Positions 1 to 64,000 of a DNA stretch of 64,000 nt are shown here, in pieces; position 1 is the stretch's first letter; the number at the start of each line of letters is the position of its first letter. The stretch lies in the NCBI RefSeq assembly GCF_044324875.1, contig NZ_CP172185.1, one strand, 5' to 3'. The DNA is from Escherichia coli. GTDB lineage: Bacteria > Pseudomonadota > Gammaproteobacteria > Enterobacterales > Enterobacteriaceae. The notes below the pieces were generated by a model. The model worked only from the letters and a program-made list of their open reading frames with translations, searched no databases and was not told the DNA's origin. The position numbers were made by a program, and so were the translations under genes.

Positions 1-482
1 GGAATCAATGTGCTTTCACCAATGTTGTCGCAGACGACGGGGATAACCTCTGACTCACTGATGCGGTGACAGAGGATATTCTGCGGCTTCAGCGACATCG
101 TCACGATACGGTTATCCTGCAAATAACGCTTCAGCTGTTTCAGTAACTGGCGCAGTTGTGCAATGTCTTCTTCGTAACGGCATTGTTCAGCAAATTCGGT
201 CAGCGTAATGGAGGGCTTGCCGTCAAAATCGGCAATCACATCGTAGACATAACCGGTTCCGCAATCCGTCTCAACGGTACCGTGATAGCGCGGTATTCCA
301 CTCCAGTCTTTTAACCGGCGACCAAGATGCGTGTAGTACTTTAACTCACGGCGGATCTCTTTATCGCCACCATCGCCACGATGGTAGACAATCTTAATAC
401 AACGTTGGGCATCTTCCGGATGCGCATAACATTTCCGATGTCTTCCGGTGCCCAGGGGACTTTGTTCAGATAAGCGAATCAT
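1..482 (-). CDS. yrbL: YrbL, PhoP-regulated protein (partial; 3' end lies beyond the window start)
   Basis: Minus-strand ATG at 480-482 with GGAG 6 nt upstream; my translation begins MIRLSEQSPLGTGRHRKCYAHPEDAQRC and stays open to position 1. Not in the ORF track because no stop falls inside the window. Position next to npr matches K-12 order. Confidence 0.8.
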   Translation of the reverse strand, partial: MIRLSEQSPLGTGRHRKCYAHPEDAQRCIKIVYHRGDGGDKEIRRELKYYTHLGRRLKDWSGIPRYHGTVETDCGTGYVYDVIADFDGKPSITLTEFAEQCRYEEDIAQLRQLLKQLKRYLQDNRIVTMSLKPQNILCHRISESEVIPVVCDNIGESTLI

Positions 483-532
483 GCCATCTCCTGGAAATAT
501 TTTCTGACGATCTCCAGTATGGTCGATTAACT

Positions 533-549
533 TAAACAAAACCTAAACA
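533..549 (-). promoter_or_regulatory. PhoP box (direct repeat TGTTTA-n5-TGTTTA) upstream of yrbL
   Basis: Minus strand reads TGTTTAggtttTGTTTA, about 50 nt upstream of the yrbL ATG; matches the PhoP consensus (T/G)GTTTA-n5-(T/G)GTTTA. Confidence 0.6.
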
Positions 550-694
550 ATGCCTCTTAAGGTTTTCTTAAGGTTCTTCTGAAAGTGAAAAGCGCACAAA
601 ATGTACAAATGACGTTGATTGAGAACGATTTCAGTACGCGCTTTTCTTATTGTCGGGGGAGCTTGAAGGGATTTGAATGTCAAAGTGATGAAGA

Positions 695-967
695 TTAATC
701 TTCATCAAAACCAGAATTAAAGAGGGCGATAACGGCGGCCAGTGCTTCCTCTTCCTGTGGACCGGTCGCTTCAACTTCAATCTGCCGTCCTTTGGCAGAA
801 TCCAGCATCAGCAGTGCAATAACGCTGTTGGCTTCAGCCTCGGTGCCTTCGTCATTACGTAACAGCACTTCAGCGTCGAAACCCTGCATTAATTCAAACA
901 GCTTCATTGCAGGCCGGGCATGCATGCCCAGCTTGTTTGTGATTTCAACAGTTTGCTTGACGGTCAT
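695..967 (-). CDS. ptsO: Phosphocarrier protein NPr of the nitrogen PTS
   Basis: 90-aa [28 protein letters not shown]..., HPr-like; position after rapZ. Confidence 0.93.
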
Positions 968-1818
968 GGTTTACGTTTTTCCAGCGTACGATGGCGTGAC
1001 TGGACGTTTTTACCGCGCGAGCGGAAGTAGTCTGCCAGTTGCTCTGCAATATACACCGAACGGTGCTTCCCGCCGGTACAACCAATGGCAACCGTCAGGT
1101 AGCTACGGTTGTTGGTTTCCAGCATAGGTAACCATAGCTCAAGATAGCTTCGCGTCTGGTAGATAAAATTGTGTACTTCTGTGTGGCGGTCGAGGAACGC
1201 GGCGACAGGTTTATCAAGACCTGTCATTGGACGCAGTTTCGGATCCCAGTGCGGGTTCGGCAAGAAGCGCACGTCAAAGACGTAATCTGCATCGATAGGG
1301 ATACCGTGTTTGAAGCCGAAAGACTCAAAGACCATGGTCAGTTCGCGTTCACGTTTACCCAGCAGACGGGTACGCAGCATTTCAGCCAGCTCGTGAACGG
1401 ACATTTCTGAGGTATCGACAATCAGATCCGCTCGCGAACGCAGAGGCTCCAGCAGATCGCTTTCTTTGTCGATAGCACTTTCCAGCGACAGGTTTTTGCT
1501 GGAAAGCGGATGCAGTCGGCGCGTGTCACTGTAACGACGAATTAAGGTATTACGGTCGGCATCCAGGAACAGGAGTTGCGGTGAGAAAGCGTCAGGCAGG
1601 TTACTCATCGCCTGTTCGAATATTTCTGGTGACTCCGGCATATTACGAACATCAATGCTGACGGCGGCAGAAATCTCGCGATCGGCCAGAGTTCGAGCCA
1701 GATCGGGTAACAACACTACGGGAAGGTTATCCACGCAGTAAAAACCCATATCTTCCAGCGCACGCAGGGCGACAGATTTACCTGAACCTGAACGTCCGCT
1801 GACGATCATCAGTACCAT
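964..1818 (-). CDS. rapZ: RNase adaptor protein RapZ (P-loop NTPase)
   Basis: 284-aa ORF with Walker A GRSGSGKS; 4-nt overlap with ptsO. Confidence 0.93.
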
Positions 1819-1863
1819 GTACTGTTTCTCCTCACAACGTCTAAAAGAGACATTACCGAATAA

Positions 1864-2355
1864 CTACGCTTCATCCGGAGTACCTTCGGTATCCGTAATG
1901 ATTTGATACAGCTCTTCATCGCTCTGGGCAGCGCGTAAACGGCGGCAGATGGTTTTGTCCGCCAGACGTTTCGCCACCAGCGACAGAGTATGCAGGTGCG
2001 TTTTAGTTTGGTCTGCCGGCACCAGCAGGGCAAAAAGTAAATCCACCGGTTGGTTGTCGATGGCATCGAAAGCTATAGGCGTTTCGAGCTGAACGAAAAC
2101 GCCAACGGCGCGCAGAGTATCTTCTTCCAGTTTGCCATGCGGAATGGCAATACCATTGCCGATACCGGTACTGCCCATTTTTTCCCGCGTCAGGATAGCT
2201 TCAAAAACCACCTGAGGCGGCAGGCTAAGTTGTTTCGCCGCCAGCTCGCTGATGATTTCCAGGGCGCGTTTTTTGCTCTGACAGTGGACGCGGCTTCGCG
2301 TACATTCCCTGTTAAGAACACTGCTAAGCTGTAGAGTTGTATCATTATTTGTCAT
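1864..2355 (-). CDS. ptsN: Nitrogen PTS EIIA-Ntr
   Basis: ORF 1864..2379; start placed at internal Met (MTNNDTTLQLSSVL...) to give the 163-aa product I recall. Confidence 0.88.
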   Translation of the reverse strand: MTNNDTTLQLSSVLNRECTRSRVHCQSKKRALEIISELAAKQLSLPPQVVFEAILTREKMGSTGIGNGIAIPHGKLEEDTLRAVGVFVQLETPIAFDAIDNQPVDLLFALLVPADQTKTHLHTLSLVAKRLADKTICRRLRAAQSDEELYQIITDTEGTPDEA

Positions 2356-2472
2356 AATTTCACCTAAGAACCTGCCCACTCAAACAGTGGAACAGGCTCG
2401 GAGCATTAACCGTACAAATGGCCCGTTGTGCCGCACAACAGGCCGCCATGCACATGCTAATTGCCCGGACAA

Positions 2473-2760
2473 TTAGTGTTGTTTCAGTTTATCTTTATGT
2501 TTGGTCAACTGGCGTGCCAGCTTATCAATTAAGCCATCAATGGCAGCGTACATGTCCTGACCTTCCGCGCTGGCATGAATTTCACCACCGTTTACATGCA
2601 GTGTTGCATCTGAGGTGTGGGTGACTTTCTCCACTTTCAGAACAACATAGACCTGGTTGATTCGGTCAAAATATTGCTCAAGTTTGGCAAATTTGGCTGT
2701 AACAAATTCGCGCAGTGCCTCGGTGATCTCGACGTTATTTCCGGTAATGTTGAGCTGCAT
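2473..2760 (-). CDS. hpf: Ribosome hibernation promoting factor
   Basis: ORF 2473..2844; start placed at Met of MQLNITGNNVEITEALREF... (95 aa). Confidence 0.88.
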   Translation of the reverse strand: MQLNITGNNVEITEALREFVTAKFAKLEQYFDRINQVYVVLKVEKVTHTSDATLHVNGGEIHASAEGQDMYAAIDGLIDKLARQLTKHKDKLKQH

Positions 2761-2782
2761 AGTGTCTTCCTTATCGGTTGGG

Positions 2783-4216
2783 TCAAACGAGCTGTTTACG
2801 CTGGTTTGACGGCGGAATGGATAAAGACTCTCGGTACTTCGCAACAGTGCGGCGTGCCACCATGATACCTTGTTCCGACAGCAAAGAGGTTAACTTGCTG
2901 TCGCTCAACGGTTTCGCTGGGTTTTCCGCCGCGATTAATTTCTTCACCAGCGCACGAATCGCCGTGGAGGAAGCTTCGCCGCCGCCCTCGGTATTGACGT
3001 GACTGGAAAAGAAATACTTCAGTTCAAAAATGCCTCGTGGACTATGCAGGTATTTTTGCGTGGTCACGCGAGATATCGTCGATTCATGCATTTCGACAGC
3101 CTGGGCGATATCGGCCAGTACCATCGGTTTCATATATTCTTCGCCTTGCTCAAAGAAGGCTTGCTGCTGTTCAACGATACAGCGACTCACGCGCAGTAGC
3201 GTATCGTTACGGCTTTCCAGACTCTTGATCAACCATTTGGCATCCTGCAGATTGCTGCGGATAAACTGGCTGTCACCATCGTTGCGCGCGTTATTGCACA
3301 TCGAGGCGTAGTGCTGGTTGATTTGCAGACGCGGAATGCTGTCACTGTTGAGTTCTACCGTCCAGTGACCGTTATGCTTACGCACCAGCACATCTGGAAT
3401 GACATACTCAGGTTCGCCCGTCTGGATCGACTGCCCGGGGCGCGGATCGAGCGACTGGATCAGATTGACGGCTTCTTTCAGCACATCTTCTTTCAGACGC
3501 GTGACGCGCATTAAAGTGCGGAAGTCGTGATTGGCTAACAGATCGAGATGATCGCTAATGATCAGTCTGGCCTCTTCCAGCCATGGCGTGGTTTTATCGA
3601 ATTGGGAGAGTTGGATCAGCAGACAGTCACGCAGATCTTTTGCTGCCACACCGACCGGATCAAACCGTTGGATCCGCTTAAGGACGGCTTCAACTTCGTC
3701 GATGTCAATCTCTTCATCGCCCATACTTTCGAGAATATCTTCCAGTGGGACAGTCAGATAACCGGTGTCATCAACGGCATCGACGATAGAGGTAGCAATA
3801 GCGCGGTCAGTGTCAGAAAACGGTGTCAACTCGACCTGCCACATCAGGTAATCCTGCAAGGTCTGCGTCGTTTCGCCCTGATAGACCGGCAGCTCGTCGT
3901 CAATGTAGTCACCGCTGGTGCCGGATGGTGTACCAGCGGTGTAAATGGTGTCCCAACTGGCATCGAGCGGCAGCTCTTCCGGCATCTCTTTTTGTTCGAA
4001 CGCGTCGGCGGTGTCCAGCGTTTCACTGTCTTGCGTTTCGCGGGTGTCGATTTCTTCATGAGTGTCGATTTGCTCAAGCAGCGGATTACTCTCCAGCGCC
4101 TGCTGTAGCTCCTGCTGAAGTTCCAGCGTCGACAACTGCAACAGACGAATTGCCTGTTGGAGCTGTGGCGTCATCGCCAGTTGTTGGCTAAGCCTGAGTT
4201 GCAAACCTTGCTTCAT
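2783..4216 (-). CDS. rpoN: RNA polymerase sigma-54 factor
   Basis: 477-aa [31 protein letters not shown]..., C-terminal RpoN box [10 protein letters not shown]. Confidence 0.95.
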
Positions 4217-4263
4217 GTTCAGAATCGTACTCTCCTGCTAAAACGTCGCAAACTTCTACCCTA

Positions 4264-4989
4264 TCAGAGTCTGAAGTCTTCCCCAAGGTATACACGCTTA
4301 ACGTGTTCGTCTTGTAAGATTTCCGTAGGCGTGCCGTGGGCGATCAAATGCCCCTGACTGACGATATAAGCGCGTTCACAAACCGCCAGTGTTTCACGCA
4401 CGTTGTGGTCAGTGATCAGTACGCCCAGGCCGCTGTCGCGCAGGTGCTCAATGATGCGTTTAATGTCGATAACCGAGATCGGGTCAACCCCGGCAAACGG
4501 TTCGTCGAGCAGAATAAATTTCGGATTCGCAGCCAGTGCGCGGGCAATTTCTACACGGCGACGTTCACCCCCGGAGAGTGACTGCCCCATGCTGTCACGC
4601 AAGTGTTCAATGTGAAACTCTTCCATCAGCTCGTTCGCGCGGTCTTCACGTTGTTCAGCAGACAAGTCGTCACGAATTTGCAGTACCGCCATCAGGTTAT
4701 CGTAAACGCTGAGGCGACGGAAAATGGAGGCTTCCTGTGGCAGATAGCCGATACCGCGGCGCGCGCGTGCATGCAGTGGCAGCAGACTGATATCGTCATC
4801 ATCAATAATGATGTTGCCCGCATCGCGCGGCACAATGCCTACAACCATGTAGAAAGTGGTGGTCTTACCGGCACCGTTTGGCCCCAGCAGACCGACAATT
4901 TCCCCGGAGTTGACGGTCAGGCTGACGTCTTCTACCACGCGACGGCCTTTATAGGCTTTTGCAAGGTTCTTTGCAGTTAATGTTGCCAT
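4264..4989 (-). CDS. lptB: LPS export ABC transporter ATP-binding protein
   Basis: 241-aa ORF with Walker [10 protein letters not shown] and ABC signature LSGGERRR. Confidence 0.95.
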
Positions 4990-4995
4990 AACGAA

Positions 4996-5553
4996 TTAAT
5001 TACCCTTCTTCTGTGCCGGGGTCTGGCCTTTGTTGTTTTTGTCCTGCAGCTGCGACGGCACCAGAACGGTGGTTACGCGCTTACCTTTGTCGCTGAAAGC
5101 CTGCATTTTCTGCTCTTTCACCAGGTAAGTGATCTTATCGCCCTTAATGTTGCTATCGACCTGCTGCAGATAAGCATTACCCGTCAGAACGACAAAATCT
5201 TTTGCCAGTTCGTAGTGCATCTGGGAAGCGTGACCTTCAACGGGTTTACCATTGTCCTGCATCTGGTAGAACGTTGCCGGTTTACCGTAGCCGTCAATCA
5301 CTTCTTTACCTTGTTCGCCGCCCGGACGGGTAACGACCACTTTGTCGGCATTAATTTTGATGGTACCCTGGGTGACGATGACATTACCGGTAAAGGTAAC
5401 CACGTTGCCTTGCATATCAAGAGATTGCTGGTCCGATTCAATGTGGATCGGCTGATCAGTGTCTCCGGTTACGGCAAATGCCGGAATGCTGGCGGCCAGA
5501 AGTGAGCTGGCAAGCACAAGATTAAGGCTGAGTTTGTTTGTTTTGAATTTCAT
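4996..5553 (-). CDS. lptA: LPS transport periplasmic protein LptA
   Basis: ORF 4996..5574; start at internal Met MKFKTNKLSLNLVLASSLLAASIPAFA (signal peptide), 185 aa. Confidence 0.88.
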   Translation of the reverse strand: MKFKTNKLSLNLVLASSLLAASIPAFAVTGDTDQPIHIESDQQSLDMQGNVVTFTGNVIVTQGTIKINADKVVVTRPGGEQGKEVIDGYGKPATFYQMQDNGKPVEGHASQMHYELAKDFVVLTGNAYLQQVDSNIKGDKITYLVKEQKMQAFSDKGKRVTTVLVPSQLQDKNNKGQTPAQKKGN

Positions 5554-6097
5554 AGGATGTTCTAACCTTTTCAATCAGCTCGGCGTTCTTGCTGCGTAAG
5601 TTGCCGCGCATTTTCAGACCGCTGGAGTTAAATGTTGTTCCGTATAACGTGACGAGGTCTTCAGAGGTAACATCCTGCGTCACCAGATTGATCTGCGCGT
5701 TATCCGTCGTGATTCTGCGAAGTTGAGAGTCCGGCACAAGTGCGTTGACTTCAACGTGTCCATATAAATAGAGCATCCGGTCATTGGTCAGCTTGGCTTT
5801 ATCTGCTTTTACGGACCATGTCGGGATTTTATCCTTATCAAACGTGGTAAGTACCGGCTGCGTAAACCACGAAACGGCCTGATCGGAATAATATTCAACG
5901 TGTTGAGCAATCAATCGATAGCTTAGTGCCCCTTCTGGGTTATAGACGAGCGTGTCCGTATGCTCGCTTTTATAGGTGGGATCATTGTTGTTGACGACCA
6001 CCTGGGCGGTATCGTCTTTTTCGGCCATATTAATGCCGATCATCACCAGAACCGCCAGTGATAGCACAATGATAACCCAACGTCTGGCTTTACTCAT
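5522..6097 (-). CDS. lptC: LPS export inner-membrane anchored protein LptC
   Basis: 191-aa ORF MSKARRWVIIVLSLAVLVMIGINMA...; overlaps lptA start. Confidence 0.92.
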   Translation of the reverse strand: MSKARRWVIIVLSLAVLVMIGINMAEKDDTAQVVVNNNDPTYKSEHTDTLVYNPEGALSYRLIAQHVEYYSDQAVSWFTQPVLTTFDKDKIPTWSVKADKAKLTNDRMLYLYGHVEVNALVPDSQLRRITTDNAQINLVTQDVTSEDLVTLYGTTFNSSGLKMRGNLRSKNAELIEKVRTSYEIQNKQTQP

Positions 6098-6660
6098 ATC
6101 GATTGCCCTTTGGCTTCATCCAGTTTGCCCTGCGCCAGGAGTAATAAGTCGCAAACTTCTCGCACTGCGCCACGACCGCCAGCAATGCGCGTCACGTAAT
6201 CGGCGCGCGGGATCAACAGTGGATGCGCATCGGCCACGGCGACGCTTAAACCCACTTTTTCCATTACCGGCCAGTCGATGAGATCATCGCCGACATAAGC
6301 CACATTTTCCGGGGCAATCGCCAGTTTTTCCAGCAGATCGCTAAAGGCGATCAGTTTGTTTGACTGCCCCTGATACAAGTGAGTGATCCCCAATGTGGCA
6401 CAACGATCTTCTACCAGTTTAGCCTTTCGCCCGGTAATGATAGCGACTTCAATATCAGAGGTGAGCGCACAACGAATGCCATAACCGTCACGAACATTGA
6501 ACGCTTTCAGCTCTTCGCCATTATTGCCCATATAAATCAGGCCATCTGACAGTACGCCATCGACATCGAGGATCAGCAGACGAATGTTCTCTGCTTTTGC
6601 TATAACGTCGGCGCTGACAGGGCCGTAACAGGTCGCAAGCGACGCACCTGCTTTGCTCAT
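6094..6660 (-). CDS. kdsC: KDO-8-phosphate phosphatase
   Basis: 188-aa HAD-family ORF with LLILDVDGVLSDG motif. Confidence 0.93.
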   Translation of the reverse strand: MSKAGASLATCYGPVSADVIAKAENIRLLILDVDGVLSDGLIYMGNNGEELKAFNVRDGYGIRCALTSDIEVAIITGRKAKLVEDRCATLGITHLYQGQSNKLIAFSDLLEKLAIAPENVAYVGDDLIDWPVMEKVGLSVAVADAHPLLIPRADYVTRIAGGRGAVREVCDLLLLAQGKLDEAKGQSI

Positions 6661-6680
6661 TGTTGTTTATCCTTGAATCT

Positions 6681-7667
6681 TTACACTACGCCTGCACGCA
6701 GTAAATCATGCATATGTAACACACCGAGTAAATGGTCGCCATCGGCAACCATCACGGAGGTGATATGGCGGGACTGCATTAAGTTCAGTGCCTCAACGGC
6801 CAGAATGCCAGGGCGCACGCGTATTCCCCCCGGCGTCATAACATCGGCAATACTTAACTGACGAACATCCACGCCCATATCGAAGACACGGCGTAAATCA
6901 CCGTCGGTAAAGATGCCTTCAATCATCATATTGTCATCGCAAATGACAGTCATACCAAGATTTTTGCGGGTAACTTCCAGCAATGCGTCACGCAGACTGG
7001 CCGTTTTTTTAACATGCGGGATCTCATCGCCCGTATGCATAATATCGTTTACGCGTAGCAGAAGTTTACGACCCAGTGCGCCGCCTGGGTGTGAGAGCGC
7101 AAAATCTTCAGCAGTAAAGCCGCGTGCTTTTAACAGAGCGACAGCGAGGGCATCGCCCATAACCAGCGTGGCGGTGGTGCTGCTGGTCGGTGCCAGCCCT
7201 AACGGACAGGCTTCTTTCGCTACTTTAACACACAGATGAACATCTGCGGCGCGCGCCATGCTGCTCTCCGGGCGACCGGTGATGCAGATTAACGGTACGT
7301 GAAGACGCTTAAGCACTGGAATTAAGGCCGTGATTTCGCTGGATTCACCTGAGTTAGAGATAGCAATCACCACATCCTGTGGGGTGACCATGCCTAAATC
7401 ACCATGCGCGGCTTCACCAGGATGGACGAAAAATGAAGGTGTACCGGTGCTGGCAAACGTTGCCGCCATTTTGCGCCCAATATGCCCCGATTTCCCCATC
7501 CCCATGACGACAACTTTCCCTTTACACCAGAACATCTTTTCACAGGCAAGCGTGAAATTCTGATTGATGTATTGATCAAGCTCCGCCAGGCATTCACGTT
7601 CAATCGCCAGGACTTCTTTACCTGCTTGCTGAAAGTCAAAACCCGGTTGTAACTCTACGTGCGACAT
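6681..7667 (-). CDS. kdsD: D-arabinose 5-phosphate isomerase (SIS plus tandem CBS domains)
   Basis: ORF 6681..7688; start at internal Met MSHVELQPGFDF... giving 328 aa. Confidence 0.9.
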   Translation of the reverse strand: MSHVELQPGFDFQQAGKEVLAIERECLAELDQYINQNFTLACEKMFWCKGKVVVMGMGKSGHIGRKMAATFASTGTPSFFVHPGEAAHGDLGMVTPQDVVIAISNSGESSEITALIPVLKRLHVPLICITGRPESSMARAADVHLCVKVAKEACPLGLAPTSSTTATLVMGDALAVALLKARGFTAEDFALSHPGGALGRKLLLRVNDIMHTGDEIPHVKKTASLRDALLEVTRKNLGMTVICDDNMMIEGIFTDGDLRRVFDMGVDVRQLSIADVMTPGGIRVRPGILAVEALNLMQSRHITSVMVADGDHLLGVLHMHDLLRAGVV

Positions 7668-7680
7668 AATGCGTTTCCAG

Positions 7681-8658
7681 TTATTCAACGAGTATTGGCG
7701 ATAACCAGTACAACATCGCCAGCCATACGATAAATCCGCCAGTTAATAATACCCCTACACCACGGCCCGGTTGCGGGGAGCGCCGCCAGCATAGCAACGC
7801 AAAAATAATGCTCACCAGCAACATCACGCTGTAGTCACGACTGTACGCCAGTGGATCAATCTCTCCTGGCGTTATCAGCGCGGGTAAACCCAACACGATG
7901 ACAATATTAAAAATGTTTGCGCCAATGATATTTCCGACAGCAATGTCGTTTTCACCTTTGCGAACCCCCGCTATTGCGGTTGCCAGTTCCGGCAGGCTGG
8001 TTCCGATAGCAATTGCCGTCAGACCCATCGTCAACTCGCTGATGGCAAAGTAATTCGCCAGCACCGTGGCGTTATCAACCACCATCCGCGTGGCCACTGG
8101 CATGATGATAAGCGCAATGCCGAGCCATAAAAACGCGACGGGCAATCCACCGTCACGCGGCAACTCTGCAAGCTGCTCTCTGGTCAGGCTGTCAGTCCCC
8201 TGACGTTCAGCCTGACGTGCAAGTTTAACAATGAACAGCAGCCATAGCACAGCCAGAAAGAGGAGAAAGATACCATCGCTGCGACTAAGTTGTCCGTCAT
8301 AGAGTACGGAACCGGCCACCACGCTGACCAACAACATTAAGGGTAATTCACGGCGTAGAACATCAGAATGGACGGTAAAAGGACGAACCAGCGCAGCCAG
8401 ACCGAGGATCAGCAATATATTGATAATGTTTGAGCCGAGGGCTGTACCAACGGCTAAATCGCGTTGTTCGTGCAAAGACGCGGCAAGCGAGACGATGATT
8501 TCTGGTAACGATGTACCAATACTGACCACCGTCATGCCGATGATCAGCGGCGGGATGCCAAAGGTTCGGCAAAGAATAGACGCGGCAAAAACCAGGCGGT
8601 CGGCACTGTAAACGACCAAAAGTAAACCAACAATTAACAGTGCCGTAGCTAAAAGCAT
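7681..8658 (-). CDS. yrbG: Na+/Ca2+ exchanger family inner-membrane protein
   Basis: 325-aa polytopic membrane ORF with duplicated GTSLPE motifs. Confidence 0.9.
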   Translation of the reverse strand: MLLATALLIVGLLLVVYSADRLVFAASILCRTFGIPPLIIGMTVVSIGTSLPEIIVSLAASLHEQRDLAVGTALGSNIINILLILGLAALVRPFTVHSDVLRRELPLMLLVSVVAGSVLYDGQLSRSDGIFLLFLAVLWLLFIVKLARQAERQGTDSLTREQLAELPRDGGLPVAFLWLGIALIIMPVATRMVVDNATVLANYFAISELTMGLTAIAIGTSLPELATAIAGVRKGENDIAVGNIIGANIFNIVIVLGLPALITPGEIDPLAYSRDYSVMLLVSIIFALLCWRRSPQPGRGVGVLLTGGFIVWLAMLYWLSPILVE

Positions 8659-8867
8659 CTAACGTCCTTTCTTCAGGTATACTCGCCGGTCCGCTGAAGA
8701 TTTTCAGAAAGCCGTAACGGATTCTTAATTTTGACTTTATGCGGCTAAAAAGTAAAACAAATGCCAGCTTTCGCTAACCACGGCGGGTAATATTCTGTAA
8801 ATATGTTGGGTTCAAGGTTAAATTGAGCGCCATGCTTAGAAAATCAACGCAAGACGAAGGGTGAATT

Positions 8868-10467
<1,600 letters not shown>

Positions 10468-10471
10468 GTTC

Positions 10472-11023
10472 ATGCAAACGAAAAAAAATGAAATTTGGGT
10501 GGGTATCTTTTTATTAGCAGCACTACTGGCGGCGCTGTTTGTTTGCCTGAAGGCGGCGAACGTGACGTCCATACGTACTGAACCGACCTACACGCTTTAT
10601 GCGACGTTCGATAACATTGGCGGCCTGAAAGCGCGCTCTCCGGTCAGCATTGGTGGTGTTGTTGTGGGCCGGGTGGCGGATATTACGCTGGACCCGAAAA
10701 CATATCTGCCGCGCGTAACGCTGGAAATTGAACAACGTTATAACCACATTCCTGATACCAGTTCGCTGAGCATTCGTACTTCCGGCCTGCTGGGGGAACA
10801 ATATCTGGCATTAAACGTCGGTTTTGAAGACCCGGAACTGGGGACTGCTATCCTGAAGGATGGCGATACAATTCAGGACACCAAGTCTGCGATGGTGCTG
10901 GAAGATCTTATTGGTCAGTTCCTTTACGGTAGTAAAGGCGATGACAATAAGAATAGTGGCGATGCGCCAGCTGCTGCGCCAGGTAATAATGAAACCACTG
11001 AACCTGTGGGTACAACGAAATAA
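10472..11023 (+). CDS. mlaD: MCE-domain phospholipid-binding protein MlaD
   Basis: ORF 10457..11023; start at internal Met MQTKKNEIWVGIFLLAALL... (183 aa). Confidence 0.9.
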   Translation: MQTKKNEIWVGIFLLAALLAALFVCLKAANVTSIRTEPTYTLYATFDNIGGLKARSPVSIGGVVVGRVADITLDPKTYLPRVTLEIEQRYNHIPDTSSLSIRTSGLLGEQYLALNVGFEDPELGTAILKDGDTIQDTKSAMVLEDLIGQFLYGSKGDDNKNSGDAPAAAPGNNETTEPVGTTK

Positions 11024-11676
<653 letters not shown>

Positions 11677-11677
<1 letters not shown>

Positions 11678-11970
11678 TGAGCGAGTCACTGAGCTGGATG
11701 CAGACGGGTGACACGCTGGCGCTATCCGGAGAGCTGGATCAGGACGTTCTGCTACCGCTTTGGGAAATGCGTGAGGAAGCGGTGAAGGGGATTACCTGCA
11801 TCGATCTTAGCCGTGTGTCCCGCGTGGATACGGGTGGACTGGCATTGCTGCTCCATCTTATCGATCTGGCGAAAAAGCAGGGCAACAACGTGACGCTTCA
11901 GGGGGTAAACGACAAAGTGTATACCCTGGCGAAATTGTATAATTTGCCTACTGATGTTCTGCCTCGTTAA
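11677..11970 (+). CDS. mlaB: STAS-domain protein MlaB
   Basis: ORF 11581..11970; start at Met of MSESLSWMQTGDTLALSGEL..., ATG overlapping the mlaC stop (TAATG), 97 aa. Confidence 0.88.
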
Positions 11971-12129
11971 ATTTTTTCAGGCCGGATATGGCGTTAACCG
12001 CCTGTCCGGCAAACCTGCCTGCAAGTCGAGCCTTGTCTGATTTATCAGCGAGGCTTTTTGCTTATTTATGCCAGCGCAACTTTGCTCTAAGATGTTTCGC
12101 TGGTTTATTAACTGATGATTGAAGATCCC

Positions 12130-12384
12130 ATGGAAAATAATGAAATTCAGAGCGTGTTGATGAACGCTCTCTCCCTCCAGGAAGTCCACGTTTCCGGCGA
12201 TGGCAGCCACTTTCAGGTTATTGCCGTGGGTGAGTTGTTTGACGGCATGAGTCGGGTTAAAAAACAGCAGACGGTCTATGGCCCGCTGATGGAATATATT
12301 GCGGATAACCGCATTCATGCTGTGTCGATCAAAGCGTATACCCCTGCGGAGTGGGCGCGCGATCGCAAACTGAACGGCTTTTGA
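12130..12384 (+). CDS. ibaG: BolA-family acid-stress protein IbaG
   Basis: ORF 12115..12384; start at internal Met [30 protein letters not shown]... (84 aa). Confidence 0.88.
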
Positions 12385-12438
12385 GCTATGGGCGATTCGC
12401 CGGTAGCGGATATGAATTGTTAACTGAGAACAAACTAA

Positions 12439-13698
<1,260 letters not shown>

Positions 13699-13745
13699 TT
13701 GTCTGAGAGCTGGCAGCCCCGTTCGCGGGGCTACCGCCAGACCAC

Positions 13746-14024
13746 TCATTTTTTCGGTTTAGTGTAGCTACGCATCAACTGCGTTCTGTCGATAAACTCA
13801 TGGGTCTGCGGATCATGGTAGCGAGATGGCCAGATAATCCAGGGGTCAGTTCCCAGGGCTTTCGCAATAATCATCTCTCCTTTCGGCCAGGGGCGCGATA
13901 ATGCGTTCGCCAGCGTTGAGGAACTCAAACCATTTCTGCGAGATTCCGCCGCCATTGACGTTCCCTTCTTGCGCAAACCCGCAATGATGTCAGCGGGATG
14001 CCAGTCAATGAAATTACTTTCCAT
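13746..14024 (-). CDS. sfsB: Ner-like DNA-binding regulator SfsB (Nlp)
   Basis: 92-aa ORF MESNFIDWHPADIIAGLRKKGTSMAAESRRNGLSSSTLANAL... Confidence 0.88.
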   Translation of the reverse strand: MESNFIDWHPADIIAGLRKKGTSMAAESRRNGLSSSTLANALSRPWPKGEMIIAKALGTDPWIIWPSRYHDPQTHEFIDRTQLMRSYTKPKK

Positions 14025-14252
14025 CTTTCCTCACTCCTTAAGTTAGTCGCTTTCATTCAGAACATTTCTTCTGTCGGGCATCACTATACTCCTGATGGCG
14101 TATTGTTCTAAAAAGTTCCTGTAAAGAGTGTGAATATTCAGAATATATAAAGATGTACAGCCCTATTATTCAGGTGTTATAGAGCTGAATAAGTGTTTTT
14201 ATGGAATTTACTAGAACCATCCCGCGCGCTGCGCGGGATGCGGGGGAGGGGA

Positions 14253-15224
14253 TTAACGATCGCGTTGAACAGCGATGTGCGCGAGGCCGATGAGTGCTTC
14301 TCGCCACGGGGTGTCCGGGAGCACCTGTAACGCTGCGATGGCTTTGTCTGCTTCTTCCTCGGCACGCTGACGCGTCCATTCAAGAGAGCCACAAGCGTTC
14401 ATTGCTTCCAGAACCGGTTCCAGAAGATGACGACCGTTACCCTGTTCGATGGCGGTACGAATCATCTGTGCCTGTTCTGGTGTGCCATGATGCATTGCAT
14501 GCAGCAGCGGCAGCGTCGGTTTACCTTCGTTCAGATCGTCGCCGACGTTTTTACCTAACTGTTCGCCATCGGCATTGTAATCGAGTAAATCGTCGATCAA
14601 CTGGAAAGCAGTGCCGAGATAGCGCCCATAATCCTGCAGGCCTTTCTCCTCCTCCGGCGTACAGCCAGCCAGAATCCCGGAACACTGCGCGGCAGCCTCA
14701 AACAGACGCGCGGTTTTGCTATAGATAACGCGCATGTAGTTTTCTTCAGTGATGTCCGGATCGTTAACGTTCATCAGTTGCAGAACTTCACCTTCTGCGA
14801 TGACGTTTACGGCTTCTGACATGACTTCCAGCACTTTGAGCGAACCGAGGCTGGTCATCATCTGGAACGCGCGGGTATAAATAAAATCGCCTACCAGCAC
14901 GCTGGCGGCATTGCCAAATGCGGCGTTGGCGGTAGCTTTACCCCTGCGCATATCTGATTCATCCACAACGTCGTCGTGCAGCAGAGTCGCCGTGTGGATA
15001 AACTCGATCAGGGCAGCAATGGTGACATGCGCATTTCCCTCATAGCCAACAGCTCGTGCAGCCAGTACAGCAATCATCGGACGAATACGTTTACCGCCGC
15101 CGCTGACGATGTAATAGCCTAACTGATTGATCAGTTGGACGTCGGAATTAAGCTGCTCAAGGATTGCCGCATTAACACCCGCCATATCTTGCGCGGTTAA
15201 CTCATTGATTTTTTCTAAATTCAT
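14253..15224 (-). CDS. ispB: Octaprenyl diphosphate synthase
   Basis: 323-aa ORF with polyprenyl synthase aspartate-rich motifs (LLHDDVVDESDMRRG; FQLIDDLLDY). Confidence 0.95.
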   Translation of the reverse strand: MNLEKINELTAQDMAGVNAAILEQLNSDVQLINQLGYYIVSGGGKRIRPMIAVLAARAVGYEGNAHVTIAALIEFIHTATLLHDDVVDESDMRRGKATANAAFGNAASVLVGDFIYTRAFQMMTSLGSLKVLEVMSEAVNVIAEGEVLQLMNVNDPDITEENYMRVIYSKTARLFEAAAQCSGILAGCTPEEEKGLQDYGRYLGTAFQLIDDLLDYNADGEQLGKNVGDDLNEGKPTLPLLHAMHHGTPEQAQMIRTAIEQGNGRHLLEPVLEAMNACGSLEWTRQRAEEEADKAIAALQVLPDTPWREALIGLAHIAVQRDR

Positions 15225-15446
15225 CGCAAAAGCCGGGCTTTTCGCCCCGATTACCTTACTGTGAACAAAGGCAACTTAGGGTTTATGGTTAGGAATATAG
15301 GGTGATTGTACTGAAAAAATGGCACAGATAAACGTTACCGTACAAGTTGTGTTTTTTTTCTTCGTGTATTGACTGTAGCACTTGTCAAAGGCGTGCGTTT
15401 TGCGTAATATTCGCGCCCTATTGTGAATATTTATAGCGCACTCTGA

Positions 15447-16072
<626 letters not shown>

Positions 16073-16097
16073 GTTTTTCGCGTCCCGGTAACGGATG

Positions 16098-16128
16098 AAA
16101 GCCCCGCAACACGTTGCGGGGCTTTTTA
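16098..16128 (+). terminator. Intrinsic terminator after rpmA
   Basis: GC-rich hairpin gccccgcaac/gttgcggggc followed by TTTTT. Confidence 0.7.
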
Positions 16129-16198
16129 CATTCGATAACCGGTAAAAATGCGCATGGTGCGACGTTAATCCGCAAATGCGCTTTGCAGGGAATACGGT

Positions 16199-17164
16199 AT
16201 GAAGCAGCAGGCAGGCATTGGCATTCTTTTGGCGCTCACCACAGCAATTTGCTGGGGGGCGTTGCCAATCGCAATGAAGCAGGTGCTGGAGGTGATGGAA
16301 CCTCCGACAATCGTGTTTTACCGTTTCTTGATGGCGAGTATTGGCCTGGGTGCCATTCTTGCGGTGAAGAAGAGGTTGCCGCCATTACGCGTGTTTCGTA
16401 AGCCACGCTGGTTGATTTTGTTGGCAGTGGCGACCGCCGGGCTGTTTGGGAACTTCATCCTGTTCAGCTCATCCTTGCAATACCTGAGTCCGACCGCTTC
16501 GCAGGTGATTGGGCAACTCTCGCCAGTTGGCATGATGGTTGCCAGCGTATTTATCCTGAAAGAGAAAATGCGCAGCACTCAGGTTGTAGGGGCATTGATG
16601 CTCCTGAGCGGCCTGGTGATGTTTTTTAACACCAGTCTGGTCGAGATATTTACAAAGCTCACCGATTACACCTGGGGAGTTATCTTTGGGGTCGGTGCGG
16701 CGACGGTTTGGGTGAGTTATGGCGTGGCGCAAAAGGTTTTATTGCGTCGGCTGGCCTCACCGCAGATCCTGTTTTTACTGTACACTTTATGTACAATTGC
16801 GCTCTTCCCTCTGGCAAAGCCTGGAGTGATAGCGCAGCTTAGCCACTGGCAGCTCGCATGTTTAATTTTTTGCGGACTGAATACATTGGTAGGATATGGC
16901 GCCCTGGCGGAAGCGATGGCTCGCTGGCAGGCAGCGCAGGTGAGCGCGATCATCACGCTCACCCCACTGTTTACGCTGTTTTTTTCAGATCTTTTATCAC
17001 TGGCCTGGCCCGATTTCTTCGCCAGACCGATGTTAAACCTTTTAGGTTATCTCGGTGCGTTTGTCGTGGTTGCGGGCGCGATGTATTCCGCCATTGGTCA
17101 TCGTATTTGGGGCGGATTACGTAAGCATACAACGGTGGTATCGCAACCCCGCGCAGGCGAATGA
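16199..17164 (+). CDS. yhbE: EamA/DMT-family inner-membrane transporter
   Basis: 321-aa polytopic ORF between rpmA and obgE. Confidence 0.9.
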   Translation: MKQQAGIGILLALTTAICWGALPIAMKQVLEVMEPPTIVFYRFLMASIGLGAILAVKKRLPPLRVFRKPRWLILLAVATAGLFGNFILFSSSLQYLSPTASQVIGQLSPVGMMVASVFILKEKMRSTQVVGALMLLSGLVMFFNTSLVEIFTKLTDYTWGVIFGVGAATVWVSYGVAQKVLLRRLASPQILFLLYTLCTIALFPLAKPGVIAQLSHWQLACLIFCGLNTLVGYGALAEAMARWQAAQVSAIITLTPLFTLFFSDLLSLAWPDFFARPMLNLLGYLGAFVVVAGAMYSAIGHRIWGGLRKHTTVVSQPRAGE

Positions 17165-18352
<1,188 letters not shown>

Positions 18353-18376
18353 TCACTGATGATAAACGCCAAATAA

Positions 18377-18476
18377 GCCTGATGCGCTACGCTTATCAGG
18401 CCTACAAGAGAATTGCAAAATGTTGAATTTGCACGACTTTGTAGGCCGGATAAGGCGTTCACGCCGCATCCGGCAT
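18377..18476. repeat. REP (repetitive extragenic palindromic) elements
   Basis: gcctgatgcgctacgcttatcaggcctaca and tgtaggccggataaggcgttcacgccgcatccggcat, typical E. coli REP sequences, between obgE and dacB. Confidence 0.8.
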
Positions 18477-18504
18477 AAACAAAGTGCACTTTGTCAATAA
18501 TCTG

Positions 18505-18535
18505 AAGCCCCGGCCATGTGCCGGGGTTTCTCTTT
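18505..18535 (+). terminator. Hairpin plus T-tract terminator downstream of obgE
   Basis: ccccggccatgtgccgggg followed by tttctcttt. Confidence 0.6.
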
Positions 18536-18538
18536 AGA

Positions 18539-19972
18539 CTAATTATTCTGATAAATATCTTTATACAAACGGCTTTCAAATCGCACTAACGGAATACGGC
18601 GATTACGCTGATCCGCCGGTTCTACTGCATAGCCGGAAAGATATTGTACAAACGCCATTCGTTGCCCGCTCGCCGTGGTAATGAATCCCGCCAGGTTATA
18701 TACCCCCTGCAACGAGCCGGTTTTCGCTGAGACTTTGCCATCCACGCCCGCCTGATGCAGACCTGCACGGTACTGCAAAGAGCCGTCATAGCCCGCCAGC
18801 GGTAGCATAGAGATAAAGTTAAGTTCATTGTCGTGTTGGGCAATGTATTGCAGCACCTGCATCATGGTGGCGGGGGCAATCAGGTTATGCCGCGAAAGCC
18901 CTGAACCATCGGCAATAATGGTGTTACCAATATCGACACCGGCTTGCTGGCGCAGGATCTGACGCACGGCGTCCGACCCGGCCCGCCATGTTCCAGGCAC
19001 ATTGAAGCGCGCATGGCCTATCATGCGGAAAACCGTATCGGCAATCATGTTGTCCGACTTTTTCAGCATAATCTTAAGCAGATCGTGCAGCGGGGCCGAC
19101 TGTTTACTGGCAACTACCGTTCCAGGTTCGTTAACCTGAGTCTGGCGTAGCAGTGTTCCGCTCCAGGTGATACCTGCCTGTTTTAACTCATCTTTCAGAA
19201 TTGCCCCAGCATAGCTGGCTCCATCCTGCACGGCAAAAGCCAACGGGAGCGGCTCAGAACGTTGTGGCAGGCATCCGGTCAGCGTAAAGCGGTTCAGGTC
19301 GCCTGGCACCACATCCAGCTCGCAATATTGCGCTTCGGCAGAACCACGGGGGAGGGTGCGTACCTGGCTGAACATCGTAACGGGGTAATAAGATGCCACG
19401 CGTATAAAAGCCATATCACCAGGTTTTGGGGCACTGTAGAGCGAGACGGAGAAACAGTTGCGGTCAACTATGGCGGCGGCAGGCGGAGCGCTAAAGCATT
19501 GTGTCATGTCATTCCATGGCCAGCCGGGGGCTTTATCGTGGCTGGCGAAAATGGAGGTATCTATCAACACATTGCCATCGATTTGGTTGACGCCAGATTT
19601 TTTCAAAGTCGCGACCATATTGCGAATATCCTGACGTTTTAACGTCGGATCGGCACCAAATCGCGCCACTAAGTCACCCTTAAGTACGCCGTTTTCCACA
19701 TTGCCTTTGGTTTCAAGCGTCGTGGTAAAACGAAAATCGGGGCCGAGTTGAATCAACGCCGCCAGCGCAGTAATCACTTTCTGGGTACTGGCGGGCAGCG
19801 CCATCTGCTGACTGTGGTAATCAATAGCGGGGGCCGACGCGCCGACTTTTTGCACCATCAGGGCAAGGTTGGCACCAGCGGGGAGTTGAGTAATGTACTC
19901 ATCAACATTTGCGGCCTGAACACTGAACGCTATACAGCTGGTCAATCCGATGATAAATCTGGAAAATCGCAT
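18539..19972 (-). CDS. dacB: D-alanyl-D-alanine carboxypeptidase/endopeptidase PBP4
   Basis: 477-aa ORF with signal peptide and active-site STQK motif (ASTQKVITALAAL). Confidence 0.95.
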   Translation of the reverse strand: MRFSRFIIGLTSCIAFSVQAANVDEYITQLPAGANLALMVQKVGASAPAIDYHSQQMALPASTQKVITALAALIQLGPDFRFTTTLETKGNVENGVLKGDLVARFGADPTLKRQDIRNMVATLKKSGVNQIDGNVLIDTSIFASHDKAPGWPWNDMTQCFSAPPAAAIVDRNCFSVSLYSAPKPGDMAFIRVASYYPVTMFSQVRTLPRGSAEAQYCELDVVPGDLNRFTLTGCLPQRSEPLPLAFAVQDGASYAGAILKDELKQAGITWSGTLLRQTQVNEPGTVVASKQSAPLHDLLKIMLKKSDNMIADTVFRMIGHARFNVPGTWRAGSDAVRQILRQQAGVDIGNTIIADGSGLSRHNLIAPATMMQVLQYIAQHDNELNFISMLPLAGYDGSLQYRAGLHQAGVDGKVSAKTGSLQGVYNLAGFITTASGQRMAFVQYLSGYAVEPADQRNRRIPLVRFESRLYKDIYQNN

Positions 19973-20219
19973 AATCTCGCGCTAACAACCTGGAATCGAG
20001 CCGTCATACTACGGCGCAACGCCCTATAAAGTAAACGATGACCCTTCGGGAACTTCAGGGTAAAATGACTATCAAAATGTGAATTGTAGCTGACCTGGGA
20101 CTTGTACCCGGGTCGGTATTTTTTTGCTTCTGGTCCCGGTGAGGAGTTATGCCGGGCAGGCCGAACAGCCGGGGTGGGTGAAGACTTGCCCCATCAGGAA
20201 TATTCAAGAGGTATAACAA

Positions 20220-20696
<477 letters not shown>

Positions 20697-20737
20697 GAAT
20701 TACCCAATACTCAAGATGTTGATGTATTGTAAAGAAA

Positions 20738-20766
20738 GGAAAAAGGCCGCTATGCGGCCTTTTATC
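20738..20766. terminator. Bidirectional intrinsic terminator between convergent greA and yhbY
   Basis: aaaa-aggccgc-tat-gcggcct-tttt: A-tract, perfect hairpin, T-tract. Confidence 0.75.
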
Positions 20767-20851
20767 AACGAACAGAGCGTGGCATTTTGCTCTCCTGCCT
20801 GCGGAAAACCCCTCGTTTTACACAGCAAATGTGTGTAACTTTAGGATAATC

Positions 20852-21145
20852 TTAGCGTGGCAGCGAGATTTTACGTTCTTTAGTTGGGCGATAAAGCACC
20901 AGCGTTTTACCGATGACCTGTACATTACAGGCGCCGGTTTCGCGCACGATAGCTTCCACGATCAAGGTTTTAGTTTCGCGATCTTCGGTGGCGATTTTCA
21001 CCTTGATGAGTTCATGGTGCTCTAACGCTTGTTCAATCTCGGCCAGCACCCCTTCGGTCAAACCATTACTGCCAAGCAGAACAACTGGCTTGAGCGGATG
21101 TGCCAGACCTTTCAGGTGCTGTTTTTGTTTAGTACTCAGATTCAT
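20852..21145 (-). CDS. yhbY: CRS1/YhbY-family ribosome-assembly RNA-binding protein
   Basis: 97-aa ORF MNLSTKQKQHLKGLAHPLKPVVLLGSNGLTEGVLAEIEQALEHHELIKVKI... Confidence 0.93.
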   Translation of the reverse strand: MNLSTKQKQHLKGLAHPLKPVVLLGSNGLTEGVLAEIEQALEHHELIKVKIATEDRETKTLIVEAIVRETGACNVQVIGKTLVLYRPTKERKISLPR

Positions 21146-21270
21146 CGTATTTTTTGCTTACGTTGGGATTGAAAACGGGTCATTCTACCGCCATCTCCCA
21201 TATATCACCAAATAGGCGCGTAAAAATTTACGCAATTGGTTACGATGAGTTATCCCCATGGGAAAGTTAA

Positions 21271-21900
21271 ATGACAGGTAAGAAGCGTTCTGCCAGCTCC
21301 AGCCGCTGGCTTCAGGAACACTTTAGCGATAAATATGTTCAACAGGCACAGAAAAAGGGGTTACGTTCCCGTGCCTGGTTTAAACTTGATGAAATACAGC
21401 AAAGTGACAAACTCTTTAAACCGGGAATGACGGTTGTCGACCTTGGTGCTGCTCCGGGTGGTTGGTCACAATATGTGGTCACCCAAATTGGCGGCAAAGG
21501 CCGCATCATCGCTTGCGATCTTTTACCTATGGATCCTATCGTTGGTGTGGACTTTCTTCAGGGCGATTTTCGTGATGAACTGGTGATGAAAGCACTGCTG
21601 GAGCGCGTTGGCGACAGCAAAGTCCAGGTTGTCATGTCCGATATGGCACCAAACATGAGCGGAACACCGGCGGTGGATATCCCCCGTGCCATGTATCTGG
21701 TGGAACTGGCGCTAGAAATGTGTCGTGATGTATTAGCGCCAGGTGGCAGTTTTGTAGTGAAGGTGTTCCAGGGCGAAGGTTTCGATGAGTATCTAAGGGA
21801 AATTCGCTCCCTGTTTACGAAGGTCAAAGTTCGTAAGCCGGACTCTTCTCGTGCACGTTCGCGGGAAGTGTATATTGTAGCGACCGGGCGTAAACCCTAA
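21271..21900 (+). CDS. rlmE: 23S rRNA U2552 2'-O-methyltransferase
   Basis: 209-aa ORF with SAM-binding motif [13 protein letters not shown]. Confidence 0.95.
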
Positions 21901-21990
21901 CCGGGAGATTTCAGACGAAAGTTTGAAAGATGCTGGATATAGAGTATCCTGACGCTGTTTTTAACACAGTTGTAATAAGAGGTTAATCCC

Positions 21991-23934
21991 TTGAGTGACA
22001 TGGCGAAAAACCTAATACTCTGGCTGGTCATTGCCGTTGTGCTGATGTCAGTATTCCAGAGCTTTGGGCCCAGCGAGTCTAATGGCCGTAAGGTGGATTA
22101 CTCTACCTTCCTACAAGAGGTCAATAACGACCAGGTTCGTGAAGCGCGTATCAACGGACGTGAAATCAACGTTACCAAGAAAGATAGTAACCGTTATACC
22201 ACTTACATTCCGGTTCAGGATCCGAAATTACTGGATAACCTGTTGACCAAGAACGTCAAGGTTGTCGGTGAACCGCCTGAAGAACCAAGCCTGCTGGCTT
22301 CTATCTTCATCTCCTGGTTCCCGATGCTGTTGCTGATTGGTGTCTGGATCTTCTTCATGCGTCAAATGCAAGGCGGCGGTGGCAAAGGTGCCATGTCGTT
22401 TGGTAAGAGCAAAGCGCGCATGCTGACTGAAGATCAGATCAAAACGACCTTTGCTGACGTTGCGGGCTGCGACGAAGCAAAAGAAGAAGTTGCTGAACTG
22501 GTTGAGTATCTGCGCGAGCCGAGCCGCTTCCAGAAACTCGGCGGTAAGATCCCGAAAGGCGTTCTGATGGTCGGTCCTCCGGGTACCGGTAAAACGCTGC
22601 TGGCGAAAGCGATTGCAGGCGAAGCGAAAGTTCCGTTCTTTACTATCTCCGGTTCTGACTTCGTCGAAATGTTCGTCGGTGTGGGTGCATCCCGTGTTCG
22701 TGACATGTTCGAACAGGCGAAGAAAGCGGCACCGTGTATCATCTTTATCGATGAAATCGACGCCGTAGGCCGCCAGCGTGGCGCAGGCCTGGGCGGTGGT
22801 CACGATGAACGTGAACAGACTCTGAACCAGATGCTGGTTGAGATGGATGGCTTCGAAGGTAACGAAGGTATCATCGTTATCGCCGCAACTAACCGTCCGG
22901 ACGTTCTCGACCCGGCGCTGCTGCGTCCTGGCCGTTTCGACCGTCAGGTTGTGGTTGGTTTGCCAGATGTTCGCGGTCGTGAGCAGATCCTGAAAGTTCA
23001 CATGCGTCGCGTACCATTGGCACCCGATATCGACGCGGCAATCATTGCCCGTGGTACTCCTGGTTTCTCCGGTGCTGACCTGGCGAACCTGGTGAACGAA
23101 GCGGCACTGTTCGCTGCTCGTGGCAACAAACGCGTTGTGTCGATGGTTGAGTTCGAGAAAGCGAAAGACAAAATCATGATGGGTGCGGAACGTCGCTCCA
23201 TGGTGATGACGGAAGCGCAGAAAGAATCAACGGCTTACCACGAAGCGGGTCATGCGATTATCGGTCGCCTGGTGCCGGAACACGATCCGGTGCACAAAGT
23301 GACGATTATCCCACGCGGTCGTGCTCTGGGTGTGACTTTCTTCTTGCCTGAGGGCGACGCAATCAGCGCCAGCCGTCAGAAACTGGAAAGCCAGATTTCT
23401 ACGCTGTACGGTGGTCGTCTGGCAGAAGAGATCATCTACGGGCCGGAACATGTTTCTACCGGTGCGTCCAACGATATTAAAGTTGCGACCAACCTGGCAC
23501 GTAACATGGTGACTCAGTGGGGCTTCTCTGAGAAATTGGGTCCACTGCTGTACGCGGAAGAAGAAGGTGAAGTGTTCCTCGGCCGTAGCGTAGCGAAAGC
23601 GAAACATATGTCCGATGAAACTGCACGTATCATCGACCAGGAAGTGAAAGCACTGATTGAGCGTAACTATAATCGTGCGCGTCAGCTTCTGACCGACAAT
23701 ATGGATATTCTGCATGCGATGAAAGATGCTCTCATGAAATATGAGACTATCGACGCACCGCAGATTGATGACCTGATGGCACGTCGCGATGTACGTCCGC
23801 CAGCGGGCTGGGAAGAACCAGGCGCTTCTAACAATTCTGGCGACAATGGTAGTCCAAAGGCTCCACGTCCGGTTGATGAACCGCGTACGCCGAACCCGGG
23901 TAACACCATGTCAGAGCAGTTAGGCGACAAGTAA
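21991..23934 (+). CDS. ftsH: ATP-dependent zinc metalloprotease FtsH
   Basis: AAA+ Walker A GPPGTGKT and zinc motif HEAGHA. ORF track start 21991; the ATG at 22000 (MAKNLILW...) gives the 644-aa form I recall, so the 5' end is ambiguous by 9 nt. Confidence 0.93.
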
Positions 23935-23965
23935 GTTCCCGCATCAGATGACTGTATTTGTACCG

Positions 23966-23996
23966 AAAACCCCGGGGCGTGCTCCGGGGTTTTTTC
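23966..23996 (+). terminator. Hairpin plus T-tract after ftsH (probably partial terminator)
   Basis: aaaaccccggggcgtgctccggggtttttt. Confidence 0.6.
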
Positions 23997-24023
23997 TTAT
24001 CAATTCATACCAGGGATAACACC

Positions 24024-24872
24024 ATGAAACTTTTTGCCCAGGGCACTTCACTGGACCTTAGCCATCCTCACGTAATGGGGATCCTCAACGTCACGCCTGA
24101 TTCCTTTTCGGATGGCGGCACGCATAACTCGCTGATAGATGCGGTGAAACATGCGAATCTGATGATCAACGCTGGCGCGACGATCATTGACGTTGGTGGC
24201 GAGTCCACGCGCCCAGGGGCGGCGGAAGTTAGCGTTGAAGAAGAGTTGCAACGTGTTATTCCTGTGGTTGAGGCAATTGCTCAACGCTTCGAAGTCTGGA
24301 TCTCGGTCGATACATCCAAACCAGAAGTCATCCGTGAGTCAGCGAAAGTTGGCGCTCACATTATTAATGATATTCGCTCCCTTTCCGAACCAGGGGCTCT
24401 GGAGGCAGCTGCAGAAACCGGTTTACCGGTTTGTCTGATGCATATGCAGGGAAATCCAAAGACCATGCAGGAAGCCCCGAAGTATGACGATGTCTTTGCG
24501 GAAGTGAATCGCTATTTTATTGAGCAAATAGCACGTTGCGAGCAGGCGGGTATCGCAAAAGAGAAATTGTTGCTCGACCCCGGATTCGGTTTCGGTAAAA
24601 ATCTCTCCCATAACTATTCATTACTGGCGCGCCTGGCTGAATTTCACCATTTCAACCTGCCGCTGTTGGTGGGTATGTCACGAAAATCGATGATTGGGCA
24701 GCTGCTGAACGTGGGGCCGTCCGAGCGTCTGAGCGGTAGTCTGGCTTGTGCGGTCATTGCCGCAATGCAAGGCGCGCACATCATTCGTGTTCATGACGTC
24801 AAAGAAACCGTAGAAGCGATGCGGGTGGTGGAAGCCACTCTGTCTGCAAAGGAAAACAAACGCTATGAGTAA
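24024..24872 (+). CDS. folP: Dihydropteroate synthase
   Basis: ORF 23958..24872; start at Met of [32 protein letters not shown]... (282 aa). Confidence 0.92.
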
Positions 24873-26202
24873 TCGTAAATATTTCGGTACCGATGGGATT
24901 CGTGGTCGTGTAGGGGATGCGCCGATCACCCCTGATTTTGTGCTTAAGCTGGGTTGGGCCGCGGGTAAAGTGCTGGCGCGCCACGGCTCCCGTAAGATCA
25001 TTATTGGTAAAGACACACGTATTTCTGGCTATATGCTGGAGTCAGCACTGGAAGCGGGTCTGGCGGCTGCCGGTCTTTCCGCGCTCTTCACTGGCCCGAT
25101 GCCAACACCGGCCGTGGCTTATCTGACGCGGACTTTCCGCGCAGAGGCTGGGATTGTGATATCTGCATCGCATAACCCGTTCTACGATAATGGCATTAAA
25201 TTTTTCTCTATCGACGGCACCAAACTACCGGATGCAGTAGAAGAGGCCATCGAAGCGGAAATGGAAAAAGAGATCAGCTGTGTTGATTCGGCAGAACTGG
25301 GTAAAGCCAGCCGTATCGTTGATGCTGCGGGTCGCTATATCGAGTTTTGCAAAGCCACGTTCCCGAACGAACTTAGCCTCAGTGAACTGAAGATTGTGGT
25401 GGATTGTGCAAACGGTGCGACTTATCACATCGCGCCGAACGTGCTGCGTGAACTGGGAGCGAACGTTATCGCTATCGGTTGTGAGCCGAACGGTGTAAAC
25501 ATCAATGCCGAAGTGGGGGCTACCGACGTTCGCGCGCTCCAGGCTCGTGTGCTGGCTGAAAAAGCGGATCTCGGTATTGCCTTCGACGGCGACGGCGATC
25601 GCGTGATTATGGTTGACCATGAAGGCAATAAAGTCGATGGCGATCAGATCATGTATATCATCGCGCGTGAAGGTCTTCGTCAGGGCCAGCTGCGTGGTGG
25701 CGCTGTGGGTACATTGATGAGCAACATGGGGATTGAACTGGCGCTGAAACAGTTAGGAATTCCATTTGCGCGCGCGAAAGTGGGTGACCGCTACGTACTG
25801 GAAAAAATGCAGGAGAAAGGCTGGCGTATCGGTGCAGAGAATTCCGGTCATGTGATCCTGCTGGATAAAACCACTACCGGTGACGGCATCGTTGCTGGCT
25901 TGCAGGTGCTGGCGGCGATGGCACGTAACCATATGAGCCTGCACGACCTTTGCAGCGGCATGAAAATGTTCCCGCAGATTCTGGTTAACGTGCGTTACAC
26001 CGCAGGTAGCGGCGATCCGCTTGAGCATGAGTCAGTTAAAGCCGTGACCGCAGAGGTTGAAGCTGCGCTGGGCAACCGTGGACGCGTTTTGCTGCGTAAA
26101 TCTGGCACCGAGCCGTTAATTCGCGTGATGGTAGAAGGTGAAGACGAAGCGCAGGTAACTGAATTTGCACACCGTATCGCCGATGCAGTAAAAGCCGTTT
26201 AA
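24865..26202 (+). CDS. glmM: Phosphoglucosamine mutase
   Basis: 445-aa ORF with active-site ISASHNP motif; 8-nt overlap with folP. Confidence 0.96.
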
Positions 26203-26218
26203 AGCGTTAGATAACTGG

Positions 26219-26250
26219 CTAAAAAGGCGGCGATTGTCGCCTTTTTTCTC
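26219..26250 (+). terminator. Intrinsic terminator after glmM
   Basis: aaaaaggcggcgattgtcgccttttttc. Confidence 0.7.
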
Positions 26251-26429
26251 GGCGAACACATCGGTTTTGCTGTTTTTTTCCGCAGTTGATACAATGCAAT
26301 AAAATTGCCCTTGCGAAGGTCATTCGCTTTGGTTAGTATTCACACCCGCTTCAGTGGGAAAGATTAAAAACTCCCGCTTTATTGGTTGAAGCATTGGTAC
26401 GCGGCAACTCCGCAAGGAACAGGTTGATT

Positions 26430-26762
26430 ATGTACGAAGCTCTTTTGGTAGTTTTCCTTATTGTGGCAATTGGCCTTGTTGGTCTGATCATGCTGCAGCA
26501 AGGTAAAGGCGCTGATATGGGAGCCTCCTTCGGAGCAGGCGCTTCCGCTACGCTGTTTGGTTCAAGTGGTTCTGGTAACTTCATGACCCGCATGACGGCG
26601 CTGCTGGCAACGTTATTCTTCATCATCAGTCTGGTGCTGGGTAACATCAATAGCAATAAAACCAATAAAGGTAGCGAATGGGAAAACCTGAGTGCGCCGG
26701 CGAAAACCGAACAAACTCAGTCAGCTGCTCCGGCTAAGCCGACCAGCGATATCCCGAACTAA
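26430..26762 (+). CDS. secG: Protein translocase subunit SecG
   Basis: ORF 26382..26762; start at Met of MYEALLVVFLIVAIGLVGLIMLQQGKGADMGASFGAGAS... (110 aa). Confidence 0.92.
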   Translation: MYEALLVVFLIVAIGLVGLIMLQQGKGADMGASFGAGASATLFGSSGSGNFMTRMTALLATLFFIISLVLGNINSNKTNKGSEWENLSAPAKTEQTQSAAPAKPTSDIPN

Positions 26763-26776
26763 AAAGTAGTATCCGT

Positions 26777-26863
26777 GCCGAGGTGGTGGAATTGGTAGAC
26801 ACGCTACCTTGAGGTGGTAGTGCCCAATAGGGCTTACGGGTTCAAGTCCCGTCCTCGGTACCA
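26777..26863 (+). tRNA. leuU: tRNA-Leu (anticodon GAG), co-transcribed with secG
   Basis: GCCGAGGTGGTGGAATTGGTAGACACGCTACCTTGAGGTGGTAG...GGTTCAAGTCCCGTCCTCGGTACCA: long variable arm, CTTGAGG anticodon loop, 3' CCA. Confidence 0.93.
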
Positions 26864-26873
26864 AATTCCAGAA

Positions 26874-26903
26874 AAGAGACGCTGAAAAGCGTCTTTTTTC
26901 GTT
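26874..26903 (+). terminator. Intrinsic terminator after leuU
   Basis: agacgc-tgaaaa-gcgtct followed by TTTTTT. Confidence 0.8.
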
Positions 26904-27319
26904 TTGGTCCTGGTCTGAGGAATGGTTGTCAGGTATCTGTATCTCGTCCAGTTGCTTTACTCGTAGCTGGTACTTTGAAACGATGGTGCCGGTACGCCTT
27001 AGTTATAAACTTTTCCCTTCTGCTGACATAATTGGCACTTTATTGTGTCAACTCCAGTTCCGGTACGAATACGGATATGTTTACTTCTCGATAAACCATC
27101 CTGCTCCTGTCAGTATAACTACTGATGGCTACGTTCTGCGTAATGTTTAGAGACGCATTGATAATGTTATTTAATTACTGAGAACAATGGCCGCATCATT
27201 TAAAAAGAAAAAACTAACAGTGTTTCGGTCTGATATGGATCAGAGTTGAAAAACATGTCTGATATAAAATTGAACATTGTTGATAATTGTTTATATTGGT
27301 TGTGAACTTGGATTTCTGG

Positions 27320-28945
27320 ATGACAGTATTCAACAAATTTGTTAGAAGTTTTAAATCTCATTGGTTGTTGTATCTTTGTGTTATTGTTTTTGGTATTACG
27401 AACTTAGTCGCCTCTTCCGGAGCGCATATGGTTCAGCGATTGCTGTTTTTCGTTCTGACCATCCTGGTTGTTAAACGTATATCATCCCTTCCGCTTCGCC
27501 TGCTTGTTGCCGCACCATTTGTGTTACTGACAGCGGCAGATATGAGTATTAGCCTCTATTCATGGTGTACCTTTGGTACAACTTTCAATGATGGATTTGC
27601 GATTAGTGTGCTGCAGAGTGATCCGGATGAAGTTGTCAAAATGCTGGGAATGTATATCCCTTATCTATGTGCTTTTGCCTTTTTATCCCTTCTTTTTTTT
27701 GCAGTAATAATAAAATATGATGTTTCCTTGCCGACAAAAAAAGTGACAGGAATATTATTGCTGATTGTCATTTCGGGAAGTTTATTTTCCGCTTGTCAAT
27801 TTGCTTATAAAGATGCAAAAAATAAAGAGGCGTTCAGTCCATATATACTAGCGTCGCGATTTGCTACCTATACGCCGTTTTTCAATCTCAATTATTTTGC
27901 TTTAGCAGCGAAAGAGCATCAAAGATTACTCTCAATTGCAAACACGGTGCCGTATTTTCAACTATCAGTCAGGGATACAGGTATTGATACCTACGTGTTG
28001 ATTGTGGGGGAGTCTGTACGTGTCGACAATATGTCTTTGTATGGATATACACGCTCTACGACACCGCAAGTCGAAGCACAAAGAAAACAGATCAAACTGT
28101 TTAATCAAGCAATAAGCGGTGCACCTTACACTGCGCTGTCGGTTCCCCTTTCTTTAACTGCTGATTCCGTTTTGAGTCATGACATTCATAATTACCCGGA
28201 CAACATTATTAATATGGCTAATCAAGCAGGATTTCAGACTTTCTGGCTAAGCTCGCAATCCGCTTTTCGGCAGAATGGTACAGCAGTTACCAGTATCGCC
28301 ATGCGCGCCATGGAAACAGTCTATGTCAGAGGATTTGATGAATTGTTGTTGCCGCATTTATCGCAAGCGTTACAGCAAAAGACGCAGCAAAAGAAACTGA
28401 TTGTTCTTCATTTAAATGGAAGCCATGAACCGGCTTGTAGCGCCTATCCGCAATCCAGCGCCGTGTTTCAACCGCAGGACGATCAGGATGCCTGCTATGA
28501 CAACTCCATTCATTACACAGATAGTTTGCTAGGTCAGGTTTTTGAATTATTAAAAGATCGCCGCGCCTCGGTCATGTATTTTGCCGACCACGGCCTGGAA
28601 CGCGACCCTACGAAGAAGAACGTCTATTTTCATGGAGGCAGGGAGGCCAGCCAGCAGGCATATCATGTCCCGATGTTTATCTGGTATAGCCCCGTTCTTG
28701 GGGATGGCGTGGATCGCACAACGGAAAACGATATCTTTTCCACTGCGTACAATAATTACCTTATTAATGCGTGGATGGGGGTAACAAAGCCGGAACAGCC
28801 GCAAACGCTGGAGGAAGTGATTGCACACTATAAAGGAGACTCACGGGTTGTAGATGCAAACCATGATGTTTTCGATTTTGTGATGCTAAGAAAGGAGTTT
28901 ACTGAGGATAAGCAAGGTAACCCCACCCCTGAAGGGCAGGGTTGA
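27320..28945 (+). CDS. yhbX: Putative phosphoethanolamine transferase (EptA/sulfatase family), polytopic N-terminus
   Basis: ORF 27287..28945; start at internal Met MTVFNKFVRSFKSHWLLYLCVIVFG... gives 541 aa as in K-12; preceded by a very AT-rich region. Confidence 0.85.
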   Translation: MTVFNKFVRSFKSHWLLYLCVIVFGITNLVASSGAHMVQRLLFFVLTILVVKRISSLPLRLLVAAPFVLLTAADMSISLYSWCTFGTTFNDGFAISVLQSDPDEVVKMLGMYIPYLCAFAFLSLLFFAVIIKYDVSLPTKKVTGILLLIVISGSLFSACQFAYKDAKNKEAFSPYILASRFATYTPFFNLNYFALAAKEHQRLLSIANTVPYFQLSVRDTGIDTYVLIVGESVRVDNMSLYGYTRSTTPQVEAQRKQIKLFNQAISGAPYTALSVPLSLTADSVLSHDIHNYPDNIINMANQAGFQTFWLSSQSAFRQNGTAVTSIAMRAMETVYVRGFDELLLPHLSQALQQKTQQKKLIVLHLNGSHEPACSAYPQSSAVFQPQDDQDACYDNSIHYTDSLLGQVFELLKDRRASVMYFADHGLERDPTKKNVYFHGGREASQQAYHVPMFIWYSPVLGDGVDRTTENDIFSTAYNNYLINAWMGVTKPEQPQTLEEVIAHYKGDSRVVDANHDVFDFVMLRKEFTEDKQGNPTPEGQG

Positions 28946-28952
28946 TGTCGAA

Positions 28953-30311
<1,359 letters not shown>

Positions 30312-30347
30312 TTAATTAACTGATGATGAGCCTGGATTTCCGCTCTC

Positions 30348-30384
30348 ACTGAATTTTTATGCAAAATAAATGAGTTTTCATTTA
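30348..30384 (-). promoter_or_regulatory. Probable tandem ARG boxes (ArgR operator) upstream of argG
   Basis: Minus strand reads ...AATGAAAACTCATTTATTTTGCATAAAAATTCAGT..., two adjacent TGAAT/ATTCA-like palindromes matching the ARG-box consensus, 50-90 nt upstream of the argG ATG. Confidence 0.5.
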
Positions 30385-30521
30385 ATCATCTTTTATCGGA
30401 GACAGGAAGAGTTTAGTGTGTTTTTTGTAAAATAATGCGCTTAAGGGAGAGCAGGAGAAGGCAAAAGTATTCAACAAATGAAAGTGAACCGGATATTCAT
30501 TCACGTGATTAGCAATAAACG

Positions 30522-30551
30522 TTGACAAAATGTGGCATGGATCACTATAAT
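30522..30551 (+). promoter_or_regulatory. Sigma-70 promoter of the metY-rimP-nusA-infB operon
   Basis: Consensus -35 TTGACA (30522-30527) and consensus -10 TATAAT (30546-30551) with 18-bp spacer, about 90 nt upstream of the tRNA. Confidence 0.7.
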
Positions 30552-30643
30552 GCCTGCAGATTTTACGTCCCGTCTCGGTACACCAAATCCCAGCAGTATT
30601 TGCATTTTTTACCCAAAACGAGTAGAATTTGCCACGTTTCAGG

Positions 30644-30720
<77 letters not shown>

Positions 30721-30926
30721 CTTTCCCTTAGAGTCCTTTTTCAAATATACTGTGAAGACTTCGGCCTTCGTAGTGGGATTTGAAAAAATCCTTCTGGAAA
30801 GTGCTCCAGACCGCAGTTGCGGTTATAGGGTTCAGTTATATAAAGCCCCGATTTATCGGGGTTTTTTGTTATCTGACTACAGAATAACTGGGCTTTAGGC
30901 CCTTTTTTTATGTCTTGGGGGTGGGC

Positions 30927-31379
30927 TTGTCCACATTAGAGCAAAAATTAACAGAGATGATTACTGCGCCAGTTGAGGCCCTGGGTTTTGAACTGGTTGG
31001 CATCGAATTTATTCGCGGTCGCACATCCACACTGCGCATCTATATTGATAGTGAAGATGGCATCAATGTTGATGATTGTGCTGATGTGAGCCACCAGGTA
31101 AGTGCTGTGCTGGATGTTGAAGATCCCATCACCGTTGCTTATAACCTGGAAGTCTCCTCACCGGGTCTCGATCGCCCACTGTTCACGGCTGAACACTACG
31201 CCCGTTTCGTCGGAGAAGAGGTGACTCTGGTTCTCCGCATGGCGGTACAAAACCGTCGTAAATGGCAGGGCGTTATCAAAGCGGTAGACGGTGAAATGAT
31301 CACAGTTACCGTCGAAGGTAAAGATGAAGTGTTCGCGCTGAGTAATATCCAGAAGGCGAACCTGGTTCCCCACTTTTAA
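30927..31379 (+). CDS. rimP: Ribosome maturation factor RimP
   Basis: Translation ...[27 protein letters not shown]...; start set at TTG 30927 for the 150-aa form; in-frame GTG 30921 and TTG 30915 are alternative starts. Confidence 0.85.
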
Positions 31380-31406
31380 TAGTCTGGATGAGGTGAAAAG
31401 CCCGCG

Positions 31407-32894
<1,488 letters not shown>

Positions 32895-32918
32895 TAAACT
32901 GTAGCAGGAAGGAACAGC

Positions 32919-35591
32919 ATGACAGATGTAACGATTAAAACGCTGGCCGCAGAGCGACAGACCTCCGTGGAACGCCTGGTACAGCAATTTGCTGATGCAG
33001 GTATCCGGAAGTCTGCTGACGACTCTGTGTCCGCACAAGAGAAACAGACTTTGATTGACCACCTGAATCAGAAAAATTCAGGCCCGGACAAATTGACGCT
33101 GCAACGTAAAACACGCAGCACCCTTAACATTCCTGGTACCGGTGGAAAAAGCAAATCGGTACAAATCGAAGTCCGCAAGAAACGCACCTTTGTGAAACGC
33201 GATCCGCAAGAGGCTGAACGCCTTGCTGCGGAAGAGCAAGCGCAGCGTGAAGCGGAAGAGCAAGCCCGTCGTGAGGCAGAAGAATCGGCTAAACGCGAGG
33301 CGCAACAAAAAGCTGAACGTGAGGCCGCAGAACAAGCTAAGCGTGAAGCTGCTGAACAAGCGAAACGTGAAGCTGCGGAAAAAGACAAAGTGAGCAATCA
33401 ACAAGACGATATGACTAAAAACGCCCAGGCTGAAAAAGCCCGCCGTGAGCAGGAAGCTGCAGAGCTCAAGCGTAAAGCCGAAGAAGAAGCGCGTCGTAAA
33501 CTCGAAGAAGAAGCACGTCGCGTTGCTGAAGAAGCACGTCGTATGGCGGAAGAAAACAAATGGACTGATAACGCGGAACCGACTGAAGATTCCAGCGATT
33601 ATCACGTCACTACTTCTCAACATGCTCGCCAGGCAGAAGACGAAAGCGATCGTGAAGTCGAAGGCGGCCGTGGCCGTGGTCGTAACGCGAAAGCTGCGCG
33701 TCCGAAGAAAGGCAACAAACACGCTGAATCAAAAGCTGATCGTGAAGAAGCACGCGCAGCAGTACGTGGCGGTAAAGGCGGAAAACGTAAAGGTTCTTCG
33801 CTGCAGCAAGGCTTCCAGAAGCCTGCTCAGGCCGTTAACCGTGACGTTGTGATCGGTGAAACCATCACCGTTGGCGAACTGGCGAACAAGATGGCTGTTA
33901 AAGGCTCTCAGGTCATCAAAGCGATGATGAAACTGGGCGCAATGGCAACCATCAACCAGGTTATCGATCAGGAAACCGCACAGCTGGTTGCTGAAGAGAT
34001 GGGCCACAAAGTTATCCTGCGTCGTGAAAACGAGCTGGAAGAAGCGGTAATGAGCGACCGTGACACGGGTGCAGCGGCTGAACCGCGCGCGCCGGTTGTG
34101 ACCATCATGGGTCACGTTGACCACGGTAAAACCTCTCTGCTGGACTACATTCGTTCAACGAAAGTGGCCTCTGGCGAAGCGGGCGGCATTACCCAGCACA
34201 TTGGTGCATACCACGTTGAAACTGAAAACGGCATGATCACCTTCCTGGACACCCCGGGGCACGCCGCGTTTACTTCAATGCGTGCTCGTGGTGCGCAGGC
34301 AACGGACATCGTAGTCCTGGTTGTTGCTGCCGACGACGGCGTAATGCCGCAGACCATCGAAGCAATCCAGCACGCGAAAGCGGCGCAGGTTCCGGTGGTG
34401 GTTGCAGTGAACAAGATCGATAAACCAGAAGCCGATCCGGATCGCGTTAAGAACGAACTCTCCCAGTACGGCATCCTGCCGGAAGAGTGGGGCGGTGAAA
34501 GCCAGTTCGTACATGTGTCTGCGAAAGCGGGTACTGGTATCGATGAGCTGCTGGACGCTATCCTGCTGCAGGCGGAAGTTCTGGAACTGAAAGCGGTACG
34601 TAAAGGTATGGCGAGCGGTGCGGTTATCGAATCCTTCCTCGATAAAGGTCGTGGTCCGGTTGCTACCGTTCTGGTACGTGAAGGTACTCTGCACAAGGGC
34701 GATATCGTTCTGTGTGGCTTCGAATACGGTCGTGTTCGTGCGATGCGTAACGAACTGGGTCAGGAAGTGCTGGAAGCGGGTCCGTCCATTCCGGTGGAAA
34801 TCCTCGGCCTGTCCGGCGTTCCGGCTGCGGGTGATGAAGTTACCGTTGTACGTGACGAGAAGAAAGCGCGTGAAGTTGCACTCTATCGTCAGGGTAAATT
34901 CCGCGAAGTTAAACTGGCGCGTCAGCAGAAATCTAAACTCGAGAACATGTTCGCCAACATGACCGAAGGCGAAGTTCACGAAGTGAATATCGTCCTGAAG
35001 GCAGACGTACAGGGTTCTGTGGAAGCTATCTCCGACTCCTTGCTGAAACTGTCTACTGACGAAGTTAAAGTGAAGATCATCGGTTCTGGCGTAGGTGGTA
35101 TCACCGAAACCGACGCTACCCTGGCTGCGGCGTCCAACGCCATCCTGGTTGGCTTCAACGTACGTGCTGATGCCTCTGCACGTAAAGTGATTGAAGCGGA
35201 AAGCCTGGATCTGCGTTACTACTCCGTCATCTATAACCTGATCGACGAAGTGAAAGCGGCAATGAGCGGTATGCTGTCTCCGGAACTGAAACAGCAGATT
35301 ATCGGTCTGGCGGAAGTTCGTGACGTGTTCAAATCGCCGAAATTTGGTGCCATCGCAGGCTGTATGGTTACCGAAGGTGTGGTTAAACGTCACAACCCGA
35401 TCCGCGTTCTGCGCGACAACGTGGTTATCTACGAAGGCGAGCTGGAGTCCCTGCGCCGCTTCAAAGATGACGTTAACGAAGTCCGTAACGGTATGGAATG
35501 TGGTATCGGCGTTAAGAACTACAACGACGTCCGCACTGGCGATGTGATCGAAGTATTCGAAATCATCGAAATCCAACGTACCATCGCTTAA
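32919..35591 (+). CDS. infB: Translation initiation factor IF-2 (alpha form)
   Basis: 890-aa ORF with G-domain motifs [18 protein letters not shown]. In-frame GTG at 33390 and ATG at 33411 fall where the known internal starts of the shorter IF2 forms lie. Confidence 0.97.
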
Positions 35592-35603
35592 GGTTGTCTG
35601 GGT

Positions 35604-35682
35604 TGTAGGCCGGATAAGGCTTTTACGCCGCATCCGGCAGCCGTTGCCTGATGCGACGCTCGCGCGTCTTATCAGGCCTACA
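35604..35682. repeat. REP elements in the infB-rbfA intergenic region
   Basis: tgtaggccggataaggcttttacgccgcatccggcag and gcctgatgcgacgctcgcgcgtcttatcaggcctaca. Confidence 0.8.
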
Positions 35683-35749
35683 CAGCCCTTTCCACCTGAG
35701 ATTAATTTTAAAAGGGGCTATGGCCCCTTTTTTGTCAGGAGAATTTATT

Positions 35750-36151
35750 ATGGCGAAAGAATTTGGTCGCCCGCAGCGCGTAGCGCAGGAAATGCAAAAA
35801 GAGATCGCTCTCATCCTGCAGCGTGAAATTAAAGATCCTCGTCTGGGCATGATGACCACCGTTTCCGGTGTCGAAATGTCTCGTGACCTGGCGTATGCCA
35901 AAGTATATGTAACGTTCCTCAACGACAAAGATGAAGACGCGGTTAAAGCGGGCATCAAAGCGTTGCAGGAAGCTTCTGGTTTCATCCGCAGCCTGCTGGG
36001 GAAAGCGATGCGCCTGCGTATCGTGCCGGAACTGACCTTCTTCTACGACAACTCGCTGGTTGAAGGGATGCGCATGTCAAACCTGGTGACCAGCGTGGTC
36101 AAACATGACGAAGAACGTCGTGTTAACCCGGACGACAGCAAGGAGGACTAA
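35750..36151 (+). CDS. rbfA: Ribosome-binding factor A
   Basis: ORF 35651..36151; start at Met of [33 protein letters not shown]... (133 aa). Confidence 0.92.
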
Positions 36152-37095
36152 TGAGTCGTCCTCGTCGTCGCGGTCGCGACATTAACGGCGTGTTGTTGCT
36201 GGATAAACCGCAGGGTATGTCCAGCAACGATGCGCTGCAAAAAGTGAAACGGATTTATAACGCCAACCGTGCCGGGCATACCGGTGCGCTGGACCCGCTG
36301 GCGACCGGCATGTTGCCGATTTGCCTCGGGGAAGCGACGAAGTTTTCCCAGTACCTGCTGGACTCCGACAAACGCTATCGGGTCATTGCGCGTCTTGGAC
36401 AGCGTACCGATACGTCTGACGCCGATGGACAAATCGTTGAAGAACGTCCGGTAACCTTTAGCGCAGAGCAACTGGCGGCGGCACTGGATACTTTCCGTGG
36501 CGATATCGAACAGATCCCATCGATGTATTCAGCACTGAAATACCAGGGCAAAAAACTGTACGAATATGCGCGTCAGGGCATTGAAGTACCGCGTGAAGCG
36601 CGCCCGATTACCGTTTATGAATTGCTGTTTATTCGCCACGAAGGCAATGAGCTGGAGCTGGAAATTCACTGCTCAAAAGGCACTTATATCCGCACCATTA
36701 TTGATGACCTGGGTGAAAAACTCGGTTGTGGCGCGCATGTTATTTACCTGCGTCGTCTGGCGGTAAGTAAATATCCGGTTGAACGGATGGTGACCCTGGA
36801 ACATCTGCGTGAACTGGTTGAACAAGCCGAACAGCAGAATATTCCAGCCGCGGAGTTACTTGATCCATTACTGATGCCAATGGACAGTCCAGCTTCGGAC
36901 TACCCGGTGGTGAATCTTCCGTTAACGTCTTCTGTTTACTTCAAAAATGGTAACCCGGTTCGTACATCCGGTGCGCCGCTGGAAGGACTGGTTCGCGTTA
37001 CAGAAGGTGAGAACGGCAAGTTTATCGGTATGGGCGAAATTGACGATGAAGGCCGCGTCGCGCCTCGTCGCCTGGTGGTTGAATACCCGGCGTAA
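36151..37095 (+). CDS. truB: tRNA pseudouridine-55 synthase
   Basis: 314-aa ORF with catalytic [11 protein letters not shown] motif; overlaps rbfA stop. Confidence 0.96.
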
Positions 37096-37147
37096 TGTTA
37101 ACCGTCTTGCGATAACAGGTCGCTACGAGTAGAATACTGCCGCTTAA

Positions 37148-37513
<366 letters not shown>

Positions 37514-37526
37514 TTCTTGCGAGTTT

Positions 37527-37559
37527 CAGAAAAGGGGGCCTGAGTGGCCCCTTTTTTCA
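37527..37559 (+). terminator. rpsO intrinsic terminator
   Basis: aaaagggggcc-tgagt-ggcccc-ttttttc immediately after the rpsO stop. Confidence 0.8.
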
Positions 37560-37604
37560 AGCTGACGGCAGCAATTCACTGGAAACTAATGTATTGTTGC
37601 TATG

Positions 37605-37708
37605 AATGATCTTCCGTTGCAGAGGTTCGCGCGGCTAATGAGAGGCTTTACCCACATTGGGCTGGGTTAGGGTTGTCATTAGTCGCGAGGATGCGCAGAA
37701 GATCGGGT
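37605..37708 (+). promoter_or_regulatory. pnp leader long imperfect stem-loop (known RNase III autoregulatory processing site)
   Basis: Arms around atgatcttccgttgcagaggttcgcgcg (about 37605-37634) and cgcgaggatgcgcagaagatcgggt (about 37684-37708) are largely complementary; lies between rpsO and the pnp start. Confidence 0.6.
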
Positions 37709-37759
37709 ATTAACACCAGTGCCGTAAGGTACTGTCTAAGAAAGAGAAAGGATATTACA

Positions 37760-39895
37760 TTGCTTAATCCGATCGTTCGTAAATTCCAGTACGGCCAACA
37801 CACCGTGACTCTGGAAACCGGCATGATGGCTCGTCAGGCTACTGCCGCTGTTATGGTTAGCATGGATGACACCGCGGTATTCGTTACCGTTGTTGGCCAG
37901 AAAAAAGCCAAACCAGGTCAGGACTTCTTCCCACTGACCGTTAACTATCAGGAGCGTACCTACGCTGCTGGTCGTATCCCGGGTAGCTTCTTCCGTCGTG
38001 AAGGCCGCCCAAGCGAAGGCGAAACGCTGATCGCGCGTCTGATTGACCGCCCGATTCGCCCGCTGTTCCCGGAAGGTTTCGTCAACGAAGTTCAGGTTAT
38101 CGCCACCGTGGTTTCTGTTAACCCGCAGGTTAACCCGGATATCGTCGCGATGATTGGTGCTTCCGCAGCACTGTCTCTGTCTGGTATTCCGTTCAATGGT
38201 CCGATTGGTGCTGCCCGCGTAGGTTACATCAATGACCAGTACGTACTGAACCCGACTCAGGACGAGCTGAAAGAGAGCAAACTGGATCTGGTTGTTGCGG
38301 GTACTGAAGCCGCTGTACTGATGGTTGAATCTGAAGCTGAACTGCTGAGCGAAGACCAGATGCTGGGCGCAGTAGTGTTCGGTCATGAACAACAGCAGGT
38401 TGTTATTCAGAACATCAATGAACTGGTGAAAGAAGCCGGTAAACCGCGTTGGGACTGGCAGCCGGAGCCGGTAAACGAAGCGCTGAACGCGCGCGTTGCT
38501 GCACTGGCTGAAGCTCGTCTGAGCGATGCTTACCGCATCACCGACAAACAAGAGCGTTATGCGCAGGTTGATGTCATCAAATCTGAAACCATCGCGACGC
38601 TGCTTGCTGAAGATGAAACCCTGGACGAAAACGAACTGGGTGAAATTCTGCACGCTATCGAGAAAAACGTTGTTCGTAGCCGCGTACTGGCAGGCGAACC
38701 GCGTATCGACGGTCGTGAAAAAGATATGATTCGTGGTCTGGATGTGCGTACTGGCGTGCTGCCGCGTACTCACGGTTCTGCGCTGTTCACCCGTGGTGAA
38801 ACGCAGGCACTGGTTACTGCAACGCTGGGTACCGCTCGTGACGCACAGGTTCTTGATGAACTGATGGGCGAACGTACCGACACCTTCCTGTTCCACTACA
38901 ACTTCCCTCCGTACTCCGTAGGCGAAACCGGCATGGTCGGTTCTCCGAAGCGTCGTGAAATTGGTCACGGTCGTCTGGCGAAGCGCGGCGTGCTGGCAGT
39001 CATGCCGGATATGGACAAATTCCCGTATACCGTACGTGTGGTGTCTGAAATCACTGAATCCAACGGTTCTTCTTCTATGGCTTCCGTGTGCGGCGCGTCT
39101 CTGGCGCTGATGGACGCAGGTGTGCCAATCAAAGCTGCCGTTGCGGGTATCGCAATGGGTCTGGTGAAAGAAGGCGACAACTACGTTGTACTGTCTGACA
39201 TTTTGGGCGACGAAGATCACCTGGGCGATATGGACTTCAAAGTTGCGGGTTCCCGCGACGGTATCTCTGCATTGCAGATGGATATCAAAATTGAAGGTAT
39301 CACCAAAGAGATCATGCAGGTTGCACTGAACCAGGCTAAAGGTGCGCGTCTGCATATCCTGGGCGTAATGGAACAGGCGATCAACGCGCCGCGCGGCGAT
39401 ATCTCTGAGTTCGCTCCGCGTATCCATACCATCAAGATCAACCCGGACAAGATCAAAGACGTTATCGGTAAAGGCGGTTCTGTTATCCGTGCTCTGACCG
39501 AAGAAACTGGCACCACCATCGAAATCGAAGATGACGGTACTGTGAAAATCGCAGCGACCGACGGCGAGAAAGCGAAACATGCTATTCGTCGTATCGAAGA
39601 GATCACTGCAGAAATCGAAGTGGGCCGCGTCTACAATGGTAAAGTGACCCGTATCGTTGACTTTGGCGCATTTGTTGCCATCGGTGGCGGTAAAGAAGGT
39701 TTGGTACACATCTCTCAGATCGCTGACAAACGCGTTGAGAAAGTGACCGATTACCTGCAGATGGGTCAGGAAGTACCGGTGAAAGTTCTGGAAGTTGATC
39801 GCCAGGGCCGTATCCGTCTGAGCATTAAAGAAGCGACTGAGCAGTCTCAACCTGCTGCAGCACCGGAAGCTCCGGCTGCTGAACAGGGCGAGTAA
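37760..39895 (+). CDS. pnp: Polynucleotide phosphorylase (PNPase)
   Basis: ORF 37673..39895; start set at TTG 37760 (…ttg ctt aat ccg = M-L-N-P) for the 711-aa product; RNase PH, KH and S1 domains. Confidence 0.93.
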
Positions 39896-40003
39896 GGTTG
39901 CCATTTGCCCTCCGCTGCGGCGGGGGGCTTTTAACCGGGCAGGACGCCTTGTTAGCAACCGGGAACAGGACGTTCATTCAACCGTGGTCTTCGGGAGTGG
40001 GAA

Positions 40004-40888
40004 ATGAAGCCTTTTTTGCGCTGGTGTTTCGTTGCGACAGCACTTACGCTTGCAGGATGCAGTAATACTTCCTGGCGTAAAAGTGAAGTCCTCGCGGTAC
40101 CATTGCAACCGACTTTACAGCAGGAAGTGATTCTGGCACGTATGGAACAAATCCTTGCCAGTCGGGCTTTAACCGATGACGAACGCGCACAGCTTTTATA
40201 TGAGCGCGGAGTGTTGTATGATAGTCTCGGTCTGAGGGCATTAGCGCGTAACGATTTTTCGCAAGCGCTGGCAATCCGACCGGATATGCCTGAAGTATTC
40301 AATTACTTAGGCATATATTTAACGCAGGCAGGCAATTTTGATGCTGCCTATGAAGCGTTTGATTCTGTACTTGAGCTTGATCCAACTTACAACTACGCGC
40401 ACTTGAATCGCGGGATCGCATTATATTACGGCGGTCGTGACAAGTTAGCGCAAGATGATCTGCTGGCGTTTTATCAAGACGATCCCAATGATCCTTTCCG
40501 TAGTCTGTGGCTTTATCTCGCCGAGCAGAAGCTCGATGAGAAGCAGGCTAAAGAAGTGTTGAAACAGCACTTCGAAAAATCGGATAAGGAACAGTGGGGA
40601 TGGAACATTGTCGAGTTCTACCTGGGCAACATTAGCGAACAAACGTTAATGGAAAGGCTCAAGGCGGACGCAACGGATAACACCTCGCTCGCTGAGCATC
40701 TCAGTGAAACCAACTTCTATTTAGGTAAGTACTACCTAAGTCTGGGGGATTTGGACAGCGCCACGGCACTGTTCAAACTGGCGGTTGCCAACAACGTTCA
40801 TAACTTTGTTGAGCACCGATACGCATTGTTGGAATTATCGCTCCTGGGCCAGGACCAAGATGACCTGGCAGAATCGGACCAGCAATAG
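40004..40888 (+). CDS. nlpI: TPR-repeat outer-membrane lipoprotein NlpI
   Basis: 294-aa ORF with lipobox LTLAGCS and TPR repeats. Confidence 0.95.
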
Positions 40889-41067
40889 CTGACGTACACA
40901 TCAGCCCGTAATCTTTTTTGATTGCCATCACCTTAACGGGTGAGGGCGTTGTTGTTCGTTAATACACCTACTTTGAGCCGGTTCACACTTTTCAATGAAA
41001 ATTGCTGATCAATTTCATGATGAGTTATGTAGACTGGCCGCCATTAATTTTGAGGCACACGTACTAC

Positions 41068-42957
41068 ATGGCTGAATTCGAAACCACTTTTGCAGATCTG
41101 GGCCTGAAGGCTCCTATCCTTGAAGCCCTTAACGATCTGGGTTACGAAAAACCATCTCCAATTCAGGCAGAGTGTATTCCACATCTGCTGAATGGCCGCG
41201 ACGTTCTGGGTATGGCCCAGACGGGGAGCGGAAAAACTGCAGCATTCTCTTTACCTCTGCTGCAGAATCTTGATCCTGAGCTGAAAGCACCACAGATTCT
41301 GGTGTTGGCACCGACCCGCGAACTGGCGGTACAGGTTGCTGAGGCAATGACGGATTTCTCTAAACACATGCGCGGCGTAAACGTGGTTGCCCTGTACGGC
41401 GGCCAGCGTTATGACGTGCAATTACGCGCCCTGCGTCAGGGGCCGCAGATCGTTGTCGGTACTCCGGGCCGTCTGCTGGACCACCTGAAACGTGGCACTC
41501 TGGACCTCTCTAAACTGAGCGGTCTGGTTCTGGATGAAGCTGACGAAATGCTGCGCATGGGCTTCATCGAAGACGTTGAAACTATTATGGCGCAGATCCC
41601 GGAAGGTCATCAGACCGCTCTGTTCTCTGCAACCATGCCGGAAGCGATTCGTCGTATTACCCGCCGCTTTATGAAAGAGCCGCAGGAAGTGCGCATTCAG
41701 TCCAGCGTGACTACCCGTCCTGACATCAGCCAGAGCTACTGGACTGTTTGGGGTATGCGTAAAAACGAAGCACTGGTACGTTTCCTGGAAGCGGAAGATT
41801 TTGATGCGGCGATTATCTTCGTTCGTACCAAAAACGCGACTCTGGAAGTGGCAGAAGCTCTTGAGCGTAACGGCTACAATAGCGCCGCGCTGAACGGTGA
41901 CATGAACCAGGCGCTGCGTGAGCAGACACTGGAACGACTGAAAGATGGTCGTCTGGACATCCTGATTGCGACCGACGTTGCGGCCCGTGGCCTGGACGTT
42001 GAGCGTATCAGCCTGGTAGTTAACTACGATATCCCGATGGATTCTGAGTCTTACGTTCACCGTATCGGTCGTACTGGTCGTGCGGGCCGTGCTGGCCGTG
42101 CGCTGCTGTTCGTTGAGAACCGTGAGCGTCGTCTGCTGCGTAACATTGAACGCACCATGAAGCTGACCATTCCGGAAGTTGAACTGCCGAACGCAGAACT
42201 GCTGGGCAAACGTCGTCTGGAAAAATTCGCCGCTAAAGTACAGCAGCAGCTGGAAAGCAGCGATCTGGATCAATACCGTGCACTGCTGAGCAAAATTCAG
42301 CCGACTGCAGAAGGTGAAGAGCTGGATCTCGAAACTCTGGCCGCCGCATTGCTGAAAATGGCACAGGGTGAACGTACTCTGATTGTTCCGCCAGATGCGC
42401 CGATGCGTCCGAAACGTGAATTCCGTGACCGTGATGACCGTGGTCCGCGCGATCGTAACGACCGTGGCCCGCGTGGTGACCGTGAAGATCGTCCGCGTCG
42501 TGAACGTCGTGATGTTGGCGATATGCAGCTGTACCGCATTGAAGTGGGCCGCGATGATGGTGTTGAAGTTCGTCATATCGTTGGCGCGATTGCTAACGAA
42601 GGCGACATCAGCAGCCGTTACATCGGTAACATCAAGCTGTTTGCTTCTCACTCCACCATCGAACTGCCGAAAGGTATGCCGGGTGAAGTACTGCAACACT
42701 TTACGCGCACTCGCATTCTCAACAAGCCGATGAACATGCAGTTACTGGGCGATGCACAGCCGCATACTGGCGGTGAGCGTCGTGGCGGTGGTCGTGGTTT
42801 CAGTGGCGAACGTCGTGAAGGCGGTCGTAACTTCAGCGGTGAACGCCGTGAAGGTGGTCGTGGTGATGGTCGTCGTTTTAGCGGCGAACGTCGTGAAGGC
42901 CGCGCTCCGCGTCGTGATGACTCTACCGGTCGTCGTCGTTTCGGTGGTGATGCGTAA
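41068..42957 (+). CDS. deaD: Cold-shock DEAD-box RNA helicase DeaD/CsdA
   Basis: ORF 41002..42957; start at Met of [21 protein letters not shown]... (629 aa); motifs AQTGSGKT and DEAD, RG-rich repeated C-terminus. Confidence 0.94.
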
Positions 42958-42999
42958 TCATCGCTGAACAGCGAACACAATCTGTAAAATAATATATAC

Positions 43000-43031
43000 A
43001 GCCCCGATTTTTACCATCGGGGCTTTTTTTC
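43000..43031 (+). terminator. Intrinsic terminator after deaD
   Basis: ccccgat-ttttacc-atcgggg hairpin followed by cttttttt. Confidence 0.8.
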
Positions 43032-43110
43032 TGTCTTTTGTACTCGTGTACTGGTACAGTGCAATGCATAACAACGCAGTCGCACTATTTTTCACTGGAG
43101 AGAAGCCCTC

Positions 43111-44355
43111 ATGGCAACACTAACCACCACCCAAACGTCACCGTCGCTGCTTGGCGGCGTGGTGATTATCGGCGGCACCATTATTGGCGCAGGGATGTTT
43201 TCTCTGCCTGTGGTCATGTCCGGGGCGTGGTTCTTCTGGTCAATGGCGGCGCTGATCTTTACCTGGTTCTGTATGCTGCATTCCGGCTTGATGATTCTGG
43301 AAGCTAACCTGAATTACCGAATCGGTTCGAGTTTTGACACCATCACCAAAGATTTGCTGGGCAAAGGTTGGAACGTAGTCAACGGCATTTCCATTGCCTT
43401 TGTGCTCTATATCCTGACTTACGCCTATATTTCTGCCAGCGGTTCGATTCTGCATCACACCTTCGCGGAGATGTCGCTGAACGTCCCTGCACGGGCAGCT
43501 GGATTTGGTTTTGCACTACTGGTGGCGTTTGTGGTGTGGTTGAGCACCAAAGCGGTCAGCCGGATGACGGCGATTGTGCTGGGGGCGAAAGTCATTACGT
43601 TTTTCCTCACCTTCGGTAGCCTGCTGGGACATGTGCAGCCTGCGACATTGTTCAACGTCGCCGAAAGCAATGCGTCTTATGCACCGTATCTGCTGATGAC
43701 GCTGCCATTCTGTCTGGCATCGTTTGGTTATCACGGTAACGTGCCGAGCCTGATGAAGTATTACGGCAAAGATCCGAAAACCATCGTGAAATGCCTGGTG
43801 TACGGTACGCTGATGGCGCTGGCGCTGTATACCATCTGGTTGCTGGCGACGATGGGCAACATCCCTCGTCCGGAGTTTATCGGCATCGCCGAGAAGGGCG
43901 GTAATATTGATGTGCTGGTACAGGCGTTAAGCGGCGTGCTGAACAGCCGTAGCCTGGATCTTCTGCTGGTTGTGTTCTCAAACTTTGCGGTAGCGAGTTC
44001 GTTCCTTGGCGTAACGCTGGGTTTGTTTGACTATCTGGCAGATCTGTTTGGTTTCGATGACTCGGCTATGGGCCGCTTGAAAACAGCATTGTTGACCTTT
44101 GCACCGCCTGTTGTGGGTGGTTTGCTGTTCCCGAACGGATTCCTGTACGCCATTGGTTATGCTGGCTTAGCGGCTACCATCTGGGCGGCAATCGTTCCGG
44201 CGCTGCTGGCCCGCGCATCGCGTAAACGCTTTGGTAGCCCGAAATTCCGCGTCTGGGGCGGCAAGCCGATGATTGCGCTGATTCTGGTGTTTGGCGTCGG
44301 TAACGCACTGGTGCATATTTTATCGAGCTTTAATTTGCTGCCGGTGTATCAGTAA
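43111..44355 (+). CDS. mtr: Tryptophan-specific permease
   Basis: 414-aa polytopic [55 protein letters not shown]... Confidence 0.95.
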
Positions 44356-44363
44356 TTGAACGA

Positions 44364-44388
44364 GCCGGATGAGCAGTTTTCATCCGGC
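44364..44388. terminator. Perfect 9-bp-stem hairpin between convergent mtr and the 176-aa ORF; candidate terminator
   Basis: gccggatga-gcagttt-tcatccggc; no strong T-tract on either side, so function is uncertain. Confidence 0.45.
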
Positions 44389-44415
44389 AATAATTCACAA
44401 GTACACGAGATGGTA

Positions 44416-44946
44416 TCAAATAAACCCCTGTTTATTATAAAGTTCTTCAGCGAGAGCTTCCCCGTGCTCATCGAAAAAAGCATCGGCGATAGTTAAATTT
44501 TCTGCCTTAGGATTTGCCGTTATTTTGCTACCATTGGCATCAAATTCGAGCGCGATAGCGGTCTCCGAACCCCACCAGTAATAATAAATTAGCGCAAAAT
44601 TATTTTCCCCTGGCGTAATAAACTTCTCGATTCCCCGCACACAGGCCATGAGTGGCATGAAGATTTCATAGCTCTCTGAGAGAAATATGTGATCCATCGT
44701 GACTATCTGTGTTTCTTTATTAAAGTTGATATGTTCGGCATAAATATTCTTTTCACTTTCACCAGAATTACAAGCTGCAAGATTGTTAAGCATTTTTGCA
44801 GGATCGCCGTACAACCGCTGCTTCTCGATAAACCATGGCAACCAGTCGTCATGGTCTTTGATATTTGTTGCTGGTGAATGGAAAAACTTCTCGAGGTTAC
44901 TCTCGGTAATATGTGCATGAAGAAAAAAGGAAGCCGGTTCACTCAT
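44416..44946 (-). CDS. Hypothetical 176-aa protein, no recognisable family; no N-terminal hydrophobic segment, so probably cytoplasmic; in the insertion relative to K-12
   Basis: Only long ORF across this AT-rich stretch (MSEPASFFLHAHITESNLEKFF...ALEFDANGSKITANPKAEN...KQGFI); weak GAGA-type SD upstream; coding status not independently supported. Confidence 0.55.
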   Translation of the reverse strand: MSEPASFFLHAHITESNLEKFFHSPATNIKDHDDWLPWFIEKQRLYGDPAKMLNNLAACNSGESEKNIYAEHINFNKETQIVTMDHIFLSESYEIFMPLMACVRGIEKFITPGENNFALIYYYWWGSETAIALEFDANGSKITANPKAENLTIADAFFDEHGEALAEELYNKQGFI

Positions 44947-45103
44947 AATGATTTTCTCTGGTAATAAGTCGATTTGTTCATTTCTCTGTTTGGCGATGAT
45001 AAAACGATGACTATTTTATAAAAGTACAGAACTGGACCTTTCATCTATTTCATATCATAAGAAAATATATACTTGAACTGGCTCAGAATAAGCGGAATAC
45101 GAA

Positions 45104-45823
45104 ATGGGGCGTAAAGGACTACTTGCTATTGTATTGTTGAGCCTGTTTATCGCCATGATTTTTCAATTTTTCTGGCCTGCCCCACACGATGAACACGTTT
45201 TCCTGCCAGTTGAAAAACCTGTCGCACCGTCTTTAAAAATCATTCATCCTGGTGACCAGTTATTTATCCGCATTCTGAAAGCGGAAGATAAGCTGGAACT
45301 GTGGGCAAGCACCAACAACAAGCCTTACGAACTCTATAAAACCTGGACTATATGCGCGTGGTCTGGTGGCTTAGGGCCAAAACACAAACAGGGGGATGGT
45401 AAAAGCCCGGAAGGTTTTTATGCCACCAACAAAGAGTTGCTTAACCCAAACAGCCGCTATCATCTGGCATTTAATATTGGTTACCCGAATGCTTACGATC
45501 GGGCAAACGGCTACACCGGTGATTTCATTATGGTTCACGGAAACTGCGTTTCGGCGGGCTGCTATGCCATGACCGATGCTGGTATTGAAGAGATTTATCA
45601 ACTGGTGGCGCAGGCGCTGAATAGCGGGCAGAAGAGCGTGCCGGTGCATATCTTCCCGTTTGCGATGGACGAAGAAAATATGCGCCAGGCGCAGGTATGG
45701 CCGGAATATAATTTCTGGCGTATGTTGAAGCCCGGCTATGATTACTTTGAAAAAAATCGCCGATTGCCAACCATCACCGTTGAAAACCGGCGTTATAAAA
45801 TCAGCCCAACAACTCTTCCTTAA
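45104..45823 (+). CDS. YkuD-fold L,D-transpeptidase-like protein, YafK/DpaA paralogue, with N-terminal signal peptide or membrane anchor
   Basis: 239-aa ORF with hydrophobic N-terminus ([19 protein letters not shown]); conserved blocks [55 protein letters not shown] and LKPGYDYFE match the E. coli YafK sequence as I recall it, including the catalytic-Cys HG..S.GC motif. Confidence 0.8.
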
Positions 45824-46808
45824 CATCCATCGCCAGTTCAAACGAATGCAGGCGCGCCTGGTGATCGAAAATCTGCCCGTTAACCATAATCTCATCGGCG
45901 TCGGTTTCGCGCAGGATCGACTGCAAGCCGTGACGCACTTTCGCTTTATCACCCACCAGCGACATACTCAGCGCCTGCTGCACGCCATACTGCTCGGACG
46001 GTGACCAGAACTGATCCATATTTTGAATCGGCGGCGGCAGTTGCCCGGTTTCGCCACGGCGCAGCTTCACAAAGGCTTGCTGCATTGAGGTAAACAGAAA
46101 TTCAGCGTCGCGGTTGCTGTCGGCGGCGATAATATTGATGCACACCATCGCATACGGTTTTTCCAGCCGTGCCGACGGTTTGAAGTTGCTGCGATAAAGA
46201 TGCAGCGCCTGGAACAACATATCCGGCGCGAAGTGTGAGGCAAACGCAAACGGCAGACCAAGCTGCGCCGCCAATTGCGCGCTGTAAAGGCTGGAGCCTA
46301 ACAACCACACGGGGATTTTCTCGCCATAGCCTGGTACCGGGCGCACATGCGGATTGGGATCGCGGGCGTCAAACCAGTCCACCAGCTCCGCGACATCGCG
46401 GGGAAAATTATCAATATCGCCGCTCATATGACGACGTAGAGCCATCATGGTTCGCTGGTCACTACCCGGAGCACGACCCAGCCCCAAATCGATTCGCCCC
46501 GGATAGAGCGTATTAAGCGTGCCGAACTGTTCGGCGATCACCAATGGTGAGTGATTAGGCAACATCACGCCGCCAGACCCCAGATGCAGCGTAGTGGTAT
46601 TCGCCGCCAGATAGCCAATCAAAACTGATGTTGCAGCACTGGCAATGCCGGTCATATTGTGGTGTTCCGCCAGCCAGTAGCGATGATAGCCGCGCTTTTC
46701 AGCCAGACGGGCGAGGTCGAGAGAGTGGGAGAACGCTTCTCGCGCTGAAGAACCTTCGGGAATGGGGGCCAGATCGAGTAGCGAAAACGCAATGGTTTTA
46801 TCAGTCAT
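45801..46808 (-). CDS. yhbW: Luciferase-like (LLM-class) flavin monooxygenase
   Basis: 335-aa [54 protein letters not shown]... Confidence 0.92.
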
Positions 46809-46811
46809 AAC

Positions 46812-46882
46812 AGCTCACTTTGTTACCGATTAATCTTTAATACTGCATTAAAGAGTAGTTAAAGTTGTTAACAAAGTGAGCT
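46812..46882. promoter_or_regulatory. 14-bp perfect inverted repeat with 43-bp spacer, adjacent to the yhbW start
   Basis: agctcactttgtta (46812-46825) and taacaaagtgagct (46869-46882); the first half overlaps the presumed yhbW SD (gtgagc), 4 nt from the ATG. Confidence 0.5.
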
Positions 46883-46888
46883 ATTTAC

Positions 46889-47767
46889 TTACGCTTGCAG
46901 CTCCAGCCCGGCCAGCCGACGCCAGTAGCCGTTACAATCGCTGTTTGCCGTCAACGGCAGTGGCGCAGCGCCATTTTCATTGGCGCGGAAGGCGTCGAGT
47001 ATCGCGAAAGTGTCAGTACCCTGCGGTGACAGGCGGACCACATCAACCAGCCCCTGCATGGATGCCAGCTCGTTACCGAGGTTGTAAACGTAGCCGCTCA
47101 TGGTCTGAATGCCGTTGAGTACAAACACTTGTTGGTTTTCCTGCGACAGCACGTTGCGCCCGTTCGGATACTTAATGCAGCAGGTTTCGCACTCATCTTT
47201 CGGGCGGTCTTCCGAACGCGCGGTAAAGCAGCGGGCGGAGTAGGCCAGCGGCAGATGACCGTAGCTCAGGACTTCCACTTCAAACTGGTTGCGAATGCCC
47301 AGCTCATCGCACTGATTAAGCAGATTCACCAGCCAGTCGCGGGAAAGCTCCACCGGCATACACCAGCGCATCATGCCCTGTTTGAGCAATATTTTCAGTG
47401 TCACCGCGTTGTAGCAGTTCAGCGCGTGCCCGGCGACGAACGGCAGTTTGCGTTCAGCGCACATATTCACCACGCCGAGATCGCTGGCTTCAATCAGAAA
47501 CTCACCGTTCTCAACATAGCGTTTCAGTTCGCCCAGTTCAGAGGATGCCTGCACCAGCGCCAGCGTGGAGAGCACAATCTGCTTACCACTTCCGGCGAGT
47601 GATTTTGCCATCTCCAGCCAGTCGCCAACTTTGGTTGCCCGGCGCTTGCTGCATACCGCTTCACCAAGATAAATCACGTCGGCGCTGCTGGCGGCGGCCT
47701 GCTGATAAAATTCTTCCAGCGTCTCTTTTGGCCAGTACCACAGCACTGGCCCTAAGGAATATTTCAT
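46889..47767 (-). CDS. ubiV: U32-family protein of O2-independent ubiquinone biosynthesis, UbiV
   Basis: ORF 46889..47785; start at internal Met MKYSLGPVLWYWPKE... (292 aa). Confidence 0.88.
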   Translation of the reverse strand: MKYSLGPVLWYWPKETLEEFYQQAAASSADVIYLGEAVCSKRRATKVGDWLEMAKSLAGSGKQIVLSTLALVQASSELGELKRYVENGEFLIEASDLGVVNMCAERKLPFVAGHALNCYNAVTLKILLKQGMMRWCMPVELSRDWLVNLLNQCDELGIRNQFEVEVLSYGHLPLAYSARCFTARSEDRPKDECETCCIKYPNGRNVLSQENQQVFVLNGIQTMSGYVYNLGNELASMQGLVDVVRLSPQGTDTFAILDAFRANENGAAPLPLTANSDCNGYWRRLAGLELQA

Positions 47768-47775
47768 TGCTTTTC

Positions 47776-48771
47776 TCACTGCCATTTACGGTGATACGCG
47801 CCAAGGGTGGTCTGCGTGCCTTCGGACATCGACCCGAGCGTCTCCATCCACGCGCTTTGCGGTACGAAGTTTTGCGGATCGGCCTTACAACGGTCGATAG
47901 CCTGACGCCAGACTTTCGCCACCTGGCTGACATACGCCGGGCTACGCTGGCGGCCTTCAATTTTCACCGAAGCAATATTCGCCGCCATTAACTCCGGCAG
48001 CAGTTCCAGGGTATTGAGACTGGTGGGTTCTTCCAGCGCGTGATAGCGCTCGCCGTCCACCAGATAACGCCCTTTACACAGCGTCGGATAACCTGCGTTT
48101 TCGCCATCCTGATAACGGTCGATCAGCACTTCGTTCAGGCGGGATTCCAGCCCCTGCGGCGTTTGTTGCCAGCGCACGAAACGGGCCGGAGAACACGCAC
48201 CCACAGTGTTGGGCGACTCACCCGTCAGATACGACGACAGATAGCAACGCCCTTCCGACATAATGCACAGGCTGCCGAAAGCAAACACTTCCAGCGGGAC
48301 AGGTGTGACCCGAGCCAGTTGTTTCACCTGATGAATCGACAACACGCGCGGCAGCACCACGCGTGCAACGTCAAAATGGCGATGATAAAAGTTAATCGCC
48401 TCTTCATTGGTCGCCGAAGCCTGCACCGATACGTGACGTTCAATATGCGGGTAACGTTCGGCGGCGTACTCCAGCATGGCGAGGTCGGCGAGGATCAGCG
48501 CGTCGGCACCCAGCTGCGCCGCCATATCCACGGCGCGCTGCCAACGGGCGTAACCGTCCGGATGCGCAAAAGTGTTAATCGCGATGTGAAGTTTGCGGCG
48601 ATGTTGATGGACAAAACTCACCGCTTCCTGCAATTTTTTCTCGGTAAAGTTAAGGCCGGCGAAGTGACGGGCATTAGTATCATCTTTTAGCCCGATATAA
48701 ACAGCATCTGCGCCGTTTTCGATGGTCGCCTTAAGCGCCGGGAGATTTCCGGCAGGGCAGAGCAGCTCCAT
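47776..48771 (-). CDS. ubiU: U32-family protein of O2-independent ubiquinone biosynthesis, UbiU
   Basis: ORF 47776..48798; start at internal Met MELLCPAGNLPALKATIENGADAVYIG... (331 aa). Confidence 0.88.
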   Translation of the reverse strand: MELLCPAGNLPALKATIENGADAVYIGLKDDTNARHFAGLNFTEKKLQEAVSFVHQHRRKLHIAINTFAHPDGYARWQRAVDMAAQLGADALILADLAMLEYAAERYPHIERHVSVQASATNEEAINFYHRHFDVARVVLPRVLSIHQVKQLARVTPVPLEVFAFGSLCIMSEGRCYLSSYLTGESPNTVGACSPARFVRWQQTPQGLESRLNEVLIDRYQDGENAGYPTLCKGRYLVDGERYHALEEPTSLNTLELLPELMAANIASVKIEGRQRSPAYVSQVAKVWRQAIDRCKADPQNFVPQSAWMETLGSMSEGTQTTLGAYHRKWQ

Positions 48772-48979
48772 AATTTTTCCTGAAGGTTGCGCTATCAAAG
48801 CGCAAAAATGTTAACGAACTGGGATTTTAGTTAACCTTGCTGCGACAATTTTTGATTTAAGGCAGTTAAAGTTGTATTGGTGGTAGCAGCAATTTCATAT
48901 GGAATTGTTGATTTATACCGCTATGTTATTTTTCTGATATGGCAAAATAGGATGATTGTTGAAACAGGGAGTAAAACTC

Positions 48980-49504
48980 GTGTTGGATAAACTGCGTTCC
49001 CGTATTGTGCATTTGGGGCCATCTCTGTTGAGTGTACCGGTAAAACTGACGCCATTTGCGCTAAAACGCCAGGTTCTTGAGCAGGTCCTAAGCTGGCAAT
49101 TCCGTCAGGCGCTGAATGATGGCGAGCTGGAGTTTCTTGAAGGCCGCTGGTTAAGTATTCATGTGCGTGATATTGACCTGCAATGGTTTACCTCGGTGGT
49201 GAATGGCAAACTGGTCGTTAGCCAGAACGCGCAAGCTGATGTGAGTTTTAGTGCCGACGCCAGCGATCTGCTGATGATTGCGGCGCGTAAACAAGATCCG
49301 GATACGCTCTTCTTCCAGCGTCGGCTGGTAATTGAAGGCGATACGGAGCTGGGGCTGTATGTGAAAAACCTGATGGACGCCATTGAACTGGAGCAAATGC
49401 CGAAAGCCTTACGCATGATGCTGCTGCAACTGGCGGATTTTGTTGAGGCGGGAATGAAAACCGCGCCTGAAACCAAACAGACATCGGTAGGTGAACCATG
49501 CTAA
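48980..49504 (+). CDS. ubiT: SCP2-domain lipid-binding protein UbiT
   Basis: ORF 48956..49504 (TTG); start set at GTG 48980 to give MLDKLRSRIVHLGPS... (174 aa). Confidence 0.85.
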   Translation: MLDKLRSRIVHLGPSLLSVPVKLTPFALKRQVLEQVLSWQFRQALNDGELEFLEGRWLSIHVRDIDLQWFTSVVNGKLVVSQNAQADVSFSADASDLLMIAARKQDPDTLFFQRRLVIEGDTELGLYVKNLMDAIELEQMPKALRMMLLQLADFVEAGMKTAPETKQTSVGEPC

Positions 49505-50001
49505 TTCGAGTAGAAATTCCCATTGATGCGCCGGGTATTGATGCCCTGCTGCGTCGTTCATTCGAAAGTGATGCGGAAGCGAAGCTGGTTCACGATCTGC
49601 GTGAAGATGGCTTTCTGACGTTGGGGCTGGTGGCGACAGATGACGAAGGTCAGGTCATTGGCTATGTGGCATTTAGTCCGGTTGATGTGCAGGGCGAAGA
49701 CCTGCAATGGGTCGGCATGGCACCGTTGGCGGTTGATGAAAAATACCGTGGACAGGGGCTGGCACGCCAACTGGTCTATGAAGGACTCGATTCGCTTAAT
49801 GAGTTCGGCTATGCCGCAGTGGTGACGCTGGGCGATCCGGCGCTGTACAGTCGTTTCGGCTTTGAGCTGGCGGCGCATCACGATCTGCGTTGCCGCTGGC
49901 CGGGCACTGAAAGCGCCTTCCAGGTACATCGTTTAGCGGATGACGCGCTGAACGGCGTAACCGGTCTGGTTGAGTATCACGAGCATTTCAATCGCTTTTA
50001 A
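49498..50001 (+). CDS. yhbS: GNAT-family N-acetyltransferase
   Basis: 167-aa ORF; ATG overlaps the ubiT stop (ATGCTAA). Confidence 0.9.
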
Positions 50002-50290
50002 TCTCCGGGGTTTGCAGGCTGCTCAACAGCTCTGCAAACCCTGCGCCTTCCGCTACCAGACGCTCTTTTTGCCGTTTGGTCAGTTGCTTAACGCGATATT
50101 CCGCCCGTAGTGCCAGCGAACGATCGCCCACTGGCGCGGAAAACGCCAGCGTTAGTTCTCCTTTCCCGCGCAGTGCTTTCGCCCCTTTGCCGCTTTGGTG
50201 CTGCTGATAGCGGCGTTCGACATCTGTGGTGATCCCGGTATAAAGCTTATTGTCGGCGGTACGGATCAAGTAAAGAAACCAGGGTGTCAT
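49988..50290 (-). CDS. yhbQ: GIY-YIG domain protein
   Basis: 100-aa [37 protein letters not shown]...; 3' end overlaps the yhbS 3' end by 14 nt. Confidence 0.9.
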
Positions 50291-50340
50291 CGTCTGCGTC
50301 GCATGTTAAGGTCAGGCCCACAGTATAAAAGAGAACAGCA

Positions 50341-50763
50341 ATGGAAACACTCACCGCCATCAGCCGTTGGCTGGCAAAACAACATGTTGTCACCTGGTGT
50401 GTGCAGCAGGAAGGGGAACTCTGGTGCGCTAATGCCTTTTATCTTTTTGATGCGCAGAAAGTCGCCTTCTACATTTTGACGGAAGAAAAAACGCGCCACG
50501 CGCAGATGAGTGGGCCGCAGGCGGCAGTTGCCGGAACGGTAAACGGTCAGCCGAAAACGGTAGCGTTAATTCGCGGCGTGCAATTTAAAGGCGAGATCCG
50601 CAGGCTTGAAGGTGAGGAAAGCGACCTCGCACGCCACGCGTACAATCGTCGCTTTCCGGTTGCCAGAATGCTGTCGGCCCCGGTGTGGGAAATCCGGCTT
50701 GATGAAATCAAATTCACCGACAACACGCTGGGCTTTGGTAAAAAAATGATCTGGCTACGTAAC

Positions 50764-50784
<21 letters not shown>
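50341..50784 (+). CDS. yhbP: UPF0306-family protein (pyridoxamine-phosphate-oxidase-like fold)
   Basis: 147-aa [37 protein letters not shown]... Confidence 0.9.
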
Positions 50785-51294
<510 letters not shown>

Positions 51295-51295
51295 A

Positions 51296-52045
<750 letters not shown>

Positions 52046-52117
52046 TTATTCCCAAGAATTGATAGTGAGCGTAATATTCACGCGCTCAATTATCATAACT
52101 TATTCCTGGGGAATGCT

Positions 52118-53158
52118 ATGACTGGTCAGTCTTCATCTCAGGCGGCAACGCCCATTCAGTGGTGGAAACCCGCGCTTTTCTTTCTCGTTGTCATTGCTGG
52201 TCTCTGGTATGTGAAATGGCAACCTTACTACGGCAAAGCGTTTACTGCTGCCGAAACCCACAGTATCGGTAAATCTATCCTTGCGCAGGCGGATGCTAAT
52301 CCGTGGCAGGCGGCGTTGGATTACGCGATGATCTATTTCCTCGCGGTATGGAAAGCGGCGGTGCTGGGGGTGATCCTCGGTTCGTTGATTCAGGTGCTGA
52401 TCCCGCGTGACTGGTTGCTGCGTACGCTTGGGCAATCGCGCTTTCGCGGCACGCTGCTGGGAACGCTGTTTTCGCTGCCGGGTATGATGTGTACCTGCTG
52501 TGCGGCTCCGGTCGCGGCGGGAATGCGTCGCCAACAGGTATCGATGGGCGGGGCGCTGGCATTCTGGATGGGGAATCCGTTGTTAAACCCGGCGACGCTG
52601 GTGTTTATGGGGTTTGTCCTCGGCTGGGGCTTTGCCGCGATTCGTCTGGTGGCGGGGTTGGTGATGGTATTGCTGATTGCGACGCTGGTGCAAAAATGGG
52701 TGCGTGAAACACCGCAAACGCAGGCACCGGTCGAAATTGACATACCGGAAGCGCAGGGCGGGTTTTTTAGCCGCTGGGGCAGGGCACTATGGACGCTTTT
52801 CTGGAGTACGATCCCGGTTTACATCCTTGCGGTACTGGTGTTGGGTGCCGCTCGCGTCTGGTTATTCCCCCATGCCGATGGTGCTGTCGATAACAGCCTG
52901 ATGTGGGTGATTGCGATGGCGGTAGCGGGATGCTTGTTTGTCATTCCCACGGCGGCAGAAATTCCAATTGTACAAACGATGATGCTGGCAGGCATGGGAA
53001 CCGCTCCGGCGCTGGCATTGTTGATGACGCTCCCGGCGGTGAGTTTGCCGTCACTGATTATGCTGCGCAAAGCGTTCCCGGCGAAAGCCTTATGGCTGAC
53101 AGGGGCGATGGTGGCAGTGTCTGGTGTGATTGTCGGCGGGTTGGCGCTGTTGGCCTAA
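52118..53158 (+). CDS. yraQ: Putative permease, inner membrane
   Basis: 346-aa polytopic ORF. Confidence 0.9.
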   Translation: MTGQSSSQAATPIQWWKPALFFLVVIAGLWYVKWQPYYGKAFTAAETHSIGKSILAQADANPWQAALDYAMIYFLAVWKAAVLGVILGSLIQVLIPRDWLLRTLGQSRFRGTLLGTLFSLPGMMCTCCAAPVAAGMRRQQVSMGGALAFWMGNPLLNPATLVFMGFVLGWGFAAIRLVAGLVMVLLIATLVQKWVRETPQTQAPVEIDIPEAQGGFFSRWGRALWTLFWSTIPVYILAVLVLGAARVWLFPHADGAVDNSLMWVIAMAVAGCLFVIPTAAEIPIVQTMMLAGMGTAPALALLMTLPAVSLPSLIMLRKAFPAKALWLTGAMVAVSGVIVGGLALLA

Positions 53159-53193
53159 GATGTTGGATGCTCCTGAATACAGCACTGGACGGT

Positions 53194-53217
53194 CCCCTCT
53201 CCCCTTTGGGGAGAGGG
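53194..53217. terminator. Strong GC hairpin between convergent yraQ and dolP
   Basis: cccctctcccc-ttt-ggggagaggg, a 10-bp perfect stem with 3-nt loop. Confidence 0.6.
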
Positions 53218-53279
53218 TTAGGGTGAGGGGAACAGGTCGGCTAAGGTGTGAATATTTACTTCAACGACCGATCAATGGC

Positions 53280-53855
53280 TTATTTAATAAACGTAAACGC
53301 CGTGGTTACCCGCTTCACGCCGCTTACCCGGCTGGCAATATCTGCCGCCGCTTTCGCTTCACGTTCAGTCACTAGTCCCATCAGGAACACTTCACCGTTT
53401 TCGGTGGTCACTTTCACGTTGGACGATTTCACCAGGTCGCTGGTTAAGAGCTGCGAACGCACTTTGGTGGTGATCCACGTATCGTTAGACGCTTCGCCCA
53501 GACCAATCGGCTGGCCCTGACGAATCTCGTTATACACTTCGTTGGCACCGTCTACGCCCATAGCAATCTGTTTGGCGCGAGCCGAAAGTTCAGCGTTTGG
53601 TGACTGCCCAACCAGCAGCACTTTGCCCTGATACGCCGTGACATTAATACGGGTTTCTTTCTTAATCTGTTCGTCTTTCGACAATGCGCTGTTTACGCGC
53701 ACTTCCAGGGTACCATCGTCCACCTGGGTGCCGACACTGCGTGGGTCAGTTGCGGCTTTGGTACCTACAGCAGCGGTACCCACTACGGCAGCGGCAACAC
53801 AACCTTGCAACAGCAGCGCGGAAAGAAGGACTGCGATTGGCGATAATGCCTTCAT
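53280..53855 (-). CDS. dolP: Dual-BON-domain outer-membrane lipoprotein DolP
   Basis: 191-aa ORF with lipobox LLLQGC. Confidence 0.94.
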   Translation of the reverse strand: MKALSPIAVLLSALLLQGCVAAAVVGTAAVGTKAATDPRSVGTQVDDGTLEVRVNSALSKDEQIKKETRINVTAYQGKVLLVGQSPNAELSARAKQIAMGVDGANEVYNEIRQGQPIGLGEASNDTWITTKVRSQLLTSDLVKSSNVKVTTENGEVFLMGLVTEREAKAAADIASRVSGVKRVTTAFTFIK

Positions 53856-53864
53856 GTATTCTCC

Positions 53865-54455
53865 TTAAACATCCTGGTGAGGGAAAAGCGTGTTATCGAT
53901 CAGATCGCACAGGCAATTTACCGTCAGCATATGCATTTCCTGAATGCGAGCACTACGATGCGAAGGAATGCGGATCTCCACATCCTGTGGCCCTAACAAA
54001 CCTGCAAGTTCACCGCCGTCATAGCCGGTTAATGCCACAATGGTCATATCACGCGTAACGGCAGCTTCTACCGCTTTTACAATATCGCGGCTGTTGCCAC
54101 GGGTGGAAATGGCTAACAATACATCTCCCGCATGACCCAGCGCCCGCACCTGTTTTGCATACACTTCATCATGTAAGCGATCGTTGGCAATCGCCGTTAA
54201 GACAACATTATCAGTATTTAGTGCAATGGCAGGTAAGCTGGGCCGCTCCGTTTCGAAACGGTTGATCATGCTGGCAGCAAAATGCTGTGCATTGGCAGCG
54301 GAAGTTCCATTACCACAACAGAGGATTTTGTTGCCATTGAGCAGAGACTGAACCAGCGTCATAGCTGCACGCGAGATGGCATCCGGAAGCGCCTCTGCCG
54401 CCGCAATTTGAGTTTGAATGCTTTCAGTGAAGCAAGCTTTAATTCTTTCTTGCAC
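53865..54455 (-). CDS. diaA: DnaA initiator-associating protein DiaA (SIS domain)
   Basis: 196-aa [64 protein letters not shown]... Confidence 0.94.
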
Positions 54456-54474
54456 GCTAATCCTTAAACCTTAA

Positions 54475-54870
54475 TTATGAGTGGTCATTAAAGGCATCCT
54501 TAATCCACTCAACCTCATTCCCGGTGAAGGCTACCACATCGAACCGGCAATCCACAGTATCAAAACTCCCATTATGACGCGCGAGCCACAAGCGGGCAGT
54601 CTGTAATAATTTGTGTTGTTTGCTGCGGGTCACACTGGCTGCCGCGCCGCCATAAAGCGCAGAGCGGCGGTAACGCACCTCGACAAAAACGGTGGTCCGG
54701 CCTTCACGCATTATCAGATCGATCTCGCCGCCACGCTCGTTCACGTTAGCGGCGATAAACCGCAGTCCTTTGCCTTCCAGCCAGCGACGCGCTTGTGCTT
54801 CCCACGCATCGCCGGTCTGTTTGGTGGTTAACTGGCGGGGACTACCTGACCTTGTTGGTACTGTAGCCAT
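54475..54870 (-). CDS. yraN: UPF0102 protein YraN
   Basis: 131-aa ORF; start overlaps the lpoA 3' end. Confidence 0.9.
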
Positions 54871-56864
54871 GATAACTTCCTGTTAATCACGCAATCCGGG
54901 TTAGCCGTCAGACTTCCGGTATTACCGTTGATTTCAAAACCCTGAACCTGGCGCATTTGTGAGAAATGATTTGCCAACGACCAGGCATCGACGCCCATCG
55001 CATACATGCGAGCCAGCGAATAATCGTTGTTCACCGCGCTGAGCGCCTGCTGCATTAACGGCAGATTACCGCCTGCCAGCATCGGGATTTCGCTGTACTG
55101 CAAGCCTTCCATCTCCAGACGGAAATCCGGGCCTGCGGTGCCTTGTGCGCTGCGGGAACTGGCGTACAGCGTTGCACCGCTCTGGCTACCGTTACGCATG
55201 GCGATCATCGGTTTGATAAAAGCGATTTCACCCGGCGTTGCCACAATGTAGACCGCATCGACACGACCGCCATTATTGGTGAACTGGTCATCGGTTGGCG
55301 TGGTTTGCAGCGTTGGATTGTTGGTCGTCATGCCGGAGTCGGTTGTCGCTCTGGGAGTAATCGGGCTACCCGTTAAAGCAATACCAGAACCGCCGTTAAC
55401 ACCCGCGCGTAATTCGCTGGTGGAACCAAATTTTTGTTGCAGAACGGTGCCGCCACCCAGTTTCTGCCACTCTTGCGCAAACGCATTGGCTACGCGATCG
55501 CCCAATGAACTGCGCGGGATCAGCACCAGCGGCGCTTGTTTACCCTGGTCACGAATATGACGCGCTGCATCGCGCGCTTCGTCTTCCGGCGAAAGCGCGA
55601 AGTAACAAATATTGACGCGGTTTTCGATATTCTCCGGCTGGTTCAGTGCCAGCACGTTCAGCGGAGTGTTGCTCTTCAGCAACTCTTCAACGTTATTTTT
55701 CAGCAACGGACCGACCACAATACTCGCGCCATCCTGCTGAACCTGGCTTAAGATCTGGCTAAGTGGTTGTGATGAGGTATCGTAGATTTTCAGCTCTGCG
55801 GATGGATTTGCGGGTGCGCTTACCGCTGCGGTGCTTGTCGCCGGGGCGCTTACAGGCACCGGCTGGGCCGCAGGCTGTTCACCGGTCAGATCGCTAACCG
55901 AGGCTTGTGCCGGGCTGGCAACGCCATCCACGGTTTGCGGCTGAGGTTGTTCTGCTACGTCTGCGGCAGGTGCGGCAGCTACCTGGGCCGCCACTGGCTG
56001 AGTGCCGATATTTTTCGCCGCTTCAAAGCCTTGCTGAATAGTGCGACCAAATACCGCTGCCTGGCCATTCAGTGGCAACAGCAGGGCGATTTTGTTGGTC
56101 GATGCGGGTTTAAACGCTTTTACGTTGACCAACTGCGTTGGCAGCATTTTCGCGCCCGGGTTGTTCGGATAACGTTTCTGCCAGTCGGCGATCCCGGCTT
56201 TCATCATGTCGGGATCGTTACGGTTATCAAACCAGATGCGCTGCAGATCCAGCCAGCCTTGCAGAATATTTTCGTCGGCATTGATCACCAGCGTATTCGC
56301 CTGTTCCTGAGTCATGGAGGAGAGCGCCTGCCAGGTGGCGTCAATATTCTGCTGCTTTTCTTTCGCACCGAGCAGCGGTTCCTGAGCAATTAACGCGCGC
56401 AGTAAATCAATGGAAGGACGCCCCTGGCTGGCATCGATTTTTGCCTGCCAGTAACGCGCTTGCTGGTTTTGTTCTAAATCTGCAGGTGTGATTTTCGCCA
56501 GCAAGTTTTGCGCGCCAGCAAAATCTTTCTGCGCCAGTTTAATCTCTGCCGCCAGCAGTGTTTTCTCGCGACGCTGAGAATCGTTCAGTTCTTGCGGTAG
56601 TTGGTTAAACAACTCCACCGCCTGTCCGGTTTTACCTTCTTTCACCAGTGCACGAATGGCGAGTAATTGCCAGTTGATCCTGGTATCATCAGAACTTTGC
56701 TGCATCTGTTGCAGGTAAAAGGCAGAATCAGCCTGCGCCGTGCCCTGCATATAAGCAGTGGACTGATCGGGAGTATGGGTGCCACAACCGGCGAAAATCA
56801 GGGCTGCCAGAACAACAGGCAGACAACGCGCGGCTTTCAAACGAGAAAATGTTGAGGGTACCAT
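54828..56864 (-). CDS. lpoA: Outer-membrane lipoprotein activator of PBP1A, LpoA
   Basis: ORF 54828..56894; start at internal Met [27 protein letters not shown] (lipobox), 678 aa; Ala/Pro/Gln-rich linker mid-protein. Confidence 0.9.
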
Positions 56865-56928
56865 AATGTATCCAGTGATATTTTTTTTACGCAATGCTCA
56901 ATATTAAATCGGCAATACGGACGACACA

Positions 56929-57792
56929 ATGAAACAACACCAATCGGCGGATAATTCTCAGGGCCAGCTTTACATTGTACCGACGCCAATCGGCAATCTG
57001 GCGGATATCACCCAGCGTGCGTTGGAGGTATTACAGGCCGTTGATCTGATTGCCGCCGAGGATACGCGTCACACCGGTTTATTGCTGCAACATTTTGGGA
57101 TTAATGCTCGGTTGTTTGCGCTGCACGACCATAACGAACAACAAAAAGCCGAAACGCTGCTGGCGAAGCTGCAAGAGGGGCAAAACATTGCGCTGGTTTC
57201 CGATGCCGGAACGCCGCTAATTAACGATCCTGGCTACCATCTGGTGCGTACCTGCCGTGAAGCGGGGATTCGCGTGGTGCCGCTACCCGGGCCGTGTGCT
57301 GCTATCACTGCGTTAAGCGCCGCGGGTTTACCATCCGATCGTTTTTGTTATGAAGGCTTTTTACCTGCCAAATCAAAAGGCCGCCGTGATGCGCTAAAAG
57401 CCATTGAAGCGGAGCCGCGCACGCTGATTTTTTATGAATCTACCCACCGTCTGTTAGATAGCCTGGAAGATATCGTTGCGGTATTAGGCGAATCCCGCTA
57501 CGTGGTTCTGGCGCGTGAGCTGACCAAAACCTGGGAAACCATTCACGGCGCGCCCGTTGGCGAGCTGCTGGCGTGGGTCAAAGAAGATGAAAACCGTCGC
57601 AAAGGCGAAATGGTACTGATTGTCGAAGGCCATAAAGCACAGGAAGAAGACTTACCCGCCGATGCCCTGCGCACGCTGGCGCTGTTGCAGGCAGAACTGC
57701 CACTGAAAAAAGCGGCGGCGCTGGCAGCAGAAATTCACGGCGTGAAGAAAAATGCGCTGTATAAGTATGCACTGGAGCAGCAGGGAGAGTGA
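56929..57792 (+). CDS. rsmI: 16S rRNA C1402 2'-O-methyltransferase
   Basis: 287-aa [38 protein letters not shown]...; divergent from lpoA. Confidence 0.93.
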
Positions 57793-57841
57793 TTACAGGC
57801 GTCGCAGCAGGAATAGCGTTGCAACGCCTGTAGCAGGCGAG

Positions 57842-58609
57842 TTAACGACGACACATCTCATCAATCATGCATGTGAAATAGTTATGCAGCCATAAAAATG
57901 AAGCCGGGATAGCGGTAGAGACTTTAGCCGTGAGAAAACGTTCTGTCGCATCCTGCTTTCCTTCGCCAGTCACCAGTAACAAAACTTCGCGGGCATTGAG
58001 AATATCCTTCAGGCCTAAGGTGATCCCACGAGTCACGGGACGGCCCGCAGTTTTTAACATCTCATGTTGCTGTGTTCTGGCATCAAGTTGACTGATATGG
58101 CAGGCCGGTTGCAGGTTTTCTCCCGGTTCGTTCAGCCCAAGATGACCGTTTTTCCCCAATCCGAGAACGCATAAATCCAGACCGCCTTTGCGCGCAATCA
58201 GGTTCGTTACCCGTTCGCACTCTGTCTCATTTATCTCTTCGGAGCGAAAGCTGATGAGTTGGTCTTCACGCAGCCCCAGCGGCTGCACGATATGCTGTTG
58301 TAGGAAAGTTTCGCAGGTGCCAGGCATCGTTAATGGCAGATCCACCCATTCGTCGAGCTTCACGAAGGTGAGCTGGCTGACATCAACCTGCTGCTGGTGG
58401 ATTTTTTCTACCAGATAATGATACGTCAGTAATGGCGTGGCTCCGGTCGCCAGGCAAATCACGGCATCCGGTTTGCTACGGATCACGGCCAATAAATATT
58501 CGCTGGCACGTTCACTTAACGCCATATAGTTTTCAACTTGCTGAAGGGTTTGCACAGGATGAAATTCCTTAAGTAAAGAGGCACCACCAGACGCAGTGCC
58601 TCGTTCCAT
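57842..58609 (-). CDS. agaI: Galactosamine-6-phosphate deaminase/isomerase (NagB-like)
   Basis: 255-aa ORF MERGTASGGASLLKEFHPVQTLQQVENYMALSERASEYLL...; about 50 bp from rsmI. Confidence 0.88.
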   Translation of the reverse strand: MERGTASGGASLLKEFHPVQTLQQVENYMALSERASEYLLAVIRSKPDAVICLATGATPLLTYHYLVEKIHQQQVDVSQLTFVKLDEWVDLPLTMPGTCETFLQQHIVQPLGLREDQLISFRSEEINETECERVTNLIARKGGLDLCVLGLGKNGHLGLNEPGENLQPACHISQLDARTQQHEMLKTAGRPVTRGITLGLKDILNAREVLLLVTGEGKQDATERFLTAKVSTAIPASFLWLHNYFTCMIDEMCRR

Positions 58610-59401
58610 TTACAAAATTCCGAATGCGGAACAAACAATAGAGAGCACAAAAGTCACGCCGATTAACAGCACCGGATGCGCTTTTTTCACCCGCAGGAAG
58701 TAATACATCAGCAGGGTGTAGGCCATCGGTAAAATATTCGGGAAGACTTTATCGAAGAAATCCTGCTGCAGCGCGACGCTGTGGGTACTGTCGATGTCAA
58801 ACGATGTCACCACGTTAATATGAACATACGAAGCGATCAGCCCGCCGATTACCGTGATCCCGAGGATGGTTGCCGAACGGGCAATCATCTGCGAGTTCTC
58901 TCGCACTTTATCGATCGCCTTCACGCCGACTGAATAACCGACGTGGGTCCAGCCGACGCGCAGGAAAAAGATAAGCAGGTAAACGGCGAAAAATAGAATC
59001 GGCCCCAGCAAGTTTCCCTGGCTGGCAAATGATGAGCAAATTCCCGCCATAATCGGCAATAAGGTAAACCAGAAAATCGCATCGCCAATCCCGGCGATTG
59101 GGCCAAACAGTGCTACTTTGAGGCCTTTAATGGTGTCGCGGTTTTCTCCTTTTTCTTCCATCGAAATTAATAACCCCATCAGGAATCCGACCAGATTCGG
59201 GTGGGTATTAATAAATTCGAGGTTATCTTTCATCGCCGCGCTTAGGCCCGGTTTGTCGTCCTTATAAATCTTTTTCAGGATCGGCAACATCGCCCAGGTA
59301 AAACCGCCCGCCTGCATCCTTTCGTAATTAAAGCTCGCTTGCAGCAGTGACGAACGAAAGCCCAGACGGGTGATATCTTTTTTACTGATTTCAGATCCCA
59401 T
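58610..59401 (-). CDS. agaD: PTS N-acetylgalactosamine/galactosamine EIID component
   Basis: ORF 58610..59548; start at internal Met MGSEISKKDITRLGFRSSLLQASFNYERMQAGGF... (263 aa). Confidence 0.88.
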   Translation of the reverse strand: MGSEISKKDITRLGFRSSLLQASFNYERMQAGGFTWAMLPILKKIYKDDKPGLSAAMKDNLEFINTHPNLVGFLMGLLISMEEKGENRDTIKGLKVALFGPIAGIGDAIFWFTLLPIMAGICSSFASQGNLLGPILFFAVYLLIFFLRVGWTHVGYSVGVKAIDKVRENSQMIARSATILGITVIGGLIASYVHINVVTSFDIDSTHSVALQQDFFDKVFPNILPMAYTLLMYYFLRVKKAHPVLLIGVTFVLSIVCSAFGIL

Positions 59402-60194
59402 TGCTGTAGTCCTCTTCTTCATTTTTACTGGCAACGGGCTGCGGTTGCGCTTGCTGCCGGGATTTCGCATTGAAAAACTCATACACCGCAAAGCCTGCGC
59501 CCAGTACGGCAACCGGCAACAGGTTGCTGACCTGGATGTAGCAAACAAACAGGAAACCGGCGATCAGGTAAGGGATATATTGCGCTTTGAACATCACGCG
59601 CAGCAGCAAGCCAAAACCAACGGCAGGCAGAATACCGCCAGCCACTTCAAAGCCGTGGGTCAGCCAGGCGGGCATCGCTTTCACCAGCGCCTGCATCGCC
59701 CCCTGTGCCAGGTAAGTACAGAGGAAAGCAATCACCGCATACGCTGAAGCGACGATGAGCATCGTTGTCCAGTTAAGTCGGGAAAACGCTGCCGTATCCG
59801 CCTCTTTTGCGCATTTATCGGCTTTGGTCATAAATAATGAGAAAGCGGAATAGAAGAACAGAATGACGTACTGCATTAACAAACTAAACGGCAGGCCAAG
59901 ACCAATTGCCGTTTTGGCATCAACGCCCGTAGACCATGCAATGACAGTGGTCATCAGACCCGCCATAATCGGGTTGGGCGGCTGAACACCACCTGCAGGG
60001 GTTAATCCGGCGAAAGCCAACTCTGTCAGACCACCGGTAATTAAGCCAGTCTGAATATCACCGAGAATAGCGCCAGTTAGGGTACAAACGATTATCGGGC
60101 GGAATAAAAATAAGGCTTCCAGCCAAAAATCAATCCCCAGAACGAAAACTAACGCCGCCAGGGATAATCCCTGAAGTAGGGTTATTTCATGCAT
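59391..60194 (-). CDS. agaC: PTS galactosamine EIIC component
   Basis: 267-aa polytopic ORF MHEITLLQGLSLAALVFVLGIDFWLEALFLFRPIIVCTLTGA... Confidence 0.92.
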   Translation of the reverse strand: MHEITLLQGLSLAALVFVLGIDFWLEALFLFRPIIVCTLTGAILGDIQTGLITGGLTELAFAGLTPAGGVQPPNPIMAGLMTTVIAWSTGVDAKTAIGLGLPFSLLMQYVILFFYSAFSLFMTKADKCAKEADTAAFSRLNWTTMLIVASAYAVIAFLCTYLAQGAMQALVKAMPAWLTHGFEVAGGILPAVGFGLLLRVMFKAQYIPYLIAGFLFVCYIQVSNLLPVAVLGAGFAVYEFFNAKSRQQAQPQPVASKNEEEDYSNGI

Positions 60195-60232
60195 TTTTAT
60201 TACCTCAAACCAATATTAAGGCGATTTTAGAT

Positions 60233-60709
60233 TTAGTCAGGGATTTGTTCTTTTTGATCGCCAGGGACGTCCTGAATGAAAACATTCACGCCACGTTGTT
60301 TAATAAAACGTAAGTCCGTGAGATCCTGGTCATCGACATAAACTTTACTGCTGATTTGCTTTTTCCCTTCCGAGAAATGCATATTGCCGACGTTGACATC
60401 TTTCAGGTCAATACCACCTTCTACCAATTTACGTACCGTTTGTGGCGTACGGCAAATCAGGAAGATCTTTTGATGCGGTGCAGCTTTGCCGATGACGTTA
60501 ATGGTTTTTTCGATAGTAAAGAAACGAATGCCAAAGCCGTAGGTTTCTGCGGTAATACTCATTAATTTCTGTTGAATATCATCGTTAGCGACAACATCAT
60601 CCACAACTACCAGCAGATTTGCACCGATGGTAGATGTCCAGGTCACGCCAACCTGACCGTGAACCAGACGGTTATCAATACGGGTTAAGAGAATATTTGG
60701 ACTGCTCAT
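60233..60709 (-). CDS. agaB: PTS galactosamine EIIB component
   Basis: 158-aa ORF MSSPNILLTRIDNRLVHGQVGVTWTSTIGANLLVVVDD... Confidence 0.93.
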   Translation of the reverse strand: MSSPNILLTRIDNRLVHGQVGVTWTSTIGANLLVVVDDVVANDDIQQKLMSITAETYGFGIRFFTIEKTINVIGKAAPHQKIFLICRTPQTVRKLVEGGIDLKDVNVGNMHFSEGKKQISSKVYVDDQDLTDLRFIKQRGVNVFIQDVPGDQKEQIPD

Positions 60710-60875
60710 TGTGTAATCCTCACCATAAAGTTGAATAATATAATTTTTTTAAATATATTATTGTTGCGATATTTTACTGATGTATTTATTAAGGTTTAGT
60801 TATCTCCTTTACCATTAAGGCACTCCCCGATATTAATCGGGAAGTACATTGGGATAAATCATAAAAAACTAATGA

Positions 60876-61748
<873 letters not shown>

Positions 61749-62903
61749 TTATGCCTGCCACGGATGAATGATTACGCCTTGCACCACGCGGTTAACGGTG
61801 CCACTGGCTGATGGGGTATCCGGCGTATTGCCCATGTGCAGCGACTGCATCAGTGCAAACGTCTGGGCGTACATCAGGAAGCAAAATGCCTGCTCAACGT
61901 CGATAAAGTGACGTGACGGTGGCAGGATGATATGTGGACCGGCAGCGACGATGTCGCTGCTTTCCGCGGCGATGGCGATTACACGCATTGCCTGGTTGTC
62001 ACGGCGAAGTTCAGCCAGCAGATCAAGATCATACTGACGGGTGTAAGGGTGGCTGGAGACAAATACCACCACCAGCGTTTCGTTATCGACCAGCGATTTC
62101 GGGCCATGACGGAATCCGGTCGGGGAATCATAAAAGGCCGCCAGTTTACCCGCCGTCAGTTCCAGTACTTTCAGCGCCGACTCGCGTGCTGCGCCCTGTA
62201 AGCCACCGCTGCCGAGATAAACGATCCGTTTCCACGGTGCGTAACCAAACACACCTTCGCTGAAATCGCCCAGTGAGGTCAGGATCGCCTGGCAACGATC
62301 CGCCACGTCGCGGAAGCTCTGGCTGTTGATCGTCTCAGGTGCGAAAACCGCGAGGCAGCTGGCCATCATGGTGGTAATGCTGCTGGTCATCGCAAAGCCG
62401 CGATCGTGCGTTTCTGCGGGCATCAGCAGGGCAAACGCGTTGTCGCTGTTGATCGCGTTTTGGTAAAGAGCGCCCGCTTCGTTGCAGGTGATCGGCAGGT
62501 GATAGCACTCGGGTACAAATTGATTTGCCAGTTCCACGGCGGCGACGCTTTCCGGGCTGTTGCCGGATCGACCGAAGGAGATCAACAGCAGTGGATGAGC
62601 TGGATTCAGGTAGTCCATCGGATTGGTGACCAGATCGGTGGTCGGTACGGCGCTGAAGTTTTTACCGGTATGGCTGGCGAGCCACGGCGCGATGATGTCA
62701 CCGATAAATGCCGAGGTTCCGGCTCCGGTCAGGATTACCCGCAGATTCTCTTTGCGCAGTAACGGTTCAAGGAAGTTATTGAGCGCGGAACGTAGCGCGT
62801 CGATGTTGGTGAGTGAACGGATCCATGCGCGAGGCTGATGGCGGATCTCTTCTTCAGTCCATGTACCGGTTGCGGCAGCAGCAGGGGTGTAATTTTCTGG
62901 CAT
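61749..62903 (-). CDS. agaS: SIS-domain galactosamine-6-phosphate deaminase/isomerase AgaS
   Basis: 384-aa ORF MPENYTPAAAATGTWTEEEIRHQPRAWIRSLTNIDALRSALNNFLEP... Confidence 0.93.
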   Translation of the reverse strand: MPENYTPAAAATGTWTEEEIRHQPRAWIRSLTNIDALRSALNNFLEPLLRKENLRVILTGAGTSAFIGDIIAPWLASHTGKNFSAVPTTDLVTNPMDYLNPAHPLLLISFGRSGNSPESVAAVELANQFVPECYHLPITCNEAGALYQNAINSDNAFALLMPAETHDRGFAMTSSITTMMASCLAVFAPETINSQSFRDVADRCQAILTSLGDFSEGVFGYAPWKRIVYLGSGGLQGAARESALKVLELTAGKLAAFYDSPTGFRHGPKSLVDNETLVVVFVSSHPYTRQYDLDLLAELRRDNQAMRVIAIAAESSDIVAAGPHIILPPSRHFIDVEQAFCFLMYAQTFALMQSLHMGNTPDTPSASGTVNRVVQGVIIHPWQA

Positions 62904-63123
62904 AACTCAATCCTTAGTCTGATGAACTTGACGTCGGGCGTTGTCGCTTTCGCTTACCTTTCGTTTCATTTCATTTGGTGATGTCTTTCGTTGATTAAAA
63001 TCTATAGAAAAGAAACTGAAAGTTCAATGGAGAAAAAAGAAATAAAACGAAATTTGTGATCGTTGAAAGAAAAGACAAGGGAAGATTAAAGAATTGCATG
63101 ATGACGTTGCTATGTGCACCGAT

Positions 63124-63182
63124 TGCCGGATGCGGCGTACCGTAGGTCGCATAAGACGCGTCAGCGTCGCATCCGACACCGC
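63124..63182. repeat. REP-like imperfect palindrome in the agaS-agaA intergenic region
   Basis: gccggatgcggcgtaccgtaggtcgcataagacgcgtcagcgtcgcatccgac, preceded by an A-rich stretch (63000-63110). Confidence 0.55.
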
Positions 63183-63253
63183 TGCACAGATCAAAAAGAA
63201 AGAAAAAGAAAGGCCTTACGGGGGAAGTGAAGGCCCAATAAAGGAGCAAACCA

Positions 63254-64000
63254 TCAAAACGAAGCTAATTGACCCTGAATCCAGATTTGTTGCACATGCA
63301 GCCCGCTATCCAGCGCAACGACGCTGGCGCGTTTGCCCGGTTTAAGCGATCCCAGAACATCATCAACACCCAGCATACGCGCCGGATGCAGCGACGCCAT
63401 ATGGATGGCTTCCGCAGGCGTTACGTCCGTCAACTCGACCATATTGCGCACTGCCGCATCAACAGACAGCGTACTGCCCGCCAGTCCACCGGACGCGGTA
63501 CGGACAACGCCACCGTGCATCTGCACTTCTTCGCCACATAACGTATAGCGACCATCCGGCATCCCGGCTGCCTGCATCGCGTCGGTGATCAGCACGATTC
63601 TCTCTTTTGCACAGCAACAACACAGCGACATCGCCGCCGGATGCACATGATGACCATCGGCTATCAGTTCCAGCCAGGCGCGCTTGTCCGTTAATCCCGC
63701 GCCAACCATTCCCGGTTCGCGGTGATGTAAACCTGTCATCCCGTTATAGCAATGCACCAGGCCGTCGGCACCAGCGTCAAACGCGGCACGGGTTTGTTGC
63801 CAGGTCGCCGCGCTATGCCCCAGCATCACCCGTACGTTTTGCTGTTTAAGATGGCGGATGGCCTGCAATGCCCCTTCTTTTTCCGGTGCCAGCGCTACCA
63901 CGCGCAAGGTGTGCTGAGAAACGGCAATCAATTGATCCAGCTCGGCAATTTCCAGCTCGCGAAACAGCTCCGGCGGATGCGCGCCTTTATTCTGCGGCGT
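63254..64000 (-). CDS. agaA: N-acetylgalactosamine-6-phosphate deacetylase (NagA-like), partial: 3' part of the gene, 5' end beyond the window
   Basis: ORF track gives 225 aa from an internal Met at 63931; the frame appears to stay open to the window edge in the short stretch checked. Amidohydrolase-like blocks VMLGHSAATWQQTRAAFDAGADGLVHCYNGM resemble NagA. Confidence 0.85.
   Translation of the reverse strand, partial: TPQNKGAHPPELFRELEIAELDQLIAVSQHTLRVVALAPEKEGALQAIRHLKQQNVRVMLGHSAATWQQTRAAFDAGADGLVHCYNGMTGLHHREPGMVGAGLTDKRAWLELIADGHHVHPAAMSLCCCCAKERIVLITDAMQAAGMPDGRYTLCGEEVQMHGGVVRTASGGLAGSTLSVDAAVRNMVELTDVTPAEAIHMASLHPARMLGVDDVLGSLKPGKRASVVALDSGLHVQQIWIQGQLASF

Follow-up and report, generated by a model that had tools for sequence, protein, structure and literature searches.

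A conserved inverted repeat in the ubiV-yhbW gap of Escherichia coli: a possible dual-use element, activator site as DNA and read-through hairpin as RNA

The ubiV-yhbW gap and its inverted repeat

The genes ubiV and yhbW of E. coli lie one after the other on the minus strand of the window (the whole 64-kb stretch of DNA that was analysed) and are separated by a gap of 80 bp (46809-46888), as delimited by the list of open reading frames and by identical E. coli annotations. A sequence-only reading of this region had pointed to a perfect 14-bp inverted repeat between the ubiV stop and the yhbW start, with a presumed yhbW SD (gtgagc) in its downstream half, 4 nt from the ATG. The repeat, its place in the gap and the position of the SD were all confirmed. 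A repeat finder recovered AGCTCACTTTGTTA at 46812-46825 and its exact reverse complement at 46869-46882, for which the plus strand reads agctcactttgtta and taacaaagtgagct, respectively, and both arms lie entirely within the gap. On the minus strand the order towards yhbW is TAACAAAGTGAGCT, GTT, ATG, and GTGAGC stops 4 nt short of the start codon. The arms enclose a loop of 43 nt, and pairing between them reaches 17 nt (46809-46825 with 46869-46885, 94% complementarity). In addition, the upstream arm itself carries a 10-bp palindrome, TTGTTAACAA, that was also detected by the repeat finder. The features of the gap and its flanks are listed in Table 1.

Table 1 Position of genes, repeat arms and predicted elements in and around the ubiV-yhbW gap (window coordinates)
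Feature	Position	Strand	Description and basis
ubiV	46889-47785	minus	gene 5′ of the gap; open reading frame list and identical E. coli records
ubiV stop codon TAA	46889-46891	minus	6 nt upstream of the upstream arm
Polymorphic insertion point	46882-46883		~125-bp ERIC/IRU element between arm and ubiV stop; matches break at 46882
Whole predicted hairpin	46809-46885	minus	17-bp outer stem and inner stem of 4 + 9 bp; 77 nt, -27.1 kcal/mol
Marbox-like 20-mer ATAGCTCACTTTGTTAACAA	46865-46884	minus	forward relative to yhbW; overlaps the upstream arm; PWM
Upstream arm AGCTCACTTTGTTA (yhbW-sense)	46869-46882	minus	starts 6 nt past the ubiV stop
Inner palindrome TAATCTTTAAT / ATTAAAGAGTA	46831-46857		apical hairpin stem, contains the -10-like block; repeat finder and fold
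-10-like hexamer CAGTAT (CAnTAT across genera)	46840-46845	minus	in conserved block TGCAGTATTAAA
Downstream arm TAACAAAGTGAGCT (yhbW-sense)	46812-46825	minus	with weak SD-like GTGAG; ends 3 nt before the ATG
yhbW start codon ATG	46806-46808	minus	
yhbW	45801-46808	minus	gene 3′ of the gap; open reading frame list and identical E. coli records

Within the 64-kb window, this is the sole perfect inverted repeat of at least 14 bp with a loop of 3-100 nt. First-order Markov shuffles of the window contained a mean of 0.03 such repeats, with 3% of the shuffles having one, and a chance origin is ruled out by the conservation of the repeat. Of 5426 complete E. coli genomes, 5423 contain the 83-nt element, which is single-copy; identity is at least 99% in 3779 of them. 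A surrounding region of 301 bp is 100% identical to several E. coli strains and 96.7% identical to MG1655. The upstream arm is invariant in the E. coli variants that were sampled, and the polymorphisms of four variant strains all fall outside the 14-bp arms.

The border between the repeat and ubiV is a polymorphic insertion point. An ERIC/IRU element is found there in ~26% of E. coli genomes (one example: L001 3184-3308) and leaves the repeat intact, and ERIC or REP-like insertions of ~100-200 nt between the ubiV stop and the arm also occur in E. albertii and Salmonella, again with an unchanged repeat. Mobile DNA of the IS110 family has also landed beside the repeat. Perhaps the arms could themselves be the terminal inverted repeats of a small element, as would be in keeping with short inverted termini around an AT-rich core and with the ERIC and IS110-family DNA next to them. 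Against this, the element is single-copy, with one locus per E. coli genome and no second copy in the window, and the idea was rejected. It is furthermore fixed at the orthologous site across genera, with arms that are tied to the start codon and to promoter-like blocks, and the probability that the repeat is a mobile-element relic is close to negligible.

Conserved blocks and the putative yhbW promoter

Orthologous ubiV-yhbW gaps from ~20 Enterobacterales, collected by one scan of a genome collection and twelve contig look-ups, were compared with that of the window. Both arms are found again at the orthologous position in Escherichia albertii, Salmonella, Citrobacter, Superficieibacter, Enterobacter, Cronobacter, Franconibacter, Buttiauxella, Atlantibacter, Entomohabitans and Pluralibacter (11 named genera in all), and the upstream arm is kept in 16-19 Enterobacteriaceae loci. 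Three blocks are conserved in the gap when it is read in the sense of yhbW: block A, (A/G)GCTC(A/G)CTTTGTTAAC, which is the upstream arm; block B, TGCAGTAT(T/G)A, which contains the hexamer CAnTAT; and block C, TAACAAAGTGAGCnGTTATG, which consists of the downstream arm and the start codon. Counted from the first G of block A, the hexamer starts after 36 nt in 14 of the 16 species and after 35 nt in the other two, while the distance from B to C varies by up to ~75 nt. Such fixed spacing followed by variable spacing is the pattern expected of a promoter and then a variable 5′ UTR. A conserved and structured insert of ~70 nt lies between B and C in Enterobacter, Cronobacter, Franconibacter, Atlantibacter and Entomohabitans, and the spacing of the arms, 43 nt in E. 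coli, reaches up to 117 nt in other genera. In Brenneria, Erwinia and a non-syntenic Providencia copy, which have no upstream arm, the core of the downstream arm in block C, AAAGTGAG, is still present. This retention in distant genera indicates that the downstream arm has a function of its own, presumably translation initiation.

Conservation of both halves and compensatory changes between them had been proposed as a check of the pairing, and the conservation was upheld in the 11 genera named above. In 16 sequences, five cells differed in both partners (outer A-U versus G-C, plus one GCTCGC/GCGAGC), as many as were reached by 6 of 500 shuffles. With 20 sequences, the both-sided changes were reached by 100 of 500 shuffles and the covariation score by 307 of 500, with arms that are nearly invariant. 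Pairing is mainly conserved because both arms hardly change at all and, as covariation is not significant, it could simply follow from the separate conservation of two elements. Judged by eye and in small numbers, changes in one arm alone mostly permit G.U pairs in the sense strand, and 16 core cells are left unpaired.

A link between the upstream arm and transcription of yhbW is suggested by its likeness to a marbox. On a PWM derived from 33 MarA ChIP-seq sites (PMC5684230), block A scores 8.5 bits, which lies within the range of the real sites (3.7-20.2 bits), ranks 49th of 127,972 window positions and makes it the best marbox-like site in the gap. Compared to the working definition of the Grainger laboratory, gcannwwntgnnaaa with at most two mismatches (PMC12052159), GCTCACTTTGTTAAC has three mismatches (positions 3, 6 and 15; GCTC for GCAC) and falls outside of it. 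Promoters of class II that respond to MarA, SoxS, Rob or RamA carry a forward marbox that overlaps the -35 region (PMC12052159, PMC5684230), the centre of which is found between -36 and -55 (PMC12052159). The yhbW gap resembles these promoters in belonging to a regulon member and in having a forward-oriented block that would be centred at about -40 from the predicted start, inside the class II range, and that lies 18-19 nt before the conserved, weak -10-like hexamer (19 nt in 14 of 16 species), with a -35 that is not recognisable. It differs from them by its three mismatches and by its absence from the MarA ChIP-seq sites, and is treated here as a putative site. Based on these features, the 20-mer is probably the MarA/SoxS/Rob site and -35 region of a yhbW promoter, with a predicted transcription start at ~46833-46835 (MG1655 ~3303421-3303423). 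The fixed distance of block A from the -10-like hexamer, together with the regulon membership of yhbW, suggests that the mRNA made from this promoter probably starts between the arms and would lack the upstream half.

A scan for consensus sigma-70 promoters found none in the gap and did not call the -10-like hexamer. No start in the 33034xx range was present in the accessible part of the SMRT-Cappable-seq data (PMC6131387), no yhbW entry in the available portion of a TSS supplement (PMC3415461), and no yhbW start-site or 3′-end entry in those sections of the supplements of PMC12052159, PMC10268841 and PMC5684230 that could be consulted. A three-codon mini-ORF within the conserved block (ATG CAG TAT TAA, 46837-46848, minus strand) was considered as well and rejected, its ATG being CTG, ATA or GCG in other genera.

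The literature documents yhbW as a directly activated target of MarA/SoxS/Rob/RamA. In Klebsiella pneumoniae, purified RamA shifts in EMSA a fragment described simply as the yhbW promoter and raises its activity 6.9-fold in vitro (PMC4310594), deletion of ramA in Salmonella lowers yhbW 3-fold (PMC3139621), and E. coli yhbW is a member of the Rob regulon (PMC7653855). YhbW is the protein most induced by vanillin, 77-fold compared to 13-fold for its mRNA, and although membership of the SoxS regulon is cited, this induction persists without soxS (PMC6561319). The ubiUV genes, on the other hand, are transcribed from one promoter, located upstream of ubiU, that Fnr activates in micro- and anaerobiosis (PMC10470549). 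As ubiUV is driven by Fnr and yhbW by the mar/sox/rob/ramA system, yhbW must have a promoter of its own.

This promoter could alternatively be located further upstream. While block A was not recovered by ChIP-seq, a nearby published MarA ChIP-seq peak lies within ubiV at 47572-47586, with strong binding in vitro and in reverse orientation to yhbW. By eye, it is followed on the minus strand by cTGAac-17-TATGTT, which would put the marbox at about -73, as in class I promoters. If the main yhbW mRNA started from such a MarA-dependent promoter inside ubiV, it would carry both arms, and the hairpin described below would act as a standing or regulated translational brake. A promoter scan of the intragenic site found nothing, however, and the resulting mRNA would have an untranslated leader of ~700 nt and a masked ribosome site without a known opener. 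In addition, the conserved blocks A and B and their fixed spacing would be left unexplained, making this an improbable origin of the main mRNA.

It could also be that the arms act in DNA as two inverted sites for one protein, either as a spaced or looping operator or as an activating and a repressing marbox. Their identity over 14 bp, the marbox score of the upstream arm and the 10-bp palindrome within it agree with this idea. The downstream arm, however, scores 4.0 bits on the MarA PWM and has lost the AAA end of the marbox, Brenneria, Erwinia and Providencia keep it as the only arm, and an RNA 3′ end maps to the foot of the stem. A constant protein geometry is likewise difficult to square with arms whose spacing differs between genera, from 43 to 117 nt. 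With this spacing and the lone downstream half in distant genera, the palindromic operator with widely spaced half-sites, which had been offered as an alternative by the sequence-only reading, finds no support, and any arrangement of paired protein sites appears very improbable.

The predicted hairpin and the 3′ ends of ubiUV RNA

Folding of the minus-strand RNA of this region had been recommended as a check. Between 46790 and 46900, it predicted a stable hairpin of -28.8 kcal/mol (z = -4.3), and none of 200 shuffled sequences folded as well. In the predicted structure, the outer stem pairs precisely the segment of yhbW from the SD to the AUG. The plus-strand RNA folds almost equally well because the repeat is a near-palindrome. 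Rfam 15 contains no family matching the hairpin region or eight orthologous loci; the sole match, to mir-1285 on both strands (27 bits compared to a gathering threshold of 56), is spurious and reflects a generic hairpin resemblance.

The consequences of this fold for the ribosome-binding site depend on where the RNA starts. For a short RNA that carries the downstream arm alone, starting from the predicted yhbW start, the mean predicted unpaired probability of SD and AUG in E. coli is 0.63, and it drops to 0.15 in a long RNA that carries both arms, as would come from ubiUV. The short RNA is more open than the long one in 13 of 16 species. Occlusion of the SD by the upstream half, the central proposal of the earlier reading, is therefore supported for RNA with both halves, and such an RNA, b3158|b3159|b3160, exists. 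As originally worded, it is not supported for the main yhbW mRNA: the upstream half is a marbox-like block at fixed distance from the -10-like hexamer and is probably absent from that mRNA, so occlusion would apply to ubiUV read-through and not to the stress-induced transcript.

Evidence for read-through and for its limits comes from SMRT-Cappable-seq of MG1655 (PMC6131387, Supplementary Data 1), in which a ubiU-ubiV transcript (b3158|b3159) extends from 3301438 to 3303449 and ends at a novel TTS. This position corresponds to 46807 in the window, 2 nt past the 17-bp stem (yhbW starts at 3303448 in MG1655). Of 162 reads from the TSS, 16 end at 3303449 and 53 within 50 bp downstream, while 28 reads pass the site with a median read-through of 76 nt (PMC6131387). 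The same study extends the RegulonDB operons b3158|b3159 and b3160 to b3158|b3159|b3160 (PMC6131387). A rare read-through RNA, ubiU-ubiV-yhbW, that carries both arms therefore exists. In the accessible part of the Term-seq tables of PMC7815308, no 3′ end was listed at the stem.

The earlier reading had also considered the repeat as the terminator stem of ubiUV. Experimental data speak directly for this, as RNA 3′ ends map just after the stem, at the published TTS. The stem does not, however, have the properties of an intrinsic terminator, as only 5 of its 14 pairs are G-C, it encloses 43 nt, and the tail that follows it, GUUAUGAC, has no U-tract. A scan of the gap for consensus terminators found none, and neither promoters nor terminators were called in scans of the Erwinia, Brenneria, Acerihabitans and Salmonella gaps. 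The notion that a true terminator replaces the upstream arm in genera lacking it, which arose from inspection by eye, was dropped, being supported for Brenneria only. Beyond the stem, the C/G ratio is 1.4-1.9 over the first ~120 nt of yhbW compared to 0.95 for the whole gene, and this stretch is rut-like in that respect.

It could be that the hairpin is solely a 3′-end element of ubiUV mRNA, in the form of a weak or non-canonical terminator or a stem that protects against exonucleases, and that its overlap with the ribosome site has no regulatory effect. The novel TTS directly after the stem, the stable fold and an A-rich run before the stem in most genera are in line with such a role. The reads, however, are distributed differently from what a terminator alone would suggest, with 16 ending at the site against 53 scattered over the following 50 nt and 28 going through, and the stem lacks a U-tract, was not called by the terminator scan, is A/U-rich and encloses 43-117 nt. 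Furthermore, a pure 3′-end element leaves unexplained why its 3′ arm is a ribosome-binding region and its 5′ arm keeps a fixed distance to the -10-like hexamer. This explanation is considered unlikely.

The tricistronic RNA and the exact pairing of the SD-to-AUG segment would also be compatible with translational coupling, in which a ribosome finishing ubiV melts the outer stem and yhbW is translated in step with ubiV. In E. coli, Citrobacter, Superficieibacter, Enterobacter, Mangrovibacter, Cronobacter, Franconibacter, Buttiauxella, Atlantibacter, Entomohabitans and Pluralibacter, the ubiV stop is indeed separated from the first G of the arm by 4-7 nt. However, an arm that is simply the furthest-upstream promoter element of a compact gap would account for this proximity as well, and the stop has been moved away from the arm by insertions of ~100-200 nt in Salmonella, E. 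albertii and ~26% of E. coli genomes while the repeat remained unchanged. Most ubiUV RNA moreover ends before yhbW, and coupling would tie a gene under mar/sox/rob stress control to genes expressed by Fnr in anaerobiosis. Coupling of yhbW to ubiV therefore appears rather improbable.

A possible dual use of the repeat

Taken together, the observations are best accommodated by a dual-use junction element in which the repeat serves as an activator site for yhbW at the level of DNA and as a read-through hairpin at the level of RNA, a reading to which a probability of roughly 0.45 is assigned. The upstream half would form the activator site and -35 region of a MarA/SoxS/Rob-dependent yhbW promoter, with the -10-like hexamer and the transcription start (~46834) located between the halves. 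The mRNA from this promoter would carry the downstream half alone and keep its ribosome-binding site open. In RNA reading through from ubiUV, both halves would be present, and the hairpin with its 17-bp stem would bury the SD and AUG of yhbW. Left untranslated on such RNA, the C-rich start of yhbW would be exposed and open to Rho, and most read-through RNAs would have their 3′ ends at the hairpin foot or no more than ~50-80 nt from it. These 3′ ends could be formed by Rho-dependent termination or by exonucleases trimming back to the hairpin. The larger increase of YhbW protein (77-fold) than of its mRNA (13-fold) with vanillin would loosely fit a switch to a translatable mRNA isoform.

A more far-reaching version of the dual-use reading is put forward tentatively and may well go too far. 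Here, the same 14 nt would have been selected twice, once as an activator site and once as the strand opposing the ribosome site, the promoter of origin would decide whether an RNA can be translated, and the closed ubiUV RNA would be cut short by Rho. This would amount to fold-back inhibition of a host gene on the chromosome, based on a transcription-factor site that is coded for two uses.

Elements of this arrangement are known from other systems. The transposase genes of IS10/Tn10 and IS50 are protected from read-through transcripts by fold-back inhibition, as reported by Davis, Simons and Kleckner in 1985 and by Schulz and Reznikoff in 1991. As in these elements, yhbW is preceded by a segment, upstream of its predicted start, that can pair with the ribosome-binding region, and it is proposed that the RNA from the gene's own promoter lacks this segment and is translated, while RNA from outside contains it and has its ribosome site hidden. 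Unlike in IS10 and IS50, the gene to be protected would not be a transposase but a stress gene of the chromosome that follows a host operon, the upstream half seems to serve as an activator-binding site as well, and both the start and the translational effect are predicted.

Stem-loops at 3′ ends also mark the trimmed ends of Rho-terminated or read-through mRNAs, and an untranslated downstream gene leads to polarity. The ubiUV stem is similar in being stable, in lacking a U-tract, and in having a 3′ end 2 nt beyond it and further ends across a C-rich, G-poor stretch; it differs in its unusually long loop and in having one arm that is the ribosome site of the next gene, and the role of Rho is a proposed one. 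Translational coupling through masking hairpins that are opened by an upstream ribosome is found in polycistronic operons and RNA phages. The gap shares with these the ubiV stop a few nt from the masking strand in most genera, but insertions between stop and arm are tolerated in several lineages, and ubiUV and yhbW respond to opposite physiological signals.

Should the dual-use reading fail, what is left would be ordinary: a conserved 3′ stem of ubiUV mRNA beside a stress promoter. If it is true, the gap would offer a simple example of translation that depends on the promoter from which the RNA was made. Adjacent units of opposite physiology on the same strand, the anaerobic, Fnr-driven ubiquinone pathway and an oxygen-using, stress-induced flavin monooxygenase, would be separated within 80 bp without a canonical terminator. 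The physiology is coherent with this, as an oxygen-using flavin monooxygenase would be useless during anaerobic induction of ubiUV. It would furthermore give a reason why YhbW protein rises much more than yhbW mRNA under stress, and RNA-seq signal over yhbW in anaerobic cells need not imply that YhbW is synthesized.

Insertions on either side of yhbW

The short gap between ubiV and yhbW, which carries the 14-bp inverted repeat, is itself a site of insertion. An ERIC/IRU element of about 125 bp, with the ERIC1R and ERIC2 primer sequences in it, is inserted exactly between the ubiV stop codon and the repeat in approximately 1400 of 5424 E. coli genomes, counted as those whose matches are interrupted at query position 183. 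E. albertii has a longer form of this element. Despite the insertion, the repeat is intact. Strain M19 of E. coli has an IS110-family insertion sequence in place of the 5' end of yhbW and the outer portion of the downstream arm of the repeat, and its yhbW is annotated as a pseudogene with a missing N-terminus.

On the other side of the gene, the gap between mtr and yhbW measures 117 bp in MG1655, whereas in the window it holds an accessory segment of 1.45 kb annotated with an L,D-transpeptidase family protein and a hypothetical protein. This segment is 100% identical to strain 042 and is uncommon in E. coli, with a match in 183 of 5426 genomes; a YkuD-domain gene occupies the same place in one enterobacterial contig (L102). 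As the gap in E. coli CFSAN018748 contains instead a copy of IS621 (IS110-like) that is interrupted by ISEc31, the region downstream of yhbW is a hotspot for insertions.

Location of features in the window and in stretches of other genomes (L-numbers)
Feature	Location	Strand
Three-codon ORF (ATG CAG TAT TAA)	window 46837-46848	-
ERIC/IRU insertion point	window 46882/46883	
ERIC/IRU element copies	L001 3184-3308; L008 about 1300-1425	
IS110-family insertion sequence, M19	L002 about 1560-3005	
Accessory segment	window 44356-45800	
mtr-yhbW gap, CFSAN018748	L094 703-2944	
Conserved segment, about 70 nt	L004 1403-1485; equivalent place in L009, L087, L088, L090, L091, L100, L102	
gcacaatctgcttac, MarA ChIP-seq site (exact match)	window 47572-47586	+
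TATGTT following gcacaatctgcttac	window 47518-47513	-
GCACGATCTGCTTAA, marbox-like site	window 19074-19088	-
ATAACAAAGTGAGTCATTATG, Providencia	L093 1180-1203	

MarA-like sites in the window

A site within ubiV matches gcacaatctgcttac, a MarA ChIP-seq site reported inside yhbV of ETEC H10407 and bound strongly in vitro (PMC5684230). It is followed on the minus strand by cTGAac-17-TATGTT, and the two could form a class I promoter from which yhbW is transcribed; cTGAac-17-TATGTT is not called in a promoter scan. Scored with the MarA ChIP-seq matrix, GCACGATCTGCTTAA is the top marbox-like site anywhere in the window (15.2 bits).

The region before yhbW in other genera

The conserved -10-like block between the repeat arms spells a three-codon ORF, which is probably incidental because its ATG is not kept in Franconibacter, Pluralibacter or Buttiauxella. 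Five genera (Enterobacter, Cronobacter, Franconibacter, Atlantibacter and Entomohabitans) share a segment, conserved among them and about 70 nt long, that separates this block from the yhbW ribosome site and is absent from the window; in it ACAGCTTTCYGGC is followed by a variable hairpin and then by GCCAGGCTGGAAGAAGACCTTCAATCTGATGAC. RNAalifold predicted 20 pairs, five of them with compensatory changes, and an Rfam search with the segment returned no match. We regard the segment as a candidate RNA element of the leader.

The Providencia yhbW product shares 85% identity with the E. coli protein. As ATAACAAAGTGAGTCATTATG is kept before its start codon although ubiV is not adjacent, the sequence suggests that yhbW and its ribosome-binding region moved as one.

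Follow-up and report, generated by a model that had tools for sequence, protein, structure and literature searches.

The rsmI–agaI junction of an Escherichia coli strain is probably an intact, unoccupied form of the yraHIJK fimbrial site

The window analysed here (the whole stretch of DNA, 64,000 nucleotides) carries the convergent genes rsmI and agaI as direct neighbours, without the fimbrial operon yraHIJK that lies between them in E. coli K-12. This convergent adjacency, together with an orthologous junction sequence, is what characterizes the empty allele of CFT073, ST69 and E. albertii. We consider it highly probable that the junction is the intact, unoccupied form of the site and that yra was gained in the allele of the A, B1 and E lineages, rather than that yraHIJK was deleted from this genome.

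Both genes at the junction were assigned by equivalog models of NCBIfam. The RsmI open reading frame scored 629 bits against NF011570, 16S rRNA (cytidine1402-2'-O)-methyltransferase (cut-off 502), and the AgaI open reading frame scored 471 bits against NF007291, galactosamine-6-phosphate isomerase (cut-off 271). The stop codon of rsmI is a TGA at positions 57790–57792. An earlier note on this DNA had placed the two stops at 57792 and 57842, about 50 bp apart, and this proved exact, with 49 bp between them. The spacer has no room for any gene. The same note had claimed that yraHIJK is absent from the site, and a tblastn search with the four Yra proteins of K-12 (E ≤ 1e-3) indeed found no homologue of YraH, YraI, YraJ or YraK in the whole 64-kb window. 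An operon of the Yra type, whose usher belongs to the 'Gamma*' clade (Stubenrauch et al. 2017, PMC5717340), is recognized by an usher, a chaperone and subunits like YraJ, YraI, YraH and YraK, and the window contains none of these. The coordinates of the features are collected in Table 1.

Table 1. Features of the rsmI–agaI junction and related loci (window coordinates unless a locus is named)
Feature	Position	Strand	Description and basis
rsmI (16S rRNA C1402 2'-O-methyltransferase)	56929–57792	+	287 aa; open reading frame list and NCBIfam NF011570
agaI (galactosamine-6-phosphate isomerase)	57842–58609	-	255 aa; open reading frame list and NCBIfam NF007291
Spacer between the convergent rsmI and agaI stops	57793–57841		49 bp; same spacing annotated in TUM1886, ST69, GN25 and CFT073
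Allele-specific segment of about 100 bp	57786–57885		Unrelated at the DNA level to the K-12 locus; ungapped comparison with the K-12 flanks
Imperfect inverted repeat	57790–57835		Hairpin of about 18 pairs, no U-tract on either strand; folding
Tract near-identical to TUM1886 (L002)	about 56300–61300		From rsmI to kbaY, spanning the junction; binned mismatch map
Third-allele locus	L010 (E. coli 18KM2445, NZ_CP151004.1), 2135–9837		Also in NZ_CM192120.1 (strain MEW)

The K-12-derived strain ER1709 confirmed the gene order that the earlier note had given for K-12. The order is rsmI, yraK, yraJ, yraI, yraH and agaI, with 5,449 bp between the rsmI and agaI stops. The slot lies between the same convergent core genes as in the window, which is E. 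coli proper and 97.6–98.7% identical to K-12 in the flanks. However, the base-by-base comparison showed that the homology of the left flank stops abruptly at 57785 and that the homology of the right flank restarts at 57886. The segment between these points contains the terminal codon of rsmI and its stop, the spacer of 49 bp, and the end of agaI (14 codons and the stop). The two alleles differ by a replacement, in which about 100 bp of the window correspond to 5,485 bp in K-12 (positions 9487–14971 of the ER1709 locus, L001). Besides the four fimbrial genes, the K-12 stretch holds an AT-rich upstream region and a terminator of rsmI consisting of a hairpin and a T-run. The C-termini of both core proteins differ as well: RsmI ends in EQQGE in the window (287 aa) and in EQQG in K-12 (286 aa), while AgaI ends in WLHNYFTCMIDEMCRR in the window (255 aa) and in WLHSNFICLINT in K-12 (251 aa). 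A comparison of the 100-bp segment with both strands of the 5.5-kb K-12 insert gave no more than chance matches of 12–26 nt. The flanks were also searched for a gradient of divergence toward the junction, because such a gradient would point to balanced alleles of ancient origin or to the edge of an imported segment. None was seen between the window and K-12, as the flanks have 2–7 mismatches per 200 bp up to both breakpoints, which is an ordinary divergence of 1–3%.

The origin of the 100-bp segment was addressed with an outgroup sample, obtained by scanning for AgaI with one genome per species. The scan gave six loci, which were typed by tblastn; E. fergusonii and genomes named E. marmotae or E. 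ruysiae are not among them. The agaI gene adjoins rsmI in E. albertii, Escherichia sp. E1V33, E69 (labelled E. coli) and Trabulsiella odontotermitis. The window segment differs from the E. albertii junction at about 7 positions (about 93% identity), and it also aligns to the junctions of E1V33 and E69; in all three, the alignment includes the spacer hairpin and the AgaI tail. The shared flanks are 91.5% identical to the window in E. albertii, 96% in E1V33 and 93–94% in E69. Since the identities of the segment and of the flanks are comparable, the divergence of the junction is close to that of the surrounding core genome. It should be noted that the AgaI tails group by allele class and not by species: the empty alleles share a tail of the form FTC[MVL][IT]DEMCRR before the stop, and the occupied alleles of K-12, E. 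whittamii and 18KM2445 contain NFICLI. Judged from these comparisons, the empty allele appears to be old, being found outside E. coli in E. albertii and two further Escherichia lineages, and within E. coli in the B2 and D groups. Meanwhile, E. whittamii carries an orthologous yraHIJK (83–90% amino acid identity) with the same boundaries as in K-12, and Escherichia sp. MOD1-EC7003 has a far more diverged four-gene operon (53–65% amino acid identity) in the same slot. These two operons indicate that the occupied state is also old within the genus. The site may have been polymorphic for presence and absence over a long time, or yra may have been gained early and then displaced by the empty allele in some lineages. 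Two observations on T. odontotermitis (L008, 9179–11668) stand apart from this: the identity of its AgaI to that of E. coli is no more than about 63%, yet the neighbouring AgaD and RsmI are 92% and 95% identical, and its agaI–rsmI spacer contains REP-like elements.

The same sequences bear on an alternative explanation, namely that the ancestor had a K-12-type site and yraHIJK was recently lost by a deletion between rsmI and agaI. Decay of yra operons does occur, as some K-12-type inserts are broken by IS1, IS3 or IS1203 and partial deletions are present in several genomes. Nevertheless, we regard a recent deletion as very improbable here. Removal of yraHIJK could not regenerate the E. albertii-like 100 bp or create the alternative endings of RsmI and AgaI, and we therefore take the window allele to be orthologous and unoccupied. 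In addition, the junction is free of yra remnants, IS elements and repeats, and its 100-bp segment is not found inside the K-12 insert. The earlier note had suggested looking for deletion scars or short repeats; this check revealed none; the window carries an alternative allele that is intact and shared with E. albertii. Two genomes with secondary losses served as positive controls for deletion. PT109 carries an IS1 and lacks yraH, yraI and the 5' portion of yraJ, while yraK and the truncated yraJ are kept. In EC25, an IS1 fuses a truncated mtr to agaI. Both genomes retain the K-12-type agaI of 251 aa ending in NFICLINT, whereas the window has neither the K-12-type gene ends nor the K-12 terminator of rsmI. 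As a separate observation on EC25 (L011, NZ_CP035123.1, 4058–5892), about 20 kb of genes in the K-12 order are missing at this place, including lpoA, rsmI and yraHIJK, and the 3' half of rsmI has no match elsewhere in that genome.

The distribution of the allele states was surveyed in 5,426 complete E. coli genomes. The empty, contiguous junction is present in 1,835 of them and the K-12-type yra insert in about 3,523, of which 3,264 are near-complete. CFT073 (B2), ST69 O15:H18 (D) and GN25 have exactly the architecture of the window (287 aa, 49 bp and 255 aa). For CFT073 and ST69, this means an rsmI of 864 nt, the 49-bp spacer and an agaI of 768 nt without any fimbrial gene; the window differs from them in that, over its wider sequence, no genome of the collection is closely related to it. 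The junction is interrupted in the genomes of K-12 (A), O157:H7 (E) and O111:H8 (B1). These counts and their structuring by lineage bear out the view of the earlier note that a real accessory-genome difference is involved. They also leave a practically negligible probability that the assembly lost or collapsed the operon. We found no point in support of such an artefact; the identical junction occurs in the 1,835 complete genomes, CFT073 included, and its sequence is unique and offers no repeat that could collapse.

A third allele was found in two of the 5,426 genomes, 18KM2445 and MEW, in which a divergent yra-like operon of four genes lies beside rsmI. Its proteins are 46–65% identical to YraHIJK of K-12 and 67–86% identical to those of the MOD1-EC7003 operon, with which it shares about 80% DNA identity. 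The yra-like operons of 18KM2445, MEW and MOD1-EC7003 occupy the same slot as yra, with the left boundary at the rsmI stop as in K-12, in contrast to the window, which has no operon. Between the third-allele operon and agaI, there is about 1 kb of DNA with a GC content of 33%. This rare allele may be undescribed so far. Taken more broadly, the gap between agaI and rsmI could have served for a long time, and across species, as a cassette site. It would have at least three states (empty, yraHIJK, and a yra-like operon of about 50–65% identity), each with its own agaI 3' end; recombination via the flanks would swap these states between Escherichia lineages, and selection on the adhesin repertoire might maintain the polymorphism. 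We put this forward only tentatively, as a possibility that is rather doubtful at present. Such a site would agree with published data on ushers, according to which YraJ and its relative UshC never occur together (Stubenrauch et al. 2017, PMC5717340). UshC itself was considered as an alternative allele of the rsmI–agaI site and was rejected, as its locus tag, ECSF_0165, places it elsewhere.

The composition of the K-12 insert differs from that of its surroundings. Its GC content is 44–50% as compared with 52–55% in the flanks, and falls to 29% in the region upstream of yraH. Between K-12 and E. whittamii, the inserts are 83.7% identical and the flanks about 92.5%. The insert therefore looks acquired. 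The signs of transposition or site-specific insertion were searched for at its boundaries, and the only direct repeat found there was a shared 6-mer, with nothing longer than 6 nt; the insert contains no mobility genes, neither IS elements nor an integrase. Because the insert is free of repeats, IS elements and an integrase, recombination through the flanks appears to be the most likely route. The lower-GC four-gene chaperone-usher operon yraHIJK would thus have been brought in by homologous recombination via the flanking core genes, replacing the native junction of about 100 bp and giving rise to the allele of K-12 and of the A, B1 and E lineages. The incoming allele would have carried along its AT-rich regulatory region, the terminator on the rsmI side and a different 3' end of agaI. 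Recombination through the flanks would still be shifting the alleles of this locus between lineages.

Traces of such exchange can be seen around the junction of the window itself. In the tract listed in Table 1, there are 0–2 mismatches per 500 bp between the window and TUM1886, and positions 57300–58300 are 100% identical, while on both sides of these approximately 5 kb the two sequences differ by 1–3%. The two genomes thus share a recombination tract here. Over the left 17.8 kb (positions 40000–57785), the closest complete genomes are GN25 (98.8%), 18KM2445 (98.7%) and the ST69 clones (98.5%), so the source lineage is poorly represented among complete E. coli genomes. GN25 was isolated from a night heron and 18KM2445 from a dog. 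Of the two closest genomes, GN25 is empty at the site and 18KM2445 carries the third allele.

These data raise the possibility that the lineage once had yraHIJK or a yra-like operon and regained the empty allele by recombination through the flanks. The junction-spanning tract near-identical to TUM1886 within flanks that differ by 1–3%, the different allele held by 18KM2445, and the report of Yra in some phylogroup D strains (PMC8767327) all speak for such an allele replacement. Still, we judge it unlikely, though less so than a simple deletion: GN25, ST69 (D) and CFT073 (B2) are all empty, a gain in the E/B1/A lineage and not a loss elsewhere has been proposed in the literature (PMC6896753), and recombination between two strains with the empty allele leaves the state of the site unchanged. 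We thus prefer the reading in which the site of this strain was never occupied. As to the value of the locus for placing the strain, which the earlier note had expected, the empty site does put the strain outside the E, B1 and A lineages. This placement is only coarse, since the locus undergoes allele exchange, and the split of E/B1/A from the rest is blurred by recombination, as illustrated by the TUM1886 tract and the third allele of 18KM2445.

The difference in the presence of yraHIJK is already known. The operon is considered to have been acquired by the E/B1/A lineage (González-Alba et al. 2019, PMC6896753). Yra is significantly associated with non-B2 isolates (PMC11565901); B2 strains lack it, and group D shows a lower prevalence with some Yra-positive strains (PMC8767327). 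Among urinary isolates, yra transcripts were detected in A and B1 only (PMC4128348). The text of Wurpel et al. 2013 (PMC3559732) contains no usable statement on the distribution of yra, the data being given in the figures. With yraHIJK documented as a lineage marker, gained in E/B1/A and missing in B2 and most other lineages, the importance of the present finding beyond annotation is slight. The minor new points are the exact boundaries of the alleles, the orthologous relationship of empty junctions in different species and the rare third allele. What changes is the interpretation: in all probability, this strain lost no fimbrial operon and carries the older form of a site that was never occupied. 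In comparative analyses, it is thus K-12 that should be treated as derived. In addition, the locus offers a small, clean example of an accessory operon that would behave as an allele of a core-gene interval, moving by flanking homology without the machinery of a mobile element.

The statement of the earlier note that nothing lies between the two stops held for genes, but the spacer consists almost wholly of one strong hairpin. Its minimum free energy is -24.3 kcal/mol on the plus strand and -23.9 kcal/mol on the minus strand, with z scores of -3.1 and -4.0, respectively. The stem is G+C-rich on both strands, as in an intrinsic terminator. However, the U-run 3' of the stem is missing: the stem is followed by GCAGGCGAG on the plus strand and by AATCACTCT on the minus strand, whereas rsmI of K-12 is followed by a canonical hairpin and TCTTCTTTT, a T-run terminator. 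As a consensus scan of positions 57500–58100 detected no intrinsic terminator either, we rejected the hairpin as a Rho-independent terminator. Between the window and ST69, the spacer with the hairpin shows 4 differences over 68 nt. In an alignment of five distinct sequences, 91% of the cells are paired and there is one compensatory pair (G-C to A-U in E69), a result matched by 96 of 500 shuffles. The hairpin is a plausible candidate for a bidirectional 3'-end element or an RNA-stabilizing element.

Several minor differences were noticed in the neighbourhood. In TUM1886 (L002, 7311–8102), codon 27 of agaD is an in-frame stop and the annotation lists the gene as a pseudogene, while agaD of the window (58610–59401) is intact. 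In CFT073 (L014, NC_004431.1, 32449–33548), yraR adjoins yhbP with no yhbO annotated, and K-12 and ST69 have yhbO at this place. The intergenic region between yraQ and dolP in the window (53153–53280) is hyper-divergent from K-12, which has REP-type palindromes there. The window, TUM1886 and ST69 share a different palindromic repeat in this region, GGTCCCCTCTCCCCTTTGGGGAGAGGGTTAGGGTGAGGGG, so that one type of intergenic repeat is swapped for another; the repeat resembles the boxC class.

Follow-up and report, generated by a model that had tools for sequence, protein, structure and literature searches.

Probable full-length agaA in a complete aga/gam regulon of an Escherichia coli strain without the K-12 deletion

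The aga/gam regulon, through which Escherichia coli takes up and degrades N-acetylgalactosamine (GalNAc) and galactosamine (GalN), carries in strain K-12 a published 2.3-kb deletion that makes it Aga− Gam− (PMC3668189). In the DNA analysed here, a stretch of 64,000 nt from contig NZ_CP172185.1 (assembly GCF_044324875.1) that is called the window throughout, the frame of an agaA-like gene runs into the last base. The question is whether this strain carries a remnant of agaA, as K-12 does, or the whole gene within a complete cluster. The gene is very probably a normal, full-length agaA in a complete 13-gene aga/gam regulon, without the K-12-specific 2.3-kb deletion. The open frame, the reading through the K-12 junction and the intact genes from agaS to agaI are all found in the window itself.

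The agaA gene at the window edge

The feature at the edge is as follows.

63254-64000, minus strand: agaA 3′ part, codons 130-377 plus stop, GalNAc-6-phosphate deacetylase (predicted); cut by the window edge, not truncated

Translation of this frame gave 248 sense codons and a stop codon (63254-63256), uninterrupted up to base 64000, and the remaining two minus-strand frames of the interval are full of stops. The list of open reading frames gives 225 aa, counted from the first in-frame TTG at 63931, and the initial annotation, which had claimed at least 225 aa of a NagA-like deacetylase open to the edge, was therefore slightly conservative. No frameshift, which that annotation had considered as a sign against its reading, was seen: the frame is open in the window part, and the agaA of the identical locus L005 described below runs to the full 377 aa. 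Three plus-strand ORFs antisense to agaA (63269-63541, 63333-63548 and 63607-63849) were taken as chance ORFs within a strongly supported gene.

In the NCBIfam nagA equivalog model TIGR00221, positions 137-379 of 380 are covered by the translated fragment (E = 1.8e-59). It corresponds to AgaA residues 130-377, the C-terminal ~65% of the 377-aa protein, and agrees in all 248 residues with the C-terminus of the L005 protein. Alone it scores 201.6 bits, below the cut-off of 225.65 only because 129 residues fall outside the window; the full 377-aa AgaA of L005 passes the same cut-off with 291.7 bits.

Judged by its neighbourhood, the window-edge gene is agaA of the aga/gam regulon and not nagA, because six aga/kba genes follow it downstream on the same strand, with canonical lengths and scores above cut-offs. 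The expected position between agaF and agaS also holds, with agaS 350 nt downstream in the window and agaF overlapping the start of agaA in both L005 and L001, the latter being another complete cluster.

In L001 (9355-10488) and in other RefSeq records, PGAP gives agaA the label 'nagA: N-acetylglucosamine-6-phosphate deacetylase', since TIGR00221, the nagA equivalog, is the only model passed. An AgaA-specific NCBIfam model seems to be absent, whereas AgaE, AgaF, AgaW and AgaR have models of their own.

The K-12 deletion junction

The blastn comparison of the window with K-12 MG1655 (L002) returned one block, in which window 57885-63812 corresponds to L002 10995-5068 at 98.0% identity. The homology to K-12 ends at window position 63812, which is L002 position 5068. 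On the K-12 side, bases 1-5077 and 5068-10995 flank a segment of 2295 bp in the undeleted cluster L001, with an overlap of ~10 bases at the junction. According to the feature list, the missing segment holds the 3′ part of agaW, agaE, agaF and the 5′ part of agaA, the same set of losses that the initial annotation had named. This 2295-bp gap matches the published 2.3-kb deletion. What is left in K-12 is annotated as two pseudogenes, agaW′ (b3134) with 402 nt and agaA′ (b3135) with 504 nt; the latter amounts to 167 codons plus a stop, in agreement with the fragment of about 167 aa given in that annotation. The homology of K-12 to agaA is 559 nt, somewhat above the annotated 504 nt.

In the window, the sequence beyond this point is still agaA.

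63813-64000, minus strand: portion of agaA absent from K-12, 188 nt past the 2.3-kb deletion junction at 63812

The comparison with K-12 agaA′, which the initial annotation had recommended, thus gives a gene that is 188 nt longer than in K-12, as had been supposed, and the window sequence matches undeleted genomes at 99.9-100%. A junction of K-12 type, in which agaW codon ~133 is joined to the agaA 3′ part, was not found in the window, which diverges from K-12 at 63812. A K-12-type 2.3-kb deletion with its agaW′/′agaA fusion at or barely past the window edge, a reading without any support that is conceivable only since the window ends within agaA, is impossible, because the K-12 junction maps inside the window, at 63812, and agaA reads on from there. 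The K-12-specific 2.3-kb deletion is absent from this strain.

Genes downstream of agaA in the window

Six genes of the regulon follow agaA on the minus strand (scores are given against the curated NCBIfam cut-offs).

61749-62903, minus strand: agaS, GalN-6-phosphate deaminase/isomerase, 384 aa, intact; TIGR02815 (agaS_fam), 633 bits against 529
60876-61736, minus strand: kbaY, tagatose-bisphosphate aldolase catalytic subunit, 286 aa, intact; NF009375, 666 bits against 542
60233-60709, minus strand: agaB, PTS galactosamine IIB, 158 aa, intact; NF007288, 282 bits against 180
59391-60194, minus strand: agaC, PTS galactosamine IIC, 267 aa, intact; NF007289, 407 bits against 300
58610-59401, minus strand: agaD, PTS galactosamine IID, 263 aa, intact; NF007359, 456 bits against 400
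57842-58609, minus strand: agaI, 255 aa, intact; NF007291, 471 bits against 271

All six have canonical lengths and lie above the curated equivalog or subfamily cut-offs, and the agaD call of 263 aa is the same in the identical locus L005. No obvious insertion of IS size was seen in the ORF list of the whole window, in which the run of ORFs is uninterrupted. An origin in Shigella or some other IS-rich lineage, considered in view of a best complete-genome identity of only 98.8%, was rejected on this ground. A split agaD was seen in another contig with the same AgaS protein (L009, 13503-14294), which also has a split garD (1002-2573).

Upstream genes in an identical assembly

The extension of the sequence upstream, towards the full agaA and agaE/agaF, was made by proxy through L005, a locus of the public draft assembly GCA_016679215.1 (contig DADDMO010000004.1, 200,885 bp). 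L005 is identical to window 52000-64000 (100.000% identity, 0 mismatches in 12,001 nt), and the next-best loci have at least 72 mismatches. L005 is thus the source or a clonal relative, the identity of L005 and window being established for these last 12 kb. The DacB protein, from a distal part of the window, was looked up by exact match and is present in 54,069 blocks; GCA_016679215.1 was not among the matches listed.

Past the position of the window edge, L005 continues with the full 377-aa agaA, followed by agaF, agaE, agaW, agaV, kbaZ and agaR, and none of its 13 aga/gam genes has an internal stop. The upstream proteins score well above their NCBIfam equivalog cut-offs: AgaF 218 bits against 130, AgaE 618 against 500, AgaW 410 against 300, AgaV 320 against 180, KbaZ 897 against 707 and AgaR 466 against 260. 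From this locus, identical over the 12-kb overlap, we infer for the strain itself the 5′ third of agaA together with agaF, agaE, agaW, agaV, kbaZ and agaR, the six genes being intact by proxy.

The exact look-up of the AgaS protein led to eight contigs, and the same upstream arrangement is found in nearly all of them. In each of the eight, a 377-aa agaA is preceded by agaF (144 aa), and agaW (259 aa), agaV (157 aa), kbaZ (426 aa) and a divergent agaR (269 aa) are present; agaE (292 aa) was called in seven. The contig without this call is L008 (7198-8084), its AgaS protein being the same. Between L005 and L001 there are 0-5 residue differences per protein; the substitutions include AgaR S77P, AgaF I52F and AgaW R134H.

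Frequency of the undeleted cluster in E. coli

Of the 5426 complete E. coli genomes, 4944 (~91%) have the 2295-bp segment that K-12 has lost, and in 4930 its coverage is at least 80%. A 120-nt probe of the K-12 junction was matched end to end in 371 of the 5426 (~7%). Among the matches listed, two are full-length, ER1709 and BM28, the latter with 'laboratory' in its source field, and these examples have the look of laboratory strains. In BL21, in O157:H7 and in clinical isolates, only half of the probe was matched. In E. coli the cluster is thus normally undeleted, and the K-12 state is the exception.

These frequencies also bear on the possibility of some other lesion just outside the window (a deletion, an IS insertion or a frameshift, in the 5′ part of agaA or in agaF, agaE, agaW or agaV) that would leave agaA or the GalNAc transporter non-functional. 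Codons 1-129 of agaA and the six upstream genes do lie beyond the window, which ends at codon 130, and variants of this kind are rare but real, since 14 of the 4944 genomes have only a part of the segment (20% in H57, for example) and one of the contigs with the same AgaS has no agaE call. On the other hand, every gene is intact in L005, with zero mismatches over 12 kb, and at least 80% of the segment is held by ~99.7% of the genomes that have it. We consider such a lesion very improbable, and the intact upstream part remains the preferred reading.

For the last 24 kb of the window (40000-64000), the best match in the 5426 complete RefSeq E. coli genomes is strain GN25, from a night heron, with 98.8% identity; complete genomes represent this lineage poorly. 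Many of them nevertheless reach 99.9% identity in the last 1.1 kb, and recombination may have made a mosaic of the aga end of the window.

Comparison with named strains and predicted phenotype

The closest known counterpart is E. coli C, for which the same 13-gene order and content have been described (Brinkkotter et al. 2000, as summarised in Hu et al. 2013, PMC3668189). The regulon would be arranged as agaR / kbaZ agaV agaW agaE agaF agaA / agaS kbaY agaB agaC agaD agaI. The window itself shows seven of these genes (agaA 3′ part to agaI) and L005 the others, all of them intact. There is no structural difference from E. coli C; the likeness is judged by gene order and content, and allelic differences were counted against L001. 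All 13 genes being intact and of the E. coli C type, the GalNAc PTS and the GalN PTS would both be potentially functional.

In K-12 MG1655, agaS to agaI, like the final 559 nt of agaA, are ~98% identical to the window and the agaA-agaS spacer has the same 350 nt, but 2295 bp are missing at a junction through which the window reads on. O157:H7 strains EDL933 and Sakai have, as here, an agaA without the deletion, and their agaVWEF genes for the GalNAc transporter are intact. Amber codons at agaC codon 8 and agaI codon 72 make O157:H7 Gam−, and isolates from the spinach outbreak are in addition Aga− through AgaF G91S (PMC3668189). At these positions the present locus has CAG at agaC codon 8, Gln at AgaI residue 72 and Gly at AgaF residue 91 (AgaF read in L005).

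The established pathway of such a cluster is given here after the summary in PMC3668189 of Brinkkotter 2000, Ray and Larson 2004 and Leyn 2012. The AgaVWEF PTS brings in GalNAc as GalNAc-6-P, and AgaBCD brings in GalN, with the IIA component AgaF shared by both. GalNAc-6-P is deacetylated by AgaA to GalN-6-P, and this is deaminated and isomerised to tagatose-6-P by AgaS, not by AgaI. Phosphorylation of tagatose-6-P by PfkA then gives tagatose-1,6-bisphosphate, the substrate that KbaY/KbaZ cleave. AgaR acts as the repressor of the regulon promoters until an inducer is present.

The step from a full agaA to GalNAc use, which the initial annotation had taken, is loose, because agaA is dispensable and NagA can substitute for it; its proposal of a complete GalNAc/GalN cluster stands, given the absence of the K-12 deletion and the intact L005 locus. 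In fact, E. coli C and EDL933 remain able to grow on GalNAc via NagA when agaA has been deleted (PMC3668189), so that the full agaA marks the undeleted locus but does not determine the phenotype. The genes that matter for GalNAc use are those of the agaVWEF transporter, agaS and kbaYZ, among which agaW, agaE and agaF are lost in K-12. The best prediction for this strain is Aga+ Gam+, like E. coli C, because all the genes are intact and the known lesions are absent; this prediction rests on transporter genes outside the window.

A strain with a genetically complete cluster could still be GalNAc-negative, GalN-negative or both, through a missense or regulatory change. A single missense, AgaF Gly91Ser, is enough to abolish Aga use in the spinach-outbreak O157:H7 (PMC3668189), and single substitutions separate L005 from L001 in AgaR, AgaF, AgaW and others, as given above. 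However, none of the three known inactivating sites is mutated, all proteins are well above the equivalog cut-offs and the catalytic residues of AgaA are conserved. Such a silent loss of function is improbable, and we retain the Aga+ Gam+ prediction.

The locus is then an ordinary, already described form, as in E. coli C, and nothing points to a new kind of system. The strain should be annotated with a full agaA (PGAP 'nagA'), and it is a predicted user of GalNAc and GalN, both mucin-derived amino sugars. The K-12 reference is the exception at the aga locus; beyond correct annotation the result has little significance and advances no open question.

The AgaA active site and comparison with NagA

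The fold family of AgaA is that of NagA, as represented by the PDB entries 1ymy/2p50 from E. coli and 2vhl from Bacillus subtilis. Full-length AgaA matches E. coli NagA 1ymy with E = 1.6e-48 and B. subtilis NagA 2vhl with E = 1.3e-58, and the motifs LEGP, GHS, H-x-YN, DG-x-H and TDA are aligned between AgaA and NagA. In the window part, H191 (GHSAAT), H212 (VHCYN), H247 (DGHHV) and D269 (ITDAM) share the H/H/H/D columns with 1ymy and 2vhl; E125 (LEGP) and H55/H57 lie outside the window and were read in L005. For the roles of these residues in AgaA and NagA we rely on the structural literature on NagA, from which we take the histidines to be metal ligands and the aspartate to be catalytic.

By these alignments and its place in the aga operon, AgaA of the window is a predicted GalNAc-6-phosphate deacetylase of the amidohydrolase superfamily and a paralogue of NagA. 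GalNAc-6-phosphate deacetylase activity has been published for E. coli AgaA, according to the work cited in PMC3668189. The same article, citing Leyn et al., gives a preference of AgaA for GalNAc-6-P, with a 10-fold lower activity on GlcNAc-6-P, and describes AgaA and NagA as interchangeable in vivo.

One difference concerns a pair of residues near the N-terminus. AgaA and B. subtilis NagA have an H-x-H motif (H55 and H57 in AgaA; IDTHVHGG), whereas E. coli NagA has Q-x-N (IDVQLNG). The AgaA motif is located at L005 8679-8687 (residues 55-57), outside the window. The composition of the metal site may thus differ between the two E. coli paralogues.

It is rather doubtful, taken together, that recombination brought in the aga region and that AgaA, keeping the H-x-H lost from E. 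coli NagA, differs from it in metal stoichiometry. Import would be suggested by the lack, among the 5426 genomes, of any relative that reaches 99% over the last 24 kb, while many reach 99.9% in the last 1.1 kb. If true, both points would be minor refinements of known biology.

The agaA-agaS spacer

Between agaA and agaS, the window has the following features.

62904-63253, no strand assigned: agaA-agaS intergenic region, 350 nt, with three AgaR-operator-like sites and a REP-like inverted repeat
62955-62978, plus strand; 63033-63056, minus strand; 63192-63215, minus strand: AgaR-operator-like sites from a pattern search, with 0, 1 and 3 mismatches, respectively
63124-63137 and 63165-63178: imperfect inverted repeat of REP-like type, TGCCGGATGCGGCG / CGTCGCATCCGACA, with 86% complementarity between arms separated by 27 nt, a short way downstream of the agaA stop

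The pattern searched was WRMMTTTCRTTTYRTTTYNYTTKK, which we take to be the AgaR operator consensus of Ray and Larson 2004. Three of its four matches in the whole window fall in this spacer, and 0.11 would be expected by chance in the window. The three sites are presumably operators of the agaS promoter. The scan of the spacer with sigma-70 promoter and intrinsic-terminator consensus sequences gave no match, so the agaS promoter was not located by consensus. No Rfam family was found in 56000-64000 at gathering thresholds.

The agaI end of the cluster

At the other end of the cluster, K-12 has the yraHIJK chaperone-usher fimbrial operon (~5 kb) between agaI and rsmI. This operon is absent here, where the corresponding region is 57786-57884 and the stop codons of rsmI (56929-57792, plus strand) and agaI (57842-58609, minus strand) are 49 nt apart. 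The yraHIJK operon is found in 3522 of the 5426 complete E. coli genomes, and its absence is a common presence/absence polymorphism.

In the last 43 nt up to the agaI stop (57842-57884), the homology to K-12 is lost, which places the boundary of the yra indel inside the 3′ end of agaI. The C-terminus of AgaI differs in ~10 residues, ending in ...LHNYFTCMIDEMCRR (255 aa) here and in ...LHSNFICLINT (251 aa) in K-12.
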